64,000 bases of DNA, from positions 65,614-129,613 of the forward strand of contig JAQUPI010000001.1 in NCBI GenBank assembly GCA_028716705.1. Direction: 5' to 3'. The position numbers were made by a program, and so were the translations under genes. Source of the DNA: Candidatus Omnitrophota bacterium. Its GTDB lineage: Bacteria; Omnitrophota; Gorgyraeia; Gygaellales; Profunditerraquicolaceae. Shown here piece after piece: positions 1 to 64,000 of this stretch (position 1 is the first letter of the stretch; every line of letters begins with the position of its first letter). The notes beneath the pieces are model-generated. The model did no database searches. It was not told where the DNA came from and saw only the letters and a list, made by a program, of their open reading frames with translations.

Positions 1-786
1 CAGAATTTTGTGGATCTAATGAAATTATTGGGAAAGGAAACGATCATTCCGCAAGGGGCATCCCGGATGACATTTCTGTTAGCGCCATTCTTGGGATTGC
101 TCAGCGCCGTCCTTGTAGCTACAATTCTAGGCGTTTCCCTGCGCATGCCTTTGGAAAGTTTCGCGGGGGATGTTATCGTGATCTTGTACCTTCTGACGAT
201 GCCTGCCGTATCTATGATCCTCGGAGGTTCCAGCTCACGCAACCCCCTGGCCTCGGTCGGGGCTTCGAGAGAAATGAAATTAGTGCTGGGTTATGAACTG
301 CCATTCATATTATCCATACTCGCCGTGATCATTAGATCCGGAGGCAGCATACAACTGGGGCCTATTTTAAACCAGCAAATAAACTTTGGCTCAAATTTGG
401 CCTCCTGGCCCGGGGCACTGGCATTTATCGCCGCCATATTTTGCATGCAGGCAAAATTGGGTTTCGTGCCTTTCGATGTCGCGGAAGCGGAACAAGAGAT
501 AATGGCCGGGGCGGTCATCGAATATTCAGGGCTGCCGCTGGCGGTCTTTAGATTGACAAAGGCGGTACTGTTATATACAATACCTTTATTTTTGATCGCC
601 CTTTTCTGGGCGGGGAATTTATCATGGCTGGCGTTAACCGGAAAATACATCGCGGTATTAGTCATAATTATCCTGATAAAAAACACAAACCCGCGTTTGC
701 GCATCGACCAGGCGATGAGGTTTTTTTGGGGGCCGGTCACGGCTCTGGCGGGTATTTCCGTAATATTGGCGTTGTTCGGGCTATAA
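1..786 (+). CDS. Membrane subunit of energy-converting hydrogenase / complex I family (NuoH/HycD/MbhM-like), 5' end truncated by window edge
   Basis: Frame 1 is open from nt 1. Translation carries NuoH/HycD hallmarks (…ASVGASREMK…PFDVAEAEQEIMAGAVIEYSGLP…) and is multi-TM hydrophobic. First gene of the hydrogenase cluster. Confidence 0.8.
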   Translation, partial: QNFVDLMKLLGKETIIPQGASRMTFLLAPFLGLLSAVLVATILGVSLRMPLESFAGDVIVILYLLTMPAVSMILGGSSSRNPLASVGASREMKLVLGYELPFILSILAVIIRSGGSIQLGPILNQQINFGSNLASWPGALAFIAAIFCMQAKLGFVPFDVAEAEQEIMAGAVIEYSGLPLAVFRLTKAVLLYTIPLFLIALFWAGNLSWLALTGKYIAVLVIIILIKNTNPRLRIDQAMRFFWGPVTALAGISVILALFGL

Positions 787-796
787 GTTTTGAACT

Positions 797-1222
797 ATGG
801 ACCTTAAATTAAAAGCTTTGACAAAATCGATCTGGGTCTTTCACGCCGCGACCTCTCCCTGCAATAACTGCGATATAGAGGTTTTGGACCTTCTCACTCC
901 CAAGTATGACGTTGAGCGGTTGGGGATCGTCCTGGTAGGAAGCGTCAGGCACGCGGACGCGCTCTTGGTGACCGGCGTGCCAAATTATAAGACCAGGGAA
1001 AGATTAAAGAAGCTTTACGAACAAGCGCCAAAGCCCTGTGTGGTTGTGGCGATAGGAGGCTGCGCCTGCGGAAGGATAATCTTCCAGGATTCCTATAATT
1101 CCCCCTGTCCGGTAGACGAAGTGGTCCCCGTGGATGTTTATATCCCGGGATGCCCTCCTAAACCCCAGGCGATGATCGCCGGGATAGCCAAGTTGATAAA
1201 GAAAGTAAGAGGCGAAAAATAA
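797..1222 (+). CDS. Group 4 [NiFe]-hydrogenase small subunit (NuoB/MbhJ/EchC-like, proximal 4Fe-4S)
   Basis: 141 aa with CNNC … GGCACGR … PGCPP cysteine pattern typical of NuoB / hydrogenase small subunits. Directly follows the NuoH-like gene. Confidence 0.85.
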   Translation: MDLKLKALTKSIWVFHAATSPCNNCDIEVLDLLTPKYDVERLGIVLVGSVRHADALLVTGVPNYKTRERLKKLYEQAPKPCVVVAIGGCACGRIIFQDSYNSPCPVDEVVPVDVYIPGCPPKPQAMIAGIAKLIKKVRGEK

Positions 1223-1656
1223 TGTCTGTGACAGAAAAGATAAAAGAAAGATTTGAAGGCAGGATAACAGATTGGCATGAGCATTCGGCGAGAAGGGCGT
1301 ATTTTTCCATAAAACCTCCCGACATAAAGGAAGTCGCTAACTTTCTATTCAAGGAACTGGGTTTAAGGTTCGCCATTGCCACGGGCCAGGATACCCCGCA
1401 GGGCATAGAAATACTCTATCATTTTTCCGACGACAAGACCGGCCAGATCATCTCCGCGCGCGTTTTAATAGAAGACAAGAAGAAGCCCCAGATAGATTCC
1501 ATCGCGCCTTTATTCGTGGCCGCGGAATGGATCGAGCGCGAGATGTGGGAGCTGCTAGGGATCAATTTTATCGGCCATCCAAACTTAAAAAGGCTGCTTC
1601 TGGCTGATGAATGGCCGGAAGGAAAGTACCCGTTGAGGCATAACCATGAGTCATAA
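1222..1656 (+). CDS. NuoC/MbhK/EchD-like 30 kDa subunit of energy-converting hydrogenase
   Basis: 144 aa. Start overlaps upstream stop (ATGA-type). Sits between NuoB-like and NuoD-like genes. Sequence has NuoC-like character (…LFVAAEWIEREMWELLGINF…). Confidence 0.75.
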   Translation: MSVTEKIKERFEGRITDWHEHSARRAYFSIKPPDIKEVANFLFKELGLRFAIATGQDTPQGIEILYHFSDDKTGQIISARVLIEDKKKPQIDSIAPLFVAAEWIEREMWELLGINFIGHPNLKRLLLADEWPEGKYPLRHNHES

Positions 1657-2839
1657 AGTCATCATACCTATAGGGCCCTACCACCCCTTGCAGGAAGAGC
1701 CGGAATTCTTCCGGCTTTACACCGAGGGCGAGAAGGTCGTAGATATCGATATCGTTATCGGCTACATGCACCGCGGTATCGAGGAACTGGCGGAACATAA
1801 ACATTTCGACCAGGTGGCGTTTCTGGTCGAACGGATATGCGGTATCTGTTCGTCAAGCCACCCTTACGCCTTTGTCCTGGCAGTTGAGGATATCATGGGA
1901 GGGGAGCAGAATGTTGTTCCTGAGAGGGCTCTTTACATCCGTACGATCGTCGATGAACTTCAAAGGCTGCACAGCCATCTCTTGTGGCTGGGTTTAGCGG
2001 GCCATTTTATCGGATACAATACCGTCTGGATGTGGGCCTGGAAGTACCGGGAACCGATATTGGAGGTATTTGAAATGATCTGCGGGAACCGTAACCACTA
2101 CGCGATGAGCAAGATAGGAGGCGTGCGGCGGGATATAAGGGACATGGATATACCTGTGTTAAAGAAAACCATGGACGACCTGGTCCCGGCCGTGGATATG
2201 TTCAAGGGCGCGGTCATGGACGACCCGGTAATACAGGCGCGGCTTAAAGGGATAGGCGTATTGACCCGGGAGCAGGCTATAGAGTGGGCCGTAGTAGGGC
2301 CGACGGCCAGGGCCTCAGGAGTAAATATCGATATACGCAGGGATGATCCTTACGGGGTGTTCGACAAGATCGATTGGAACGTTATCGTCGAGAAAGACGG
2401 GGACGTATTTGCTAAGACTAAGGTGCGTATCCTGGAAATGTATGAGTCCATAAATATCATCCGTCAATGCTTAAGTAAGATGCCCAAAGGCGAGATCGAC
2501 GCTAACATCAAGGACGTACCCCCCGGAGAAGGCATAGGCCGGGTGGAGGCGCCCAGGGGAGAATGTTTTCACTATGTAAAGAGCGACGGCACTAACAGGC
2601 CGATACGGCACAAGATACGGGCCCCCAGTTATATGAACGTGGCTTCAAATAAGGTGGCGGCGGTAGGCGGGACTATTTCGGACGCGGCGATCACGCTGGC
2701 CGCGGTAGACCCTTGTTACTGCTGCACGGAAAGACTGATCGTATTGGATAAGGCGACGGATAAGAAGCTTATGAACGGATGGGACCTGATCAGGCTTTCG
2801 CAGGAAAAAACCAAAAAGATGCAAGAGGGACGCTTATGA
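1646..2839 (+). CDS. [NiFe]-hydrogenase large subunit, group 4 (NuoD/MbhL/EchE-like), Ni-Fe ligands intact
   Basis: 397 aa. N-terminal RICGICSSSH (RxCGxCxxxH) and C-terminal DPCYCCTER (DPCxxCxxR, the group 4 variant) are both present. Confidence 0.85.
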   Translation: MSHKVIIPIGPYHPLQEEPEFFRLYTEGEKVVDIDIVIGYMHRGIEELAEHKHFDQVAFLVERICGICSSSHPYAFVLAVEDIMGGEQNVVPERALYIRTIVDELQRLHSHLLWLGLAGHFIGYNTVWMWAWKYREPILEVFEMICGNRNHYAMSKIGGVRRDIRDMDIPVLKKTMDDLVPAVDMFKGAVMDDPVIQARLKGIGVLTREQAIEWAVVGPTARASGVNIDIRRDDPYGVFDKIDWNVIVEKDGDVFAKTKVRILEMYESINIIRQCLSKMPKGEIDANIKDVPPGEGIGRVEAPRGECFHYVKSDGTNRPIRHKIRAPSYMNVASNKVAAVGGTISDAAITLAAVDPCYCCTERLIVLDKATDKKLMNGWDLIRLSQEKTKKMQEGRL

Positions 2840-3453
2840 CAGGACTTGACGATATTAAGGTAAAGATAGCGCAAATGTCCAAGATACCGCTGGAAATGTG
2901 GCGGCTTACCTTCCGTGTATTCATGGAGCAGGACACCGACCTTATTTTGCAGATACTGGAAAAGGAATCCGGCTTGAACAAGCTCGAGGAACAACTTACC
3001 TCTGAATTGATCACGCTTGGCAGATCCTCCGGTAAATCGGAGAAGTCGATAATTACCGTTTACGCCGACATTGTGGGGGACCTTGAGATAATCGGTGATT
3101 ACTGCAAAGATATCCTGGAAAGGGTCCAGATAAAGATAGAAGAGAAGCTCCTTTTCAGCGATGACGCGGTGAAAGAATACAGCGACCTTTATCGCAAGAC
3201 CGAAAAGGCCATGGAAGACCTTGCTTTTGCCCTGGAAAAAGAGGATTATTGCTTATTAAAGAGGCTGTTAAAGAATGACAAAGAAATAGATAAGCTGGTA
3301 AATGAATACCGCGGGCGGCATAACCAGCGGCTCATAGAAGGGGTGTGCACGCCCTTCGCCTGCAATATGTTTTTAAATATGCTGGATTTTACGGCGTCTG
3401 TTTATCATCATGTTGACAGCATCGCTGAAAAATTAGTCAGGTTGGAAAAATGA
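2836..3453 (+). CDS. PhoU-domain protein (two PhoU-like helical repeats) embedded in hydrogenase operon
   Basis: Start MTGLDDIK at 2836 overlaps the large-subunit stop. Contains …DIVGDLEIIGDYCKDILERV… and …ASVYHHVDSIAEKLV…, resembling the two PhoU ERIGD-type repeats. The family assignment is tentative. Confidence 0.45.
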   Translation: MTGLDDIKVKIAQMSKIPLEMWRLTFRVFMEQDTDLILQILEKESGLNKLEEQLTSELITLGRSSGKSEKSIITVYADIVGDLEIIGDYCKDILERVQIKIEEKLLFSDDAVKEYSDLYRKTEKAMEDLAFALEKEDYCLLKRLLKNDKEIDKLVNEYRGRHNQRLIEGVCTPFACNMFLNMLDFTASVYHHVDSIAEKLVRLEK

Positions 3454-4844
3454 ACCCGGCGCTAGGCGCGATATCATTACCTATACTCGGGGCTTTTATC
3501 ATAAAAGCCTTTCCCAAAAAACATAAGCCTGGCCTTTCAGTTTTAACGCTTTTCGCCACATTCATACTCTGCCTTTTCGCTGTCCCGCCCGTGATCAAAT
3601 TCAAGGAGATCATTTTCCAAAAATACTTTACCGATTGGTTCAGCCTGTCTTTTGTCATTGATGGTTTAAGCGTGTTCATGGCCGGTGTCTCTTCCTTTGT
3701 CGCCCTTCTTATCGGCCTTTATTCTTTGGAATATATGAAGGAATACGCCGATAAGGATGAATTTTATTTCTGGACGCTCATTTTCGTGGGCGCCATGATG
3801 GGCCTGGTTTTCTCCTCCAACCTGATCCTTATATACTGTTTCTGGGAGGTCACCGCGGTATGTTCCTGGAAACTCATCGGCTTTTACAGGAAGGAGAAAG
3901 ACGCTAAGGCGGCGGATAGGGCGTTTTTAGTCACCTTTTTCGGCGCGTCATTAATGCTCTTGGGCATAGTTTTGATATATCTTGCCTATGGGACTTTGGA
4001 ATTATCCAATCTAAAGACCCAGGCTATAGGCAATTTATTCGCGTTTTTGCTGCTGGGAGGTATCATTTCAAAATCAGCGCAGCTTCCCTTGCATACCTGG
4101 CTTCCCGACGCGGGAGTCGCCCCTACGCCTGTAACCGCGCTTTTACACGCGGCGGTATTGGTAAAGATAGGAGTTTATGTCTTCGCCAGGCTTTTTTATC
4201 TTACATTCATCCCTACTCCGGTTTTTTTAAATTCAGTTATAGCTCTTTGCGCGATAACCATAGTAGTTGCCGGAGGCGCGGCGCTGGTTGAGAGCAATAT
4301 GAAGAGGATACTGGCTTACTCCACAGTAAGCCAGTTAGGTTATATCATCCTGGCCTTTTCTCTCGGGACGGACTTGGCTTTCAAAATGGCGATGTTGTAT
4401 ATCCTGGCGCACAGCCTGGCAAAAGCCGGCCTGTTTTTGTGCGCCGGCATAGTAGAGCATAAGACCGGCACCAAAGATATAAACGAGTTGGGCGGGCTTC
4501 TAAAGACCATGCCTTATACCGGCACCGCATACCTTTTATGCGCCTTTGCCATCATCGGCATCCCGCCGTTCCTTGGTTTCTGGCCTAAATTTATGACCGT
4601 GCTTTTTACCGTCCAACAGGGTCATCTGTGGGCGGGGATCCTTGCTATCGCCGGAGCTTTGTTCACTTTATTTTATCTTATGCGCTTATTTGACAGGGTA
4701 TTCCTTGGAGAGGTAAAGATCAAAGCAGCTGAAGAAAGCCGCTCATTAATGGTAACGGTTGTTTTAGCGCTTGGTATCTCTTCTTTATTGCTGGGCCTCG
4801 GGATAAAGTTTCCCTTGAATTTTTTGCAGGCGGTGGTCAGATAA
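3450..4844 (+). CDS. Mrp/complex I antiporter-like subunit (MrpD/NuoL-M-N family, MbhH-like)
   Basis: 464 aa polytopic. Carries the family signature WLPDAGVAPTPVTALLHAAVLVKIGVY. Confidence 0.8.
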   Translation: MNPALGAISLPILGAFIIKAFPKKHKPGLSVLTLFATFILCLFAVPPVIKFKEIIFQKYFTDWFSLSFVIDGLSVFMAGVSSFVALLIGLYSLEYMKEYADKDEFYFWTLIFVGAMMGLVFSSNLILIYCFWEVTAVCSWKLIGFYRKEKDAKAADRAFLVTFFGASLMLLGIVLIYLAYGTLELSNLKTQAIGNLFAFLLLGGIISKSAQLPLHTWLPDAGVAPTPVTALLHAAVLVKIGVYVFARLFYLTFIPTPVFLNSVIALCAITIVVAGGAALVESNMKRILAYSTVSQLGYIILAFSLGTDLAFKMAMLYILAHSLAKAGLFLCAGIVEHKTGTKDINELGGLLKTMPYTGTAYLLCAFAIIGIPPFLGFWPKFMTVLFTVQQGHLWAGILAIAGALFTLFYLMRLFDRVFLGEVKIKAAEESRSLMVTVVLALGISSLLLGLGIKFPLNFLQAVVR

Positions 4845-6730
4845 TGGAAATGAATTTGCATATATTGGTTGGTTTACCCCTGGTTTGCGGATTTGTCCTT
4901 TTTTTATTCAGAAATGAGAGATTGAATAAGAACCTGGCATTATTGGTACTGTTGTTAGGTTTTATCTGGTCCATAAATGCGGCGATAAGGCCGGCGCCTC
5001 AAAAGGCGATCGAACTCATCGGTAATTACAGCCTTATATTAGGATCAAACAGGCTTTCCGGATTGATCATCATTTTTGTGAATCTCTTCGGGCTGCTTAC
5101 ATGCCTTTATTCAAGAGACATGGAGAATAAGGGGGCGTTCTTTTCTTATCTTGCTTGGTTGATAGGTTTTTCCAACCTGGCGCTTTTATCCGCTGATTTT
5201 ATTACCTTTATCTTTTCCTGGGGCGCCACGCTCGCGCTGCTTTACGCGCTTTTAAATCTCGGATCCGGACGCAGCGCCAAAAAGGCTTTTTCTATTGTAG
5301 GGTTCGCCGATTTTTCCCTGATGCTCGGGGTATGCCTGTATATCGCCGTAACCAATAGCGCTGTCATGCCGCAGGGCCGCGGCTTGGCCCTGGACAACCC
5401 AATGGCCTGGTTTTCTTTTATCCTGATGCTTGTAGGCGCCTTTGCCAAGGCCGGATGCGCGCCGTTCCATACCTGGATAACCACGGCCGCGGAAGACGCG
5501 CCTGTGCCGGTAATGGCCATACTTCCCGGATCTCTGGATAAATTATTAGGTATATATCTGTTGGCGCGCGTCTCGGCGGATTTCTTCGTGCTCAATGGCG
5601 CGGCAATGGCGATATTGCTTCTTACGGGAGGCCTGACTATCATCTTCGCGGTAATGATGGCTTTGATACAGCATGATCTAAGGAAACTATTGTCCTTTCA
5701 CGCTGTCAGCCAGGTAGGTTACATGGTCCTCGGGTTCGGCACCGGTAATGCCCTGGGTTTCGCGGGCGGAATATTCCATATGATAAACAACGCCGTTTAT
5801 AAAAGCGGCTTATTTCTCGTAGGCGGAGCGGTGGAAAAGAGGAAAAAGACCTTCGAGCTGGAAGAGCTGGGAGGCCTGGCCGCGTATATGCCTTTGACCT
5901 TTATCTCCGGCCTGGTCTTTGCGTTATCCATATCCGGCATCCCTCCGTTGAACGGTTTCGCTTCCAAGTGGATGCTTTATCAGGGCGCGCTTTCGGGTAT
6001 GTTTAACACCCCCAATTCCTGGCTGCGCCTTACCTTTCTTTTCGCCATTATCGCCGCCATGTTCGGCAGCGCCCTTACCTTGGCCAGTTTTATTAAATTC
6101 ATCCATGCTATTTTCCTGGGGGAAGGCCGCGCCGAAAGAAAGGCGCAGCCTAAAGAGGTATCCTTTAGCATGGTGTTTCCTTTATTAATCCTGGCTTTGC
6201 TTTGCGTCCTTTTGGGCGTATTTCCCAAGTTATTCATTGGTAAACTCATTGAACCCTGGGTTGGGCAAGCGATCTCTTTTTCCGGCTCATGGGACAGTTT
6301 ATTTGTCTTTATCTTTCTCGCGGCCGGCTTAGCGGCGGGAGCTATAGTGTATTTTACCTACGCGAGTAAGGGCACGAGGCAGGACGGCGCTTATACCGGG
6401 TGCGAGACCGCTCCTCCTGAGCCGTCGTATCCCGCTACTGAATTTTATAAGACTATTCAGTCCATGCCCCTGGCAGGGAAATTCTATGGATTAATGAAAC
6501 AGGAAGCGCTGGATGTTTACAATATACTCTCCGGGATTTTGACTATCGCGGGGCGCTTGCTTTATATATTTATAGACCGCTTGATCTACGTTTTGACCAG
6601 CGCCGCCGGTTACAGCGTGCTGGGTTTAAGCTGGGTATTCAGGAAAATGCATTCGGGCGTTTTAGACCAGTATCTTGCCTGGAGCCTCGCGGGATTGCTC
6701 GCGATGTTTTTTATTTTAATGGCGAAATAA
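4844..6730 (+). CDS. Long Mrp/complex I antiporter-like subunit (MrpA/MrpD family) with C-terminal extension
   Basis: 628 aa polytopic. Divergent signature PFHTWITTAAEDAPVPVMAILPGS in the position of the WLPDA motif. ATGG overlap with the upstream gene. Confidence 0.7.
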   Translation: MEMNLHILVGLPLVCGFVLFLFRNERLNKNLALLVLLLGFIWSINAAIRPAPQKAIELIGNYSLILGSNRLSGLIIIFVNLFGLLTCLYSRDMENKGAFFSYLAWLIGFSNLALLSADFITFIFSWGATLALLYALLNLGSGRSAKKAFSIVGFADFSLMLGVCLYIAVTNSAVMPQGRGLALDNPMAWFSFILMLVGAFAKAGCAPFHTWITTAAEDAPVPVMAILPGSLDKLLGIYLLARVSADFFVLNGAAMAILLLTGGLTIIFAVMMALIQHDLRKLLSFHAVSQVGYMVLGFGTGNALGFAGGIFHMINNAVYKSGLFLVGGAVEKRKKTFELEELGGLAAYMPLTFISGLVFALSISGIPPLNGFASKWMLYQGALSGMFNTPNSWLRLTFLFAIIAAMFGSALTLASFIKFIHAIFLGEGRAERKAQPKEVSFSMVFPLLILALLCVLLGVFPKLFIGKLIEPWVGQAISFSGSWDSLFVFIFLAAGLAAGAIVYFTYASKGTRQDGAYTGCETAPPEPSYPATEFYKTIQSMPLAGKFYGLMKQEALDVYNILSGILTIAGRLLYIFIDRLIYVLTSAAGYSVLGLSWVFRKMHSGVLDQYLAWSLAGLLAMFFILMAK

Positions 6731-6731
6731 C

Positions 6732-7250
6732 ATGATAGAACTGCATATTGTATTGGTTTTGATGATCATCGGGGCGGTAGTGGCGACGGAGATCAATGAC
6801 CTGCTTTCCAGCGTTATTGCCCTGGGGGCGGTAGGTTTCGGGCTTACCCTGGAATTCTTATTATTACGCGCTCCCGACCTCGCGATCACCCAGTTAGTAG
6901 TGGAGATATTATCAGTGATCATCCTGATCAGGGCGACAATAGGGACAAAAATCTGCTGTGATCCGATAAAGACCAGGGCCGCGTATTTTGTTTTCGCGGC
7001 ACTTTTTACCGGGGCCTTCCTGGCGTTCAGTTACAGGGCGCTGGCGCAATTACCCGCTTTCGGGTCTCCTATCATGAAGATGGGCGCGCAGTATATACAG
7101 GAAGCAGCAGCGAAGACCGGCGCCGCGAATATTGTCTCATCAGTGATCTTGGATTTCAGGGCTTACGATACTTTGGGCGAAGCGACGATATTATTCACAT
7201 CCGTGATAGGGGTTTTAGCCGTCTTACGCTTAGCGGGAAGGAATAAATGA
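6732..7250 (+). CDS. Small membrane subunit with MnhB-type domain (MbhD/E-like)
   Basis: 172 aa hydrophobic. Contains …ALGAVGFGLTLEFLLLRAPDLAITQLVVEI…, resembling the MrpA C-terminal / MnhB N-terminal region. Confidence 0.5.
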   Translation: MIELHIVLVLMIIGAVVATEINDLLSSVIALGAVGFGLTLEFLLLRAPDLAITQLVVEILSVIILIRATIGTKICCDPIKTRAAYFVFAALFTGAFLAFSYRALAQLPAFGSPIMKMGAQYIQEAAAKTGAANIVSSVILDFRAYDTLGEATILFTSVIGVLAVLRLAGRNK

Positions 7251-7699
7251 AAGAAGCGGGGATGTCCTTAATCGTGAAACGGATCACCAAGATCACCGTA
7301 AGCCTGATATTTTTATACGGGGTATATATTGTCCTTCATGGGCATATCACTCCGGGAGGGGGGTTTGCCGGAGGCGTGATCATCGCGTTATCTTTTATCC
7401 ATCTTGTGCTCGCTTTCGGAAAGGAAGCGGCATTAAAGAGGCTGAATGAAACAGCGGTGTCAGCGATCGAATCCTTAGGCGGGCTGCTCTTCTGGGGCAT
7501 AGCCCTTTTGGGGCTTTTGGGCGGCGTCTTCTTTTTAAATATCCTGCCCAAAGGCCGGATTTTTCATCTATTCAGTTCGGGCACCATCGTCCTTTGCAAT
7601 ATAGCCATATTCCTTAAGGTAGGCGCCGGGCTTTTCGCGATCTTCATTGCCTTGGCGGCAATGCGGATGCCGGCGGAGAAAAAAGAAGGTAAAAAATGA
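7247..7699 (+). CDS. MrpB/MnhB-like subunit
   Basis: 150 aa with HGHITPGGGFAGGVI, the MnhB HxxPGGGFxGG motif. Confidence 0.65.
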   Translation: MKEAGMSLIVKRITKITVSLIFLYGVYIVLHGHITPGGGFAGGVIIALSFIHLVLAFGKEAALKRLNETAVSAIESLGGLLFWGIALLGLLGGVFFLNILPKGRIFHLFSSGTIVLCNIAIFLKVGAGLFAIFIALAAMRMPAEKKEGKK

Positions 7700-8034
7700 G
7701 CATTTATATACTTTGCCTGATATTGTTTGCCGTGGGTTTATACTGCCTTTTGGTAAAAAGGAACCTGATCAAGAAGATAGTCGGTTTGGGCATAATGGAA
7801 TACGCCGTTAACTTATTTTTTATACTTTTGGGTTACCGCCATAACGGCCAGGCGCCTATATTGGATAAAGAGCAGGCGATCGTCAATATGGTTGACCCGC
7901 TGCCCCAGGCGCTTATTCTTACGTCTATTGTTATCGGTTTAGGCGTAATGGCCTTGATGGTAGCGATCACCGTGCGCCTTTATGAGAAATACCGGACATT
8001 TGATATCGGCGAGATCCGCCGTTTAAAAGGATAA
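7696..8034 (+). CDS. MrpC/NuoK-like subunit
   Basis: 112 aa, three predicted TM segments. Start overlaps the upstream stop. Confidence 0.65.
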   Translation: MSIYILCLILFAVGLYCLLVKRNLIKKIVGLGIMEYAVNLFFILLGYRHNGQAPILDKEQAIVNMVDPLPQALILTSIVIGLGVMALMVAITVRLYEKYRTFDIGEIRRLKG

Positions 8035-8038
8035 GGTC

Positions 8039-9520
8039 ATGCTGCCTATTTTTGTGATTATACCGCTGGGATGCGCGTTCTTGATCCCTATCGCGTCTAA
8101 ATGGCGAAAAGGCTCCGCGCAGATTTTGGCGAATCTCGCCGGAGGGCTCCTCTTATTATTCTCGATCAAGAGCATTTTCTGGTTAAAAACAGGGATAAAA
8201 CTTTATTATCTCGGCGGGTGGAAACCGCCTTTCGGGATCGCCATGGCATTGGACGGGATGACCGTGCTCATGCTTATCGTAGTGAATTTGATCGGGTGTT
8301 TAGCCCTGGTATATTCGATAGATTACATAAAAAGGTATACTTCCCCCGCGCTTTATTACACTTTATTCTCTTTGCTGTTAGCCGGTTTAAACGGGGTAGT
8401 GGTCAGCGCGGATCTGTTCAACCTTTTCGTATTCCTTGAAATTACCTCTATCGCGAGCTACGCCCTGGTCGCTTTCGGAACAGAGGCGGAGGAATTGGAG
8501 GCTTCTTTCAAGTACCTGGTTTTAGGGAGCGTGGCTTCGATTCTGATCTTGCTGGCTATCGGCATGCTCCTGGGCAGCGTATCCACTCTGAACATGGCGG
8601 ATATCAGCCGTTCCCTGGCCGCTTCTTCATCCTCATCAAAAGATATCATACTCTATTGCACGGCATTATTTATTATGGGTTTCGGATTAAAGACGGCCCT
8701 GGTGCCTTTCCACGCCTGGCTCCCCGACGCCCATCCCGCGGCTCCGGCGCCGATGTCAGCCATGCTTTCAGGCGTGGTGATAAAGACGATCGGCGTATAT
8801 GCCCTTTGCAGGGTGGTCTTTAATATACTCGGCTTTACTCAGATGATTTCCTCCATATTCATATGGCTGGGCATAATCTCGATGCTGGTAGGCGTGCTGT
8901 TGGCCATAGGGCAGTGGGATTTTAAAAGATTGCTCGCTTACCATTCGATCAGCCAGATCGGTTATGTCATATTCGGCATAGGATTAGGGACTCCGTTAGG
9001 GATAATGGGGGGGCTGTTCCATCTCTTTAACCATTCTTTGTTCAAATCCCTTTTGTTCTTAAACGCCGGTTCCGTAGAATACTCGACGGGCACAAGGCAG
9101 TTGGAAAAATTAGGCGGGCTTTCGAAACAGATGCCTGTAACCAGCGCTACTTCATTGATCGCGTCTTTGTCGATCGCGGGCATACCTCCTTTTTGCGGAT
9201 TCTGGAGCAAGCTGGTCATTATTATCGCCGCGTTCCAGGCGAATAATATCGCCGGAGGCGTTGTCTGCGTCCTGGTGGGCATAATCACATTGGCTTCTTT
9301 TTTGAAGATCCAGAAGTATGTTTTTATCCGTAAAGTGGAAGAGGCGATGGCCGGAGTGAAGGAAGCGCCTTTATACATGCTTTTTTCTATGGCGGTATTA
9401 GCGGTTTTGTGCGTTGCCGCCGGTTTATTATTTCTGCCCTTTATGGATACGATCATAAAACCCGCGTCCGACGCCTTACTGGAAGGCTTGAATTACGCGG
9501 GGCTTATTTTGGGAACCTGA
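8039..9520 (+). CDS. MrpD/NuoN-like antiporter subunit
   Basis: 493 aa. Canonical FHAWLPDAHPAAPAPMSAMLSGVVIKTIGVYA motif. Confidence 0.85.
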   Translation: MLPIFVIIPLGCAFLIPIASKWRKGSAQILANLAGGLLLLFSIKSIFWLKTGIKLYYLGGWKPPFGIAMALDGMTVLMLIVVNLIGCLALVYSIDYIKRYTSPALYYTLFSLLLAGLNGVVVSADLFNLFVFLEITSIASYALVAFGTEAEELEASFKYLVLGSVASILILLAIGMLLGSVSTLNMADISRSLAASSSSSKDIILYCTALFIMGFGLKTALVPFHAWLPDAHPAAPAPMSAMLSGVVIKTIGVYALCRVVFNILGFTQMISSIFIWLGIISMLVGVLLAIGQWDFKRLLAYHSISQIGYVIFGIGLGTPLGIMGGLFHLFNHSLFKSLLFLNAGSVEYSTGTRQLEKLGGLSKQMPVTSATSLIASLSIAGIPPFCGFWSKLVIIIAAFQANNIAGGVVCVLVGIITLASFLKIQKYVFIRKVEEAMAGVKEAPLYMLFSMAVLAVLCVAAGLLFLPFMDTIIKPASDALLEGLNYAGLILGT

Positions 9521-9524
9521 TAAA

Positions 9525-10028
9525 ATGCGTTATATACGGTCGAGGGCCATTACTTTTACGGTTTCAATTTTACTCTGGCTGCTTTTATCCTTTAGCCTGG
9601 ATTGGCAGCATTTGCTCGTTGGGGCTTTCGCCGCTTTGCTTGTTGCCTGGATGATGGGAGACATGTTCGCCGGGCAGCCGGGAAAATGGCTGAGCCCGAG
9701 GCGCTATGGATGGTTCGCGTTTTATATGTTTGTGTTTGCCTGGGAATGCTTCAAGGCTAATATAGATGTGGCTTACAGGGTTTTAAGCCCGCGGTTACCT
9801 ATTAATCCCGGCATCGTTAAGGTAAAAACGACATTGAAGACCGAGACCGCTTTGACCTTTTTAGCTAACTTTATCACCCTGACACCCGGCACGTTCTCGG
9901 TGGATATAGAAAAAGAGAGCGGTTATATTTACATTCACTGGATAGACGTGAAGACACAAAATATAGAAGAAGCTTCAAGGATCATCGTTTCAAAATCCGA
10001 AAGGATCTTAAAAGAGGTATTTGAATGA
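9525..10028 (+). CDS. MrpE/MnhE-like subunit
   Basis: 167 aa. TLTPGT motif and the size expected for MnhE. Position in Mrp gene order. Confidence 0.65.
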   Translation: MRYIRSRAITFTVSILLWLLLSFSLDWQHLLVGAFAALLVAWMMGDMFAGQPGKWLSPRRYGWFAFYMFVFAWECFKANIDVAYRVLSPRLPINPGIVKVKTTLKTETALTFLANFITLTPGTFSVDIEKESGYIYIHWIDVKTQNIEEASRIIVSKSERILKEVFE

Positions 10029-10363
10029 GATCCATACGCTGGCTGGCAGGCTCGATAACACTGGTTTGCGCCCTGGTTTTTATATTCGGGGTCCTGAAAG
10101 CGGAGATGGCCACAAAATTGATGCTTTACTTGTTGATCTGCTTTTTCCTCTCTTTATACAGGATACTGAAGGGCCCGACGGCGGCAGACAGGTCGGTAGC
10201 AACGGACATACTCGGAATCCTGGTTATCGGCTTTTGCGCTATCCTTGCCGTTTATACCGGTAAAGGCTGGTATATAGATATCGCGATCGCCTGGGCGCTG
10301 CAGAGTTTTATCGGCACCCTGGCTTTGGCAAAGTTCCTGGAAGGAAGGCATTTTGATGAATGA
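10025..10363 (+). CDS. MrpF/MnhF-like subunit
   Basis: 112 aa with ILKGPTAADR (the MnhF GPTxxDR motif). Confidence 0.6.
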   Translation: MRSIRWLAGSITLVCALVFIFGVLKAEMATKLMLYLLICFFLSLYRILKGPTAADRSVATDILGILVIGFCAILAVYTGKGWYIDIAIAWALQSFIGTLALAKFLEGRHFDE

Positions 10364-10682
10364 GACGGCCTCTTTAGTTTTTATTTTGGTAGGCATAAGC
10401 TTCGACCTGTTCGGCTGTATAGGGTTGATCAGGCTCCCTGATGTCTATAACAGGCTGCAGGCTTCCACTAAATGCGTGACCTTAGGGACATGCGGCATAC
10501 TTTTCGGCGTTTTCTTGAGGTTAGGGTTTTCCGCCGGGGGAGTTAAAGCCCTCATCTGCATTGTTTTCGTTTTGCTAACCGCTCCCGTTGCCGCGCACGC
10601 TTTAGCCAAAGGCGCGCACAAGTATGGAGTGAAGCTTTGGGAGAGATCGGTTTGCGATAAATATACCGAGGATAAGAAATAA
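10353..10682 (+). CDS. MrpG/MnhG-like subunit
   Basis: 109 aa with RLPDVYNRLQASTKCVTLGT (the MnhG motif). Confidence 0.65.
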   Translation: MMNETASLVFILVGISFDLFGCIGLIRLPDVYNRLQASTKCVTLGTCGILFGVFLRLGFSAGGVKALICIVFVLLTAPVAAHALAKGAHKYGVKLWERSVCDKYTEDKK

Positions 10683-10684
10683 CT

Positions 10685-11284
10685 ATGAAGTACCCAAAAC
10701 TTAGAGAGTTAAGAGAAGCGATTAGGGCGCTGATAAGAGGGCCCTACACTTCCAAGTTCCCTCACCAGCCGCATAAACCCTTTGAAAGGTTCAGGGGCAG
10801 GTCTGAGTTCCACGAGAAAGACTGCGTGGGATGCAGCGCCTGTTTCAATGTCTGCCCGGCAAGGGCGATCGAAATGAGCGATGTGGGCAGAAAACGCGTC
10901 CTGACCGTCCGTTGGGACCTATGCATATTCTGCGGGCAGTGCCAGGCAAACTGCATAACGGGAAAAGGCATCATGCTTTCCAATGATTTTGAATTATCCA
11001 CGACCGGGCAGAGAAATGAGCTGCGGCAGACCATAGAAAAGGAATTCGCCGTCTGCGATTCCTGCGGCGATAATATCGTGCCTCTTGACCATATATTGTG
11101 GGTAGCCAAAAAGATCGGCCCGCTTTGTTTTAGCAACCCGTCGCTTATAGTGTTTTATTTAAGGACAATGGACCTTTCCGCGAAAGAGAAATTCCCGCCA
11201 AAAGAAGAATTTGAATTTAACCGTCCCGACCGTATAAAGATTCTCTGCCCGAGATGCAGGCGAGAAGCTGTGATCAAATCCTAA
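10685..11284 (+). CDS. NuoI/MbhN-like ferredoxin subunit (2x[4Fe-4S]) with extra Cys-rich C-terminal tail
   Basis: CVGCSACFNVCP and CIFCGQCQANC cluster motifs. The C-terminus adds CDSC…CPRC (a possible zinc-ribbon). Confidence 0.75.
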   Translation: MKYPKLRELREAIRALIRGPYTSKFPHQPHKPFERFRGRSEFHEKDCVGCSACFNVCPARAIEMSDVGRKRVLTVRWDLCIFCGQCQANCITGKGIMLSNDFELSTTGQRNELRQTIEKEFAVCDSCGDNIVPLDHILWVAKKIGPLCFSNPSLIVFYLRTMDLSAKEKFPPKEEFEFNRPDRIKILCPRCRREAVIKS

Positions 11285-11305
11285 CTTAAAAGCAGGCACT
11301 AGAAG

Positions 11306-12508
11306 ATGTTTTCTTCGCTAAAGGTAAAAACGTTCAGGTTCTATTGGCTGGGCATGTTTATTTCTCTTGTCGGCACCTGGGTGCAGTCCGTTGCCCAGAG
11401 CTGGCTGATGTTTGAATTGACTCAATCGGCGTTTTTGCTCGGCCTAGTCGTGTTTTTGAGTTCCATACCCATCTTCGCGCTTTCTCTTTTCGGGGGCGTA
11501 CTTGCCGACAGGATGAATAAAAAGAAGATCCTTTTGATAACGCAGAATATCTTTATGTTTCTGGCTTTTCTTTTAGCGATATTAACGCAGGCAAAATTGA
11601 TCACCCCGGAGCATATAATGATAATCGCCCTGGCCAACGGGATAGTAATGGCTTTCGATGCCCCTGCCCGCCAGTCAATGGTGGCGGAATTGGTGGGAAG
11701 GCAGTACCTTTTGAATGCCATAGCCCTTAATTCCGCGGCGTTTAATTCGGCGCGGATCATCGGCCCCGCCCTGGCGGGGATATTAATAGCGGCCATAGGC
11801 ATGAGCGGATGCTTTTACATAAACGGGGTAAGTTTTCTGGCTGTAATTATAGCGCTTTTAGTAATTAACCTTAATAACAAGAATAACAGGAAAAAAGCGC
11901 CGGAGAATTTTTTTATAAAAGACCTGAGTGAAGGGCTGAAATTCATAAAGGATAACCGTACCATACTCCTCTTGATCCTGATGGTAGGGGTGATCAGTTT
12001 ATTCGGGATCTCTTACGTTATACTTATGCCGGTTTTTGCCAATGAGGTTTTGGGCGCGGGAGTCAAGGGCCTGGCTTCGCTTATGTCTTCCGCCGGAGCT
12101 GGAGCTTTAGCGGGGGCGCTCATACTGGCGCGGCTGGGAGATTTTAAACATAAAGGAAAGCTTCTGGTCGTGTCTTCATTAGTGTTTTCTGTTTCTTTGA
12201 TGCTGTTTTCCCTCTCAAAAGTTTATCTGTTCTCCGTAATTATGCTGATTTTCATAGGCTGGGCTTCTATTACCGCTACGGGCCTGATAAATACTCTACT
12301 GCAGACGCTGGCCCCTGATGAACTCAGAGGCAGGGCAATGAGCGCGTTCATGCTTACCTTCGCCGGGTTTATGCCTTTCGGGAACCTTCTCGCAGGGGCG
12401 CTGGCCCATACCTTTGGGGTGTCAGTCGCGGTTTTTTTCGGAGGGGCAGCTTGCCTGATTTTCTTTACAGCGTTGAATTTGCTCTATCCTTCTATTAAGG
12501 ATATATAA
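11306..12508 (+). CDS. MFS transporter
   Basis: 400 aa, 12-TM-like hydropathy and an MFS-type N-terminal half. Confidence 0.7.
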   Translation: MFSSLKVKTFRFYWLGMFISLVGTWVQSVAQSWLMFELTQSAFLLGLVVFLSSIPIFALSLFGGVLADRMNKKKILLITQNIFMFLAFLLAILTQAKLITPEHIMIIALANGIVMAFDAPARQSMVAELVGRQYLLNAIALNSAAFNSARIIGPALAGILIAAIGMSGCFYINGVSFLAVIIALLVINLNNKNNRKKAPENFFIKDLSEGLKFIKDNRTILLLILMVGVISLFGISYVILMPVFANEVLGAGVKGLASLMSSAGAGALAGALILARLGDFKHKGKLLVVSSLVFSVSLMLFSLSKVYLFSVIMLIFIGWASITATGLINTLLQTLAPDELRGRAMSAFMLTFAGFMPFGNLLAGALAHTFGVSVAVFFGGAACLIFFTALNLLYPSIKDI

Positions 12509-12600
12509 GATATAAATTTATTGCTTTTTCGCAAAAAATAGTTAATATAGATATTCATTGGACGAACTAAATGCTCATGATAAAGGAGGTGAGTGATAGC

Positions 12601-13047
12601 ATGAAGAAATTTATTTTTACAGCTTGCGTGTTAGCTTTGGCCGTAACGCTTTTTGGCTGCGGCAGGAAACAGCAGCCTATATCAGAGACGCAGGAACCGA
12701 TCTCGATAGAGGATCTAAGTAAACTTGATACTTCTGTTCCGGCTTCTGAAATGTCAAGCACGGCTCCGGTGATAACGGTGACTCCTTCTGGAGCTCCGGA
12801 CGCGAAACTGGAGCAGTTACCTCCATCAGGCCCTTATAAGCCTTCAGCGTTGGAAATTCAGACCGCTTTGAAGAACGCGGGTTACTATGAGGGCTCAGTT
12901 GACGGAAAAATCGGGCCCCAAACCAAAAAAGCTGTTGAGGACTTTCAAAAAGCCAACGGTTTGAAGGTAGATGGTAAGGTCGGGCCCATGACCTGGTCCG
13001 CGCTGGGTAAATATCTCACTCCAAAAGAACCGCTTAAGAAAAGATAA
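12601..13047 (+). CDS. Lipoprotein with C-terminal peptidoglycan-binding (PG_binding_1-like) domain
   Basis: RBS AAGGAGG precedes ATG at 12601. Lipobox LFGC. C-terminal …ALKNAGYYEGSVDGKIGPQTKKAVEDFQKANGLKVDGKVGPMTW… is a typical PG-binding repeat. Confidence 0.6.
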   Translation: MKKFIFTACVLALAVTLFGCGRKQQPISETQEPISIEDLSKLDTSVPASEMSSTAPVITVTPSGAPDAKLEQLPPSGPYKPSALEIQTALKNAGYYEGSVDGKIGPQTKKAVEDFQKANGLKVDGKVGPMTWSALGKYLTPKEPLKKR

Positions 13048-13064
13048 TAGTTTAAAAAGGCATT

Positions 13065-13520
13065 ATGCGGCTTTCAGGGCACGTCATATGTACGCTGACC
13101 GTAAGCGGTTTGGTTTATTTTTTTCTTAAGTCCGCGGCGGCTTTTTTTGTATCGTTGGCCGCCGGGATCTTTATAGATATAGACCATGTCTTCGACTATT
13201 ACGTTCAACGCGGAATAACGCTGAATCCCGCGGATATATACTCCTGGTGCAACGATATAAAATATGATCTTATAATCCTGCTTTTTCATTCCCTGGAACT
13301 ATTGTTCTTATTGTGGGCCGCGGTTTTTCTTTTTGACCTGGGAATAATCTGGTTCTCGCTGGCGATCGGCCTGACTCAACACATGGCCCTTGATGTATTA
13401 TCTAACCGCAAAAAGATCGGCGTAACCGGTTATTTTCTTTTATTCAGGATGGCCAAAGGCTTTAAGAAAGAAGGCATAATGCGCGATAGCGCCCTCCTTG
13501 AAAACGGCAGGTTTTCATAG
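13065..13520 (+). CDS. Small membrane protein, possibly YdjM-type membrane-bound metal-dependent hydrolase
   Basis: 151 aa, 3-4 TM, N-terminal …SGHV… and conserved His/Asp. The assignment is weak. Confidence 0.35.
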   Translation: MRLSGHVICTLTVSGLVYFFLKSAAAFFVSLAAGIFIDIDHVFDYYVQRGITLNPADIYSWCNDIKYDLIILLFHSLELLFLLWAAVFLFDLGIIWFSLAIGLTQHMALDVLSNRKKIGVTGYFLLFRMAKGFKKEGIMRDSALLENGRFS

Positions 13521-13532
13521 TATACTTAAAAT

Positions 13533-13676
13533 GCCGATAAAGGTAAACCCGCCGAAAGGCGGGGACGCAAAGCCACAGGCCTAAATTGGCGGAGTTTTAA
13601 TAGATTGAAGCCGACATGGCAGCTGGGTTGCCGAAATGAGTAAAGAGGTGATGCTTTTAAGAGCACCTTTATCGGC
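13533..13676 (+). promoter_or_regulatory. Class I c-di-GMP riboswitch (GEMM) aptamer with 12-bp closing helix
   Basis: The core AAAGGUAAACC-CGCC-GAAA-GGCG-GGGACGCAAAGCC-ACAGGCCUAAA … GCUGGGUUGCCGAAA matches the Vc2 / GEMM-I consensus (GGCAAACC…GAAA…GGGACGCAAAGCC…GGCCUAAA…GGGUUACCGA). The outer helix gccgataaaggt (13533-44) pairs with acctttatcggc (13665-76). Confidence 0.75.
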
Positions 13677-13684
13677 TGATTTCA

Positions 13685-13713
13685 AAATCCCAACTTTTTT
13701 GTTGGGATTTTTT
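13685..13713 (+). terminator. Intrinsic terminator (likely riboswitch expression platform)
   Basis: aaatcccaac-tttttt-gttgggattt followed by a T-run, 27 nt upstream of the GTG start at 13740. Confidence 0.7.
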
Positions 13714-13739
13714 ATTTTAAGGTGTTATAATAAAAAACA

Positions 13740-15713
13740 GTGGACCCGATAACCAAAGAAAACATACTTCAGGAGATCCCCTTATTCACCGGCCTTGTTG
13801 CCGGCCAGCGCCTCATTATCTCCCAGCGCAGTTCCCTCAAAGAGTATAAAAAAGGGCAGATCATTTACCAGGAAGGCTCAGCCGGAGAGGCGTTTTATAT
13901 CGTGGTTCTGGGCAGGGTTATAATCTATACGCAGGATGCCCGGGGTAACGAGTCGCCGCTGGAATATCTGCACAGGGGTAAATATTTCGGTATCATTTCA
14001 CTGCTTACCGGGGATTCGCATTCGGTAAGCGCGAAAGCCGTAAATGACTGCCTGTTATTGATCATCAACAGGGAAGATTTTGATTTTATCCTTAAGGAGA
14101 TCCCTGGCTTAGCCATTGACTTAAGCCGGACTTTGTCCCGTCGGTTAAAACGCAAGGATATCCATCAAAAGATTATCTTCGAAAGCGCGGCTATTTCTAT
14201 ATTCAGTTCATATTCAAGGGCAGGCAAGACGGTTTACGCCCTGAATTTGGCTTTAAGCCTGGCAAAAGAGACGCGTAAATCAGTGATCATCTTGGATATC
14301 CTTCCCCAGGGTAAAACCTACAGCCTCCCCCGCCGTCTGGGTATCGCCGGAGTTTACCCGGTTTTTGAGCTTTCCGTTTTAGAAAGGGTTAACCCTCAAG
14401 GCATAGGTGAATTCCTGCTTAAGGACAATTTCGGCATAGATATGGCCGCCCTTTCATATAATCCCGGGGATAAATTGACGCTCAGAAGGCTAACCGACCT
14501 GTTAAGTTTACTGGTTAACGATTACCATTATATAATCCTCGACCTGCCCAGCGACATGGATAGGAATATCCTGGAGATGCTTAACCAATCGGACCTGATC
14601 CATGTTTTGACCAGCCCCGAAGAAATAGACCTTAAAAGGACGGCTAATTTGATCGCCAGGCTCAAGGCGGATTTTAACTTTCATGAAGATAAAATAAAGG
14701 TGATCATTAATGAATATAAAGAATCAAAACTCCGGCATAAACAACAAACAGACCTGTTGAACCAGCCCATTTTCGCCACCCTCCCGAAGATAGGTTTCAG
14801 CTCTTCGGATAAGATGGTATTGGACGAACCTGAATGCGAATACGCGAGGGCGGTAAGAAGGATGGCCCGAAAACTAAGCGATTCCCAGGTGGGATTGGCC
14901 TTGGGCGTGGGCGTTGCTTACGGTTTTTGCCACATAGGCGTCCTGAAGGTAATAGAAGAAGAGAAGATCCCCATTGATGTGATCTCCGGCTCTAGTGTGG
15001 GAGCGCTTATCGCCAGCCTATGGGTCACAGGCAAGTCAAGCGCGGAGATACTTGAGATCACCAGGGAATTCAAAGGGCCAAAAAACATATGGGGGATCAT
15101 AGACCTGACATTTCCGATCCTGGGTTTTATTAAAGGCAATAAGCTTTACAGGATCCTGAAAAAGCATTTAGGCGCGAAGACGTTTTATGACGTAAAGCTG
15201 CCGCTTAAGATCGTAGCCAGCGACGTAAAGAGAAAAGAGCCGATAGTTTTCGAGAGCGGCCTGCTTGTGGACGCGATAATGGCCAGCTGCTCGATGCCGG
15301 GAGTATTCGCGCCTTTCCGGCTTAAACAGGGCTTTCTCTTTGACGGCGGAGTGATCAACCCCCTGCCCACTGAGCCTTTATTTGCGATGGGAGTAAAAAA
15401 GATCATCGCCGTAAACGTCACTCCTTCCAGGGAGGACGTGCTTAAGCAATATGAAAAAATAAAAGGCGCGGAGCCTACCGGGAAGCCTCAAAATAAGCTC
15501 AAAACTAATATACTCGATATTATCTTCAGCAGTATTGAAATATTGCAGTCCGAAGTAGCCGGAAAAGAAGCGCAACTGGCCGATGTCGTTTTGCATCCGG
15601 ACACATCCGGGCTTTATTGGCTGGAGCTTCACCGGGCAAAGGAATTCGCCGAAAGAGGGGAAGAAGAGGCGCGCAGGAACCTGAACAGGATATGGCAGGT
15701 GATCAACGAATAA
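13740..15713 (+). CDS. Three-domain protein: N-terminal cyclic-nucleotide-binding domain, central degenerate ParA/MinD/CpaE-like P-loop domain, C-terminal patatin-like phospholipase
   Basis: GTG start. Residues ~10-130 form a CAP_ED-like beta-roll (…GQIIYQEGSAGEAFYIVVLGRV…). Residues ~150-370 carry a deviant Walker A (SSYSRAGKT) and a hhhhD Walker B (YIILDLPSD). The C-terminal patatin domain has GVGVAYGFCHIGVLK (oxyanion), GSSVG (GxSxG) and DGGVINPLP (catalytic Asp). Confidence 0.75.
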   Translation: MDPITKENILQEIPLFTGLVAGQRLIISQRSSLKEYKKGQIIYQEGSAGEAFYIVVLGRVIIYTQDARGNESPLEYLHRGKYFGIISLLTGDSHSVSAKAVNDCLLLIINREDFDFILKEIPGLAIDLSRTLSRRLKRKDIHQKIIFESAAISIFSSYSRAGKTVYALNLALSLAKETRKSVIILDILPQGKTYSLPRRLGIAGVYPVFELSVLERVNPQGIGEFLLKDNFGIDMAALSYNPGDKLTLRRLTDLLSLLVNDYHYIILDLPSDMDRNILEMLNQSDLIHVLTSPEEIDLKRTANLIARLKADFNFHEDKIKVIINEYKESKLRHKQQTDLLNQPIFATLPKIGFSSSDKMVLDEPECEYARAVRRMARKLSDSQVGLALGVGVAYGFCHIGVLKVIEEEKIPIDVISGSSVGALIASLWVTGKSSAEILEITREFKGPKNIWGIIDLTFPILGFIKGNKLYRILKKHLGAKTFYDVKLPLKIVASDVKRKEPIVFESGLLVDAIMASCSMPGVFAPFRLKQGFLFDGGVINPLPTEPLFAMGVKKIIAVNVTPSREDVLKQYEKIKGAEPTGKPQNKLKTNILDIIFSSIEILQSEVAGKEAQLADVVLHPDTSGLYWLELHRAKEFAERGEEEARRNLNRIWQVINE

Positions 15714-15726
15714 ATAGGGAGGCCTA

Positions 15727-16209
15727 ATGATGTTCAAAGCTCGATCTTTGAAGCTCAGGGAAGTCCTGATCATATGTTTTTTAATTTCTAATCTCACCGG
15801 CTGCGCGACCATAATAGAATCCTGCAAGGGTTTGGCCGGAGTTTCCACGCGCTCGGTAGAGGACGCGCGGAAAAACGCGATAAAAAAGGCTTATAATTAT
15901 GATTATTCTTCCTGCGTTTCCCAGGTAAGGGACATACTTAAGGGGATAAGATCGTACATTTACGCCGATAATGGAAGGAAACAAATGATCGCCGTATATT
16001 TATCCGAGGAGGATACTACCCCGGTTGGAATATTTTTTAAAGAAATAGACCCGAAGAGCACGCAGGTAGAGGTTTCTTCTCCGAGCACTTACGCCAAAGA
16101 GTTTATTTCTGGGAAGATATCCGATGTTTTGGAGAAAAAGATCACCCTTGAAGAATTGGAGGCCGAAATAAATGCGAAAAGAAAAGAAGACGATAGCGAA
16201 ACTGATTAA
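15727..16209 (+). CDS. Lipoprotein of unknown function
   Basis: RBS GGAGG, signal peptide with lipobox LTGC, 160 aa. No recognised domain. Confidence 0.5.
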   Translation: MMFKARSLKLREVLIICFLISNLTGCATIIESCKGLAGVSTRSVEDARKNAIKKAYNYDYSSCVSQVRDILKGIRSYIYADNGRKQMIAVYLSEEDTTPVGIFFKEIDPKSTQVEVSSPSTYAKEFISGKISDVLEKKITLEELEAEINAKRKEDDSETD

Positions 16210-16480
16210 CGAATGCCACGGCATCGCTAAAGAAAAAGGCTGGTGGGAGAGCGAACGTAATGATGGAGAGCTCATCGCGCTTATGCACTCTGAATTGTCC
16301 GAAGCCCTTGAGGCGATGCGCAGCCACGGGACAAAAGATAATATCGCCGAAGAATTAGCGGACTGCTGTATCCGCATCTTCGATTATTGCGGGGCCAGGG
16401 GAATCGACCTGGAAAAAATGCTGGTTAAGAAGATCGAATATAATAAGACCCGTCCTTACCGGCACGGGAAGAAGTTTTAA
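16172..16480 (+). CDS. Small MazG-like nucleotide pyrophosphohydrolase (all-alpha NTP-PPase)
   Basis: 102 aa. …GWWE…HSELSEALEA… and …EELADCCIRIFDYC… fit the MazG EExxE / EExxD metal-binding helices. 5' end overlaps the upstream lipoprotein gene by 38 nt. Confidence 0.6.
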   Translation: MRKEKKTIAKLINECHGIAKEKGWWESERNDGELIALMHSELSEALEAMRSHGTKDNIAEELADCCIRIFDYCGARGIDLEKMLVKKIEYNKTRPYRHGKKF

Positions 16481-16546
16481 TGAGCACGCAACTTATGGAA
16501 CGAGTGTTTAGTTAACGGGATAAAGAAGTTCAACATAGGAGGAAAA

Positions 16547-16780
16547 ATGCCGTACGACAGCAACTTGGATGAGCAATTATTCAATAAGGCCTGGGAAGAT
16601 GAAGGTGGCAAGATCATTGTCAGTGTACATTCATATAATAAGGGCCAGAAAAAACTGCAGATCGCCAGGGAGATCAAAGATAAGATGGGTAACGCCGCTT
16701 TTGCCAAACTGGGCAGGCTTTCAAAAACCGAGATCAAGGGGATCTTGCCTTTGATCCAGGAAGCGCTGGAGGTAATGTAA
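16547..16780 (+). CDS. PC4/YdbC-like small ssDNA-binding protein (tentative)
   Basis: Strong RBS AGGAGG. 77 aa. …SVHSYNKGQKKLQIAREIKDKMG… resembles the YdbC/PC4 WNGRPPKLDIREW core. Confidence 0.45.
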   Translation: MPYDSNLDEQLFNKAWEDEGGKIIVSVHSYNKGQKKLQIAREIKDKMGNAAFAKLGRLSKTEIKGILPLIQEALEVM

Positions 16781-16820
16781 CCGGCAAATTGCCTTGCAAA
16801 AGGATTTAAAGGCGATATAA

Positions 16821-18395
16821 TTGGGAAAGATGGGATCAAAAAGAAGGGATAACTGGGGTTCTCGCTTGGGCGTGATCATGGCAGTGGCCGGGTCAGCCAT
16901 AGGCTTAGGGAATTTCCTGAGATTTCCCGCTAAAGCCGCATCCAACGGCGGGGGCGCCTTCATGATCCCATATTTTATTTCCCTGTTATTGTTGGGTATC
17001 CCGCTTATGTGGATAGAATGGACGCTGGGCCGTTACGGCGGAGGTTTTGAGCATGGCACGGCGCCGGGCATATTCCATAGTGTCTGGCAGAAGAACCGTT
17101 TCATCAAATATTTCGGCGTAATCGGGATATTCGGACCCCTCGTCATATTCATATATTACACTTATATCGAATCCTGGACCCTGGCTTACAGCGTCTTTTC
17201 CCTGGCCGGTAAATACGTAAATTTGGCGGACCAGGCCTCGATGCAGGGGTTCTTGAGAGGATTCCAGGGGCTAGAGCATAACCAGTATTTTAACGGTATC
17301 GGGCCGGCTTATTTATTTTTTCTGCTTACTTTTGCCGTAAATACTTGCGTGATATATTACGGGATAAAAGGCGGAATAGAGCGGCTTTGCAAATGGGCAA
17401 TGCCGCTTTTATTTATTTTCGGATTGCTCTTGTTATTCAGGGTTTTTACCCTGGGTACGCCGGATTCGGCAAGGCCTGAATGGAATATCTTGAACGGTTT
17501 TGGGTTCCTTTGGAACCCCGATTTTTCCGCGTTAAAGTCAGCGAAGGTCTGGCTTGAGGCGGCGGGGCAGATATTCTTTACCTTAAGCGTGGGCATAGGG
17601 GTAATACTTACTTACGCGAGTTATTTGTCCAAAGGAGACGACGTAGTCCTTTCGGGATTGACCGCTTCCAGCACGAATGAAATGACCGAGGTTATTTTAG
17701 GCGGAAGTATCATTATTCCCGCGGCCTTTGTTTTCTTCGGCCCTGTGGACATCCAATCCATCGCGCGTTCCGGGGTATTCAACCTGGGGTTTGTGACCAT
17801 GCCCTTGGTTTTGAATAAATTGCCATTGGCGCAGATCCTGGGATTTATCTGGTTTTTTCTTTTGTTCCTGGCGGGTATAACCTCTTCTGTTTCCCTTGCC
17901 CAGCCTGCGGTCGCGTTTTTGGAGGACGAGTTTGACATAAATAGAAAGAAAGCGGTCATTATTTTCGGCGCCGTTTGTTTTTTGCTCTGCCAGCCGGCGA
18001 TCTTCTTTTTAGGCAACGGCGTCGTGGATGAATTGGATTTCTGGGGAGGGACTTTCTTTTTAGTTTTATTCGCTACGATCGAAACCATACTCTTCGCCTG
18101 GGTCTTCGGCATGGAAAAGGCTTGGGATGAGATCCATCGCGGCGCGGACATGCGCGTGCCGCGGATTTATAAGTTTATTATCAAGTACATTACGCCTTTA
18201 TTCTTGCTCTTTATTTTAGGTATGTGGTTGTGGCAGGAGTGGCTGCCGATCATTTTCATGAAAAACGTGTCTCCCCAAAGTAAGCCTTTTATTCTAGGCA
18301 CCAGGTTAGGCCTGCTGTTCATCTTTGTCACGTTGGGAGTATTGGTAAAGATCGCGTGGGGAAGAAAAAGGGCGCAATTAGAGAGGGCTAGATGA
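16821..18395 (+). CDS. Sodium-dependent transporter, NSS (SNF) family
   Basis: …NWGSRLGVIMAVAGSAIGLGNFLRFP… is the NSS N-terminal signature. About 12 TM. Confidence 0.8.
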   Translation: MGKMGSKRRDNWGSRLGVIMAVAGSAIGLGNFLRFPAKAASNGGGAFMIPYFISLLLLGIPLMWIEWTLGRYGGGFEHGTAPGIFHSVWQKNRFIKYFGVIGIFGPLVIFIYYTYIESWTLAYSVFSLAGKYVNLADQASMQGFLRGFQGLEHNQYFNGIGPAYLFFLLTFAVNTCVIYYGIKGGIERLCKWAMPLLFIFGLLLLFRVFTLGTPDSARPEWNILNGFGFLWNPDFSALKSAKVWLEAAGQIFFTLSVGIGVILTYASYLSKGDDVVLSGLTASSTNEMTEVILGGSIIIPAAFVFFGPVDIQSIARSGVFNLGFVTMPLVLNKLPLAQILGFIWFFLLFLAGITSSVSLAQPAVAFLEDEFDINRKKAVIIFGAVCFLLCQPAIFFLGNGVVDELDFWGGTFFLVLFATIETILFAWVFGMEKAWDEIHRGADMRVPRIYKFIIKYITPLFLLFILGMWLWQEWLPIIFMKNVSPQSKPFILGTRLGLLFIFVTLGVLVKIAWGRKRAQLERAR

Positions 18396-18492
18396 CCCCC
18401 GGTGGATGGACCTTTCTGTTAATATCATGGGGATTGATTTTGGGGTTGGCCGGTTTTTGTTTCTTCAGGGTTTTCTCAAAAAAGGAATTAAA

Positions 18493-18867
18493 ATGAAAAA
18501 GATCATTCTTTGTTCGGCTCTTTGTTTCTTAACCATGAACTTAGGCTGCGCGCCTTTGATCATAGGAGGGGCGGTAGGCGCGCTCGGAGGTTACGCCGCC
18601 AGCAAGGATACTATTGAAGGCCATACTGATAAAGGGTATGACAATCTCTGGCGTTCAGCCCTCACGGTGGCCAGGATCCGCGGGCAGGTAAGAGAGGAAG
18701 ACAGAGTAAGAGGCTATATTGAATTAGAAGCGGAATCCAGCCGTGTTTATATCCGGATCGTAAGGCTTACAGCCGCTACTACCAGGATCAGGGTATCCGC
18801 CCGCAAATATCATCTGCCTAATTTAGCTTTGGCCCAGGACATATATGTTAAGATCATGGAGCAATAA
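18493..18867 (+). CDS. Lipoprotein of unknown function
   Basis: MKKIILCSALCFLTMNLGCAP signal with lipobox, 124 aa. The upstream in-frame extension from 18406 lacks an RBS. Confidence 0.5.
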   Translation: MKKIILCSALCFLTMNLGCAPLIIGGAVGALGGYAASKDTIEGHTDKGYDNLWRSALTVARIRGQVREEDRVRGYIELEAESSRVYIRIVRLTAATTRIRVSARKYHLPNLALAQDIYVKIMEQ

Positions 18868-18868
18868 G

Positions 18869-19597
18869 ATGACCCAGGCGCCTTCCAACATATACAGGCA
18901 AGCAGCCAATTTTGTTACCATCTCAAGCCTTGTATGCGGATTTAGTTCCATAATCTTCTGCATTGAAGGGCATTTTACCTTTGCCTCATGGGCGATAATT
19001 TTGTCCGTTCTCCTGGACGGGTTGGACGGCCAGCTCGCGAGGAAAAATCCCGTACCCAGCGAATTCGGAAAGGAGCTGGACTCACTGGTTGACGTGGTCA
19101 GCTTCGGGATAGCCCCGTCGATGCTCGGCTACATCTTTATTTACAGGGATTTTTATTTCTCGGCGACCCTGGCCCTTTTTTATTATCTGTTTTGCAGCGT
19201 AATGCGCCTGGCAAAATACAATATTACGCCTAAAGAGAAACTGGTTAATTATTTCTACGGCCTTCCCACTACCGTCGGCGGAGGAATTTTAGCTTCATTT
19301 ATCCTGATATTCAGGAAGGGCAAAGATATATCTCCGCTTCCGAAATTCGTTCCGTCAATATTCCTGCTTATGGTTTTGGTCCTGGCCTTTCTGATGGTTT
19401 CCCGTGTCAGATATTTAAACCTGGACGCCTTGAAACAACTGCTGGCGAGGAAAATAAGGTTAACCATAGCGGTTTTATCGGTTTTATTAGTCCTTGCCTT
19501 ATTGCTGAGAAAAGCGGGCGTCTTCATATTCGCGTTATTCTTAATTTACTTGCTTTTTTCCCCGTTTGTGGTAAAAAGATTAAATAATACAGGTTAG
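18869..19597 (+). CDS. pssA: CDP-alcohol phosphatidyltransferase (phosphatidylserine synthase-like)
   Basis: …LDGLDGQLARK… matches the D-G-x2-A-R family motif. Multi-TM. Start MTQAPSN sits right after the upstream stop. Confidence 0.7.
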   Translation: MTQAPSNIYRQAANFVTISSLVCGFSSIIFCIEGHFTFASWAIILSVLLDGLDGQLARKNPVPSEFGKELDSLVDVVSFGIAPSMLGYIFIYRDFYFSATLALFYYLFCSVMRLAKYNITPKEKLVNYFYGLPTTVGGGILASFILIFRKGKDISPLPKFVPSIFLLMVLVLAFLMVSRVRYLNLDALKQLLARKIRLTIAVLSVLLVLALLLRKAGVFIFALFLIYLLFSPFVVKRLNNTG

Positions 19598-19603
19598 TTA
19601 TCA

Positions 19604-19676
19604 GCCGAGGTAGCTCAGTGGTAGAGCGCGGCCCTGAAAAGGCCGGCGTGGGGGGTCCGATTCCCTCCCTCGGCAT
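19604..19676 (+). tRNA. tRNA-Phe (GAA)
   Basis: Acceptor GCCGAGG/CCTCGGC. Anticodon arm CGGCC-CTGAAAA-GGCCG gives anticodon GAA. Discriminator A. The T-loop reads TCCGATT, with C at position 55. Confidence 0.75.
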
Positions 19677-19714
19677 TTTTTATTTGGGAGGGGTAAACAG
19701 GGCGGAGGCCATAA

Positions 19715-20182
19715 ATGAAGAAGGCCCAAAAGATTACGATCTGGTTATTGCCGCTTATTGTCATAGGCGGATTATTTTACCCCATACTAGGCTATCTTGT
19801 CCTGGCGATGATGGCGGTACTCCTGGTGATGTCAATTTTCAAAGGAAGACATTGGTGCTGGAACCTTTGCCCGAGAGGGGCATTCCTGGATATTGTAATG
19901 CCAAGGGCAAGCCTGAATAAGCCTGTACCAAAATTATTTGCCAGGCAGTGGTTTCGCTGGTCGGTATTCTTTGCGTTCATGATTTTTCTGGTATTCCGTC
20001 TTTCCCGGAGCGGGGGGAGTTTTGCGGCGGTAGGAGCGGTTTTTGTGGGGATGTGTATAATCACGACCGTAATTTCGGTCATTTTAGGCGCTGCGACAAA
20101 ACACAGGGCCTGGTGCGCCATATGCCCGATGGGAACTCTTCAGGAAAAGGCAGGAAAGGTCAGATCAGCGGGATCAAAGTGA
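19715..20182 (+). CDS. Membrane protein with two CxxxCPxG-type motifs (Fer4_5-like putative Fe-S binding)
   Basis: 155 aa, 4 TM. Motifs WCWNLCPRGAFLD and WCAICPMGTLQE. Confidence 0.5.
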   Translation: MKKAQKITIWLLPLIVIGGLFYPILGYLVLAMMAVLLVMSIFKGRHWCWNLCPRGAFLDIVMPRASLNKPVPKLFARQWFRWSVFFAFMIFLVFRLSRSGGSFAAVGAVFVGMCIITTVISVILGAATKHRAWCAICPMGTLQEKAGKVRSAGSK

Positions 20183-21457
20183 CAGCCTTTTTATGGTAAA
20201 GTAGGTGATACCGAATATCCCGCCCTCTATTATCACAGTCGCGATCGCGGCGCCCACATAAGAAAAAGAATATATAAAAAGAAAGATCAAAGGCAGCCCC
20301 GTCATGGCCATAACCACGTGAATGCGCGAATAAATGTGCGTTTTCCCGCAGACAAGCAAGAATTGCACCCGGAAGGCATTCGCGATAATGAAAAATACCG
20401 AAATCAGCAGAAGCCGCAAAGATAAGACCGCCTCGTAGTATTCACCCGCGCAGATGAATTTAACGATCAAAGGCGAAAAGACAAAGAACAGCGGCAGGAC
20501 GATGAGGGAAATATTCGTCGTAACCTGCTGCGTCTTCTCCATGATCTCAAACGCCATATGTTTATTCCTGTGGAATATTTTACTGAGGCGGGGGAACATT
20601 GCCTGTGAAAATGAAGTGAGCGGGAAGGTCTGGACAAGGTTGGCGACTTTTTCAGCAACGGTGTAAAACCCGGTCAGGACATTGTTGGTGAGAAGGCCGA
20701 CGGTAAATATCCTGGTCGTCGTGTACGCGTTTATGGCCACGATAGAGATGAAGATGTCCCATCCCGCCGTAAGTTGTTTGCGCAGGTTATCGTATTCGGG
20801 GAATTTGAATTTTACTTTGAACCTTCTTGAGACCACGTACAATCCCAGCACGCCGGTCATCAAGAACACCGCGGAATTTATTAAGGGAACCATCAGGAAG
20901 TCCTGCGGCCCCTTGACAAACATAAAGATCGAAGCCGCGTAGAATACGCCTCCCAGAATATTGATTTCGGCGATATGCCTCATTTTTTCCGTGCCCTGGA
21001 AAAACCACATAGGAAAAAGGGTATTGCCCAGCACTGTCCCGAAGCTTAACACATAGACCATCCAGTTATGCCTGAATTTAGGGATGAAATAAACCATTAT
21101 CCCCATTATCGCCAGGCTTAACAGCGCCAGCAGTATCTTTACGGTCAATACTGAAGAGAATATCGAGCAGACTTTATCATGTTCTTCCCGGCACAGGGAG
21201 ATCTCCTTTGTGGCCGAGATGCTGAATCCGTAGTCGGTGAGGATCATAAAATATTGAACGAATGCCTGCGCGAAGGAGATCAGGCCGAACTTGGCCGGAC
21301 CGATCACCCGGAACATGTAAGGCAGGACAATGACCGGGAGCAGGTAGGTTATGGATTGCAGCACCGAAAGGCTGGCAAAATTCTTCATTACGACTTTGCG
21401 CTCTTCCGGGTCGATCAATTTGGCGGTTTTCTTGATCAGTTTTATCAGGTATTTCAT
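20174..21457 (-). CDS. wzx: Polysaccharide biosynthesis protein / oligosaccharide flippase (Wzx family)
   Basis: 427 aa, ~12 TM. N-terminus …SLSVLQSITYLLPVIVLPYMFRVIGPAKFGLISFAQAF… is typical of Wzx/PST flippases. Confidence 0.75.
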   Translation of the reverse strand: MKYLIKLIKKTAKLIDPEERKVVMKNFASLSVLQSITYLLPVIVLPYMFRVIGPAKFGLISFAQAFVQYFMILTDYGFSISATKEISLCREEHDKVCSIFSSVLTVKILLALLSLAIMGIMVYFIPKFRHNWMVYVLSFGTVLGNTLFPMWFFQGTEKMRHIAEINILGGVFYAASIFMFVKGPQDFLMVPLINSAVFLMTGVLGLYVVSRRFKVKFKFPEYDNLRKQLTAGWDIFISIVAINAYTTTRIFTVGLLTNNVLTGFYTVAEKVANLVQTFPLTSFSQAMFPRLSKIFHRNKHMAFEIMEKTQQVTTNISLIVLPLFFVFSPLIVKFICAGEYYEAVLSLRLLLISVFFIIANAFRVQFLLVCGKTHIYSRIHVVMAMTGLPLIFLFIYSFSYVGAAIATVIIEGGIFGITYFTIKRLSL

Positions 21458-21545
21458 GCATTTAATTTACATCTTCCGGTAAGCAAAGTCAAGATTGTCA
21501 ATATAATCCTTAGCATTTTGGATGACCTAGTGATATAATTTTATT

Positions 21546-22766
21546 ATGATGAAATTTCCGAAAGATTTCCTTTGGGGGGCGGCGACAAGCGCTTACCAGG
21601 TCGAAGGCAACAATAAAAACAGCGATTGGTGGGAATGGGAAAGCTCCTCCGGGAAAGAGCGTTCGGCAGAGGCCTGCAGGCATTATCAATTTTACGAGCA
21701 GGACTTTGACCTCGCGAAAGGATTAAACCATAATGCCCACCGCCTCTCCATCGAATGGAGCCGCATTGAACCTGAAAAGGGGAAATTTTCGGAAAGCGAA
21801 CTGGGGCATTATCTTGACGTCATTACCTCCCTTAAGAAACGCGGTATCGAGCCGTTGGTTACGCTGCATCATTTTACTAACCCGCTTTGGCTAAGCAGGT
21901 CGGGAGGATGGGCAAGCAGGCGGGCCATCGCGGCATTCTTACGTTACTGCAATTTTATTGTTCCCGCGCTCGCTAAACATGTCCGTTATTGGTTTACCAT
22001 AAACGAACCTAATGTCTATGTTTATCACGCCTATATTTTGGGGGTATGGCCTCCTCAGAAAAAGTCTTATTTTAAGGCCAAGGCGGCGGAGGGCAATCTT
22101 CTCCGGGCGCATATTAAGGCCTACCGCTTGATATATAAAATCTACAGGCGTTCAAAGCTCGCTGTGCCTAATGTCAGTTTTGCCCATAACACCATGTCTT
22201 TCGTTCCCTGTACGCGGAGATTGAAAGACCGGCTTGCCGCCAGGCTGAGAGATAATTGGTATAATTTCGGGCCGCTGAATAAAGTTATTAAGCGCAAGGC
22301 CCTGGATTTTATCGGTATAAATTATTATTCCAGGCAGTTGGTTGACTTGAAAAAGTGGGGGATACGGAACCTGGCTGTGGACACATGCGATAAAAACCAC
22401 CATCCCGTAAAAAAGAACTCTTTGGGCTGGGATATTTATCCGCAAGGCCTGTACGAGCTGCTCTTAAAGCTTAGAAAATACAACCTGCCTGTAATTATCA
22501 GCGAAAACGGGATCTGTACGCAAGACGATAATTTACGCTGGGAGTATATTCATGAGCACCTTAAACATATCCATATGGCCATGAATAAGGGCGCCGAGGT
22601 GCGGGGATATCTTTACTGGTCGCTTTTGGACAATTTTGAGTGGGACAAGGGTTTTGGCCCGAGGTTCGGCCTTATTCATGTGGATTACGATAGTTATAGA
22701 AGGACGGTGAAGGAAAGCGCCAGGAAATTGGCGGAGGTAAGCAAAACCGGCTATTTAGCCGTATGA
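21546..22766 (+). CDS. Glycoside hydrolase family 1 beta-glucosidase
   Basis: FLWGAATSAYQVEGN, NHNAHRLSIEWSRIEP, TINEPNVY (acid/base Glu) and ISENG (nucleophile Glu) motifs. Confidence 0.85.
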   Translation: MMKFPKDFLWGAATSAYQVEGNNKNSDWWEWESSSGKERSAEACRHYQFYEQDFDLAKGLNHNAHRLSIEWSRIEPEKGKFSESELGHYLDVITSLKKRGIEPLVTLHHFTNPLWLSRSGGWASRRAIAAFLRYCNFIVPALAKHVRYWFTINEPNVYVYHAYILGVWPPQKKSYFKAKAAEGNLLRAHIKAYRLIYKIYRRSKLAVPNVSFAHNTMSFVPCTRRLKDRLAARLRDNWYNFGPLNKVIKRKALDFIGINYYSRQLVDLKKWGIRNLAVDTCDKNHHPVKKNSLGWDIYPQGLYELLLKLRKYNLPVIISENGICTQDDNLRWEYIHEHLKHIHMAMNKGAEVRGYLYWSLLDNFEWDKGFGPRFGLIHVDYDSYRRTVKESARKLAEVSKTGYLAV

Positions 22767-22861
22767 GGAAAAAAGTCAATAAATAAGAGAACGGTCAAGT
22801 TTACAAAGTTAATTTTAATGATAAGATTTTTAGGGCGTAATATACGCCTGGGGAGGTCATA

Positions 22862-25108
22862 ATGCGCAGGGCCCTTCTTTTTATTCTGCCGATCCTGGTC
22901 ATTGTCTCGCTTGCCTTTACGGTCTTCGGCGTGATCCAGGTTCGTTACGAAGAAGAGAAGCTCATGGACGACCTGCAAAGAAAGGCTAACGCCGTCTGCG
23001 AGACCCTGGTCTTTTCCGCTAGGCACATACTTCTCAATAACGACTTAAAAAACGCCAACAGGCTTGTGGAGAGTTTCCAAAAAAGGGAGAGGCTTCAGGG
23101 CTGCGTGATATACGGTAAAGACGCTAAAATACTCGCGATCACGGAAAGGATCTCTGACTGGCAGCAAAAAGACAGGCCTTACCTGAACGATGTGTTGCTA
23201 AATAAAGAACCGCGTGCGGCGTTTGAGGAATTCAGGGGGTATTCAGTTTACAGCTATATTTTACCCGTTACCGATGAAGAAAGCAACGCCCTGGGCCTGG
23301 TAGAGGTAGTCTACGATACGTCTTTTGTTTTCACGACGCTGGCAGCTTTATGGAAACGCTTAAGCTTATCTTTGATAATCTTGCTGGTCTTGATCGTGCT
23401 GGTAATGCTCTTGATACAAAGGCGGATATTCACCCTGCCTATTGTCAGGCTCACCGAATGGTTCCATTATTTCCAAAAGGGCGTTACAGATATGCCGCAC
23501 CCCATCAAGGAAAAGAGCGAATTGGGAAAGCTCGCCAGTGAAGTAGAACAGGTCGCGCTCAGCTTAAGAGTGGCGCGCAGGACAATTTCCGATGAGGCGC
23601 TTACGCGTCTTGAAAAAGAAGAGATCTGGACCGAGGCGAAATTAAGAGACCTGATCCACGCCAAGCTGGGCGAGCACGCGCTTTTTGTGGTATCGAACAG
23701 AGAGCCATACATGCATGTTATAGACGAGATCAGCGGCAAACCGAAATGCTTACGGCCGGCAAGCGGCGTAGTTACGGCCATACACCCGATATTATGCGCC
23801 TGCGGGGGCACATGGATCGCCCATGGAAGCGGCAACGCTGACAGGAAATTCGTCAATTCAAAAGACAAGCTCGGGGTCCCGACCGAAGACAACCGCTATA
23901 TCCTGAAACGGGTGTGGTTGACCAAGGAAGAGGAGGAAGGGTATTATTACGGATTTGCCAATGAAGGCCTCTGGCCGCTCTGCCATAATACGCATACCAG
24001 GCCTATATTCAGGGAGGCAGACTGGCAGATGTACAAAAAGGTGAACCGCAAATTCTGCGACAGCGTCTTGGAGGAACTGCCCGCGAAGAACCCTTTTTTA
24101 TTCATACAGGACTATCACTTTACCCTGCTGGCCAAAATGATCAAAGAGAAAAGGCCCGACGTGAGAATCGCCCTGTTTTGGCATATACCGTGGCCCAATC
24201 CGGAGAATTTCTCGATCTGCCCGTACCAGGAAGAGATCCTGGACGGCATGCTGGGATGCGATCTGATCGGTTTTCACGTACAAAACCATTGTAATAATTT
24301 CCTTGATACCGCCAACAGGCTCCTTGAATCCAGGGTGGACACAGAAAAATTCAGCGTTGTCCGTTTTGGAAAAGAAACGTTTGTCAGGGCTTTCCCCATA
24401 AGCGTAAACGGCCACGCCAACGGTAAAGGCAGCTTCAAGGTGGAACCGGAAAGGGAGATCGAGAAATTAAGGAAAGAATATGAGCTGGAAGGGAAGATCG
24501 TGGGTATCGGTGTGGACAGGATAGATTACACAAAAGGCATTGTTGAAAGGGTCCTGGCTATTGACAGGTTCCTGGAAAAATACCCGGAGTACAGGAAAAA
24601 GCTGGTGTTTATCCAGTTGGCCGCGCCCAGCCGCACGCACATCAAGCGTTATCACGACCTGATGGGCGAGATCGATGAGCTGATAGAGAAGACGAATTGG
24701 AAGTACATGGATGGCAACTGGGCGCCGATCATTTACCTGAAGAGGTATTTTTCTTCCGATGAGATAGAGCCTTTTTATATGCTGGCGGATTTTTGTGTCG
24801 TAAGTTCCCTGCACGACGGAATGAACCTGGTGGCTAAGGAATTTGTCGCCTCCAGGAGCGATTTAAACGGCGCTCTGATCCTCAGCCAATTTACGGGAGC
24901 GGCCAGGGAACTCACGGATTCCATACAGATCAACCCTTATTCCATAGAAGATTTCGCCGACAGCATAAAGCTTGCCATAGAAATGCCGCCGGAAGAAAAA
25001 AGAAGGCGCATGGAGAATATGCACAAGCAGATAACCGAGAATAACGTCTATCGTTGGGCGGCGAATATCATTGTTGATCTAACCGCTTTAAAAAACATAC
25101 AGGCTTAA
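22862..25108 (+). CDS. otsA: Membrane sensor-HAMP-trehalose-6-phosphate synthase (GT20/OtsA) fusion
   Basis: TM1 (aa 5-25), ~140 aa extracytoplasmic segment, TM2 (LSLSLIILLVLIVLVMLLI), HAMP-like linker, then an OtsA domain (…IQDYHFTLLA…, FWHIPWPNPE…, …ADFCVVSSLHDGMNLVAKEF…). Confidence 0.8.
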   Translation: MRRALLFILPILVIVSLAFTVFGVIQVRYEEEKLMDDLQRKANAVCETLVFSARHILLNNDLKNANRLVESFQKRERLQGCVIYGKDAKILAITERISDWQQKDRPYLNDVLLNKEPRAAFEEFRGYSVYSYILPVTDEESNALGLVEVVYDTSFVFTTLAALWKRLSLSLIILLVLIVLVMLLIQRRIFTLPIVRLTEWFHYFQKGVTDMPHPIKEKSELGKLASEVEQVALSLRVARRTISDEALTRLEKEEIWTEAKLRDLIHAKLGEHALFVVSNREPYMHVIDEISGKPKCLRPASGVVTAIHPILCACGGTWIAHGSGNADRKFVNSKDKLGVPTEDNRYILKRVWLTKEEEEGYYYGFANEGLWPLCHNTHTRPIFREADWQMYKKVNRKFCDSVLEELPAKNPFLFIQDYHFTLLAKMIKEKRPDVRIALFWHIPWPNPENFSICPYQEEILDGMLGCDLIGFHVQNHCNNFLDTANRLLESRVDTEKFSVVRFGKETFVRAFPISVNGHANGKGSFKVEPEREIEKLRKEYELEGKIVGIGVDRIDYTKGIVERVLAIDRFLEKYPEYRKKLVFIQLAAPSRTHIKRYHDLMGEIDELIEKTNWKYMDGNWAPIIYLKRYFSSDEIEPFYMLADFCVVSSLHDGMNLVAKEFVASRSDLNGALILSQFTGAARELTDSIQINPYSIEDFADSIKLAIEMPPEEKRRRMENMHKQITENNVYRWAANIIVDLTALKNIQA

Positions 25109-25116
25109 GGCAACGG

Positions 25117-25908
25117 ATGGAGCATCTTTTTAAGGATTGGGAGGGCAGAAAAAAAGAATTCTCAGGGAAGACCCTGGCCTTTTTCTTTGATTTCGACGGT
25201 ACGCTTACGCCTATTGTAAGAAACCCGGGAAAGGCAGCCTTGCCTTTAGGAGTCAGAGGGCTGTTAAGAAAAATATCGGTAAACGGCAGGCACAGGCTGG
25301 CCATTGTAAGCGGCAGGGCGCTGGCGGACATTAAGAAAAAGATAAGCATCAGCGGTATAACCTACGTTGGCAATTACGGCCTGGAAATAGACGGGCCGAA
25401 GATAAGTTTCAGCAGCCCCGTTTCCCCCGGTTATAAAAAGGCGCTCAAATGCATAAAGAACTATATCAGCGATAGGATCGCCGTTATCAACGGCGCGCTG
25501 TTGGAGGATAAGGGTTTATCGTTGAGCCTTCATTACCGCCTTGCGCAGAGGAGTCAGATACCCAAAATAAAGAGCATTTTGCTTGAAGCGCTGACAATGT
25601 ATTCGGCCACGGATAAGATAAAAATAAATCTTGGGAAGAAGGTCTTTGAGATCCGTCCGGCCGGAGAATGGGGGAAGGGTAAGGTCGTGTTATGGCTTTT
25701 GGCGAGATGGCGGTTTAATAATAAGGACAAGGAAGTACTGCCTATTTATGCCGGAGACGATACAAGCGATGAAGAAGCCTTTAAGGCCCTGCGGAATGAG
25801 GGTATTACCATATTTGTGGGAGAAGCAAAGAAATCCTGCGCCCGCTATTATCTTAAAGATACAAGGGAAGTAAAAAATTTCTTGAAAGAAATTTCTAACC
25901 TGCGATAA
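25117..25908 (+). CDS. otsB: Trehalose-6-phosphate phosphatase (HAD superfamily)
   Basis: FFFDFDGTLTP (DxDGT motif I) and …GDDTSDEEAF (motif IV). Adjacent to otsA. Confidence 0.75.
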   Translation: MEHLFKDWEGRKKEFSGKTLAFFFDFDGTLTPIVRNPGKAALPLGVRGLLRKISVNGRHRLAIVSGRALADIKKKISISGITYVGNYGLEIDGPKISFSSPVSPGYKKALKCIKNYISDRIAVINGALLEDKGLSLSLHYRLAQRSQIPKIKSILLEALTMYSATDKIKINLGKKVFEIRPAGEWGKGKVVLWLLARWRFNNKDKEVLPIYAGDDTSDEEAFKALRNEGITIFVGEAKKSCARYYLKDTREVKNFLKEISNLR

Positions 25909-25914
25909 AAGACA

Positions 25915-26583
25915 ATGGAAGAATTAATAAAAGCGAAAGAGCCGTTCAGGTTTTACACTAGGCTGCATTTAACTGAATTGACGGGGCTTCGCGCCTCCAC
26001 ATTGAACCAGCTGTTGGGCCTGCTCAGGGAAGTTCCTGATGCCTGTATTTACCATCACACGCACAGGTTCTTGCAGCAGCACCAGTATCTTTCTCCCGAG
26101 CCGCCGAATGATTTTGCCTATTGGGTAAGCGAGATACTGGGGGAAGACAATCTCGGGGAAAGATTAGCCAGTATTGACACGATACAATTCTCCACTATCA
26201 GCGGATTACGGGAAGAGATAATCAGGACAATAGAGGAGTATTTAAAGACAAATACGTTAGCTAAAATGAGGTTCGCGGGGGAAGGGGAAGAGTTTTATTT
26301 CATAAAGTCGGTAAGCTTTATCCTCCCGACAGAATATACGGTCAACGACCTTAAGGAATTCGTGGAAGTATTGAAGAAAATAACCATAGATTCCATATAC
26401 TTTCATATTTTCGAGGCCCGCTTGAGGCTGGGCAAGGGCGGTAACGACTTTTCCAACTGGATAGAAAGCTCCATCGGAGATAAACAATTAGCCGCGAGGA
26501 TCGCCAGGCTTGATCCTTATACCCATACCCTGGAAGACCTGCGCAATAACTTGTTAAAGATCATAAGCAACAGGATCGCTTAA
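25915..26583 (+). CDS. Conserved hypothetical protein in trehalose cluster
   Basis: 222 aa soluble, no recognisable motif. Start sits 7 nt after the otsB stop; its stop is 2 nt before the treT start. Confidence 0.4.
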   Translation: MEELIKAKEPFRFYTRLHLTELTGLRASTLNQLLGLLREVPDACIYHHTHRFLQQHQYLSPEPPNDFAYWVSEILGEDNLGERLASIDTIQFSTISGLREEIIRTIEEYLKTNTLAKMRFAGEGEEFYFIKSVSFILPTEYTVNDLKEFVEVLKKITIDSIYFHIFEARLRLGKGGNDFSNWIESSIGDKQLAARIARLDPYTHTLEDLRNNLLKIISNRIA

Positions 26584-26584
26584 G

Positions 26585-27796
26585 ATGCCAAGCATAGAAG
26601 AATATATACCCATTGTCGGAGAATCCACCATATACGACCTAAGGTTGATCACCGAAAGGTTAAAGGGCAAGGTCATACAGCATGTGAATTCTACCGCTGT
26701 GGGCGGGGGAGTGGCGGAAATATTAAACCGTATGGTCCCCTTATGCAAGGAGCTTGGCGCCGATGTAAGGTGGGAAGTGATCAAAGGCGGAGAACAATTC
26801 TTTGAAGTCACCAAGAAATTCCATAATGTCCTTCACGGCAGGCGTGAAGAGATCACCCAGAATGATTTTGATGTCTTTATGGAGACCAGCGAAAAGAATA
26901 TCAATGAAGCAAATATTTACGGCGACATTATTTTCATACATGACCCCCAACCGGTAGCTTTAATAAAGAAGAAGAAGGAGAATAAGTGGATCTGGCGCTG
27001 CCACATCGATGTTTCCAACCCGGATCAAACGGTATGGCAATTCCTGGTAAACTTTATCGAGCAATACGATTCGGCTGTTTTTTCCGCCCCTTCTTTTTCC
27101 CGCAGGCTGCCGGTCAAGCAGTTCATGATCCCTCCCTCCATCGATCCCTTAAGCGACAAAAATAAAGAGCTGCCGCAGGAAACCATAGATAAAATTTTAA
27201 ACAAATACAGTATCGTAAAAGATAAACCTATAATTACCCAGATATCAAGGTTTGACCGCTTAAAGGACCCTGTGGGGGTCATCGACGCTTATCTTCAGGT
27301 GAAAAGATATGTAGATTGCCAGCTCATTTTGGCGGGAGGGGGCGCTACTGACGACCCTGAAGGCCCGAAAGTCTTTGAAGAAGTGCAGGAACTGGCAAAA
27401 AAGGATAAAGATATACATATTTTATTGCTGCCGCATAACGATATAGAGGTAAATGCCTTGCAGAGAGCCTCGACCATCATCATCCAAAAATCGTTGCGGG
27501 AAGGCTTTGGATTGACCGTAGCCGAAGCCCTCTGGAAGGGTAAACCCGTAGTTGCTTCGAATGTCGGCGGGATCCCGCTGCAGATCAAGCACAGGTATTC
27601 GGGCCTGCTATGCCATTCAATCCAGGGGGCAAGCTTTGCCTTAAAACAGCTTCTGAACAGCCCGGAATACGCGAAGAAATTGGGGCAAAATGGAAGGGAA
27701 CATATAAAAAATAATTTCCTTATTACGCGCCACCTCAGGGACCACATGCTCTTATTCCTTTCTTTATACCATAAAGAGGATATAGTCTACCTGTAA
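26585..27796 (+). CDS. treT: Trehalose glycosyltransferring synthase TreT-like GT4 glycosyltransferase
   Basis: HVNSTAVGGGVAEIL, HDPQPVAL, WRCHIDVS, MIPPSIDPLSDKN, IITQISRFDRLKD, DDPEG, REGFGLTVAEALWKGKPV: a motif-by-motif match to archaeal/bacterial TreT as I recall it. Confidence 0.7.
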   Translation: MPSIEEYIPIVGESTIYDLRLITERLKGKVIQHVNSTAVGGGVAEILNRMVPLCKELGADVRWEVIKGGEQFFEVTKKFHNVLHGRREEITQNDFDVFMETSEKNINEANIYGDIIFIHDPQPVALIKKKKENKWIWRCHIDVSNPDQTVWQFLVNFIEQYDSAVFSAPSFSRRLPVKQFMIPPSIDPLSDKNKELPQETIDKILNKYSIVKDKPIITQISRFDRLKDPVGVIDAYLQVKRYVDCQLILAGGGATDDPEGPKVFEEVQELAKKDKDIHILLLPHNDIEVNALQRASTIIIQKSLREGFGLTVAEALWKGKPVVASNVGGIPLQIKHRYSGLLCHSIQGASFALKQLLNSPEYAKKLGQNGREHIKNNFLITRHLRDHMLLFLSLYHKEDIVYL

Positions 27797-27819
27797 ATAC
27801 AGCTAAGGAATTCCGCGCA

Positions 27820-27858
27820 AAAAAAAGCCGTCGATCTAGATCAACGGCTTTTTTTTGG
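27820..27858. terminator. Bidirectional intrinsic terminator between treT (+) and csp (-)
   Basis: A-run, then hairpin agccgt-cgatctagatca-acggct, then T-run. Confidence 0.6.
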
Positions 27859-27878
27859 GTTACTTAGAGCTGTTAAGC

Positions 27879-28079
27879 TTAAAGCTTCGTTACGTTGGTA
27901 GCTTGTTCGCCTTTCGGGCCCTGAGTCACGTCAAACTCGACTTCCTGGCCTTCCTCTAAGGTTTTATAGCCTTCTCCTTTGATTGCGCTATGATGCACAA
28001 AAACGTCTTTACCGTTTTCAGAAGTAATAAAGCCATAACCCTTCTGATTGCTGAACCACTTCACTTTACCTCTTGCCAT
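27879..28079 (-). CDS. cspA: Cold-shock protein (CspA family)
   Basis: 66 aa [18 protein letters not shown]…VFVHHSAI…, with RNP1/RNP2 motifs. Confidence 0.9.
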
Positions 28080-28308
28080 TTGTTACTTTTCACCTCCCTC
28101 ACGACTAACAAAAAACCGTAAAGCTTATTAGTTAACTTCCTGCCTTACGGTTCGTGTTAGCTTACTAATGTCTTTACTCCTTGTGAATCCAGAACTTAGA
28201 TGAAGTATAACATCTTTTTCGGTTTTGTCAACACTTTTTTAATAAATATTTCTTTTAAACGCTTTAAAGCGAACAGGTTGCCCTTTCCCATTCGTAAGAA
28301 AGGCGGGA

Positions 28309-28336
28309 TTGACTATTCTCAAAAAGTTGGTATAAT
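28309..28336 (+). promoter_or_regulatory. Sigma70-like promoter for tRNA-Thr
   Basis: TTGACT - 16 nt - TATAAT, about 47 nt upstream of the tRNA. Confidence 0.5.
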
Positions 28337-28383
28337 ACCTAAAGTTTCCTTTGAAATCATGTCATAATAGTCAACTTAACGAC

Positions 28384-28456
28384 GCTGGCGTAGCTCAGTT
28401 GGTAGAGCAGCGCTTTCGTAAAGCGCGGGTCGGAGGTTCAATTCCTCTCGCCAGCT
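28384..28456 (+). tRNA. tRNA-Thr (CGU)
   Basis: Acceptor GCTGGCG/CGCCAGC. Anticodon arm GCGCT-TTCGTAA-AGCGC gives CGT. T-arm GGAGG-TTCAATT-CCTCT. Confidence 0.85.
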
Positions 28457-28604
28457 TTTAAGAACCGACGAACCGAAGGGGGTGTGGGGGAAAAGTGATG
28501 TCCCCCACGCCTGGGGGAGAACAGCGTAATTATTTATAGTTAACATATGGCTAGCGTTAGGAGGGGGCTTGCCCCCTCCTAAGGAGCGAGCGAAAAGCGA
28601 GCGA

Positions 28605-28637
28605 CGGGTCGGAGGTTCAATTCCTCTCGCCAGCTTT
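28605..28637 (+). repeat. 33-bp exact direct repeat of the tRNA-Thr 3' end (T-arm + 3' acceptor strand); first copy is 28426-28458
   Basis: cgggtcggaggttcaattcctctcgccagcttt occurs twice, 147 bp apart. The spacer holds two GC-rich hairpins (gtgggggaaaagtgatgtcccccac and ttaggagggggcttgccccctcctaa). Confidence 0.8.
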
Positions 28638-28660
28638 AAACCGCTAAAAACACAGTTCTT

Positions 28661-29914
28661 ATGTCCAAGTTTACCGGCGTATTAAGGAATCGTAACTTTT
28701 TCTTCTTGTGGCTTGGCCAGATAATCTCGCAGATGGGCGACAGGCTGGGGCAGATGGCTTTAATAGGGTTTGTCTACCTTAAAGCGCCAGGTTCCAGCTT
28801 CGAGATCGCCAAGGTCCTCTCGTTCACCATCATACCGGTATTTTTGATCGGCCCCCTTGCGGGGGTATATGTGGACAGATGGGACAGGCGGCGGACAATG
28901 TATGCCTGCGATCTCTTAAGGGCGGCCCTGGTTTCGATCATCCCGCTATTCTTATTCTATACCAAAAATATGACCCCCATATACTTGATAATCTTTGTGG
29001 TATTTTGCCTTGGCCGGTTTTTTGTTCCGGCGAAATTATCCATTATCCCGGACCTAGTGGAAAAAAAAGACCTGCTTATCGCTAACTCCCTGGTGAATAT
29101 TACCGGTATGATCGCCGCGATCATCGGTTTCGGCATAAGCGGCGTACTGGTGGAATGGATCGGGCCAAAAAGCGGATTTTACCTGAATGCCCTGACTTTT
29201 CTGGTTTCCGCCCTTTTTATTTTCCTTATCGCCAAGGGAAACGGGCACTTTATGGATTTCAAAAAGGTGGGCCAGGAAATCGTGGAGGTGATCAAAAAAT
29301 CGCTGTTTCAGGAGATTAAGGAAGGTATTTTATATTTTATTAAGAATAAGGATATCCGTTTTACCGCGGGAGTTACTTTTATTCTTTGGTCCGCCCTGGG
29401 TTCGATATACGTGGTGCTCATAGTATTCGTTCAGAATACGCTGCATTCGGCCACGAAAGACCTTGGCCTTTTGGTGATGTTCCTGGGTACGGGGCTGTTC
29501 CTTGGTTCTTTGGTTTACGGCAGGTTCGGCCAGCGTTTATCCCATTATAAGACCATATTCGCTTCTTTGATTTTAAGCGGCATGATGCTCATCGTTTTTG
29601 CCCTGGCCATAAGGCGTTATCCTTACTTTCCGATCGCGGCGGCGCTGTCGCTTTTACTGGGGTTTGTGATTTCGCCTATTATGATCGCCTCGAATACAAT
29701 TATCCACAATGTCAGCGATAGCGAAATGAGAGGGAAGATCTTCAGCTCAATGGAGATCGTTATGCACCTGGGCTTTTTGCTATTCATGTTCATCAGCGGG
29801 CTGCTCGCGGAGAGGTTATCGCATACGTTGATCTTGGTCATTGTGGGATGTGTTTTTGGTGTACTGGGCTTGATAAATTTGATCAGCAACCGTAAGATAC
29901 CGTGGTTAAATTAA
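28661..29914 (+). CDS. MFS transporter
   Basis: 417 aa, 12-TM pattern, MFS-like N-terminal motif region. Confidence 0.7.
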   Translation: MSKFTGVLRNRNFFFLWLGQIISQMGDRLGQMALIGFVYLKAPGSSFEIAKVLSFTIIPVFLIGPLAGVYVDRWDRRRTMYACDLLRAALVSIIPLFLFYTKNMTPIYLIIFVVFCLGRFFVPAKLSIIPDLVEKKDLLIANSLVNITGMIAAIIGFGISGVLVEWIGPKSGFYLNALTFLVSALFIFLIAKGNGHFMDFKKVGQEIVEVIKKSLFQEIKEGILYFIKNKDIRFTAGVTFILWSALGSIYVVLIVFVQNTLHSATKDLGLLVMFLGTGLFLGSLVYGRFGQRLSHYKTIFASLILSGMMLIVFALAIRRYPYFPIAAALSLLLGFVISPIMIASNTIIHNVSDSEMRGKIFSSMEIVMHLGFLLFMFISGLLAERLSHTLILVIVGCVFGVLGLINLISNRKIPWLN

Positions 29915-31221
29915 GAGAACACAAAAAAGAAACTGAAAATAAGGCCATAGAGAAGCTTGCAGCGCCCGCTAAGGTGTATATCCCGTTAAGCCAGCATATA
30001 GGCAAGCCCTGTGAACCTCTTGTCAAAGCGGGGGATTATGTTCATCTCGGGCAAAAGATCGCGGCCGCGCAAGCCAATGTCTATTCCCCTATTCATTCCT
30101 CGGTATCCGGCAAAGTCGCGGGGATACAGGATTGGCCTCATCCGGTTTTGGGCCGCTGCAGGGCAATAGTGATCGAAAACGATGGTTTGGACAAATTACC
30201 CGGCTCCCAGGCATGCCGGCCATCGGAAGAAATAAATAGTTTGGGCCCCGATAAAGTCCGCGACGCTGTATTAGAAGCCGGCATAGTGGGGATGGGCGGG
30301 GCGAGCTTTCCGTCGCATATAAAACTCAACCCTCCTAAGCCTGTCGATACCTTGATCGTTAACGGCGCGGAATGCGAACCATATTTGACCGGCGATTACC
30401 GCCTGATGGTAGAAAGAACAGAGGAGATCTTAAAAGGGATCGAGCTTATCGCGAAGTGTTTGGGTGTTAAAAATGTAATCATAGGGATTGAAGACAACAA
30501 GCCGGAAGCAATAGAAATCTTTAGTCGCAAGTCGCAAGTCACTGGCCCGATGGCCATGGTTTGTTTTCCGACGGGCAAAGCCGCAAGTTACAAGATAAAG
30601 GTTTTAAAGTCCCAATATCCGCAGGGAGGGGAAAAGCAGCTCATTTTGAATGTGCTGGGAAAAGAAGTCCCTTCCGGAAAACTCCCCTTTGAGATAGGGG
30701 TGGTCGTGCATAATGTCTCAACCGTATTCGCCATATACGAAGCGGTGTACTGCGGCAAGCCTTTATATGAACGGGTGGTGACGGTGGCCGGCAGCTGCGT
30801 ATCCAATCCCGGGAACTTTTTGGCGCGTATAGGAACGCCCTTCAAAGATTTGATCGATCCCCGCGGATTAAAAGAGGAGCCGGCTAAGATAATCGTAGGC
30901 GGGCCGATGATGGGGATCGCTCAATTCGACGATAAAACGCCGGTGATCAAGTCCACAACGGGTATATTGTTATACAGCAAAAAAGAGGCCCTGCTTAACG
31001 AGGAGCTGGCCTGTATCCGCTGCGGCGCCTGCGTCAGGGAGTGCCCGGCGTTCCTTATGCCTACTCTTATCAGCCTGGCTTCCAAAAAAGGCCTCTGGCC
31101 GCAGGCTAAAGTTTACGGCGCTTCTGACTGTATTGAATGCGGGATATGCAGTTACGTGTGCCCCTCAAACATCAGGCTGGTTCAGCACATAAAGAGGGCG
31201 AAGCTGGAGGTGGCGAGATGA
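29902..31221 (+). CDS. rnfC: Rnf electron transport complex subunit C
   Basis: …GMGGASFPSHIKL… NADH/FMN-site motif, two C-terminal 4Fe-4S motifs (CIRCGACVRECP, CIECGICSYVCP), NqrA-like N-terminus. Confidence 0.85.
   Translation: MVKLREHKKETENKAIEKLAAPAKVYIPLSQHIGKPCEPLVKAGDYVHLGQKIAAAQANVYSPIHSSVSGKVAGIQDWPHPVLGRCRAIVIENDGLDKLPGSQACRPSEEINSLGPDKVRDAVLEAGIVGMGGASFPSHIKLNPPKPVDTLIVNGAECEPYLTGDYRLMVERTEEILKGIELIAKCLGVKNVIIGIEDNKPEAIEIFSRKSQVTGPMAMVCFPTGKAASYKIKVLKSQYPQGGEKQLILNVLGKEVPSGKLPFEIGVVVHNVSTVFAIYEAVYCGKPLYERVVTVAGSCVSNPGNFLARIGTPFKDLIDPRGLKEEPAKIIVGGPMMGIAQFDDKTPVIKSTTGILLYSKKEALLNEELACIRCGACVRECPAFLMPTLISLASKKGLWPQAKVYGASDCIECGICSYVCPSNIRLVQHIKRAKLEVAR
30524..30543 (+). repeat. Heptanucleotide tandem repeat (GTCGCAA)2-GTCAC inside rnfC, in frame (encodes SRKSQVTG)
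   Basis: agtcgcaagtcgcaagtcact read directly. The same motif family occurs in purD at 51630-51664. Confidence 0.6.
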
Positions 31222-31742
31222 AAGAAACCCTGCGTTATGGCTTTATCCTTGGAACTATCTGTATCGTCGCGGGCGGCCTTTTGGCAGGGATAAATTTCCT
31301 GACAAAACCCCGGATTATCGCCCAGGCGCAGGCAGAAGAGGAGAGCGCCTTGAAAGAAGTCATGCCCGAGGGCGAAAGTTTTGAGCCGGCGAAAAAAGAG
31401 AACGGGGTTATTTACTATAGGGTGCGCGATAAAGAGGGCAAGTATATTGGAGCCGCCTTCAAGGCTTCCGGAAAGGGGTATTCCAGCGCAGTGGATACGC
31501 TTGCCGGGATGTCCCCGGACGGCCAGATAATAGCGGTTAAAGTGTTAAGCCAGAACGAAACTCCGGGCCTGGGAGCGAATGTAGTCGAGCCTCCTTTTAC
31601 CGGGCAGTTCGCGGGCAAGAACATACAAGACCTGGAAGGTGTTCAGGCGATTACCGGCGCGACTATTTCTTCAAAGGCGGTTATAGATTCAGTCCGTGAA
31701 AAGGGGAAAGAAATTTTTGAGTTGATAAAAGATGAAAAATAA
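31218..31742 (+). CDS. rnfG: Rnf complex subunit G (FMN-binding)
   Basis: ATGA overlap with the rnfC stop. N-terminal TM. …ETPGLGAN… and …AITGATISSKAV… FMN-binding motif. Confidence 0.8.
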   Translation: MKETLRYGFILGTICIVAGGLLAGINFLTKPRIIAQAQAEEESALKEVMPEGESFEPAKKENGVIYYRVRDKEGKYIGAAFKASGKGYSSAVDTLAGMSPDGQIIAVKVLSQNETPGLGANVVEPPFTGQFAGKNIQDLEGVQAITGATISSKAVIDSVREKGKEIFELIKDEK

Positions 31743-32691
31743 GCTGACCGTAAATATATCCCCGCATCTGCATAATAACGAATCGGTAAGCAAGATCATG
31801 TGGATAGTGGGCATAAGCCTGATCCCTGCCGGCGCCGCCGGAGTCATTATTTTCGGATTAAACGCCCTGACCGTTATGATCCTGGGGATCTTGTCGGCAT
31901 TGGTTACGGAATGGCTTATGCAGTTGTTGGCTAAAAGAAGGATCACTATATTGGATGGAAGCGCGTTCCTTACCGGCCTTTTACTGGCTTATAATCTGCC
32001 TCCGGGGGTTCCCTTATGGCTTCCGGCGGCGGGTTCTTTCTTCGCCATCGCCATAGGTAAGCAAGTATTCGGCGGGTTGGGTCAAAATATATTTAATCCG
32101 GCGCTGGTGGGCAGGGTGTTCCTTATGGCCTCCTGGCCAAAATATATGACCACTTTTACTAAGCCCTTAAATTTCGACGCCGTAACCTCCGCTACCCCGC
32201 TTGCCGTTTTAAGGGAATCGGGGGTAATAGAAAATATCTCTTATCTGGACCTATTTCTTGGCAGAAGAGGGGGCTGCATCGGGGAAGTGTGCATATTGGC
32301 GCTGGTCGCGGGGGCTTTGTTTCTTTTCTGGAAGGGTTATATTTCGTGGCACATACCCGTAACTTATACCGCTGTGTTCGCGGCATTTGTCTATGCATTC
32401 GGCGGGGACGGCTTGTTCCGGGGGGATTGGTTCTTTCATATTCTAACCGGCGGGCTTATCCTCGGAGCTTTCTTTATGGCTACTGATTACGTTACCTCTC
32501 CGCTTACCAGGAAAGGGCAGGTCATTTTTGGCGCCGGATGCGGGATACTCACCGCGGTGATACGGCTTTGGGGCGGATATCCCGAAGGAGTATCTTACGC
32601 GATACTGATGATGAACGCGGCTACGCCGATAATCGACCGGTTTACCAGGAACAGGATCTACGGGACCATGATCCCGGTAAATAGAAAATAA
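31732..32691 (+). CDS. rnfD: Rnf complex subunit D
   Basis: ISPHLH N-terminus, …SAFLTGLLLA…GGLGQNIFNPA…, C-terminal GGYPEGVSYAILMMN…PIIDRFTR. Compares closely to E. coli RsxD. Confidence 0.85.
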   Translation: MKNKLTVNISPHLHNNESVSKIMWIVGISLIPAGAAGVIIFGLNALTVMILGILSALVTEWLMQLLAKRRITILDGSAFLTGLLLAYNLPPGVPLWLPAAGSFFAIAIGKQVFGGLGQNIFNPALVGRVFLMASWPKYMTTFTKPLNFDAVTSATPLAVLRESGVIENISYLDLFLGRRGGCIGEVCILALVAGALFLFWKGYISWHIPVTYTAVFAAFVYAFGGDGLFRGDWFFHILTGGLILGAFFMATDYVTSPLTRKGQVIFGAGCGILTAVIRLWGGYPEGVSYAILMMNAATPIIDRFTRNRIYGTMIPVNRK

Positions 32692-33284
32692 TGAAAAAAT
32701 TATTCAGGGAGTTTTTTAAAGGCGTTATCAAAGAAAACCCGACATTTGTCCTTGCCCTGGGATTATGCCCGACGCTGGCAGTCTCCACGTCTGTAGTTAA
32801 CGCGGTAGGCATGGGCGCCGCCGCGACATTTGTCCTTATGGGTTCCAACGCGATGGTCGCCATGATCAAGAATAATATACCGGCTAAAATACGCATCCCG
32901 TGCTTTATCGTTGTCATAGCGACCTTTGTGACCATTGTCGAGATGGTTCTTAAAGCGTATACCCCGGGATTAAACCGCGCCTTAGGCATATACGTGCCTT
33001 TAATAGCGGTAAACTGTATTGTCCTGGGCCGGGCCGAGGCGTACGCCTCAAAGAATACGCTAATGAATTCTTTATTCGATGGCCTGGGCATGGGAGCGGG
33101 GTTTACCTTAGCCTTAACTTTAATTTCAAGTATAAGGGAATATTTTGGCTCGGGCAAGATATTCGGTTACGCGCTATCTCACAAATTCGAGCCGGTTTCT
33201 ATATTCGGCATGCCTTCGGGGGCGTTATTGGTCATCGGAATATTGCTCATATTATTTAATAGATTAAAGGGGAGAAAAAGTTGA
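32691..33284 (+). CDS. rnfE: Rnf complex subunit E
   Basis: …NPTFVLALGLCPTLAVSTSVVNAVGMGAA… is the RnfE/NqrD signature. Confidence 0.85.
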   Translation: MKKLFREFFKGVIKENPTFVLALGLCPTLAVSTSVVNAVGMGAAATFVLMGSNAMVAMIKNNIPAKIRIPCFIVVIATFVTIVEMVLKAYTPGLNRALGIYVPLIAVNCIVLGRAEAYASKNTLMNSLFDGLGMGAGFTLALTLISSIREYFGSGKIFGYALSHKFEPVSIFGMPSGALLVIGILLILFNRLKGRKS

Positions 33285-33889
33285 ACGCCGGCCAATTTTT
33301 GACCATTTTTATTTCATCGGTATTTATTTACAACGTGATCCTATCCCGTTTCCTGGGCCTCTGCCCTTTTATGGCAATATCAAAAGAAACAAAGCCGGCG
33401 CTGGCGATGAGCCTGGCCGTAACATTCGTGATCACCGCCTCTTCCATGATCACCTGGCTTATTTACAGGTTCCTGCTCCTTCCTTTTGGGCTCGCGTACC
33501 TGCGCACGGTGTCTTTTATCCTGGTAATCGCGGCCTTTGTCCAATTCGTGGAGTTGGTTATCCGTAAGGTAAGCCCGGCATTATTCAGGTTCTTTGGCAT
33601 ATACCTGACACTTATTACTACCAATTGCGCCGTATTAGGCGTTGCGGTACTGAACATAGACATGTTTTTCGCGGACGGCAGAGCGGTCGCGGGGAGCTTC
33701 TATTATTCAATATTCCAGGGAATCTGCACAGGCTTAGGGTTCAGCCTGGCGATGCTTCTTATGTCCGGGATCAGGGAAAGATTGGATTTGTGCGATGTGC
33801 CAAAGACAGTAAAAGAAATTCCGCTGGCATTTATCATCGCCTCTATCATGAGCCTCAGCTTCCTGGGTTTTAACGGTTTTAAGTTTTAA
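33281..33889 (+). CDS. rnfA: Rnf complex subunit A
   Basis: …NVILSRFLGLCPFMAIS… is the RnfA/NqrE signature. About 6 TM. Confidence 0.85.
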   Translation: MNAGQFLTIFISSVFIYNVILSRFLGLCPFMAISKETKPALAMSLAVTFVITASSMITWLIYRFLLLPFGLAYLRTVSFILVIAAFVQFVELVIRKVSPALFRFFGIYLTLITTNCAVLGVAVLNIDMFFADGRAVAGSFYYSIFQGICTGLGFSLAMLLMSGIRERLDLCDVPKTVKEIPLAFIIASIMSLSFLGFNGFKF

Positions 33890-33892
33890 TAT

Positions 33893-34690
33893 ATGGAGAT
33901 ACTCATACCGGTTTTGATTTTAGGTGTCCTGGGGTTTTTATTCGGCGTGGGATTGTCCATTGCCTCCAGGAAATTCGCCGTGAAAACCGACCACCGTTTG
34001 GAAACTATTGTCGGGCTTCTGCCCGGGGCGAACTGCGGGGCCTGCGGCGGCGCGGGGTGCTTTGGTTTCGCGGAGGCCATATTGAGCGGAAAAATGAGCG
34101 TGGATGCCTGCAAGGTCGCTGAAGAGAAGGTAAAAGAGAAGATAGCCGAAGTCCTGGGCGAGAAACTGGAAAAGAAAGTAAAATTGGTGGCGACCTTTCA
34201 CTGCGGAGGGGGAAATAAAGCCAAGGATAAATTTTTATACAAGGGTGAGGCGGATTGCGTGGAAGCGAATTTGCTCTTCGCGGGACAGAAATCGTGTTTT
34301 TACGGTTGCCTGGGGTTTGGTAATTGCGTAAAGGCCTGCCCCTTCGGCGCGATAAAGATGTCGGATGAAGGGATCCCGGTCGTGGACGAAGCCAAATGCA
34401 AGGGGTGCAATAAATGCGTTTTGATCTGCCCCAAGAAGTTATTCACCCTCAGGCCTGTAACTCATAAGATCCATGTTGCCTGCGCTTCCCATGACCTAGG
34501 CAGAGAAGCTGCCGCGGCGTGCCCGGCCGGTTGCATCGCCTGCCGTAAATGCGAACAGATTTGCCCGGCAGACGCGATAAAATTAATTAATAACTTAGCG
34601 GTCATCGATTATAAGAAATGCACATCCTGCGGGAAATGCGTGGAAGCATGCCCCAGAAAGTGCATAAAAAAGGTCTCCGATAAAGGATAG
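33893..34690 (+). CDS. rnfB: Rnf complex subunit B (polyferredoxin)
   Basis: N-terminal TM, CGACGGAGCFGFAEA Fe-S motif, then multiple CxxCxxCxxxCP ferredoxin motifs. Confidence 0.85.
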   Translation: MEILIPVLILGVLGFLFGVGLSIASRKFAVKTDHRLETIVGLLPGANCGACGGAGCFGFAEAILSGKMSVDACKVAEEKVKEKIAEVLGEKLEKKVKLVATFHCGGGNKAKDKFLYKGEADCVEANLLFAGQKSCFYGCLGFGNCVKACPFGAIKMSDEGIPVVDEAKCKGCNKCVLICPKKLFTLRPVTHKIHVACASHDLGREAAAACPAGCIACRKCEQICPADAIKLINNLAVIDYKKCTSCGKCVEACPRKCIKKVSDKG

Positions 34691-34694
34691 AAAA

Positions 34695-35297
34695 ATGACG
34701 AATATCGCTGTTTTTGCTTCAGGCCGGGGAACGAATCTCAGCGCGATCATAAAGGCGGTTAAAAAGGGGAAAATCCAGGCTAATCTGTCTTTACTCGTTT
34801 GCGATCAGCCGGGCGCCGGTGCGGTTGGCCGGGCAAAAAGGGCCGGCGTAAAGACCGCGCTGGTCAAAAGGCAGGATTTCCACGGGAAGAAAGAATTCGA
34901 AGATAAGATCATTGAGTATCTAGAAGAAAGCAAGATAGATTTGATCGTTATGGCCGGGTTCATGCGGATATTGAGCCCCGGTTTTGTCGAAAAGTATTCC
35001 GGCCGCATCCTGAACATACATCCGGCGCTTTTGCCGGCATTTAAAGGCTCTCACGCGATAAAAGACGCCTTCGAATACGGGGTAAAAGTTACCGGGGCCA
35101 CCGTGCATTTTGTGGATGAAAAGATGGACCACGGCCCTATAATCCTGCAGAAGGCAGTGGTTATCGAAGGAAACGACAGCCTTGGATCACTGGAAAATAA
35201 GATCCATAAGGCCGAGCACCGGCTTTACCCCGAAGCCATCAGGTTATTCTGCGAAGGAAAACTGAAGCTGGAGGGAAGAAGTGTGAAGGTTCTTTAA
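34695..35297 (+). CDS. purN: Phosphoribosylglycinamide formyltransferase
   Basis: MTNIAVFASGRGTNLSAII… and …ILNIHPALLPAFKG… (PurN active-site region). Confidence 0.85.
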   Translation: MTNIAVFASGRGTNLSAIIKAVKKGKIQANLSLLVCDQPGAGAVGRAKRAGVKTALVKRQDFHGKKEFEDKIIEYLEESKIDLIVMAGFMRILSPGFVEKYSGRILNIHPALLPAFKGSHAIKDAFEYGVKVTGATVHFVDEKMDHGPIILQKAVVIEGNDSLGSLENKIHKAEHRLYPEAIRLFCEGKLKLEGRSVKVL

Positions 35298-36169
35298 TAC
35301 GCGGGCAGGGGCCTGGAATATAGCGTCGCCTTGTCCAGGATCATTCTATCCCCCGTAAGCAGGTCATTTATCTCCACGCGCGAAAAATCCCGGAAATCAT
35401 AAGCCTTTACGCAGTAATTTACAATATTCAAGAATTCCTTCATGATGTCAAAGGGCTTCGCGGGTTCCAGGGATTTGGCGGAATACTCCAGGATAAAAGC
35501 CCCGTCATTGAATATGCCGTCAATTTTCTCGATCTTGAAATTATTCTTCAGCTCCTCCGCCTGAAGCTTTACGGTGAGCCTTTGGACCATCTGCTGGGTG
35601 AGGAAATCCGGCAGGGTAATGTTATAGAATTTCAGGTGCGATCCGGACGCATCCTTTATTGCCTGCGTATTTAAGCCGAATTTCATCACGTACCTTTTGT
35701 TGAGCTCCGTGGAAGGCATGTCCCCGCCATAAGACTTCTTTATATCCATTACATTTCCCATAATAATATAATCCAGCCCGATATTTATATCCGAAGACCA
35801 GAGCGCGAAGAATTCAGGCGCTTTATCCGCGCTCAGAAGGACCCGGCCGACGGTGGTAAGTATGTTCCGCAATTTATCGGTCATCTCCTCATCCAGTACC
35901 TTGCCTTCGGTGACCCCGTATTCTTTATGTAATATTTTTTGCAGAGGTATGTATATCCAAATGGTGGTATCGGTCATGCGGGCAAGCACATCGAGGCCAT
36001 ACTCCTCTTTACATATCTGTTTAACATGATAAGGGATATCTTCTCCCTTGAAGGTTGGTTCAAAGGATTCCTGGCAACCGGATAAAGTTAGGAGAAGGAG
36101 GAGGCTAAATAACGGCAGGGCGGCTTTTACCAAATTCTTTGAAAATAGCTTCGATCTCATCATAATCAA
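35294..36169 (-). CDS. Lipoprotein of unknown function
   Basis: Signal peptide with lipobox LSGC, 291 aa. 5' end overlaps the ftsH-like 3' end by ~65 nt. Confidence 0.5.
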   Translation of the reverse strand: MIMMRSKLFSKNLVKAALPLFSLLLLLTLSGCQESFEPTFKGEDIPYHVKQICKEEYGLDVLARMTDTTIWIYIPLQKILHKEYGVTEGKVLDEEMTDKLRNILTTVGRVLLSADKAPEFFALWSSDINIGLDYIIMGNVMDIKKSYGGDMPSTELNKRYVMKFGLNTQAIKDASGSHLKFYNITLPDFLTQQMVQRLTVKLQAEELKNNFKIEKIDGIFNDGAFILEYSAKSLEPAKPFDIMKEFLNIVNYCVKAYDFRDFSRVEINDLLTGDRMILDKATLYSRPLPAY

Positions 36170-37811
36170 GCTCTTCTTTCTTAAGCAGCTCTTCAGCGAA
36201 GCGGTCTAAAAGCGGGCTTTCTTTTTTTAGGAGGATTTCCACTTCCTTAAGGCAACCCTGCAGGATATCCTGTGTTTCCTGGTTCAGTTGTTCCTTTATC
36301 TTTTCGGACAAGAACGATACCTTTTCGCCGCGAAAGACCCCGTATTCCGAATGGGACGTTTCCAGGAGGGTGTAATCGCCGATAAGGCCGCTGTTCCCCA
36401 TGCCGAAACGCCAGACCATCTGGTGGGCGTACCACATTGCCTGATGGAAATCGGAAGCTACGCCTGTAGTAGTGGTGTTGAACTTCAATTTTTCAGCGAC
36501 ATAAGAACCAAGCGAAGATTTTATCTGGCCGAGCCATTCTTCCTTAGTATGCACATGCAGCTCTTCGCGCGGGTGCGGCACCACCATCCCTAAAGCTCCT
36601 CCGCGGGCGGTGATGGTAGCCTTGAATACGTCGTGAAAAGGCTGCAGGAAATATGTGGCAACGGCATGGCCCGCTTCGTGATAGGCGACTTTTTTCCTCT
36701 CACCCTCGTTAAAAATGACCTTGTGCTTTATGCCCATTTCCACCCTGTCCATCGCTTCCGTAATTTCCTTAAGGCCGATCCTTTCCTTTTTATTACGTAC
36801 CGCTATCAGGGCCGCTTCGCGCACGAGATTGGAGATATCGGCCGGGCTTTTGCGCACTGCCATGCGCGCCAGGCGCGGCAAATCCAATGAGGCGTCGTAT
36901 TTTACGTCTTTCAGATAATAAGCGAATAATTTTTCCCTTTCCTCCAGATTCGGCAAGTCAACGTAGATCTTACGGTCAAACCTGCCCGGCCTTAATAGGG
37001 CCTGGTCGAGGAAGGTTTCCGGCGCGTTCGTGGCGCCGATCAGGACAACATTATAGTCCTTTTCTTTAAGCCCGTCCATTTCCACGAGCAGCTGGTTCAA
37101 AGTGGTGTTGGATTCTGTCTGCCCGCCGAAGCCCCTGTCCGCGGCGCGCTGGGCGCCTACGGCGTCCAGCTCATCTATGAAGATGATGCATCCGCCTTCG
37201 ACATAAGCCAGCTGCCTTGCCTGTTTGAAAAGTTTACGGATGCGGCTGGCGCCGACACCGACGAACATTTCTATGAATTCTGACCCCGACATGGACAAGA
37301 AAGGCATATTCGCTTCGGTAGCTATCGCCTTTGCCAGGTAAGTCTTTCCGCAGCCGGGAGGGCCGATCATCAGTATACCCCTTAAGATCTTTCCCCCGAT
37401 AAGCTGCAGCTGGGCGCGGTCAACGACCAGGCGGACCACCTCCATCGCTTCCTGTTTTCCTTCTTCCATGCCGATGACGTCAGACCAGTGGATGCTGATC
37501 TCTTTGCCTTCTACCGCCTTTTTATGCAGGTGGGTGAATTTCATATGCCCGCCGCGCATAAGCCATATCCAGAGCGCGCCGCTTAAAGGAAGGCTTATGA
37601 CGTGCAGGACCAGGAAGATATAAAAGAAGAGTCCGTACTGGGCGAGAGCGGCTTTTTTAAAGTAGGATTCCGAAGTGGTCCACGCGGTTATGGCGTTTCT
37701 CAGGAAGAATATAAAAGAGATACCCAGTATCGTGGCTAAAAGGGCGATAGTCAGGCCCAGCCAGTGGAACTGTAGGAAAAGCTTTATTTTCCGTGTATTT
37801 TTCTTATTCAT
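36105..37811 (-). CDS. ftsH: FtsH-family ATP-dependent zinc metalloprotease paralogue with short N-terminal membrane region
   Basis: Walker A GPPGCGKT, Walker B IIFIDELD, second region of homology [21 protein letters not shown], and M41 HEAGHAV zinc motif. Confidence 0.8.
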
Positions 37812-37877
37812 TCCAATAAAGATAACATACTTTTTTTACGGTGTCAACCTAATAACTCACCTTTTGGGCGTTTTCTG

Positions 37878-37905
37878 TTGACTTAAAATTTATTCGTGAT
37901 AAAAT
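37878..37905 (+). promoter_or_regulatory. Sigma70-like promoter upstream of eno
   Basis: TTGACT - 16 nt - TAAAAT. RBS GAGGAGG at 37935. Confidence 0.4.
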
Positions 37906-37944
37906 CTATTGGTTCAAATTCCAAATTTACATTGAGGAGGAATA

Positions 37945-39210
37945 ATGGCTAAGATAAAAAAAGTTTTGGCGCGCGAGATCCTGGATTCAAGGGGCAATCC
38001 CACGGTGGAAGTGGATATAGTTTTGGATTCGGGCATACTGGGAAGGGCGGCTGTCCCTTCGGGGGCCTCTACCGGAGAAAAGGAGGCCTTGGAATTAAGG
38101 GACGGCGACAAGAAGAGGTATTTAGGTAAGGGGGTTTTGAAGGCGGTAAATAACGTAAATACGCTTGTGGCCTCTAAGATCAAAGGAATGAACGCGGATT
38201 TCAGGAAGATAGATAAACTACTTATCGACCTGGATGGGACGCAATTCAAATCCAAGTTAGGCGCCAACGCCATCCTGGGAGTGTCCATGGCAGCCGCCAA
38301 GGCGGACGCTTTATCCAAAAAACAGGCTTTATATAAATATTTGGGTAAGGGTACCGCCGCTGTCCTGCCGGTCCCCTTGATGAACATTTTAAACGGAGGC
38401 CTGCATGCCGACAATAACCTGGATATACAGGAGTTCATGATTGTTCCGGCGGGCGCCCCCAGCTTTCGCGAGGCGCTCAGGGCCGCGGCGGAAGTATTCC
38501 ATAATCTGAAATCGATCCTGAAATCAAAAAAGCTTTCTACATCCGTCGGAGACGAGGGCGGGTTTGCCCCTAGTTTGAATTCAAACGAAGAAGCCCTGCG
38601 ATTGATACTGGAAGCGATCGAGAAGGCCGGGTATAAACCTGGAGGAGATGTTTTTCTGGCGTTAGACTGCGCGGCAAGTTCATTCTATAAGGACGGGTCT
38701 TACAGCTTCGAAAATTCACAAAAGAGCTCTTCCGACTTGATCGCCATATATGAAAAATGGCTGGATAAATATCCTCTTTTATCCATCGAAGACGGGCTTT
38801 CCGAGCATGACAGCGCGGGATGGATAGAGATGACCTCCCGCCTGGGTAAAAAATTGCAGCTGGTGGGAGACGACATATTCGTTACCAACCCCGCGATCTT
38901 TAAGGAAGGCATTAAGCATGGAATAGCCAATGCCATCCTGGTGAAGGTAAACCAGATAGGTTCCCTTTCTGAGACGCTGGAAGTCCTGGATATGGCCAAA
39001 AAGAATAAATATAAAGCGGTGATCTCCCATCGTTCAGGCGAGACCGAGGATACGACTATCGCGCATCTCGCGGTGGCCTCCGGCTGCGGCCAGATCAAGA
39101 CGGGTTCCGTATCGCGCACGGATAGGATCTGCAAATATAACGAACTTTTGAGGATTGAAGAGGAGCTTGGGGGTAAAGCGGTGTATGCCGGGCGCCTCAT
39201 GAAAAAATGA
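37945..39210 (+). CDS. eno: Enolase
   Basis: [24 protein letters not shown]…, SHRSGETED, and a full-length match to enolase. Confidence 0.95.
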
Positions 39211-39476
39211 TCCTGAAGAAGTTATTTTCGCTTTTCGGCGCCGCTGTTTTTCTGTTGATAATATTTTTGCCGGGATACACAAAACTGCAGGAATTGCGGG
39301 ATAAGAACCATGACCTGGAGAAGAAGATCAAGTATTTAAACGTGGAAAACGCCCTCCTGCAGCAGGAATTAAAACGTATAGAAAACGACCCCGTGTATCA
39401 GGAAAAGATCGCCAGGGAGAAGATGGGTGTCGTGCGTAAAGGCGAAGTGCCCATAAAGGTCATCCCTGAAAAATAA
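39207..39476 (+). CDS. ftsB: Septum formation initiator (FtsB/DivIC-like)
   Basis: 89 aa, N-terminal TM then a coiled coil (…[36 protein letters not shown]…). ATGA overlap with the eno stop. Confidence 0.6.
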
Positions 39477-39482
39477 TAATTA

Positions 39483-39511
39483 TTGCAACCCGGCGTTATT
39501 TGCGTTATATT
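39483..39511 (+). promoter_or_regulatory. Sigma70-like promoter for tRNA-Met
   Basis: TTGCAA - 17 nt - TATATT, 5 nt upstream of the tRNA 5' end. Confidence 0.45.
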
Positions 39512-39516
39512 GGATT

Positions 39517-39593
<77 letters not shown>

Positions 39594-39601
39594 TTTAAAA
39601 G

Positions 39602-39632
39602 CCCTGTAAGTTTTTGAATTACAGGGTTTTTT
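39602..39632 (+). terminator. Intrinsic terminator after tRNA-Met
   Basis: ccctgtaa-gtttttgaa-ttacaggg followed by tttttt. Confidence 0.7.
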
Positions 39633-39660
39633 ATTGTGGTATAATTAAAAGCGGCCTAAA

Positions 39661-40044
39661 ATGAAAAAAATTATTCTGACCTTTTCCTTAATAATCTGCT
39701 TTGTCCTGCCTCTTCTTGCCCTTGATGAAGCCGAAAAAGAGAAGGCCAAAAAGGAATTCCAGGATCTAAAAGCCGCCTTCGAGGAAGAGATCTCTTACCC
39801 GCCTTACTCGGAATACACTTTTACGGACAGGTATTGGGATTCAGATAGCGGCCGCGAGATAATCGCTATGGGTAAAAAAGCCCTGCCTTTTATCATTCAG
39901 GAGATCAGTTATGGAAAATCCTGGTATTGCGCCGCGGCGCAAAGGATTACCGGTGTAAAAATGCGCGGGCCCAGGCCCGAAGACCTGGCGGAACAATGGC
40001 TGCGATGGTGGGAAGAAAATAAGGAGGGAATTTCCTATGAGTAA
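39661..40044 (+). CDS. Secreted protein of unknown function
   Basis: Signal peptide MKKIILTFSLIICFVLPLLA, 127 aa. Confidence 0.45.
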   Translation: MKKIILTFSLIICFVLPLLALDEAEKEKAKKEFQDLKAAFEEEISYPPYSEYTFTDRYWDSDSGREIIAMGKKALPFIIQEISYGKSWYCAAAQRITGVKMRGPRPEDLAEQWLRWWEENKEGISYE

Positions 40045-40567
40045 AAAAACGGTATTATTGAGTTTGATTTTATTCGTTTTTCCCGTTTATTCCGCTTTTA
40101 GTCAAGAAGGCGCTCCCGAATATCCGCCGGTAGAAAGCCAGACGTCTACTGATGCGCAAGGGGGCAGGTACGTGCTGGTTACGGTAAATAAGTCCGGCTC
40201 ATACGCCGCGTCGACATATTCCAGCGGCACGAGCGGAGCCAGGATACTGCAAAAAAAGACGCCGGCGGCGGTGCTGGACAGTTACATGGGCGTAGTTTAC
40301 AGATGCACGGACATAAAAGCTGAGAGGCCTTTATGGATCAAATCGGACTTAGGCAAGAATTCCGGGAAGACCATTTCCAAGAAGAAATATTCCATAACCG
40401 TGCCCGCGTATTCGGGGGAGGATTATAAGATCCCGGCGATCGTTCTGGATATCGATGAAGGCAAAGCCTGGGTCTGTTCGGACCTGGTTTCCGAGAGTTC
40501 CATCTGGATCCAGACCGACCTGCCGAAAGAGATAACTAAAGAAGGCTATCAATACCGCTATCAGTAG
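40037..40567 (+). CDS. Secreted protein of unknown function
   Basis: Signal peptide MSKKTVLLSLILFVFPVYSAFS, 176 aa. Overlaps the upstream stop. Confidence 0.45.
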   Translation: MSKKTVLLSLILFVFPVYSAFSQEGAPEYPPVESQTSTDAQGGRYVLVTVNKSGSYAASTYSSGTSGARILQKKTPAAVLDSYMGVVYRCTDIKAERPLWIKSDLGKNSGKTISKKKYSITVPAYSGEDYKIPAIVLDIDEGKAWVCSDLVSESSIWIQTDLPKEITKEGYQYRYQ

Positions 40568-40576
40568 GGTTTTTTA

Positions 40577-40604
40577 TTGCCAACAGCCCTATTTCTGGTA
40601 TAAT
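40577..40604 (+). promoter_or_regulatory. Sigma70-like promoter of purine operon
   Basis: TTGCCA - 16 nt - TATAAT, 27 nt upstream of the purB ATG. Confidence 0.4.
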
Positions 40605-40630
40605 AATATTTTCTAAAAGGGAGAAAAATA

Positions 40631-41923
40631 ATGATCGAGCGTTATTGCCTGCCTAAGATGTCGAAGATATGGCGGGATGAGTTTAAATTCAAGGCGATGC
40701 TTGATATAGAGATACTCGCTTTGGAAGCCCTTACCCGCAATAAATGCATTCCCCCAGCCGCGGTCAAAAGGATCAAGAGCAAAGCCAAATTCAATATAAA
40801 GGAAATAAAGAAGCTTGAAGAAAAGACCCAACACGATGTAGTGGCATTTGTCTGCAATGTAGCCCAATATATCGGGCCTGACGCCAAATACCTGCATATG
40901 GGGTTAACTTCTTCGGATATACTGGATACAACCCTTGGAGTTCAGCTTAACGCCGCTTCTGACATACTCATTGATGATGTAAACAGGCTGCTAAAAGTGT
41001 TGGCCATGAAGGCGAAAAATTACAAAGATATGGTCTGTGTCGGCCGCACGCATGGCGTCCATGCTGAGCCTATGACTTTCGGTTTGAAATTCGCTCTTTG
41101 GTTTGACGAAATGAAGCGTAACTTAGAGCGCCTGAAACTGGCAAAAGAGGAAGCGGCGGTGGGCAAGATTTCCGGCGCTGTAGGTACATTCGCGAATATC
41201 GACCCGGAGGTTGAGGCATATGTTTGCAAGAAATTAGGCCTTAAGGCGGCTAAAATTTCTACGCAGGTGATCCAAAGAGACATCTACGCCGTCTTTATGG
41301 CCAGATTAGCGATAATTGGTTCCAGCCTCGAGAAGTTCGCCACGGAGATCAGGCATTTACAGAGGACGGAAGTTTTGGAAGCGGAGGAACCCTTCGGGAA
41401 GGGCCAAAAGGGTTCTTCAGCTATGCCGCATAAACGTAATCCGGTAATCTGCGAACGTATCTGCGGTCTCAGCCGTATTCTCAGAGGAAACTCCTTAGTC
41501 GCTATGGAGAATGTCGCGCTATGGCATGAGCGGGATATCAGCCATTCTTCGAGCGAGCGGGTGATCATGCCGGATTCTACCATCCTTCTTGATTATATGC
41601 TGAACAAATTCATCGAAGTCATTGAGGGGTTGACAGTCCATCCTGAGAACATGCTGGCAAATCTGGTAAAGACGAAAGGGCTGATCTTCTCCCAGAGACT
41701 TCTTTTAGAGTTAATGAACAAAGGCCTTAGCCGGCCTGAAGCTTATGACCTGGTGCAAAAGGTGGCTATGCAAGCTTGGAAGCGAAGCGCGGATTTCAAG
41801 GAGCTGCTCTTAAAAGAGAGCGAAATTTTGCGTTATCTTGACGCGAAGGAATTGGACGAGATATTTGACCTGGATTATTACCTTCGCAACATAAAAAAGG
41901 TTTTCGATAGAGTCGGTTTGTAA
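40631..41923 (+). CDS. purB: Adenylosuccinate lyase
   Basis: MIERYCLPKMSKIWRDEFKFKAMLDIEILALEA… and the fumarate lyase signature GSSAMPHKRNP. Confidence 0.9.
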   Translation: MIERYCLPKMSKIWRDEFKFKAMLDIEILALEALTRNKCIPPAAVKRIKSKAKFNIKEIKKLEEKTQHDVVAFVCNVAQYIGPDAKYLHMGLTSSDILDTTLGVQLNAASDILIDDVNRLLKVLAMKAKNYKDMVCVGRTHGVHAEPMTFGLKFALWFDEMKRNLERLKLAKEEAAVGKISGAVGTFANIDPEVEAYVCKKLGLKAAKISTQVIQRDIYAVFMARLAIIGSSLEKFATEIRHLQRTEVLEAEEPFGKGQKGSSAMPHKRNPVICERICGLSRILRGNSLVAMENVALWHERDISHSSSERVIMPDSTILLDYMLNKFIEVIEGLTVHPENMLANLVKTKGLIFSQRLLLELMNKGLSRPEAYDLVQKVAMQAWKRSADFKELLLKESEILRYLDAKELDEIFDLDYYLRNIKKVFDRVGL

Positions 41924-41954
41924 CCCCTTCCTCAAAAAACCCCAAAAATTTACC

Positions 41955-44873
41955 ATGCAGTATAAAATCGAGATCAAGGATAAAACGGGAATCTTTGACG
42001 CCGTCGGAGAAGGGATCAAAAAGGATATCTTTGACCTGGGAATCGAGTCGGTCAAGAGCGTCGGCTTTGTCCAGGTTTATACGCTTGAGGGAGGCATTAC
42101 GCCGCGCGAGGCCGTACGCATTTGCGAGGAACTTTTAGCCGATAGCGTATCCCAGGATTACTCTATAGGCGTCCCCGGATTCCCCCAGACAGCCGAGGCG
42201 GGGGCATTCGTGATCGAAGTAGCCTATAACGCGGGCGTTATGGATCCCGTCGAGGAATCGGCGTTAAAAGGGATACGGGACCTGGGAATAAAATCGGTCA
42301 ATTCGGTCAAGACCGCGAAAAAATATTCCATAAAAGGCAGGCTTGACGCCGCGCAGTTAAAAATGATCTCGGAGAAGCTGCTTTATAATAAATTGATACA
42401 GCATATTGTCAAGCCGCCCAGCCATCCGGCTGCCCGGCCATTGGCCAAAAAGGACTCCGGATACGGGTTTGAGCTGACCAGGGTGGACCTTTTAGGCGCT
42501 AGCGACGGAAAACTGAAAACCATCAGCGGCAAAGGGCAGTTGTTCTTGAACCTGGCCGAGATGCGTAAAATAAAAGATTATTTCAGGAAGATCAAACGCA
42601 ATCCCACGGACTGCGAGCTGGAAACTATCGCCCAGACCTGGTCGGAACACTGCGGCCATAAAACCTTCCGCGGTAAAATTGATTACAAAGAAGTAACCGA
42701 AACGCAGGGCCGCGGGGTAACCAGGAAGATAGACAATCTTCTTAAGTCGACGATAATGAAAGTCACCAAAGAGCTGAATAAGCCCTGGTGCGTATCGGTC
42801 TTCAAGGATAATTCCGGGGTGATCAGGTTCGACGACAAATATAATATTTGTTTTAAGGTGGAAACGCATAACCATCCTTCGGCCCTTGAGCCTTTTGGAG
42901 GCGCGAATACGGGTATCGGGGGCGTTATCCGCGATCCTTTGGGAACCGGCCTGGGCGCCGCGCCTTTCCTTAATACCGATGTTTTCTGTTTCGCGCCTCC
43001 GGATTACCCTTTCGAAAAATTACCTCCCGGAGCGCTGCATCCGAAAAGGGTGATGAAGGGCGTAGTCTCCGGGGTACGCGATTACGGAAATAAGATGGGG
43101 ATCCCCACGGTAAACGGGGCTGTTCTGTTCCATGAGCGTTTTGTAGGCAACCCCCTGGTTTATTGCGGCACCGCCGGCATACTGCCTAAAGAGAAATCTT
43201 TTAAGCGGGCGGAAAAAGGGAACCTTGTAGTCGTAGTAGGCGGCAGGACGGGCAGGGACGGCATACACGGCGCGACTTTTTCCTCGGGGGAACTTACTCA
43301 TGAGTCCGAGAAGATCTCCAGCGGAGCGGTACAGATCGGCAATCCCATCCAGGAAAAAAAGATGGTGGATACTATCCTCCAGGCGCGGGATCTAAACCTG
43401 TATAACGCCATTACGGATTGCGGGGCGGGAGGCCTTTCCAGCGCCGTGGGAGAGATGGGCAGCGACCTGGGGGTGGAAGTATTCCTGGAGAAAGTCCCCT
43501 TGAAATATGAAGGCTTGTCATATACGGAGATCTGGATCTCGGAATCGCAGGAGCGGATGGTACTTTCCGTCCCGGAAAAAAATATAAAGGAGCTATCAGG
43601 CGTATTCTCCAGGGAGAACGTCGAAGCGGTGGTTATCGGCAGGTTTACAGGCACAAAGAGGCTGAAGCTCTTTTATAAGGATGCCCTGGTTTGCGACCTG
43701 GATATGCGCTTTCTGCACGAGGGTTTGCCGCAGATCGAAAAGAAAGCCGTATACATAAAGCCGCGCCATGAAGAACCGCGATTTTCCTGCCCTAAAGATT
43801 TGACGGGTGTATTAAAGAACCTTCTTTCGCGCTACGACATATGCTCAAAAGAGTGGATAATCCGGCAGTATGACCACGAGGTGCAAGGAGGCTCTGTCCT
43901 TAAACCGCTGGCGGGCATCGTTAATGACGGCCCCTCGGACGCGGCGATAGCCAAGCCGGTCCTTGGTTCTAAAAAGGGCGTAGTTGTTTCCTGCGGCATA
44001 AATTTCAGGTATGGCTTTATCGATCCCTACTGGATGGCGGCTTCCTGCATTGACGAGGCGCTGCGGCAGATAATCTCCGTGGGCGGCTCGTTGAGCAAGA
44101 CAGCGTTGTTGGATAATTTCTGCTGGGGTAATCCGGATAAGCCCGACCGCCTGGGCTCTTTGGCCAGGGCGGCTTACGGGTGTTATGATATTGCCAAGGG
44201 ATTTGGGGTGCCTTTTATTTCAGGAAAAGACAGCCTGTACAATGAATATACGGTCAGGAATGAATCCATAGCAATCCCGGGGACCCTGCTGATCTCGGCG
44301 ATCTCTGTAATGGAAGACGCGGGAAAGGCGGTTTCAATGTATGCCAAAAACCCGGGCGACCTGATTTATGCCGTAGGCGAAACTTTTGACGAATTAGGCG
44401 GATCCCATTATTATGGCCTCTCGGGCTTTACCGGGAGCAGTGTCCCGCGGGTGAACACGCGAAAAGCGTTAAAGGCCTTCAATGCCTTGGCCCGCGCTTC
44501 TTCGAAAGGGTTGATACGCGCGGCCCATGACTGCTCAGAAGGAGGGATAGGCGTTGCCGCCGCGGAGATGGCGTTCGCGGGCGGATTGGGGATGGAGATA
44601 TTCCTCGGTGAAGTGCCCTTTACCCCGAAAACCCAAAATCTGGCCAGGAACGATTTTATTTTATTTTCCGAGTCTAACTCCCGGTTCATCGTGGAAGTGG
44701 AAAAGAAAAACCGCGGGGCCTTTGAGAAGATCCTCAAGGGGGTCCCATTCGGTTTGATCGGGTGTTTATCTGATAAAAAAAACCTCAAAGTCATCGGTTT
44801 GGACGACATCCCCTGCCTGAGCGCGCGGATTGACGAGCTGAAAGAAAGCTGGCAGAAACCTTTAAGGTGGTGA
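41955..44873 (+). CDS. purL: FGAM synthase II fused to two N-terminal PurS-like domains (PurS-PurS-PurL)
   Basis: 972 aa. Two ~80 aa PurS-like repeats (MQYKIEIKDKTGIFDAVGEGIKKDIF…; …AFVIEVAYNAGVMDPVEESALKGIRDLG…), then PurL motifs (…HNHPSALEPFGGANTGIGGVIRD…). Confidence 0.85.
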   Translation: MQYKIEIKDKTGIFDAVGEGIKKDIFDLGIESVKSVGFVQVYTLEGGITPREAVRICEELLADSVSQDYSIGVPGFPQTAEAGAFVIEVAYNAGVMDPVEESALKGIRDLGIKSVNSVKTAKKYSIKGRLDAAQLKMISEKLLYNKLIQHIVKPPSHPAARPLAKKDSGYGFELTRVDLLGASDGKLKTISGKGQLFLNLAEMRKIKDYFRKIKRNPTDCELETIAQTWSEHCGHKTFRGKIDYKEVTETQGRGVTRKIDNLLKSTIMKVTKELNKPWCVSVFKDNSGVIRFDDKYNICFKVETHNHPSALEPFGGANTGIGGVIRDPLGTGLGAAPFLNTDVFCFAPPDYPFEKLPPGALHPKRVMKGVVSGVRDYGNKMGIPTVNGAVLFHERFVGNPLVYCGTAGILPKEKSFKRAEKGNLVVVVGGRTGRDGIHGATFSSGELTHESEKISSGAVQIGNPIQEKKMVDTILQARDLNLYNAITDCGAGGLSSAVGEMGSDLGVEVFLEKVPLKYEGLSYTEIWISESQERMVLSVPEKNIKELSGVFSRENVEAVVIGRFTGTKRLKLFYKDALVCDLDMRFLHEGLPQIEKKAVYIKPRHEEPRFSCPKDLTGVLKNLLSRYDICSKEWIIRQYDHEVQGGSVLKPLAGIVNDGPSDAAIAKPVLGSKKGVVVSCGINFRYGFIDPYWMAASCIDEALRQIISVGGSLSKTALLDNFCWGNPDKPDRLGSLARAAYGCYDIAKGFGVPFISGKDSLYNEYTVRNESIAIPGTLLISAISVMEDAGKAVSMYAKNPGDLIYAVGETFDELGGSHYYGLSGFTGSSVPRVNTRKALKAFNALARASSKGLIRAAHDCSEGGIGVAAAEMAFAGGLGMEIFLGEVPFTPKTQNLARNDFILFSESNSRFIVEVEKKNRGAFEKILKGVPFGLIGCLSDKKNLKVIGLDDIPCLSARIDELKESWQKPLRW

Positions 44874-45529
44874 AAATGGCCAAAATAAACATCAAAGACG
44901 ATTTTACGAAAGACGATACATGGAGGGTTTTCCGCATTATGTCGGAATTCGTGGAAGGCTTCGAGATACTCTCCGAGATCGGCAGGGCTGTCTCTATTTT
45001 CGGCTCAAGCCGTTCGTCCAGCGCCTATAAATATTACAGGCTGGCGGAAGATACGGCTTACCGCTTGGCAAAAGCCGGTTACGCGGTGATCACAGGCAGC
45101 GGGCCGGGCATAATGGAGGCGGCTAACAAAGGCACGAAAAGGGCCGGCGGAAAATCCATCGGTTTGAATATCCAGCTTCCTTCGGAGCAAAGGTCCAATA
45201 AATACGTGGATACGCTGCTTGATTTTCATTATTTTTTCGTGCGGAAGGTAATGTTCGTGAAATACGCGAAGGCCTTCGTGATCATGCCGGGAGGTTACGG
45301 TACTTTGGATGAGTTTACCGAAGCCATAAACCTTATTCAGACGCACAGGATCTCGAAATTCCCTGTCGTGCTTTTCGGCAGCGATTACTGGAAAGGTATG
45401 CTTGATTGGCTTAAAGAAAAAGTATTGAAAGACGGCAATATCAGCAGACAGGACTTGAACATTTTCACCGTTGTAGATGAGCCGAAAGAAGTAGTAAGGG
45501 TGATAAATAAATTCTATGGCAAAACCTAA
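44867..45529 (+). CDS. LOG-family protein (cytokinin riboside 5'-monophosphate phosphoribohydrolase-like / TIGR00730)
   Basis: …VSIFGSSR…YAVITGSGPGIMEAANKG…PGGYGTLDEF… are LOG family motifs. Confidence 0.75.
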   Translation: MVKMAKINIKDDFTKDDTWRVFRIMSEFVEGFEILSEIGRAVSIFGSSRSSSAYKYYRLAEDTAYRLAKAGYAVITGSGPGIMEAANKGTKRAGGKSIGLNIQLPSEQRSNKYVDTLLDFHYFFVRKVMFVKYAKAFVIMPGGYGTLDEFTEAINLIQTHRISKFPVVLFGSDYWKGMLDWLKEKVLKDGNISRQDLNIFTVVDEPKEVVRVINKFYGKT

Positions 45530-46298
45530 AGTCTGCGTATTGAGGACGGCGGGGACCAACTGCGATAAAGAGACGGCATTCGCCTTTTCTGAAGCGGGCG
45601 CCTCCGCGGAATTAGCGCACATCAACAGTTTATTTGAGCCGCAAAAGAAACTGAGTGAGTACGATATCCTGGCGATCCCCGGAGGTTTCTCGTACGGGGA
45701 TGACGTTGCCGCGGGAAAGATCCTGGCAAACGAGCTAAGATACAAGTTAATAGGCGACATAAAAAAATTCATTCAGGATGGGAAATTGATCATCGGCATT
45801 TGCAACGGTTTCCAGGTATTGGTAAGGAGCGGCCTGTTGCCCGGCAGCCCTTCGTTGTCACAGGAAGCCAGCCTGATCATAAATGATTCGGGGAAGTTCG
45901 AGGACCGGTGGGTTCATCTTAAAAATCCCAAATCCCAAAAGAAATGTATTTGGACAAAAGGATTGCCGGGATTGATTTCGTTACCTATAGCGCATGGGGA
46001 AGGAAAATTCGTGGTAAAAGACAAGTTTGTCTTAGAGCGGATTGAGGAACAGGGGCAGATCGTTTTCCAATACTGCGACGAGGAAGGGAAAGCCGGGGAT
46101 TATCCCGTCAATCCAAACGGGTCAACCGGGGACATCGCCGGTATCTGCGACGAGACGGGCAGGATCTTTGGCCTTATGCCGCACCCCGAAAGGCATATAT
46201 CCGTTTTACAGCATCCCCGCTGGCCAAGATCAAAAAAACACGGGGATGGTTCAATGATATTCGCAAACGCCGTGAATTATTGCAGGAGGAATCTATGA
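45516..46298 (+). CDS. purQ: FGAM synthase I (glutamine amidotransferase subunit)
   Basis: MAKPKVCVLRTAGTNCDKE…, catalytic Cys in GICNGFQ, HPER motif. Confidence 0.85.
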   Translation: MAKPKVCVLRTAGTNCDKETAFAFSEAGASAELAHINSLFEPQKKLSEYDILAIPGGFSYGDDVAAGKILANELRYKLIGDIKKFIQDGKLIIGICNGFQVLVRSGLLPGSPSLSQEASLIINDSGKFEDRWVHLKNPKSQKKCIWTKGLPGLISLPIAHGEGKFVVKDKFVLERIEEQGQIVFQYCDEEGKAGDYPVNPNGSTGDIAGICDETGRIFGLMPHPERHISVLQHPRWPRSKKHGDGSMIFANAVNYCRRNL

Positions 46299-47728
46299 CC
46301 AACAACGATGAGCCTAAGGAATATTGCGGCTTATTCGGTATAACCAACCATAAGCAGGCCGCCTGGCTTACTTATTTGGGCCTTTACGCGTTACAGCACC
46401 GGGGACAGGAAGCTTGCGGCATAGTGGCGAATAATAACGGCGTATTATCTTTACATAAGAACATGGGTTTGGTTAACGATGTTTTTAACCCGCATATCCT
46501 CGGTGAATTAAAAGGCTCGATGGCTATCGGGCACACCCGCTATTCGACCACCGGGTCAAGCATATTGAAAAATACCCAGCCGCTTTTGATTGATTTCGCC
46601 AAGGGTTCGATCTGCATCGCGCATAACGGTAACCTGGTGAATTCCCTAAGCCTTAGGCAGGGCCTGGAGAGAACGGGCTCCATATTCCAAACGACTACCG
46701 ATTCGGAGATCATCATCCATCTTATGGCCAGGGCAAAAACCCAGGACCTGCTCGAAAGTTTGGTATACGCGTTGAAAAAAATAAAAGGCGCTTATTCGCT
46801 GATCTTAATGAGCAATGACCACCTTATAGGCGTACGGGATCCGTTAGGCTTCCGGCCATTGGCGATCGGTAAAGTAGGCAATTCCTTGTGCCTGGCTTCC
46901 GAAACATGCGCCTTGGATCTGATCAACGCGAAGTTCCTGCGCGAAGTGGCTCCGGGGGAGATCGTCATTATCGGCCCGGACGGGTTAAAATCGATAAAGC
47001 CTGACGGGCTGCAGTCAATCGACAGGTTCGCCTTCTGCGCTTTTGAGCACGTTTATTTTTCCAGGCCCGACTCCATCGTCTTCGGGGATACCGTGCACAC
47101 CGTAAGGCGCAGGCTAGGGGAACAGCTGGCAAAGGAACACCCTGTAAAGGCGGATTTCGTCGTGCCTGTCCCGGATTCCGGATTTTCCGCCGCGCTGGGC
47201 TATTCTAAACTTTCCGGGACCCCTTTGGAGATGGGCATTATCCGCAACCACTATGTCGGAAGGACCTTCATTGACCCGGCTCAGGATTCCCGCGACCTGG
47301 GGGTTAGGGTAAAATTCAACCTGCTTAAAGATATTTTAAAGGGGAAACGCATTGTAGTAGTCGATGATTCGATCGTCCGCGGAACGACTTCGCAGATACG
47401 CGTGCGGAATTTGCGCAAGGCGGGCGTAAAAGAAGTGCACCTGCGCATTTCCTGCCCGCCCCATCGTTTCCCTTGTTTTTATGGGATAGATTTTCACCGT
47501 TCATCGGAGCTGATCGCGAACAGGTATGAATCCCTGGATAAGATAAGGCAGTATCTGGGAGTGGACAGTCTGGGATATTTGAGCCTTGAGGGTATGCAGG
47601 TCTGCTTCAAGTACCCTGAAAATTATTACTGCACTGCCTGCTGGACGGGGAATTATCCCATCGAGGCGGAAAGAAAGCACGGGAAATTTTCGCTTGAGGC
47701 GCGCTGCTGCGGACAAGGGGGCGTATGA
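46295..47728 (+). CDS. purF: Amidophosphoribosyltransferase (with short propeptide before the catalytic Cys)
   Basis: RBS AGGAGG before ATG 46295. …KEYCGLFGI…, PRTase motif VVVDDSIVRGTT, and C-terminal Cys ligands for a 4Fe-4S cluster. Confidence 0.9.
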   Translation: MTNNDEPKEYCGLFGITNHKQAAWLTYLGLYALQHRGQEACGIVANNNGVLSLHKNMGLVNDVFNPHILGELKGSMAIGHTRYSTTGSSILKNTQPLLIDFAKGSICIAHNGNLVNSLSLRQGLERTGSIFQTTTDSEIIIHLMARAKTQDLLESLVYALKKIKGAYSLILMSNDHLIGVRDPLGFRPLAIGKVGNSLCLASETCALDLINAKFLREVAPGEIVIIGPDGLKSIKPDGLQSIDRFAFCAFEHVYFSRPDSIVFGDTVHTVRRRLGEQLAKEHPVKADFVVPVPDSGFSAALGYSKLSGTPLEMGIIRNHYVGRTFIDPAQDSRDLGVRVKFNLLKDILKGKRIVVVDDSIVRGTTSQIRVRNLRKAGVKEVHLRISCPPHRFPCFYGIDFHRSSELIANRYESLDKIRQYLGVDSLGYLSLEGMQVCFKYPENYYCTACWTGNYPIEAERKHGKFSLEARCCGQGGV

Positions 47729-48702
47729 TGGGAATAACTTATAAGAAAACCGGCGTTAATATCGCGGAGGCGGATAAATTCGTCAACGCTATAAAACCTT
47801 TTACCCGGGGGATCGGCGGATTCGGGGGGCTGTATCCATTAGCCGCTCATAAATACAAAGAGCCGTATCTGGTTTCTTCGACCGACGGCGTGGGGACAAA
47901 ATTGAAGATCGCCTTTTTATCCGGAAAGCATGACACAGTGGGTATTGACCTGGTGGGGATGAATGTCAACGATATCCTTTGTTCCGGCGCCCGGCCTTTA
48001 TTTTTCCTGGATTATATCGCCACCGGCAAGGTCCGCAAAAAAGTATTAGTGGACGTGGTCAAGGGGATAGCTGACGGATGCCGCCAGGCGGGCTGCAGCC
48101 TGGTGGGAGGGGAGACCGCGGAGATGCCCGGTTTTTATAAATCCGACGAATATGATTTAGCGGGCTTCTGCGTGGGAATAGTCGACAAAAAAAAGATGAT
48201 CGACGGCTCAGGGATAAAGCCCGGGGACAAGATCCTCGGCTTGGAATCGAACGGCCTGCATTCCAACGGCTTCTCCCTGGTAAGAAACGTTTTCTCGCGA
48301 ACTGAGCTCAAGAAGCGTTCCGGCGAGCTGCTCAGGCCTACCCGCATTTACGTCAAGCCTGTGCTTAGTTTGCTGGACACCGAGGCGCAGGGTACGATCA
48401 AAGGGATCGCGCACATTACCGGGGGGGCTTTTTACGATAAAATATCACGTATCCTGAGAAATGTAGACGCCAGGATTTATCGCGACTCCTGGATCATCCC
48501 CCCGATATTTAGGTTGATCCAAAAGAAAGGGAATGTCGCGGATAAAGAAATGTTCCATACTTTCAATATGGGGGTAGGGATGGTTTTAATAGTCAAAGAA
48601 AACCGCGCGCGATCCATTATCTCAAAACTCGCGGGGTTTAAGGTCCGGTCATGGGTTATGGGAGAGGCTGTAAAAGGAAGAGGGAAAGTTGAGATATTAT
48701 GA
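47725..48702 (+). CDS. purM: Phosphoribosylformylglycinamidine cyclo-ligase (AIR synthetase)
   Basis: …GGFGGLY…DGVGTKL…, a full-length PurM-like protein. Confidence 0.9.
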   Translation: MMGITYKKTGVNIAEADKFVNAIKPFTRGIGGFGGLYPLAAHKYKEPYLVSSTDGVGTKLKIAFLSGKHDTVGIDLVGMNVNDILCSGARPLFFLDYIATGKVRKKVLVDVVKGIADGCRQAGCSLVGGETAEMPGFYKSDEYDLAGFCVGIVDKKKMIDGSGIKPGDKILGLESNGLHSNGFSLVRNVFSRTELKKRSGELLRPTRIYVKPVLSLLDTEAQGTIKGIAHITGGAFYDKISRILRNVDARIYRDSWIIPPIFRLIQKKGNVADKEMFHTFNMGVGMVLIVKENRARSIISKLAGFKVRSWVMGEAVKGRGKVEIL

Positions 48703-48713
48703 TAGGTTGAAGA

Positions 48714-49616
48714 ATGGATAATCCGGAGAAGCGGGGCGTACCATGGCAAAACAGGCAGGGATCAGGACCGGCGGACGCTTTCTGGAAAACCCTGAAATTC
48801 ATCTTATTCAAGCCCGCGAAGTTCTTCGCTGATCTAAAAGCGGAAAAGTCCTACCTCGCGCCGCTTTCATTCGCGTTTTTCGCGTGTTTGATCACGGCAT
48901 TCGGTATCACCGCGCTGAACGCGGTATATAAAAGAAGTATCTTCTCCCCAAAATTCTTACTGGCTTTAGTTTCCAGCTTTATTTCGACTTTTGTAATAGT
49001 GCCTATCGGGCTGTTTATTATGTCGGGCATTATGTACCCGTTCGTCCTGTTATTGAAGGGCAAAGGGAAATTCAAGGGGACCTTTGATATTTTAGCCTAC
49101 AGCTCAGCCGCGAACGTAGTTTCAATTATCCCCCTCATTGGTTCAATAGCCGCGTGGATCTGGGGGATCATTATCATGGTAACCGGTTATAAGCAGGTCC
49201 ATCAATTCAGCACGCCAAAAGCGATCGTCGCGTATGGTTTCCCCATGCTGTTTATAATAGCGGTATTGTCGGCCGCTATCGCGGTCCCTAATTTTTTAAA
49301 CGCGAGGCTCGCGCTTAATGAGAACGCGGCAGAGGCGACGGTGAAGTCTATCGCGGCGGCAGCCGAAGATTACGCGGCCCAAAAGAACGGAGAATATCCG
49401 GCGGGCGAATCTGACTTTAAATTCGCCCCCCCCGTTTACATGGACAAGATCAATAACAATCAAGCCATCCTCGGCTACGTTTATTCTTTAGATATGGGAC
49501 CCGCCGGATACAAGATAAGCGCAACGCCGGATAAATGCGGGATTACGGGCAATAAGATATTTACCATAGAAACGAAAAGTCAGATCGCTGAGAAAAACTG
49601 TTTGAAGGCACGATAG
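48714..49616 (+). CDS. Yip1-domain membrane protein fused to a C-terminal type IV pilin-like domain
   Basis: N-terminal 5-TM Yip1-like region. The C-terminus …AIAVPNFLNARLALNENAAEATVKSIAAAAEDYAAQKNGEYP… follows the pilin pattern AIAIPxYxxYxxRAxxSEA…Y…G.FP, plus two Cys (…DKCG…KNC…). Confidence 0.5.
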   Translation: MDNPEKRGVPWQNRQGSGPADAFWKTLKFILFKPAKFFADLKAEKSYLAPLSFAFFACLITAFGITALNAVYKRSIFSPKFLLALVSSFISTFVIVPIGLFIMSGIMYPFVLLLKGKGKFKGTFDILAYSSAANVVSIIPLIGSIAAWIWGIIIMVTGYKQVHQFSTPKAIVAYGFPMLFIIAVLSAAIAVPNFLNARLALNENAAEATVKSIAAAAEDYAAQKNGEYPAGESDFKFAPPVYMDKINNNQAILGYVYSLDMGPAGYKISATPDKCGITGNKIFTIETKSQIAEKNCLKAR

Positions 49617-49624
49617 GAGGCAAG

Positions 49625-50497
49625 ATGAATACTCTATTCTTTTTGGGAACATTAACGGTTATCATTTTTCTTACGGGCATCAGGATCGTCAGGCCCACGC
49701 ACCGGGGTTTGATCGAGAGGTTGGGAAGGTATAACCGTTTCGCCAGCCCGGGATTCAGCTGGATCCTGCCCATAATAGAGAATATGTATCAGGTCAACAT
49801 CACAGAGCAGATGGTGGACGCCGAGCCCCAAGAGATCATCACTTATGATAACCTTAACGCGAAGGTCGACGCGCAGGTTTATTTTAAGGTCAAGATCGAT
49901 GAGGAAAGCGTCAAGAGCTGCCAATACAACGTGAATAACTACCAGTGGCAGATAGTGAACCTGGCCCGCACGACGTTAAGGAATATTATCGGCACGCTCA
50001 CATTAAAATCCGCCAACAGCGAACGCGGGAAGATCAATGATGAGCTGCATAAGACGCTGATGAGCGAAACCGCGCATTGGGGCATTGAGATCGTGCGCAC
50101 GGAATTAAAAGAAATAGATCCGCCCAAAGACGTGCAGGAGACGATGAACAAAGTCGTAAAGGCCGAGAATGAGAAAATCTCAGCCATAGATTACGCCACC
50201 GCCACGGAAACCGTCGCTGACGGCCAGAAGAGGGCGGAAATAAAGAAGGCCGAAGGCATAAAGCAGGCGAGGATATTGGAGGCTGAAGGCGAGTCTGAGG
50301 CGATAAAATTGGTGAACGAGGCGGCGGAAAAATATTTCGTGGGGAATGCCCAGGTTTTAAGGAAACTTGAGGCCGTAGAGAAATCCCTGCAGAATAACGC
50401 CAAGATCGTGGTCCCTTCGAATACCGAGCTGGTAAATGTCATCGGCGAGCTGGCCGGCGTATTGCCGCTGAAGAAAGAACAGAAGCAGGAGAAATAG
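49625..50497 (+). CDS. SPFH/band 7 (stomatin-like) protein
   Basis: N-terminal TM. …IRIVRPTHRGLIERLGRY… at the SPFH domain start. Long C-terminal coiled coil. Confidence 0.75.
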   Translation: MNTLFFLGTLTVIIFLTGIRIVRPTHRGLIERLGRYNRFASPGFSWILPIIENMYQVNITEQMVDAEPQEIITYDNLNAKVDAQVYFKVKIDEESVKSCQYNVNNYQWQIVNLARTTLRNIIGTLTLKSANSERGKINDELHKTLMSETAHWGIEIVRTELKEIDPPKDVQETMNKVVKAENEKISAIDYATATETVADGQKRAEIKKAEGIKQARILEAEGESEAIKLVNEAAEKYFVGNAQVLRKLEAVEKSLQNNAKIVVPSNTELVNVIGELAGVLPLKKEQKQEK

Positions 50498-50513
50498 TAA
50501 GGTTCCTTAAAAG

Positions 50514-51827
50514 ATGAGAATATTAGTAGTTGGTTCAGGAGGCCGGGAGCACGCCTTAATTTGGAAGATCGCGCAGTCGAAATTAACGGAAAAGATCTTT
50601 TGCGCGCCGGGCAACGGCGGGATCTCTCAGCAGGCGGAATGCGTCGACATAAAGGCGGAAGATATCCCCGGATTGTTAGAGTTCGCGCGGAAAGAAAAGA
50701 TAGATCTGACCGTTGTCGGCCCTGAAGGGCCTCTGCGCGGCGGGATTGCGGACGCGTTTAACAATTACGGGTTAAGTATATTCGGACCGGATAAAAAGGC
50801 GGCTCAGTTAGAGGCGAGCAAGATCTTCGCCAAGGAACTTATGGCAAAATATGGAGTTCCTACCGCCGATTTCAAGGTTTTTGACAACGCGGACGCGGCA
50901 AAGCGGTATATCGAGAGCAAGGGCGCCCCTTGCGTGGTCAAGGCGGACGGTTTAGCGCAGGGCAAGGGTGTGATCGTCGCAAAAAATGTCGATGAAGCGA
51001 AAGCCGCGGTAACCTCGATAATGCAGGAAAAAGCCTTTGGAGAGGCGGGAAACAGGATTATAGTCGAGGAATGCCTGCGGGGCGAGGAGGCATCCATCAT
51101 CGTGCTTACAGATTCGCGGGAAGTCGTTCCATTGGCTTCGAGCCAGGACCACAAAAGGATCTTTGACGGCGACGAGGGCCCGAACACGGGAGGCATGGGA
51201 GCTTATTCTCCGGCCCCTGCCGTAACCGGAGCCGTATTTAAGGAGATATTGGAGAAGATCGTTTACCGGGCAATAGACGGCTTGAGCAAGGAAGGGATCA
51301 ACTATAAGGGCGCTCTATACGCCGGTGTTATGCTCACAAAGGAAGGCCCGAAGGCCCTGGAATTCAACGCCCGTTTCGGCGATCCGGAAACCCAGGCGAT
51401 AGTGCCGAGATACAAAACAGACTTGCTGGAGGCGATGCTCGCCGTAAGCGGCCAGAATTTGAGGAAAGTGGTGAAGGCGGGAGGCTTAAAATGGGATAGC
51501 CGCGCTTGCGTAAGCGTGGTGTGCGCCTCCGGAGGATACCCCGGAAAATATGAAAAAGGCAAAGAAATATCGGGGCTGGAGGAAGTAGCTAAGATGCAAG
51601 ATGTGGTGGTATTCCACGCCGGCACTAAGAAGTCACAAGTCACAGGTCACAGGTCACAAGTAAAATATTTGACCAGCGGCGGCAGGGTTTTAGGCGTAAC
51701 CGGATTGGGTAATACTATCGCCGCCGCGATCGAGACCGTATATCGGGCGGTAGAGAAGATCCATTTCGAGGGGATGCAATACAGAAGAGATATAGGGGCC
51801 AAAGCTTCAGGGGCACGCCCTTCCTGA
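50514..51827 (+). CDS. purD: Phosphoribosylamine--glycine ligase
   Basis: MRILVVGSGGREHALIWKIAQS… and ATP-grasp motifs. Contains an in-frame heptamer-repeat insertion near …VVFHAGTKKSQVTGHRSQVKYLTSGGRVLGV…. Confidence 0.9.
   Translation: MRILVVGSGGREHALIWKIAQSKLTEKIFCAPGNGGISQQAECVDIKAEDIPGLLEFARKEKIDLTVVGPEGPLRGGIADAFNNYGLSIFGPDKKAAQLEASKIFAKELMAKYGVPTADFKVFDNADAAKRYIESKGAPCVVKADGLAQGKGVIVAKNVDEAKAAVTSIMQEKAFGEAGNRIIVEECLRGEEASIIVLTDSREVVPLASSQDHKRIFDGDEGPNTGGMGAYSPAPAVTGAVFKEILEKIVYRAIDGLSKEGINYKGALYAGVMLTKEGPKALEFNARFGDPETQAIVPRYKTDLLEAMLAVSGQNLRKVVKAGGLKWDSRACVSVVCASGGYPGKYEKGKEISGLEEVAKMQDVVVFHAGTKKSQVTGHRSQVKYLTSGGRVLGVTGLGNTIAAAIETVYRAVEKIHFEGMQYRRDIGAKASGARPS
51630..51664 (+). repeat. 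Heptanucleotide tandem repeat (AAGTCAC)2(AGGTCAC)2-AAGTAAA inside purD, in frame
   Basis: aagtcacaagtcacaggtcacaggtcacaagtaaa read directly. Encodes KSQVTGHRSQVK, which lengthens the loop before the conserved GGRVL motif. Confidence 0.6.
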
Positions 51828-51864
51828 TCAGCGAAAGGGATGTTTTTCGTAAAAAGGAGAATAC

Positions 51865-52350
51865 ATGGATAAGCCGATAAGTATAATCATGGGCAGCCGG
51901 TCAGACCTTGGGATAGTTAAGGGCGCGATGGATTTACTCAAGGAATTTAAGGTTGGTTTTGAGGTCAAGGTCTTGTCCGCCCACCGCAGCCCGGGAGAAT
52001 TGGCAAAATACGTTGAGGATGCCGTCAAAAAGGGAACGAAGATATTTATAGCCGCCGCCGGAGGAGCCGCTGCGCTATCCGGGGTTATCGCAGCGCATAC
52101 GAGGCTGCCGGTCATAGGGATACCCATTGAGACCAAAAGCCTGAAAGGGATAGATTCATTGTTGTCCACCGTGCAGATGCCCGCCGGGGTGCCGGTAGGC
52201 TGCATGAGCATTGGAAAGCCAGGGGCTAAGAATTCCGCCATATTCGCTTTAGAGATACTGGGCATAAGCGATAAAAAGATCGGCGCTAAGCTCGGCGCTT
52301 ACAAAAATAAAATGCGGATCAAGATCAAAAACACGAAGATAGATCTATGA
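51865..52350 (+). CDS. purE: N5-carboxyaminoimidazole ribonucleotide mutase
   Basis: …ISIIMGSRSDL… and …VLSAHRSP…IAAAGGAAALSGV…, the classic PurE. Confidence 0.9.
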   Translation: MDKPISIIMGSRSDLGIVKGAMDLLKEFKVGFEVKVLSAHRSPGELAKYVEDAVKKGTKIFIAAAGGAAALSGVIAAHTRLPVIGIPIETKSLKGIDSLLSTVQMPAGVPVGCMSIGKPGAKNSAIFALEILGISDKKIGAKLGAYKNKMRIKIKNTKIDL

Positions 52351-53408
52351 AAACCAAGATCGCGAAATTAGACCGCTCGGATTTTATTTCCGACCACTTA
52401 AAAGAAGCGGCCGCCATAGTTTCACGCGGCGGGCTGGTGATCGTACCCACGGAAACGGTTTACGGCATAGCCGCGAATATGCTGGATGTGGGGGCGATGG
52501 ACAGGCTCAATAAGATCAAGGCGCGCCCAAAAGATAAGTTCTTTTCGTTGCATATCGACATAAAAGAAAAACTGGAATATTACGCCGAAGAAGTGCCCTT
52601 ATACGCCTACAAATTGATGAATAGATTCTGGCCGGGGCCGCTGACATTAGTATTCAAATCAAAGGAAAGAGGCACTATCGGCATCCGGATGCCGGACGAC
52701 AACATCGCCTTAAGGGTGATCGCGCTTTCCGGCGTTCCGGTGGTAATGCCTTCGGCTAATTTTTCGGGAAAACCCGCACCCAAAGATTTTCTGGAAGCCA
52801 TAAAAGATTTAGACGGCCTTGTGGATTTCGCCATCGATACCGGGCCGACCAAGCTCGGCAAGGAGTCCACGGTCATAGACTGCACCGCCCAGGATATAAG
52901 CGTTTTGCGTGAAGGCGCCATAAAGAAAGAGGATATCGATTCCGCAGCGGCGAAGAAATCCGTCCTTTTTATCTGTACCGGGAATTCCTGCCGTTCGGTT
53001 ATGGCCAAGGCGCTTTTGGAGAAGGCCTTAAAGGAAAAGAACCGCGGGGACGTGGAAGTCTTATCCGCCGGCATTATGATGCTCGAGGGCCTGGGAGCCA
53101 CAGACGAAGTAAGGGCGCTTCTAGAGCAGGAAGGGATAGACGTATCAGGGCACCGTTCCAAGAGGGTCACCAGGAATATGGTCAGGAGTTCTGACCTGAT
53201 ATTGGTTATGGAGAAACTGCATGAAAGAAGGATCCTTGAGATGGCTCCCGAAGCAAAAAATAGGGTGTTTTTGTTAAAGGAATTTGCTAAAATAGACACC
53301 GGGAACGGCCTGGATATCCCCGATCCGATCGGCCGGCCATACGAATTCTACGCCCAGACCTTGAATGTCATAAAAGAGGCAATAGAAAGGATAAGCAATA
53401 TTATATGA
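52347..53408 (+). CDS. tsaC: Fusion of L-threonylcarbamoyladenylate synthase (YrdC/Sua5 domain) with low-molecular-weight protein (Tyr/Arg) phosphatase
   Basis: N-terminal YrdC fold (…IVPTETVYGIAAN…). C-terminal LMW-PTP P-loop VLFICTGNSCRSVMAKALL plus a DPIG-like motif. Confidence 0.8.
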   Translation: MKTKIAKLDRSDFISDHLKEAAAIVSRGGLVIVPTETVYGIAANMLDVGAMDRLNKIKARPKDKFFSLHIDIKEKLEYYAEEVPLYAYKLMNRFWPGPLTLVFKSKERGTIGIRMPDDNIALRVIALSGVPVVMPSANFSGKPAPKDFLEAIKDLDGLVDFAIDTGPTKLGKESTVIDCTAQDISVLREGAIKKEDIDSAAAKKSVLFICTGNSCRSVMAKALLEKALKEKNRGDVEVLSAGIMMLEGLGATDEVRALLEQEGIDVSGHRSKRVTRNMVRSSDLILVMEKLHERRILEMAPEAKNRVFLLKEFAKIDTGNGLDIPDPIGRPYEFYAQTLNVIKEAIERISNII

Positions 53409-53866
53409 GACCCATTGTCATCGCTTCAGACCACGCGGGATTCGCCCTCAAGGAAAAACTAAGGTTTATTTTGGAAGCAAAAAAACTTCGGGTACGGGAC
53501 CTGGGGACATACACCCCCGAGCGCTGCGATTACCCCATGTTCGCTTATTGTCTGGCTAAGGAGATCTCCGAAGGAAGGTCGAAACAGGGGATCCTGGTTT
53601 GTAAATCCGGTATCGGCAACGCCATTGTGGCTAACAGGCTTTCCGGAGTGCGGGCCGCCTTATGTTACAATGTCAAAGCGGCGAGGCTTTCCCGCCGGCA
53701 TAATGACAGCAATGTGCTTGTCCTGGGGTCCGGTTTTGTGAATTTTCAACAAGCCAGGAGGATATTAAACGCATGGTTGAATACCCGCTTCGAAGGCGGC
53801 AGGCACCTCAGGCGCTTGAACCAGTTAAGGAAAATAGAAAAGGAGTTGAAGAGAGATAAGTCATGA
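53405..53866 (+). CDS. rpiB: Ribose-5-phosphate isomerase B
   Basis: [19 protein letters not shown]…, RpiB/LacAB family. Confidence 0.85.
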
Positions 53867-55116
53867 AACACATAAAAAAGGTCGATCCGGAAATTTACAC
53901 GGCAATAAGGAATGAGATCAAGAGGCAGGAAGAAAATATCGAAATGATCGCCTCGGAGAATTTTACAGATACGGCTGTGCTGGAGGCGCAGGGCTCTGTG
54001 CTTACCAATAAATACGCTGAAGGATATCCGCGCGCGCGCTGGTACGGGGGATGCGAGAATGTGGATTCCGCTGAGCGCCTGGCCGTCGAACGCGCCAAAG
54101 AATTATTCGGCGCCGAGCACGTAAACGTCCAGCCGCATTCAGGTTCCCAGGCGAATATGGCCGTATATTTTTCCGTCTTGAATTTTAAGGATACCGTCCT
54201 GGCTATGGACCTGGCGTGCGGGGGGCATCTTACCCACGGGCATCCGCATAATTTTTCCGGGAAGTTTTATAACGTGGTCACATACGGCGTGGATAAAAAG
54301 ACCGAGATCCTGGATTACGATAATATATTAAGCCTCGCGAAAAAACATAAACCCAGGCTTATTTTGGCCGGGGCATCCGCCTATCCAAGGAGGATGGATT
54401 TCAAGGAATTCCGCAAGATCGCGGATAAGGTGGGCGCTTATCTATTTGTGGATATGGCGCATATAGCCGGGTTGGTCGCGGCGGGAGTGCATCCATCCCC
54501 CGTGCCTTACGCGCATTTTGTGACTTCGACTACGCATAAGACCCTGCGCGGCCCCCGCGGCGGTTTTATCATCTGCAAAAAGGAGTTTGCCAGGAAGATC
54601 GACGCGGAAATATTTCCCGGCATCCAGGGCGGGCCATTGATGCATGTTATAGCCGCCAAGGCGATCGCTTTCCGTGAGGCAATGGGCGCAAAGTTCAAAA
54701 CTTACCAGAGGCAGGTGGTGAAGAACGCGCGCGAACTCGCCAAGGCCTTGAGCCAAAAGGAATTCCGTATCGTCTCCGGAGGGACGGACACGCATTTATT
54801 GCTCGTGGATCTGACTGAGAAAATGATAACGGGGGCGGACGCCTCCGCCGCGCTGGATAAAGCTAACATCACCGTAAACAAGAACCTTATCCCTTTTGAC
54901 AAGAAAGGCGCGGGGATAGCCAGCGGAATACGCCTGGGTACGCCGGCAATTACCACCCGGGGAATGAAAGAGCCGCAGATGCGCCAGATCGCCCGTTTTA
55001 TATCGGAGGCCGTCGAGGCAAGCGACGACCCGGTGAAGTTAGGCGAGGTGAGGCGGGAAGTGGTCGCGTTAACCAAGCGTTTTCCAATTTATACCGAGTT
55101 ATTAAAAGAGAGATAA
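53863..55116 (+). CDS. glyA: Serine hydroxymethyltransferase
   Basis: …[17 protein letters not shown]…, PLP-site [12 protein letters not shown]. Confidence 0.95.
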
Positions 55117-55578
55117 ATGAAAAATAAAAAAACGTATGAGCGGCCGAGCTGGGATGAGTATTTCTTGGAAGTGGCTTCTCTGGTTTCCCGCAGGGCTACC
55201 TGCCTCAGGCGCAAGGTAGGAGCTGTCCTGGTAAAAGATAAAAAGATCCTGGCGACCGGGTACAATGGCTCGCCTTCCGGGCTTAAGCATTGCCTTGATA
55301 TCGGCTGCCTGAGAGAGAAACTGAAAATACCCTCGGGAGAGCGCCACGAACTTTGCCGCGGGCTGCACGCCGAACAGAACGTCCTTTTGCAGGCCGCGCT
55401 TTACGGTGTAAGCACAAGGGGAAGCATCCTTTACGTTACCAACCAGCCGTGCGTGATCTGCGCCAAGATGCTCATTAACGGAGGGATCATAGAGATCGTT
55501 ACTTCCGGTGATTATCCGGATAAATTAGCAAGGGATTTTCTCAAAGAAGCCAAGATAAAGGTCAGAAAAGCCAAATGA
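55117..55578 (+). CDS. dCMP deaminase (ComEB-like cytidine/deoxycytidylate deaminase)
   Basis: Zinc motifs HAEQN and PCVICAKM. Confidence 0.8.
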
Positions 55579-56042
55579 AGTGTCCGTATTGCGGCCATAA
55601 AGAAGACAAAGTCGTGGACTCCCGCGCGACCGCGGAAGAATCCGCCATCAGGAGAAGGCGGGAATGCCTTAAGTGCGGCAAGCGTTTTACGACATACGAG
55701 TATATCGAAGACGTATCTTTACTGGTGATAAAGAAAGACGGCAGAAGAGAGCCGTTTGACCGCAAAAAAATATTATCGGGGATCATCCGGGCCTGCGAAA
55801 AAAGGCCGGTAAGCATGGAAAAAATGGAGGATATGGTCCTTCAGGTCGAACGCGCGATACAGAAAAAATCCGACCGGGAAGTTTCTTCGTCGCGCATCGG
55901 CGAACTTTTGATGGAAAAATTAAAAGCCCTGGACGACGTCGCCTATGTGAGGTTCGCCTCGGTTTACAGGCAATTTAAGGATGTCGGGCAGTTTATGGTG
56001 GAATTAAAAGATATATTGAATAAAGAAAAACGCAAACGCTAA
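55575..56042 (+). CDS. nrdR: Transcriptional repressor NrdR
   Basis: [17 protein letters not shown] zinc ribbon plus an ATP-cone. Confidence 0.9.
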
Positions 56043-56058
56043 GAAAGGATCTCTCCCC

Positions 56059-56475
56059 ATGGTGGAAATGGAATTGAATAAGATCGTCATAGATGAGAAG
56101 AGGCACGACCAGTTGATCGTCCTAAAGGAGAAAGGCGGCGAGAGGATCCTGCCTATCGTGATCGGGTTGAACGAGGCCTCCGCCATCAAGTTGAAAATAA
56201 GCGGGTTCCAGCCGCCGAGGCCGCTGACCCATGACCTTTTGCATACGACGATCGAGAACCTGCACGCGAGCATCGAGAAGATCATTATCGATAAGCTGGA
56301 AGAGAATACGTTCCACGCCAAGCTGGTCATCAAGACCGGATCAGGGGATATAAAGGTCATCGATGCCCGCCCTTCGGATAGCATCGCCCTGGCGGTAAGG
56401 GCCCGCGCGCCGATATTCGTGGAAGACGACGTAGTAAAACAGTCGGAAGTTTTTAACAAAAAACCGGTAGAATAA
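56059..56475 (+). CDS. Bifunctional nuclease family protein (DUF151)
   Basis: …LVIDEKRHDQLIVLKEKGGERILPIVIGLNEASAI… is a DUF151-like N-terminus. Confidence 0.6.
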   Translation: MVEMELNKIVIDEKRHDQLIVLKEKGGERILPIVIGLNEASAIKLKISGFQPPRPLTHDLLHTTIENLHASIEKIIIDKLEENTFHAKLVIKTGSGDIKVIDARPSDSIALAVRARAPIFVEDDVVKQSEVFNKKPVE

Positions 56476-56514
56476 GAGCACTTCATTCCTAAAATTCCTC
56501 CAAGAACTCCTCAT

Positions 56515-57960
56515 ATGAATCCTCATGGTTTTTCGCTCAAGACCGAAGAGAGACGCCTTATTGACCTGGCCATAACGCTTGCCCGCAAAAAAAAGATAAA
56601 GCTTTATCTTGTGGGGGGGTATCTGCGCGATATATTCTTGGGCCGCCGGAAGGAAAACCCGGATATTGACTTTACTTTAAAGCGCGGGGCGATAAGGTTT
56701 GCCAGGGAATTCGCGCGGGCCGCGGGCGGGGGCTTTGTCGCTCTCGATAAGGGACATGGATGCGGCCGGGCGGTAATAAAGAAAAATAACCGTATTTACA
56801 CCTTGGACTTCACGGATTTCCGGGGCAAAGATCTTAAGGAAGACCTGTTGCGCCGCGATTTCACCATTAACGCTTTATGTGTCGACGCGGAAGAATTTTC
56901 CGCTAAGGAACTGGAAAAAGCCGTTATCGACCCGTATCTGGGCAGGCGGGATTTAAAGAAAAAGACAGTCAGGCAGATCAGTGAAAAGGCGTTTGACGAT
57001 GACCCCTTGCGTATACTGCGGGCTTTCAGCCTGGCGGCCACGTTCGGGTTTAAAATAGAGAAAGATACCCTCCGGCAGATAAGATCGAAGGCCGGGAAAT
57101 TATCCATAGTCTCTTTTGAGCGTATCCGTGATGAATTATTCAAGATATGGGAAAACCACGGCTCTTTTGGTTATTTCGAACAGCTGGATAAATTCAAGAT
57201 CCTGAAAATAATCTTTCCTGAGATCGAACCTATGCGCGGCCTGAATCAGGGCCCATACCACCACTTAAACGTCTGGAGGCATTCCTTAGAAACATTCAGG
57301 CAGCTCGAAATCCTCTTCAAAGAACTGGAAAATAACAGCGATGTACGAAGTTATCTGGACGAGGTCATTTCCCCTTCACGCAGCCGGAGGGCCTTAATGA
57401 AGTTAGGCGCGCTTTTACACGATATCGGCAAACCCGCTGCCCTGCGCCGGGAGGAGGGAAAAATAAAATTCCACGGCCATGAAAGGATAGGCCAGAATAT
57501 TACCAAGGAAATAGCCCAGCGCCTGAAGCTGTCCAACGATGAATTGGACGCCTTGGGGAAAATGGTCCTGTGGCATTTGCGCCCCGGGTATCTTGCTGAC
57601 AGCGAAGAGCCTACGGGGCGCGCCGTATTCAGGTATTTTCGTGACGCGGGAAATGAAAGCGTAAGCACGCTGATCATCTCTCTCGCTGACCAGCGTTCGA
57701 CGAAGGGCCCTCTTACTACCAGAAAATCCCGCCTACTGCATGAAAGGGTATGCCGGGGTTTGATCAAGGATTATTTCAAAAGAAAGAAGGAAAAAAAGCC
57801 TGAGCGCCTGATAAATGGGGACGAGCTCCTTAAGAAATTCAAATTGAAGCCTTCTCCTTTGATCGGAAAGATGCTCCGGGAAATAGAAGAATTGCAGGCG
57901 ATCGGGAAGATAAAAACAAAGCAGGAAGCCCTGCGCGCCGCCGCAAAGCTGACAAAATAA
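56515..57960 (+). CDS. cca: CCA-adding tRNA nucleotidyltransferase / poly(A) polymerase family with HD domain
   Basis: …LVGGYLRDIFLGRRKENPDIDF… and …RRDFTINAL…; HD motif …LLHDIGK…. Confidence 0.8.
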   Translation: MNPHGFSLKTEERRLIDLAITLARKKKIKLYLVGGYLRDIFLGRRKENPDIDFTLKRGAIRFAREFARAAGGGFVALDKGHGCGRAVIKKNNRIYTLDFTDFRGKDLKEDLLRRDFTINALCVDAEEFSAKELEKAVIDPYLGRRDLKKKTVRQISEKAFDDDPLRILRAFSLAATFGFKIEKDTLRQIRSKAGKLSIVSFERIRDELFKIWENHGSFGYFEQLDKFKILKIIFPEIEPMRGLNQGPYHHLNVWRHSLETFRQLEILFKELENNSDVRSYLDEVISPSRSRRALMKLGALLHDIGKPAALRREEGKIKFHGHERIGQNITKEIAQRLKLSNDELDALGKMVLWHLRPGYLADSEEPTGRAVFRYFRDAGNESVSTLIISLADQRSTKGPLTTRKSRLLHERVCRGLIKDYFKRKKEKKPERLINGDELLKKFKLKPSPLIGKMLREIEELQAIGKIKTKQEALRAAAKLTK

Positions 57961-57985
57961 AATAAGGCGTGTCCCCCAATTTCGA

Positions 57986-58630
57986 ATGGCCGGCATTTTA
58001 AAGACAATAGAATCGATAGAAAAGCAGGTGGAGAGTTTTCAAATCCCCTGGGTCACCATAGAATCAAAAAAGAAGGATCCTTACCGCGTATTGATCTCCT
58101 GTATTTTAAGTTTAAGGACAAAGGATAAGACGACCGCGCAGGCAAGCAAGCGGCTTTTTAAAGCCGCCTCTACCCCGGGTAAAATGCTCAAAATACCGGC
58201 TCGACGCATCCAGGAACTTATTTACCCGGTTGGCTTTTACCGTAACAAATCAAAAGCTATCCTTGGGATAAGCAAAAAGATCCTTGATCATTTTGAAGGC
58301 CGTGTTCCGGATAATATGAAGGACCTGCTTACCCTTAAGGGAGTGGGGAGAAAAACCGCTAACCTTGTCCTTGGGTTAGGTTATAATATCCCCGCGATCT
58401 GCGTGGATACCCATGTGCACAGGATCTCTAACCGCCTCGGGTGGGTAAAAACAAAAGAACCGCACGCTACCGAAGAAGCCTTGCGAAAGATCATCCCGCG
58501 GAAGAATTGGGTAAAGTTGAATACGTTGTTGGTCGCTTTCGGCCAGAATCTGTGCCTGCCGGTTTCCCCTTTTTGCAGCAGATGTTACGTGAGAAATTGC
58601 CCCAAGACCGGTGTAGAGAGGCGGCGCTAA
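57986..58630 (+). CDS. nth: Endonuclease III-like HhH-GPD DNA glycosylase (4Fe-4S)
   Basis: HhH motif LLTLKGVGRKTANLVL, …VDTHVHRISNRLG…, C-terminal CLPVSPFCSRCYVRNC. Confidence 0.8.
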   Translation: MAGILKTIESIEKQVESFQIPWVTIESKKKDPYRVLISCILSLRTKDKTTAQASKRLFKAASTPGKMLKIPARRIQELIYPVGFYRNKSKAILGISKKILDHFEGRVPDNMKDLLTLKGVGRKTANLVLGLGYNIPAICVDTHVHRISNRLGWVKTKEPHATEEALRKIIPRKNWVKLNTLLVAFGQNLCLPVSPFCSRCYVRNCPKTGVERRR

Positions 58631-59008
58631 ATGTTGAAATTCCTTAAATTATGGCCTCCGGTCTTTGCCTGGTGCGGTTTTATTTTTTATCTATCCAGTC
58701 TCCCGAATCTGGGCACGGGCTGGGGATATTGGGACCTGATATTGAGGAAGTTCGCTCATATGCTGGAATATTTTATCCTTGCCGCGCTCTTGTACCGCGC
58801 GTTCAAGGGTTCTTTTAAGTTTCCGGCTTTTCATTTAACGGTTTGGCCTTTGCTGCTTACATTCCTGTACGCAGTCTCAGATGAGGTCCATCAAGCATTC
58901 GTTCCAACGCGAGGGCCAAGTATCCAGGATGTGCTTGTCGATAGCGCAGGCATTATATTATTTTATATTTTCATCCGGAATAAAGCGGGAGCCGAAAATG
59001 TTGATTAA
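58631..59008 (+). CDS. VanZ-like membrane protein
   Basis: 125 aa, 3-4 TM. …[13 protein letters not shown]… and …[25 protein letters not shown]… look VanZ-like. Confidence 0.55.
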
Positions 59009-59951
59009 AAATACCGAAATAAAGATCGTCCAGGCGGATATTACAGGGGTCAAAGCCGATGCTATCGTCAATGCCGCCAATAACAAATTAGTGATGGGGG
59101 GCGGGGTCGCCGGGGCGATAAAGAGAAAAGGCGGCAAGGCCATAGAAGAGGAAGCGGTGAAAAAAGGCCCGATAAAAATAGGAGAGGCGGTTTTTACTCA
59201 AGCCGGGTCTTTACCGGCCAAATACGTGATCCACGCGGCGACAATGGGCATGGATTTTGAAACGGATGAGGTAAAGGTCAGAGAATCCTGCAAAAACGCA
59301 CTTAAGGCCGCGGAGGATCTAAAGATAGATTCTATCGCTTTTCCCGCGTTAGGGTGCGGCACGGGCGGTTTTCCGCTCCTGGCTTCCGCCAAGATCATGG
59401 CTCAGGAGGTGTTCCGGCACATTAAGGAAGACGGATCAAAATTAAAAGAAGTCATATTCTGCCTTTATGACAAGGAAGCATTTGATACCTTTAATAAAGG
59501 CGCGATCGGTTATCTTGAATATATAATTTATAAATTGCAAAACGGCCCTTTTATCACGGTAGACGCGATAATCGAGGTTAACGGAGGGATCGTTATTATT
59601 GAAAGGAGCAATCCTCCTTTCGGTTTCGCGCTACCCGGAGGATTCGTGGATTACGGCGAAAGCCTTGAAGACGCGGTGAGAAGAGAGATGAAAGAGGAGA
59701 CGGGGCTGGATTTGGGCGATTTAATGCAGTTTCATGCCTATTCGCAGCCGGGGCGCGACCCGCGTTTCCACACGATCTGCGTTGTATTCCTTGCCAAGTC
59801 CGAAGGCAAGCCGAAGGCAGGAGACGATGCCGCCGGGTTAAAAGTGATAAAGCTGCAGGATATCTCCGGGTTGAAGTTCGCTTTTGACCACGGAAAGATC
59901 CTGGCGGATTATTTAGCGTATAAGGATGGGCGGGATCCTTTCCTGCCTTAG
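59006..59951 (+). CDS. Macro domain (ADP-ribose binding/processing) fused to Nudix hydrolase
   Basis: N-terminus …[22 protein letters not shown]… is a Macro signature. The C-terminus has the Nudix box [24 protein letters not shown]. Confidence 0.75.
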
Positions 59952-59975
59952 GCCTTTAAATTTCCGAGATCCGCG

Positions 59976-60212
59976 TTATTTGTGTTTTTTGAACGCCTTG
60001 TGTAATCCCCATGCCGCCATGCCTACGGTGAAAAGCGCCGCTGAAAGCGGTTCGGGATTGACGGTAACGCCGGCGCCAGGAGCGCCTACGCCTCCGGAAA
60101 CATCGCTCGCGCTCAAACCTGTCGCGGAATCTTCTTTACACCCGGCGGTGATCATAAGGGCGCAAAAGAAGATCAAGAACGAAAGCTTTTTTAGTGTGTT
60201 GCTCATACGCAC
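59976..60212 (-). CDS. Small secreted lipoprotein with PEP-CTERM-like sorting signal
   Basis: RBS AGGAGG. Lipobox ITAGC. C-terminus VNPEPLSAALFTVGMAAWGLHKAFKKHK (PEP + hydrophobic stretch + basic tail). Confidence 0.5.
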   Translation of the reverse strand: MRMSNTLKKLSFLIFFCALMITAGCKEDSATGLSASDVSGGVGAPGAGVTVNPEPLSAALFTVGMAAWGLHKAFKKHK

Positions 60213-60406
60213 CTCCTTTTGAAACCTATTTTAAGCGGAATCACGTATATGTAAATTGCCGACTTCCGCTTCTTTCTGACTTTTTTCTACCTTTTTACCT
60301 TTTTCCATCTTCAAATGGGAAGTTCCGCCGGGGACATATGAAGGAATAGAAGCGCTGTTAACAAAAATCCTCCAAAGCGCTTTGTTAAAAAAAATCAATT
60401 TTAGAC

Positions 60407-60436
60407 TTGACAATAAATCTCCGTCGAGACTAAAAT
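60407..60436 (+). promoter_or_regulatory. Sigma70-like promoter upstream of yjbQ-like gene
   Basis: TTGACA - 18 nt - TAAAAT. Confidence 0.4.
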
Positions 60437-60476
60437 ATACCAAAGATCGAAAGGTGGAAAATAGAGGCAAGCGCAA

Positions 60477-60893
60477 ATGAAGTCTTATACCCAATATTTA
60501 TGGTTTAATACCAAGAACCGGCAGGAGTTCATTAATATAACTCCCCAGGTGGAAGAGGCGCTTAAAAAAAGCGCGGTCAGGGAAGGTTTTTGCCTTATCA
60601 ACGCGATGCACATAACAAGCTCTGTTTTTATCAATGATGATGAGCCCGGCCTGCACAGCGATTTCGGCGGTTGGCTGGAGAAGCTGGCGCCGTATGGTAA
60701 GGAAATATACAAGCATAACTTAAGCGGAGAGGATAACGGCGATGCCCATTTGAAAAGGACGGTAATGGGCAGGGAAGCCGTTGTCGCGATCACCAACGGC
60801 AAGCTGGATTTTGGCCCCTGGGAACAGATATTTTACGGCGAATTCGACGGCCGCCGCAAAAAGCGGGTCTTAATTAAGATTATCGGGGAATGA
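60477..60893 (+). CDS. yjbQ: YjbQ/UPF0047 family (secondary thiamine-phosphate synthase-like) protein
   Basis: 138 aa. …[28 protein letters not shown]…[18 protein letters not shown]… are YjbQ family features. Confidence 0.75.
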
Positions 60894-60905
60894 GGAGGGG
60901 GAACG

Positions 60906-61100
60906 ATGCCAATGTTCGTAGCTTTATGCGCCTTAGTGATCCTTTTGGGTTTTGAGATCCGCTACCGAGAAATGGCCGAAGACATGGTTAAATTGAGGAC
61001 GCGGATAAATATATTGACCGAAGAGATCGCGCAGTTAAAGGAAGCGATGAAACTGAAGAAGAACGCTTTTGAAGAGTACAATAAACCGATAACAGAGTAA
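60906..61100 (+). CDS. Small TM + coiled-coil protein (hypothetical)
   Basis: 64 aa. RBS GAGGAGGGGG. One TM followed by a charged helix. Confidence 0.3.
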   Translation: MPMFVALCALVILLGFEIRYREMAEDMVKLRTRINILTEEIAQLKEAMKLKKNAFEEYNKPITE

Positions 61101-61134
61101 ACTTTCTCGAGATCTCTCCTGAGACAGGATCCGC

Positions 61135-63015
61135 TCATCCTTCCCGCAGCTGTTTTTCGGCGTCGACGATATCGCGGTTGATGACGCGGATGGTTTCCTT
61201 GATCTTGTCTTTGAGGATGTAAGAGGCGACTTTGGCGTCCTTGATCTCTCTTAGTATCTGCACCGCCATCCTGAAGTAACGCACCACTTCCCCTTCGTCG
61301 GTGTCCGTGAACTGCAGGGTCTTTTCGAAATTTGTGCCCCGCAGCCATGCCTCGATCCCGGTGCTAAGATGAAAATAAGGGATCTTGCTTACCGGGTAGA
61401 TCCGGTATTTTACCTCCCATGATTTTATCCTGTCGTAAATCTCTTCGCATTCTCTTTTTATCCTGCGCGCGTTTTTAGAGACGCTGGGCATATGTTGATT
61501 TTTGCGCGGTTCAAAGACCGTTGCCACCGCGATGATCCCAAGGCCGAATTCGTCCACCTGCTCGAGGATATTCTCATCGTATAGCTCAGAAAGGATCAGT
61601 TCGTGCCCGTATACCGTTTTGGCAAATTCACCTTTCTTGGTCAGGGTATCGTTGTGAATGTAGTTTAATTCCCGAAGAAGCTTTAACTTTGCCTCGATCA
61701 GCCTCAAGGCTTCTCTTTGTTCATGCTTACGCGACTGAAAATAATGCAGGGATAAAGGATAGATCTTGTAAATATTCTCTTTATGTTTTTCATATAAGTT
61801 CAGGATAGTGGCATAAGAGGAATTCAGCTGGCTCCTTACTTCTTCCGGCCTGCCGTATATCACGCGTTTGACTTCGTCATAACCGATCATCGCCGGATTG
61901 ATCCGGCAATAAACAAAACCCTCCTTATCGATCCCCCGCCTTCCTGCGCGCCCGGCCATTTGATAAAAGTCCCGGGTTTTCAGGTTCCTTACGTAACGGC
62001 CGTAGAACTTTCTTAATCCGTCGAAGATCACCGTGCGGCTGGGCATATTTATCCCTAACGCGAATGTCTCCGTAGTGAAGATGACCTTGATCAGCTTGCT
62101 GGTAAACAGCCGTTCGATCACTTCTTTAAGGGTAGGCAACATGCCTGCGTGGTGATAGGCAATCCCTTTTTCTATCAAAGGATATAATGATTGTGTGGAA
62201 CGGTCATTCTTTAAGTCATAGCGCTCGCAAAGCGATTCGTAAAGGCGCAGGATTTTGTGCCGCTCCTCTCTATCGAGAAAGTCGTAAGCGCGCAGCTCTT
62301 CCGCCAGGTCCTCGGCTCTTCTTCTCCCAAAGACAAAATATATGCAGGGGAGGGCTTCTTTTTGGCGCAGATAATTGATGAGGCTTGTCATCTTGTTCTG
62401 CCTGCCGCTTCTGCCTATCCTTTTCATATATTCAAGATTGTCGATGATCTCATTGCGGCATTGGAAGAAAAAATGCAAAGGCACCGGCCTTTTCTCCTCG
62501 ATCACCGTCCGGACAGGCTTGTTATGGACGGATTGGATCCATTCCGCCAATTTGCTGATATTGGGTATGGTCGCCGAGAGCGCCAGCACATTCATATGTT
62601 TCGGCAAAAAGATGAGGGATTCTTCCCAGACTGTGCCGCGCTCGGGGTTGTCGATATAATGGACTTCGTCAAAGATGACCCAGGAATATCTTTCCAGGCT
62701 CTGCGGCTCATCAAGGATTTTATTCCGGAATATCTCCGTAGTCATTATCAGCACAGGCGCCGAAGGGTTCAGGGAGACATCGCCGGTCAAAATACCGATA
62801 TTTTCGCCGAATTGTCCCTGGAAGTCCCTGAATTTCTGGTTTGAGAGGGCTTTGATTGGCGCCGTATAAACTACGCCTAAGTTATTTTGGATAGAGTTAG
62901 CGAGGATATGTTCGGCGATCGCGGTTTTTCCCGCGCCGGTGGGCGCGGAGACGATCACGGAAAAGCCCTGGTTGATATAGTCTATAGCTTCTTGTTGAAA
63001 GCGGTCGTAAATCAT
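61135..63015 (-). CDS. Ski2-like (HelY/Mtr4-type) DEAD/DEAH-box SF2 helicase
   Basis: Walker A APTGAGKT, DEVH box, and …IAYHHAGMLPTLKEVIERLFTSKLIKVIFTTETFALGINMPSRTVIF…, which is the Ski2 family signature region. Confidence 0.8.
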   Translation of the reverse strand: MIYDRFQQEAIDYINQGFSVIVSAPTGAGKTAIAEHILANSIQNNLGVVYTAPIKALSNQKFRDFQGQFGENIGILTGDVSLNPSAPVLIMTTEIFRNKILDEPQSLERYSWVIFDEVHYIDNPERGTVWEESLIFLPKHMNVLALSATIPNISKLAEWIQSVHNKPVRTVIEEKRPVPLHFFFQCRNEIIDNLEYMKRIGRSGRQNKMTSLINYLRQKEALPCIYFVFGRRRAEDLAEELRAYDFLDREERHKILRLYESLCERYDLKNDRSTQSLYPLIEKGIAYHHAGMLPTLKEVIERLFTSKLIKVIFTTETFALGINMPSRTVIFDGLRKFYGRYVRNLKTRDFYQMAGRAGRRGIDKEGFVYCRINPAMIGYDEVKRVIYGRPEEVRSQLNSSYATILNLYEKHKENIYKIYPLSLHYFQSRKHEQREALRLIEAKLKLLRELNYIHNDTLTKKGEFAKTVYGHELILSELYDENILEQVDEFGLGIIAVATVFEPRKNQHMPSVSKNARRIKRECEEIYDRIKSWEVKYRIYPVSKIPYFHLSTGIEAWLRGTNFEKTLQFTDTDEGEVVRYFRMAVQILREIKDAKVASYILKDKIKETIRVINRDIVDAEKQLREG

Positions 63016-63022
63016 ATTCTTA

Positions 63023-63111
63023 GTAACTAGTAAAATAGTAACGAGTAACTAGTAATTTTTTTCAGTTTTTAGCTCTGATTACCAGTTACTAGTTACTGGA
63101 TTACTAGTTAC
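63023..63111. repeat. Array of four copies of 11-mer GTAACTAGTAA (two direct, 30-nt gap, two inverted) in the helicase promoter region
   Basis: GTAACTAGTAA at 63023-33 and 63045-55. Its reverse complement TTACTAGTTAC at 63086-96 and 63101-11. Each copy has an ACTAGT palindromic core. Confidence 0.6.
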
Positions 63112-63167
63112 TTATTATATTCTAAAATTATTGATTTATCCACGCAAAAAGTGTAAAATAATGCTCA

Positions 63168-63719
63168 ATGGGTTACGAGATCGCGCTGAACAAAGCCTGG
63201 GAGGAGTTAGCCAAGCTTAAGCCTGGGAATGCTCTATCAGTCAAGTTGCTTGGCGATGAATATTCCGTGGATTTCGGGCAAAAAAAGGTGCTTTCCCTCG
63301 CTTGTAACGCCCCCGCCAAAGATTTTACCGCGATATTGGTTCTGCACTTTCTGGCAAAAAAACTGAAAGGCCTGCCTTCTTTAACCGGCGAGTGGCTTTC
63401 ATTTAAAGAATTATCCGGGATAGAAGGTTACTATCCGGCTTTTAGAAAAAGGTCTATTGAGCCGATAATCAGAAAATACGGGAATCACCCCGACGCTTTG
63501 CTGGCGGTTTTAGAGAGGATGCCGGGCAAAAGGATAGACCAGGGGGATGTGGGGATCGTCCTGGAAGCCTTTGAGGGGGTGCCGGTGTTGGTTGAGCTTT
63601 GGCGCGGAGACGATGAATTTGGGCCGGAAGCGAATATACTCTTTGATAAAAGCATTACCGGGATATTCTGTACCGAAGACATTGTGGTTTTGGCGGGTTT
63701 TGTAGGCGGTTTATTATGA
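63168..63719 (+). CDS. Hypothetical protein (DUF3786-like, tentative)
   Basis: 183 aa soluble, no clear catalytic motif. The family call rests on overall resemblance only. Confidence 0.45.
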   Translation: MGYEIALNKAWEELAKLKPGNALSVKLLGDEYSVDFGQKKVLSLACNAPAKDFTAILVLHFLAKKLKGLPSLTGEWLSFKELSGIEGYYPAFRKRSIEPIIRKYGNHPDALLAVLERMPGKRIDQGDVGIVLEAFEGVPVLVELWRGDDEFGPEANILFDKSITGIFCTEDIVVLAGFVGGLL

Positions 63720-64000
63720 AAAAGACAGTCGTTTTATTGATCGCGATTTTGGTATTGCCTTTTTTAGTTTTGGCGGGAGAAAAGTTCAGGCTGCATAACA
63801 CTGGGGCCTGGAAACTCAGCCTTCCGTTTGGCAAATCCCATAATTACGCGGATATCCTCGTAAGCCGCGTTGTTGACGGAGATACCCTGCAGCTTGAGAG
63901 CGGTGAAAAAGTGCGCCTTATAGGGATAGATACGCCCGAGGTTCACGAGTCCAATAAATTGCGCAGGGATTCCGAGAAGATGGGCGGTGATAAGCGCGCC
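63717..64000 (+). CDS. Secreted thermonuclease (SNase-like), 3' end truncated by window edge
   Basis: Signal peptide, then …VVDGDTLQLESGEKVRLIGIDTPE…, the staphylococcal-nuclease-like signature. Confidence 0.6.

What the first reader, a model, noticed from the sequence alone, without database searches (positions are those of the whole stretch)
51630..51664. Same heptamer repeat (AAGTCAC)2(AGGTCAC)2 expands a conserved PurD loop
PurD normally reads …HAGT-(about 11 aa)-GGRVL…. Here the segment is KKSQVTGHRSQVKYLTS (17 aa), generated by four to five tandem 7-mers. The 35-nt tract is not a multiple of 21 but is still in frame. This implies selection to keep the enzyme readable while the repeat expands or contracts. 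Paired with the rnfC tract, it suggests a contingency-like or slippage-prone element family sitting in essential genes.
Basis: seen in the sequence. Interest (0 to 1): 0.55.

Follow-up and report, generated by a model that had tools for sequence, protein, structure and literature searches.

The report
In-frame heptamer repeat in PurD loop
A real 32-base run of 7-base repeats adds seven amino acids to a surface loop of a purine-synthesis enzyme in an Omnitrophota bacterium; it is one of many such repeats that this phylum carries in frame in conserved enzymes, and it looks like a stable tolerated insert, not a genetic switch.

Summary
Window 51630-51661 is a 4.6-copy heptamer array, (AAGTCAC)2(AGGTCAC)2AAGT, inside an intact purD (50514-51827). 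It makes the FHAGT…GGRV loop 17 aa. That loop is 10 aa in solved PurD structures, in all non-Omnitrophota orthologues fetched and in about a quarter of Omnitrophota orthologues. The net gain is 7 aa, or 21 nt, or 3 units.

The tract is not a local oddity. In 812 kb of Omnitrophota loci, period-7 arrays of at least 20 nt number 65, against 2 in shuffles. The same loops of PurD, RnfC, PurM, PurQ and PurL carry arrays of 4-5 copies with different 7- or 8-nt units in different lineages.

Three units of any length keep the frame. A heptamer array gives the same cyclic peptide in any phase, so the KSQVTG shared with RnfC is automatic.

The contingency-locus reading is not supported. The tract is short and imperfect. 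No length variants appear in independent assemblies of this species or in nine other clusters of at least 90% identity. No frameshifted allele was seen.

Best reading: a fixed, tolerated array of the cyanobacterial heptamer-repeat (STRR) type at a β-hairpin tip, remodelled slowly by slippage. Some relatives carry identical array-containing elements in two genes, so copy-and-paste spread remains possible.

The parts
50514..51827 (+). purD (phosphoribosylamine-glycine ligase), 437 aa, intact
   Evidence: ORF. It is 100% identical to an annotated Omnitrophota PurD and carries the GARS_N, GARS_A and GARS_C Pfam domains. PDB PurDs match at E = 1e-135 over residues 1-431. The AlphaFold2 model has mean pLDDT 85.5.
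51627..51677 (+). Loop-coding segment between FHAGT and GGRV (17 codons, KKSQVTGHRSQVKYLTS)
   Evidence: The orthologous loop is 10 aa in outgroups and in PDB structures. In the model, strands 371-373 and 385-387 flank a coil at 374-384; mean pLDDT is 76 for residues 371-380 and 86 for 381-390.
51630..51661 (+). Heptamer array: AAGTCAC (51630-36), AAGTCAC (51637-43), AGGTCAC (51644-50), AGGTCAC (51651-57), AAGT (51658-61)
   Evidence: Tandem Repeats Finder: period 7, 4.6 copies, 92% matches; sequence. The unit has no stop codon in any of the three frames. There is no RNA structure (z = -0.37) and no Rfam hit.
29902..31221 (+). rnfC (rsxC), 439 aa, host of the companion tract
   Evidence: ORF; annotated orthologues and RnfC Pfam domains.
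30523..30542 (+). rnfC array, 5' part: AGTCGCA AGTCGCA AGTCAC (2.9 units)
   Evidence: Orthologous RnfC sites carry perfect arrays of 4.4 copies: AGTCACA (L274), AGTCACCA (L275) and AGTTCAG (L273).
30543..30584 (+). 42-nt in-frame insertion that interrupts the rnfC array (encodes GPMAMVCFPTGKAA)
   Evidence: Found by alignment with L274, which lacks it. It is unique in the window and not hairpin-prone (z = -0.21).
30585..30595 (+). rnfC array, 3' remainder (AAGTTACAAGA, about 1.6 degenerate units)
   Evidence: The two parts together total 4.4 units, as in the uninterrupted orthologue L274.
45923..45939 (+). (AAATCCC)x2.4 in purQ, at the loop where relatives carry arrays of 4 or more units
   Evidence: Tandem Repeats Finder. 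The PurQ alignment places it at the site of the L010, L012, L013 and L033 arrays.
63021..63055 (+). Intergenic heptamer array (TAGTAAC)x4.9, left arm of an inverted pair
   Evidence: The hairpin folds at -36.3 kcal/mol, z = -6.4. It lies between divergent genes.
63079..63112 (+). Intergenic heptamer array (TTACTAG)x4.7, right arm, the reverse complement of the left arm

Best explanation
The tract is a fixed, in-frame heptanucleotide microsatellite of the type known from cyanobacteria as STRR (short tandemly repeated repetitive sequences). It adds seven residues (3 units, 21 nt) at the tip of a β-hairpin in the C-terminal domain of a functional PurD.

It is a tolerated by-product of a phylum-wide tendency of Omnitrophota genomes to make and keep arrays of about 4-5 units of 7 nt, occasionally 8 nt.

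Selection acts only as a filter, in three ways:
- The unit must be free of stop codons in all three frames.
- The net length change must be a multiple of 3. For a unit not divisible by 3 this means steps of three units, so states of about 1.6 and 4.6 copies are allowed.
- The site must be an insertion-tolerant surface loop.

Slippage, or conversion within the array, slowly remodels and homogenises the units. On population time scales the tract is stable and does not switch the gene.

Shown here: the anatomy, the insertion size, the phylum-wide recurrence, the frame logic and the lack of polymorphism. Inferred: near-neutrality, slippage as the generating process, and exposure of the loop.
For: **The array and its reading frame**.

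**Loop length**
- Among 120 Omnitrophota PurDs the loop is 10 aa in 28 and 14-19 aa in most of the others.
- It is 10 aa in all non-Omnitrophota loci and in PDB structures 2yw2 and 3mjf.

**DNA of the expanded loops**
- They are tandem arrays of different units: ACGACGG, AACGACC, ACCAGTC, AGTGCGA, the octamer ACCAAGTC, and a perfect AAGTCAC array in L201.

**Period spectrum**
- In Omnitrophota loci there are 42 arrays of period 7 and 5 of period 8, with none of periods 3-6 or 9.
- Period-7 arrays of at least 20 nt number 65 real against 2 shuffled.

**Same pattern in other enzymes**
- RnfC, PurM, PurQ and PurL show it at fixed loops.
- Perfect arrays of 4.4 copies with three different units sit at the identical RnfC position.

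**Frame filter**
- 32 of 33 arrays in ORFs are stop-free on the coding strand. All but one (46 nt) of the 33 are 34 nt or shorter, while intergenic arrays reach 55 nt.
- Octamer arrays also have about 4.4 copies.
- Some 10-aa loops look like 3-unit collapses: KKLSAKYLTN against KKLSALSCQLSAKYVTS, and the 418-aa RnfC against the 425-aa form.

**Stability**
- No length variants occur in ten clusters of at least 90% identity.
- The same-species JGI contig differs by one SNP in the array.

**Turnover**
- The two adjacent AGGTCAC units here suggest a variant spreading within the array.
- Unit-wide changes are homogenised in relatives: AAGTCAC, AAGTCACC and AGTCACC.

**Structure**
- The repeat-coded residues 374-384 are coil between two short strands in an otherwise confident model.

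**Literature**
- Heptamers are the most over-represented long simple repeats in bacteria, and polymerase slippage has been proposed as the cause (PMC4679880 and PMC4692102, both citing Mrazek et al. 2007).
Against: - Simple one-unit slippage would pass through frameshifted, presumably lethal intermediates. Single-step gains of three units are postulated, not observed.
- Many arrays in relatives are 100% perfect although the host proteins are 25% or more diverged. Some renewal process therefore has to be assumed.
- The array is 30/32 nt identical between the window and L201, while the gene is 69% identical and third codon positions 41%. That is slower divergence than neutral drift predicts.
- The same unit, sometimes with the same pattern of variant units or identical flanks, occurs in several genes of one genome (L006, L010, L013, L033, L035). 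Purely local slippage does not explain this.
- Neutrality of the 7-aa insert and solvent exposure of the loop were not measured.
Confidence: 0.58

Rival explanations
1. Copy-and-paste origin. The array was not born locally. It is a very small mobile (or ectopically converted) element: a heptamer array of about 30 nt, sometimes flanking a palindromic or other core. Such elements spread to new sites within a genome and survive only where they land in frame in tolerant loops.
For: - L033 carries an identical 66-nt element (array, 30-nt core, array) in frame in both PurL and PurQ, with unrelated flanks.
- L013 carries an identical 57-nt composite at two sites: GCTATCC x3, then CTGCCTTGCCGGCAGGCAGGC, then GCTATCC x1.9.
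- L006 has AACGACC arrays in PurL, PurQ and PurD with a shared pattern of variant units.
- L010 has the same unit in PurQ, PurM and PurD.
- Sharing of identical units within a locus exceeds permutations: 12 pairs against a mean of 3.1 with none of 2000 permutations reaching 12, and 3 loci against 0.75, P = 0.02.
- The window and L201 share the array although each has closer relatives with other loops.
- Genome-wide families of one heptamer unit are known elsewhere, for example 169 TAACTGA sets in one Beggiatoaceae genome, with no known mechanism (PMC4679880).
Against: - For the PurD tract itself there is no second copy with shared flanks in the 64-kb window.
- The rnfC tract shares only the unit, with one mismatch. 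That happens in 4.4% of random array pairs.
- PurD and RnfC proteins that appear to come from the same contig (paired only by equal contig length) mostly carry different units.
- A 32-nt insert is not in frame, so a net gain of 21 nt would also require an 11-nt target deletion.
- At PurM the last array unit overlaps the conserved flanking codons (my reading of the sequences, an inference not tested further), which fits local seeding.
- No transposase or other machinery was identified.
Confidence: 0.25
2. Contingency locus. The heptamer tract is hypermutable and switches purD on and off, or tunes it, by gain and loss of units. This would suit a host-dependent bacterium that can sometimes salvage purines.
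For: - A change of one 7-nt unit would frameshift the last 60 or so residues, including GGRVLGV.
- Heptanucleotide tracts do drive phase variation in Haemophilus hmw genes (PMC8262952).
- Passing through frameshifted intermediates would explain how arrays grow unit by unit.
Against: - The tract has only 4.6 units, two of them variant.
- There are no length variants in independent assemblies of this species (one SNP only) or in nine other clusters of at least 90% identity.
- purD is in frame through the loop in all 51 Omnitrophota loci examined, including L019, which looked suspect at first.
- The same 17-aa array is kept in a lineage 25% diverged in protein.
- The hosts are housekeeping enzymes, not surface or restriction genes.
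Confidence: 0.04
3. Adaptive protein feature. The extended hairpin has a selected role, such as an interaction surface, oligomerisation or stability, and the DNA repeat is only how it arose.
For: Expanded loops are retained in about three quarters of Omnitrophota PurDs, and a given version is stable within each clade.
Against: - Loop sequences are unrelated between clades, for example KSQVTSH, TTNDQRP, APRSTLH and LQTTNFQ.
- Ancestral-type 10-aa loops persist in many interspersed lineages.
- The same phenomenon hits unrelated enzymes and intergenic DNA.
- The region is modelled as coil with lowered confidence.
Confidence: 0.05
4. Nucleic-acid signal. The direct heptamer repeats are binding sites on DNA or mRNA for a protein that reads 7-nt units (a cold-shock or S1-like protein, as proposed for TAACTGA repeats). 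This would give post-transcriptional or replication-related control.
For: - The array DNA is conserved beyond synonymous expectation: 30/32 nt against 41% identity at third positions.
- The same unit is used at several sites in some genomes.
- The intergenic arrays at 63021-63112 lie 6 nt and 56 nt upstream of two divergent start codons, like the TAACTGA repeats (PMC4679880).
Against: - Units differ between sites within most genomes and between genomes at the same site.
- There is no structure and no Rfam family at the tract.
- No candidate binding protein was identified, and the idea is unproven even in the systems where it was proposed.
Confidence: 0.05
5. Sequencing or assembly artefact.
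For: None specific. Repeats can in principle be mis-assembled.
Against: At 32 nt the tract is far shorter than reads or k-mers. The identical protein is recorded under two NCBI accessions and in a Logan assembly, and a JGI contig has the same array with one SNP.
Confidence: 0.01

Closest known systems
Cyanobacterial STRR heptanucleotide repeats and the general over-representation of heptamer simple repeats in bacteria (Mazel et al. 1990 from my own knowledge; Mrazek et al. 2007 as cited in PMC4679880 and PMC4692102)
   Same: - Tandem 7-nt units.
- Many arrays per genome.
- Period 7 strongly favoured over neighbouring periods.
- Units specific to lineages.
- Inverted pairs of arrays occur in intergenic DNA.
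   Different: - Here the array lies in frame inside a conserved housekeeping enzyme.
- In genes, copy number clusters tightly at about 4.4-4.9 units.
- The same protein loops are occupied across a phylum by arrays with different units.
- My searches of the held library found no description of this in Omnitrophota.
TAACTGA direct repeats of marine Beggiatoaceae (PMC4679880) and GGGAATC / GGGGAYT repeats of Xanthomonas and Nostoc (PMC4692102)
   Same: - Sets of 2-6 heptamer copies dispersed at many sites.
- Some lie within ORFs and give 7-aa periodic peptides.
- Some form inverted pairs.
- Length varies between related species.
- The mechanism of spread is unknown.
   Different: - Those are single dominant units per genome, mostly intergenic, just upstream of start codons or G-quadruplex-prone.
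- Here there are many units per genome and a large share lies inside essential genes.
- AAGTCAC is not G-rich and has no stop codon in any frame.
Small dispersed repeats (SDR) of Nostoc (Elhai et al. 2008, PMC2527708; not held, so recalled from memory and via the citation in PMC3116915)
   Same: Relatives carry a conserved 21-nt palindromic core (CTGCCTNNCCGGCAGGCAGGC) in the middle of heptamer arrays, and other short in-frame inserts within arrays. As I recall it, SDRs likewise nest in heptamer repeats and in coding genes.
   Different: The PurD tract has no core or hairpin. The cores here differ in sequence from what I recall of the SDR families. I could not check the paper's text.
Rickettsia palindromic elements (RPE) inserted in frame in protein genes (Ogata et al. 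2000; my own knowledge)
   Same: Short repeated DNA survives in frame at tolerant surface positions of conserved proteins and adds a peptide segment without destroying function.
   Different: RPEs are palindromic elements of 100-150 bp with one consensus per family. This tract is a 32-nt direct tandem array with no palindrome.
Contingency loci (phase-variable simple repeats of Haemophilus and Neisseria; for example PMC8262952, PMC12721329)
   Same: A repeat unit not divisible by 3 lies inside or next to a gene, so single-unit changes would shift the frame or alter expression.
   Different: The tract is short and imperfect. No copy-number polymorphism was found. The host gene is a housekeeping enzyme, and it is in frame through the loop in all 51 Omnitrophota loci examined.

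Membership tests
Heptanucleotide simple repeat / STRR-type array | Head-to-tail copies of a 7-nt unit, at least 3 copies | tested here: met
   Tandem Repeats Finder: period 7, 4.6 copies, 92% matches.
Heptanucleotide simple repeat / STRR-type array | Period 7 over-represented in the genome or lineage relative to other periods and to chance | tested here: met
   42 arrays of period 7 against 5 of period 8 and none of periods 3-6 or 9. Arrays of at least 20 nt: 65 real against 2 shuffled. The three best-scoring short-period arrays in the window are all heptamers.
Heptanucleotide simple repeat / STRR-type array | The same unit recurs at many sites of one genome | tested here: inconclusive
   In the window only rnfC shares the unit, with one mismatch, and that is not significant alone (4.4% of random pairs). 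In related loci sharing exceeds permutation (P = 0.02 at locus level). No whole genome was available.
Heptanucleotide simple repeat / STRR-type array | Mainly intergenic location | tested here: not met
   This tract is inside purD. For the population, 33 arrays lie in ORFs and 24 outside them. About 91% of bases lie in long ORFs, so density is higher between genes, but a large share is genic.
Contingency locus (phase-variable simple repeat) | Copy number differs among closely related strains or within populations | tested here: not met
   Independent assemblies of this species show the same length and one SNP. Nine other clusters of at least 90% identity show no loop-length variants. Read-level data could not be examined.
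Contingency locus (phase-variable simple repeat) | Long, perfect tract that favours slippage | tested here: not met
   4.6 units, two of them variant.
Contingency locus (phase-variable simple repeat) | Out-of-frame (off) alleles exist | tested here: not met
   purD reads through the loop in frame in all 51 Omnitrophota loci examined. The L019 suspicion was resolved as in frame. The short members of the protein clusters share no PurD sequence and are not PurD fragments.
In-frame miniature mobile elements (RPE / SDR-like) | Near-identical copies, including flanks of the element, at unrelated loci of one genome | tested here: inconclusive
   Not seen for the PurD tract in 64 kb. Seen for array-containing elements in relatives: L033 66 nt twice, L013 57 nt twice.
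In-frame miniature mobile elements (RPE / SDR-like) | Palindromic or hairpin potential | tested here: not met
   Folding of 51580-51720 gives z = -0.37. The tract consists of direct repeats only.
In-frame miniature mobile elements (RPE / SDR-like) | Inserted in frame at a tolerant position of a conserved protein, absent from orthologues | tested here: met
   The tract adds 7 aa at a hairpin tip and is absent from outgroups and PDB structures.
PurD (GAR synthetase) | GARS N, ATP-grasp and C domains over the full length, with conserved motifs intact | tested here: met
   Pfam PF02844, PF01071 and PF02843. PDB 2yw2 matches at E = 2e-135 over residues 1-431. Invariant motifs are present.

The most novel reading that the evidence does not exclude
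Heptamer or octamer arrays of about 30 nt, alone or flanking a conserved 21-nt palindromic core, are very small mobile (copy-and-paste or ectopically converted) elements of Omnitrophota. They repeatedly colonise the same insertion-tolerant loops of essential enzymes and persist in frame. The PurD and RnfC tracts of this window would be two members. This would be a class of mobile DNA far below the size of miniature inverted-repeat transposable elements, acting inside housekeeping genes, with no known machinery.
Probability: 0.27. Interest if true: 0.72.

Novelty: new member of a known kind. Interest (0 to 1): 0.5.

Why it matters
Heptamer repeats have been known for decades as the most over-represented long simple repeats in bacteria, but their origin and any role remain open.

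Here they sit inside conserved enzymes, at the same loops, across a whole phylum. Each orthologous site is therefore a natural replicate. Birth, three-unit collapse, unit turnover and nesting of small hairpin elements can be followed on a phylogeny, and read through a protein that must stay functional. That makes the choice between slippage and mobility directly testable.

Two practical points follow. Unusual loop insertions in Omnitrophota proteins are likely to be repeat-derived rather than functional. A repeat whose unit is not divisible by three, found in an essential gene, need not be a phase-variation switch.

Tried and rejected
1. **Is AAGTCAC a specially favoured unit?** (AAGTCAC)x3 gave at least 120 stretches in metagenomes, on contigs of GC 30-70%. 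In viral contigs it gave only 2, against 50 and 18 for two shuffled-order control units. Heptamer arrays of any unit are common, so this idea was rejected.
2. **Are the short members of PurD clusters frameshift fragments?** The members of 42-55 aa share no PurD sequence and look like spurious small ORFs. Rejected.
3. **Is L019 purD frameshifted at its array?** It is in frame, and my search pattern missed it because the motif reads GGRA. Rejected.
4. **Is there an RNA element at the tract?** Folding gives z = -0.37 and there is no Rfam hit. Rejected.
5. **Is the 42-nt insert in the rnfC array a dispersed or hairpin element?** It is unique in the window and folds at z = -0.21. No support.
6. **Does the KSQVTG peptide shared by PurD and RnfC show common insertion in one frame?** Rejected, because any in-frame copy of a heptamer array yields the same cyclic 7-aa peptide.
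There is no general rule of one unit per genome.
8. **Elhai et al. 2008 (PMC2527708)** could not be read because it is not held.
9. **The neighbour-joining tree of 120 PurDs** is nearly star-like (72-82% identity). The number of independent gains could not be counted reliably.
Full report
**1. The observation**

Window 51630-51661 reads AAGTCAC AAGTCAC AGGTCAC AGGTCAC AAGT. Tandem Repeats Finder scores it as period 7, 4.6 copies, 92% matches.

It lies in frame in a 437-aa ORF (50514-51827, +). That ORF is 100% identical to a protein annotated as phosphoribosylamine-glycine ligase of a Candidatus Omnitrophota genome bin, with the three GARS Pfam domains. The neighbouring genes are purB, purL, purQ, purF and purM upstream and purE downstream.

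The same protein is recorded under two NCBI accessions and in a Logan assembly. A JGI contig that is 99% identical in nucleotides carries the same array with a single SNP, GTA to TTA. The tract is therefore real and not an assembly artefact.

**2. Where it sits in the protein**

The array encodes KSQVTGHRSQV within the loop KKSQVTGHRSQVKYLTS, between FHAGT and GGRV.

Solved PurD structures have a 10-aa loop here; in 2yw2 it is KKEGNFTVTS. The alignment places a 7-residue gap opposite the repeat.

An AlphaFold2 model built on 120 orthologues has mean pLDDT 85.5. It puts short strands at 371-373 and 385-387 and coil at 374-384; mean pLDDT is 76 for residues 371-380. I infer that the repeat lengthens the tip of a β-hairpin in the C domain. 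Solvent exposure was not measured.

**3. Orthologues**

All fetched non-Omnitrophota PurD loci (Nitrospirota, Desulfurobacteriaceae, Firmicutes and others) have a 10-aa loop.

Among the 120 closest proteins, all Omnitrophota-like at 71-78% identity, the loop is:
- 10 aa in 28;
- 14-19 aa in 83;
- up to 28 aa in a few.

The expanded loops show a 7-aa, or sometimes 8-aa, internal period. At the DNA level they are tandem arrays of different units:
- (ACGACGG)x3.9 in L003;
- (AACGACC)x4.3 in L006;
- (ACCAGTC)x4.9 in L045;
- (AGTGCGA)x4.4 in L019;
- the octamer (ACCAAGTC)x4.5 in L004;
- a perfect (AAGTCAC)x4.6 in L201.

**4. The tract is one of a phylum-wide population**

I ran Tandem Repeats Finder on 51 Omnitrophota loci (812 kb), keeping arrays of at least 3 copies and score at least 40.
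- It finds 42 arrays of period 7, 5 of period 8, and none of periods 3-6 or 9.
- The 409 kb from other phyla hold 4 arrays of period 7.

At a lower threshold, period-7 arrays of at least 20 nt number 65, against 2 in shuffled sequence. Their lengths plateau up to 35 nt and then drop sharply.

About 58% of the arrays lie in long ORFs. Because some 90% of the sequence is ORF, density is higher between genes.

One caveat applies. Loci were assigned to the phylum from record titles, and some bins labelled 'Planctomycetales' group with Omnitrophota by identity.

**5. Other enzymes show the same thing at fixed loops**

In relatives, arrays occupy one particular loop each of PurM (LSLL[array]IKGIA), PurQ ([array]KC(I/V)W) and PurL. 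Units differ between genomes, and the short state is found in outgroups.

The window's own purQ has (AAATCCC)x2.4 exactly at that site.

DNA confirms perfect arrays of 4.4 copies at the identical position:
- AGTTCAG in L273;
- AGTCACA in L274;
- AGTCACCA in L275.

The window's rnfC tract is such an array (AGTCGCA AGTCGCA AGTCAC … AAGTTACAAGA). It is split by a unique 42-nt in-frame insertion.

**6. Frame logic**

A heptamer array inside an ORF is read in all three frames in turn. Three consequences follow.
- The unit must have no stop codon in any frame. 32 of 33 arrays in ORFs meet this.
- Any in-frame copy yields the same cyclic 7-aa peptide. The KSQVTG shared by PurD and RnfC is therefore automatic and is not evidence of a common frame.
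- Only net changes of three units keep the frame, whatever the unit length: 3 x 7 = 21 nt, 3 x 8 = 24 nt.

This fits several observations:
- the gain of 7 aa here;
- the gain of 8 aa for octamer loops;
- the clustering of genic arrays at about 4.4-4.9 copies, all but one of them 34 nt or shorter, while intergenic arrays reach 55 nt;
- short loops that look like 3-unit collapses, such as KKLSAKYLTN against KKLSALSCQLSAKYVTS, and the 418-aa RnfC 'FNYELR' against 'FNYELRATSYELR'. These pairs are only 77-82% identical, so this last point is suggestive and not proven.

**7. It is not a switch**

Ten protein clusters of at least 90% identity, about 40 sequences from several assemblies, show no loop-length variant. 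This species shows one SNP and no length change. purD reads through the loop in frame in all 51 Omnitrophota loci examined, including L019, which I suspected at first.

L201 is 75% identical in protein and 69% in nucleotides, with third positions 41% identical. It keeps the same array at 30/32 nt.

The tract is short and imperfect. These results argue against a contingency locus. Read-level minority alleles could not be examined.

**8. Turnover**

Three observations indicate that variants spread within arrays, a pattern known as concerted evolution.
- Perfect arrays with lineage-specific units sit at the same site.
- Whole-array unit changes occur: AAGTCAC, AAGTCACC and AGTCACC, seen at both PurD and RnfC.
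- The two adjacent AGGTCAC units here fit a variant spreading from one unit to its neighbour.

The mechanism is inferred. It could be slippage with three-unit steps, or conversion in a slipped register.

**9. Evidence that some arrays move**

- L033 has an identical 66-nt element (array, 30-nt core, array) in frame in both PurL and PurQ.
- L013 has an identical 57-nt composite at two sites.
- L006 has AACGACC arrays in three pur genes with a shared pattern of variant units.
- A conserved 21-nt palindrome (CTGCCTNNCCGGCAGGCAGGC, read as 'LPAGRQ') sits in the middle of arrays with different units in L010, L013 and L026. At the protein level it also appears in several PurD and RnfC orthologues.

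Sharing of identical units within a locus exceeds permutation: 12 pairs against a mean of 3.1, and 3 loci against 0.75 (P = 0.02).

Against generalising this:
- The window's PurD-RnfC similarity has a 4.4% chance per pair.
- AAGTCAC is not a specially favoured unit.

**10. Other readings tested**

There is no RNA structure (z = -0.37) and no Rfam family at the tract.

**11. Comparison with what is known**

Heptamers are the most over-represented long simple repeats in bacteria, and polymerase slippage has been proposed as the cause (Mrazek et al. 2007, as cited in PMC4679880 and PMC4692102).

Genome-wide families of single heptamer units are described in cyanobacteria (STRR), in Beggiatoaceae (TAACTGA, including some ORF-internal sets) and in Xanthomonas and Nostoc. 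None has a known mechanism of spread.

In-frame survival of small repeats in conserved proteins is known for Rickettsia palindromic elements and, as I recall, for the small dispersed repeats of Nostoc. I could not read that paper.

I found nothing on such repeats in Omnitrophota in the held library.

The tract is therefore a new member of a known kind. The added observation is that a phylum's conserved enzyme loops are recurrently occupied by arrays of about 4.5 units with lineage-specific sequences.

**12. Verdict**

Best explanation (confidence about 0.58): a fixed, tolerated, in-frame heptamer array at a hairpin tip, shaped by slippage under a three-unit frame filter.

Main rival (about 0.25): the array arrived as a very small mobile or converted element.

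A contingency switch, an adaptive loop, a nucleic-acid signal and an artefact are each unlikely.

Noticed in passing
window 63021-63112: Two heptamer arrays in inverted orientation, (TAGTAAC)x4.9 and (TTACTAG)x4.7, form a hairpin of -36 kcal/mol (z = -6.4). They lie between divergent genes whose start codons are at 63015 (minus strand) and 63168 (plus strand). Each gene therefore has a (GTTACTA)n array in the sense orientation of its own leader. The same unit occurs at L021 15561-15595.
   Followed up: partly
window 30543-30584: A 42-nt in-frame insertion (GPMAMVCFPTGKAA) splits the rnfC heptamer array. It is unique in the window and not hairpin-prone, and its origin is unknown.
   Followed up: partly
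L010 8966, L013 622 and 4710, L026 3275; also L017, L019, L021; protein level P0066, P0138, P0150, P0153: A conserved 21-nt palindrome, CTGCCTNNCCGGCAGGCAGGC (read as 'LPAGRQ'), sits in the middle of heptamer arrays with different units. It is found in frame in PurM, PurQ, PurD and RnfC of different genomes, and at the centre of intergenic inverted array pairs.
   Followed up: partly
L033 5144-5209 and 8377-8442: An identical 66-nt element, (ACGAACG)x3.6 then a 30-nt core then 1.6 units, is inserted in frame in both PurL and PurQ of one genome, with unrelated flanks.
   Followed up: partly
L023 (many sites, for example 1264-1291, 2275-2301, 7489-7553, 11816-11880, 16406-16511): An element of about 24-34 nt (AAAAAGGGGGACGTTTCTACTTTT) occurs more than ten times in 21 kb in both orientations, often as inverted pairs. 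It appears to be read in frame inside PurL (…KKGDVSTF…). L012 PurL has a similar insert.
   Followed up: no
proteins P0028 and P0072: These two PurDs are 98% identical outside the loop but differ by a 10-aa insertion (PRPCVQERGQ) inside the array-coded loop. This is a recent small-insert polymorphism, unlike unit copy number, which did not vary.
   Followed up: no
window 51630-51661 and L201 4072-4103: The array is 30/32 nt identical between two lineages whose purD genes are 69% identical, with third positions 41% identical. That is slower divergence than neutral drift would give.
   Followed up: partly
L004 3284-3319 and 3516-3549: The PurD octamer array (ACCAAGTC)x4.5 has a degenerate inverted partner (rc unit AAAGTCAC, 4.1 copies) about 200 nt downstream, just past the purD stop codon. 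Arrays directly after the purD stop are also seen in L017, L034, L038, L046 and L068.
   Followed up: no
window 28384-28456 and 28549-28636: tRNA-Thr(CGT) and tRNA-Arg(CCT) genes lie here. Their shared 33-nt 3' segment is the only long dispersed repeat in the window.
   Followed up: yes
window 1-64000: GC skew is positive in 31 of the 32 windows of 2 kb, slightly negative only at 36001-38000. The plus strand therefore appears to be the same replication strand throughout, and most genes are on it.
   Followed up: no
window 25279-25332 and 56240-56279: Two longer-period tandem repeats were reported: 27 nt x2.0 and 21 nt x1.9. They were not examined.
   Followed up: no
L081-L160 (metagenome contigs, GC 30-70%): (AAGTCAC)n arrays of up to 22 copies occur in many unrelated organisms. 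They often form inverted pairs and share contigs with several other heptamer arrays (for example L105, L108, L158).
   Followed up: partly
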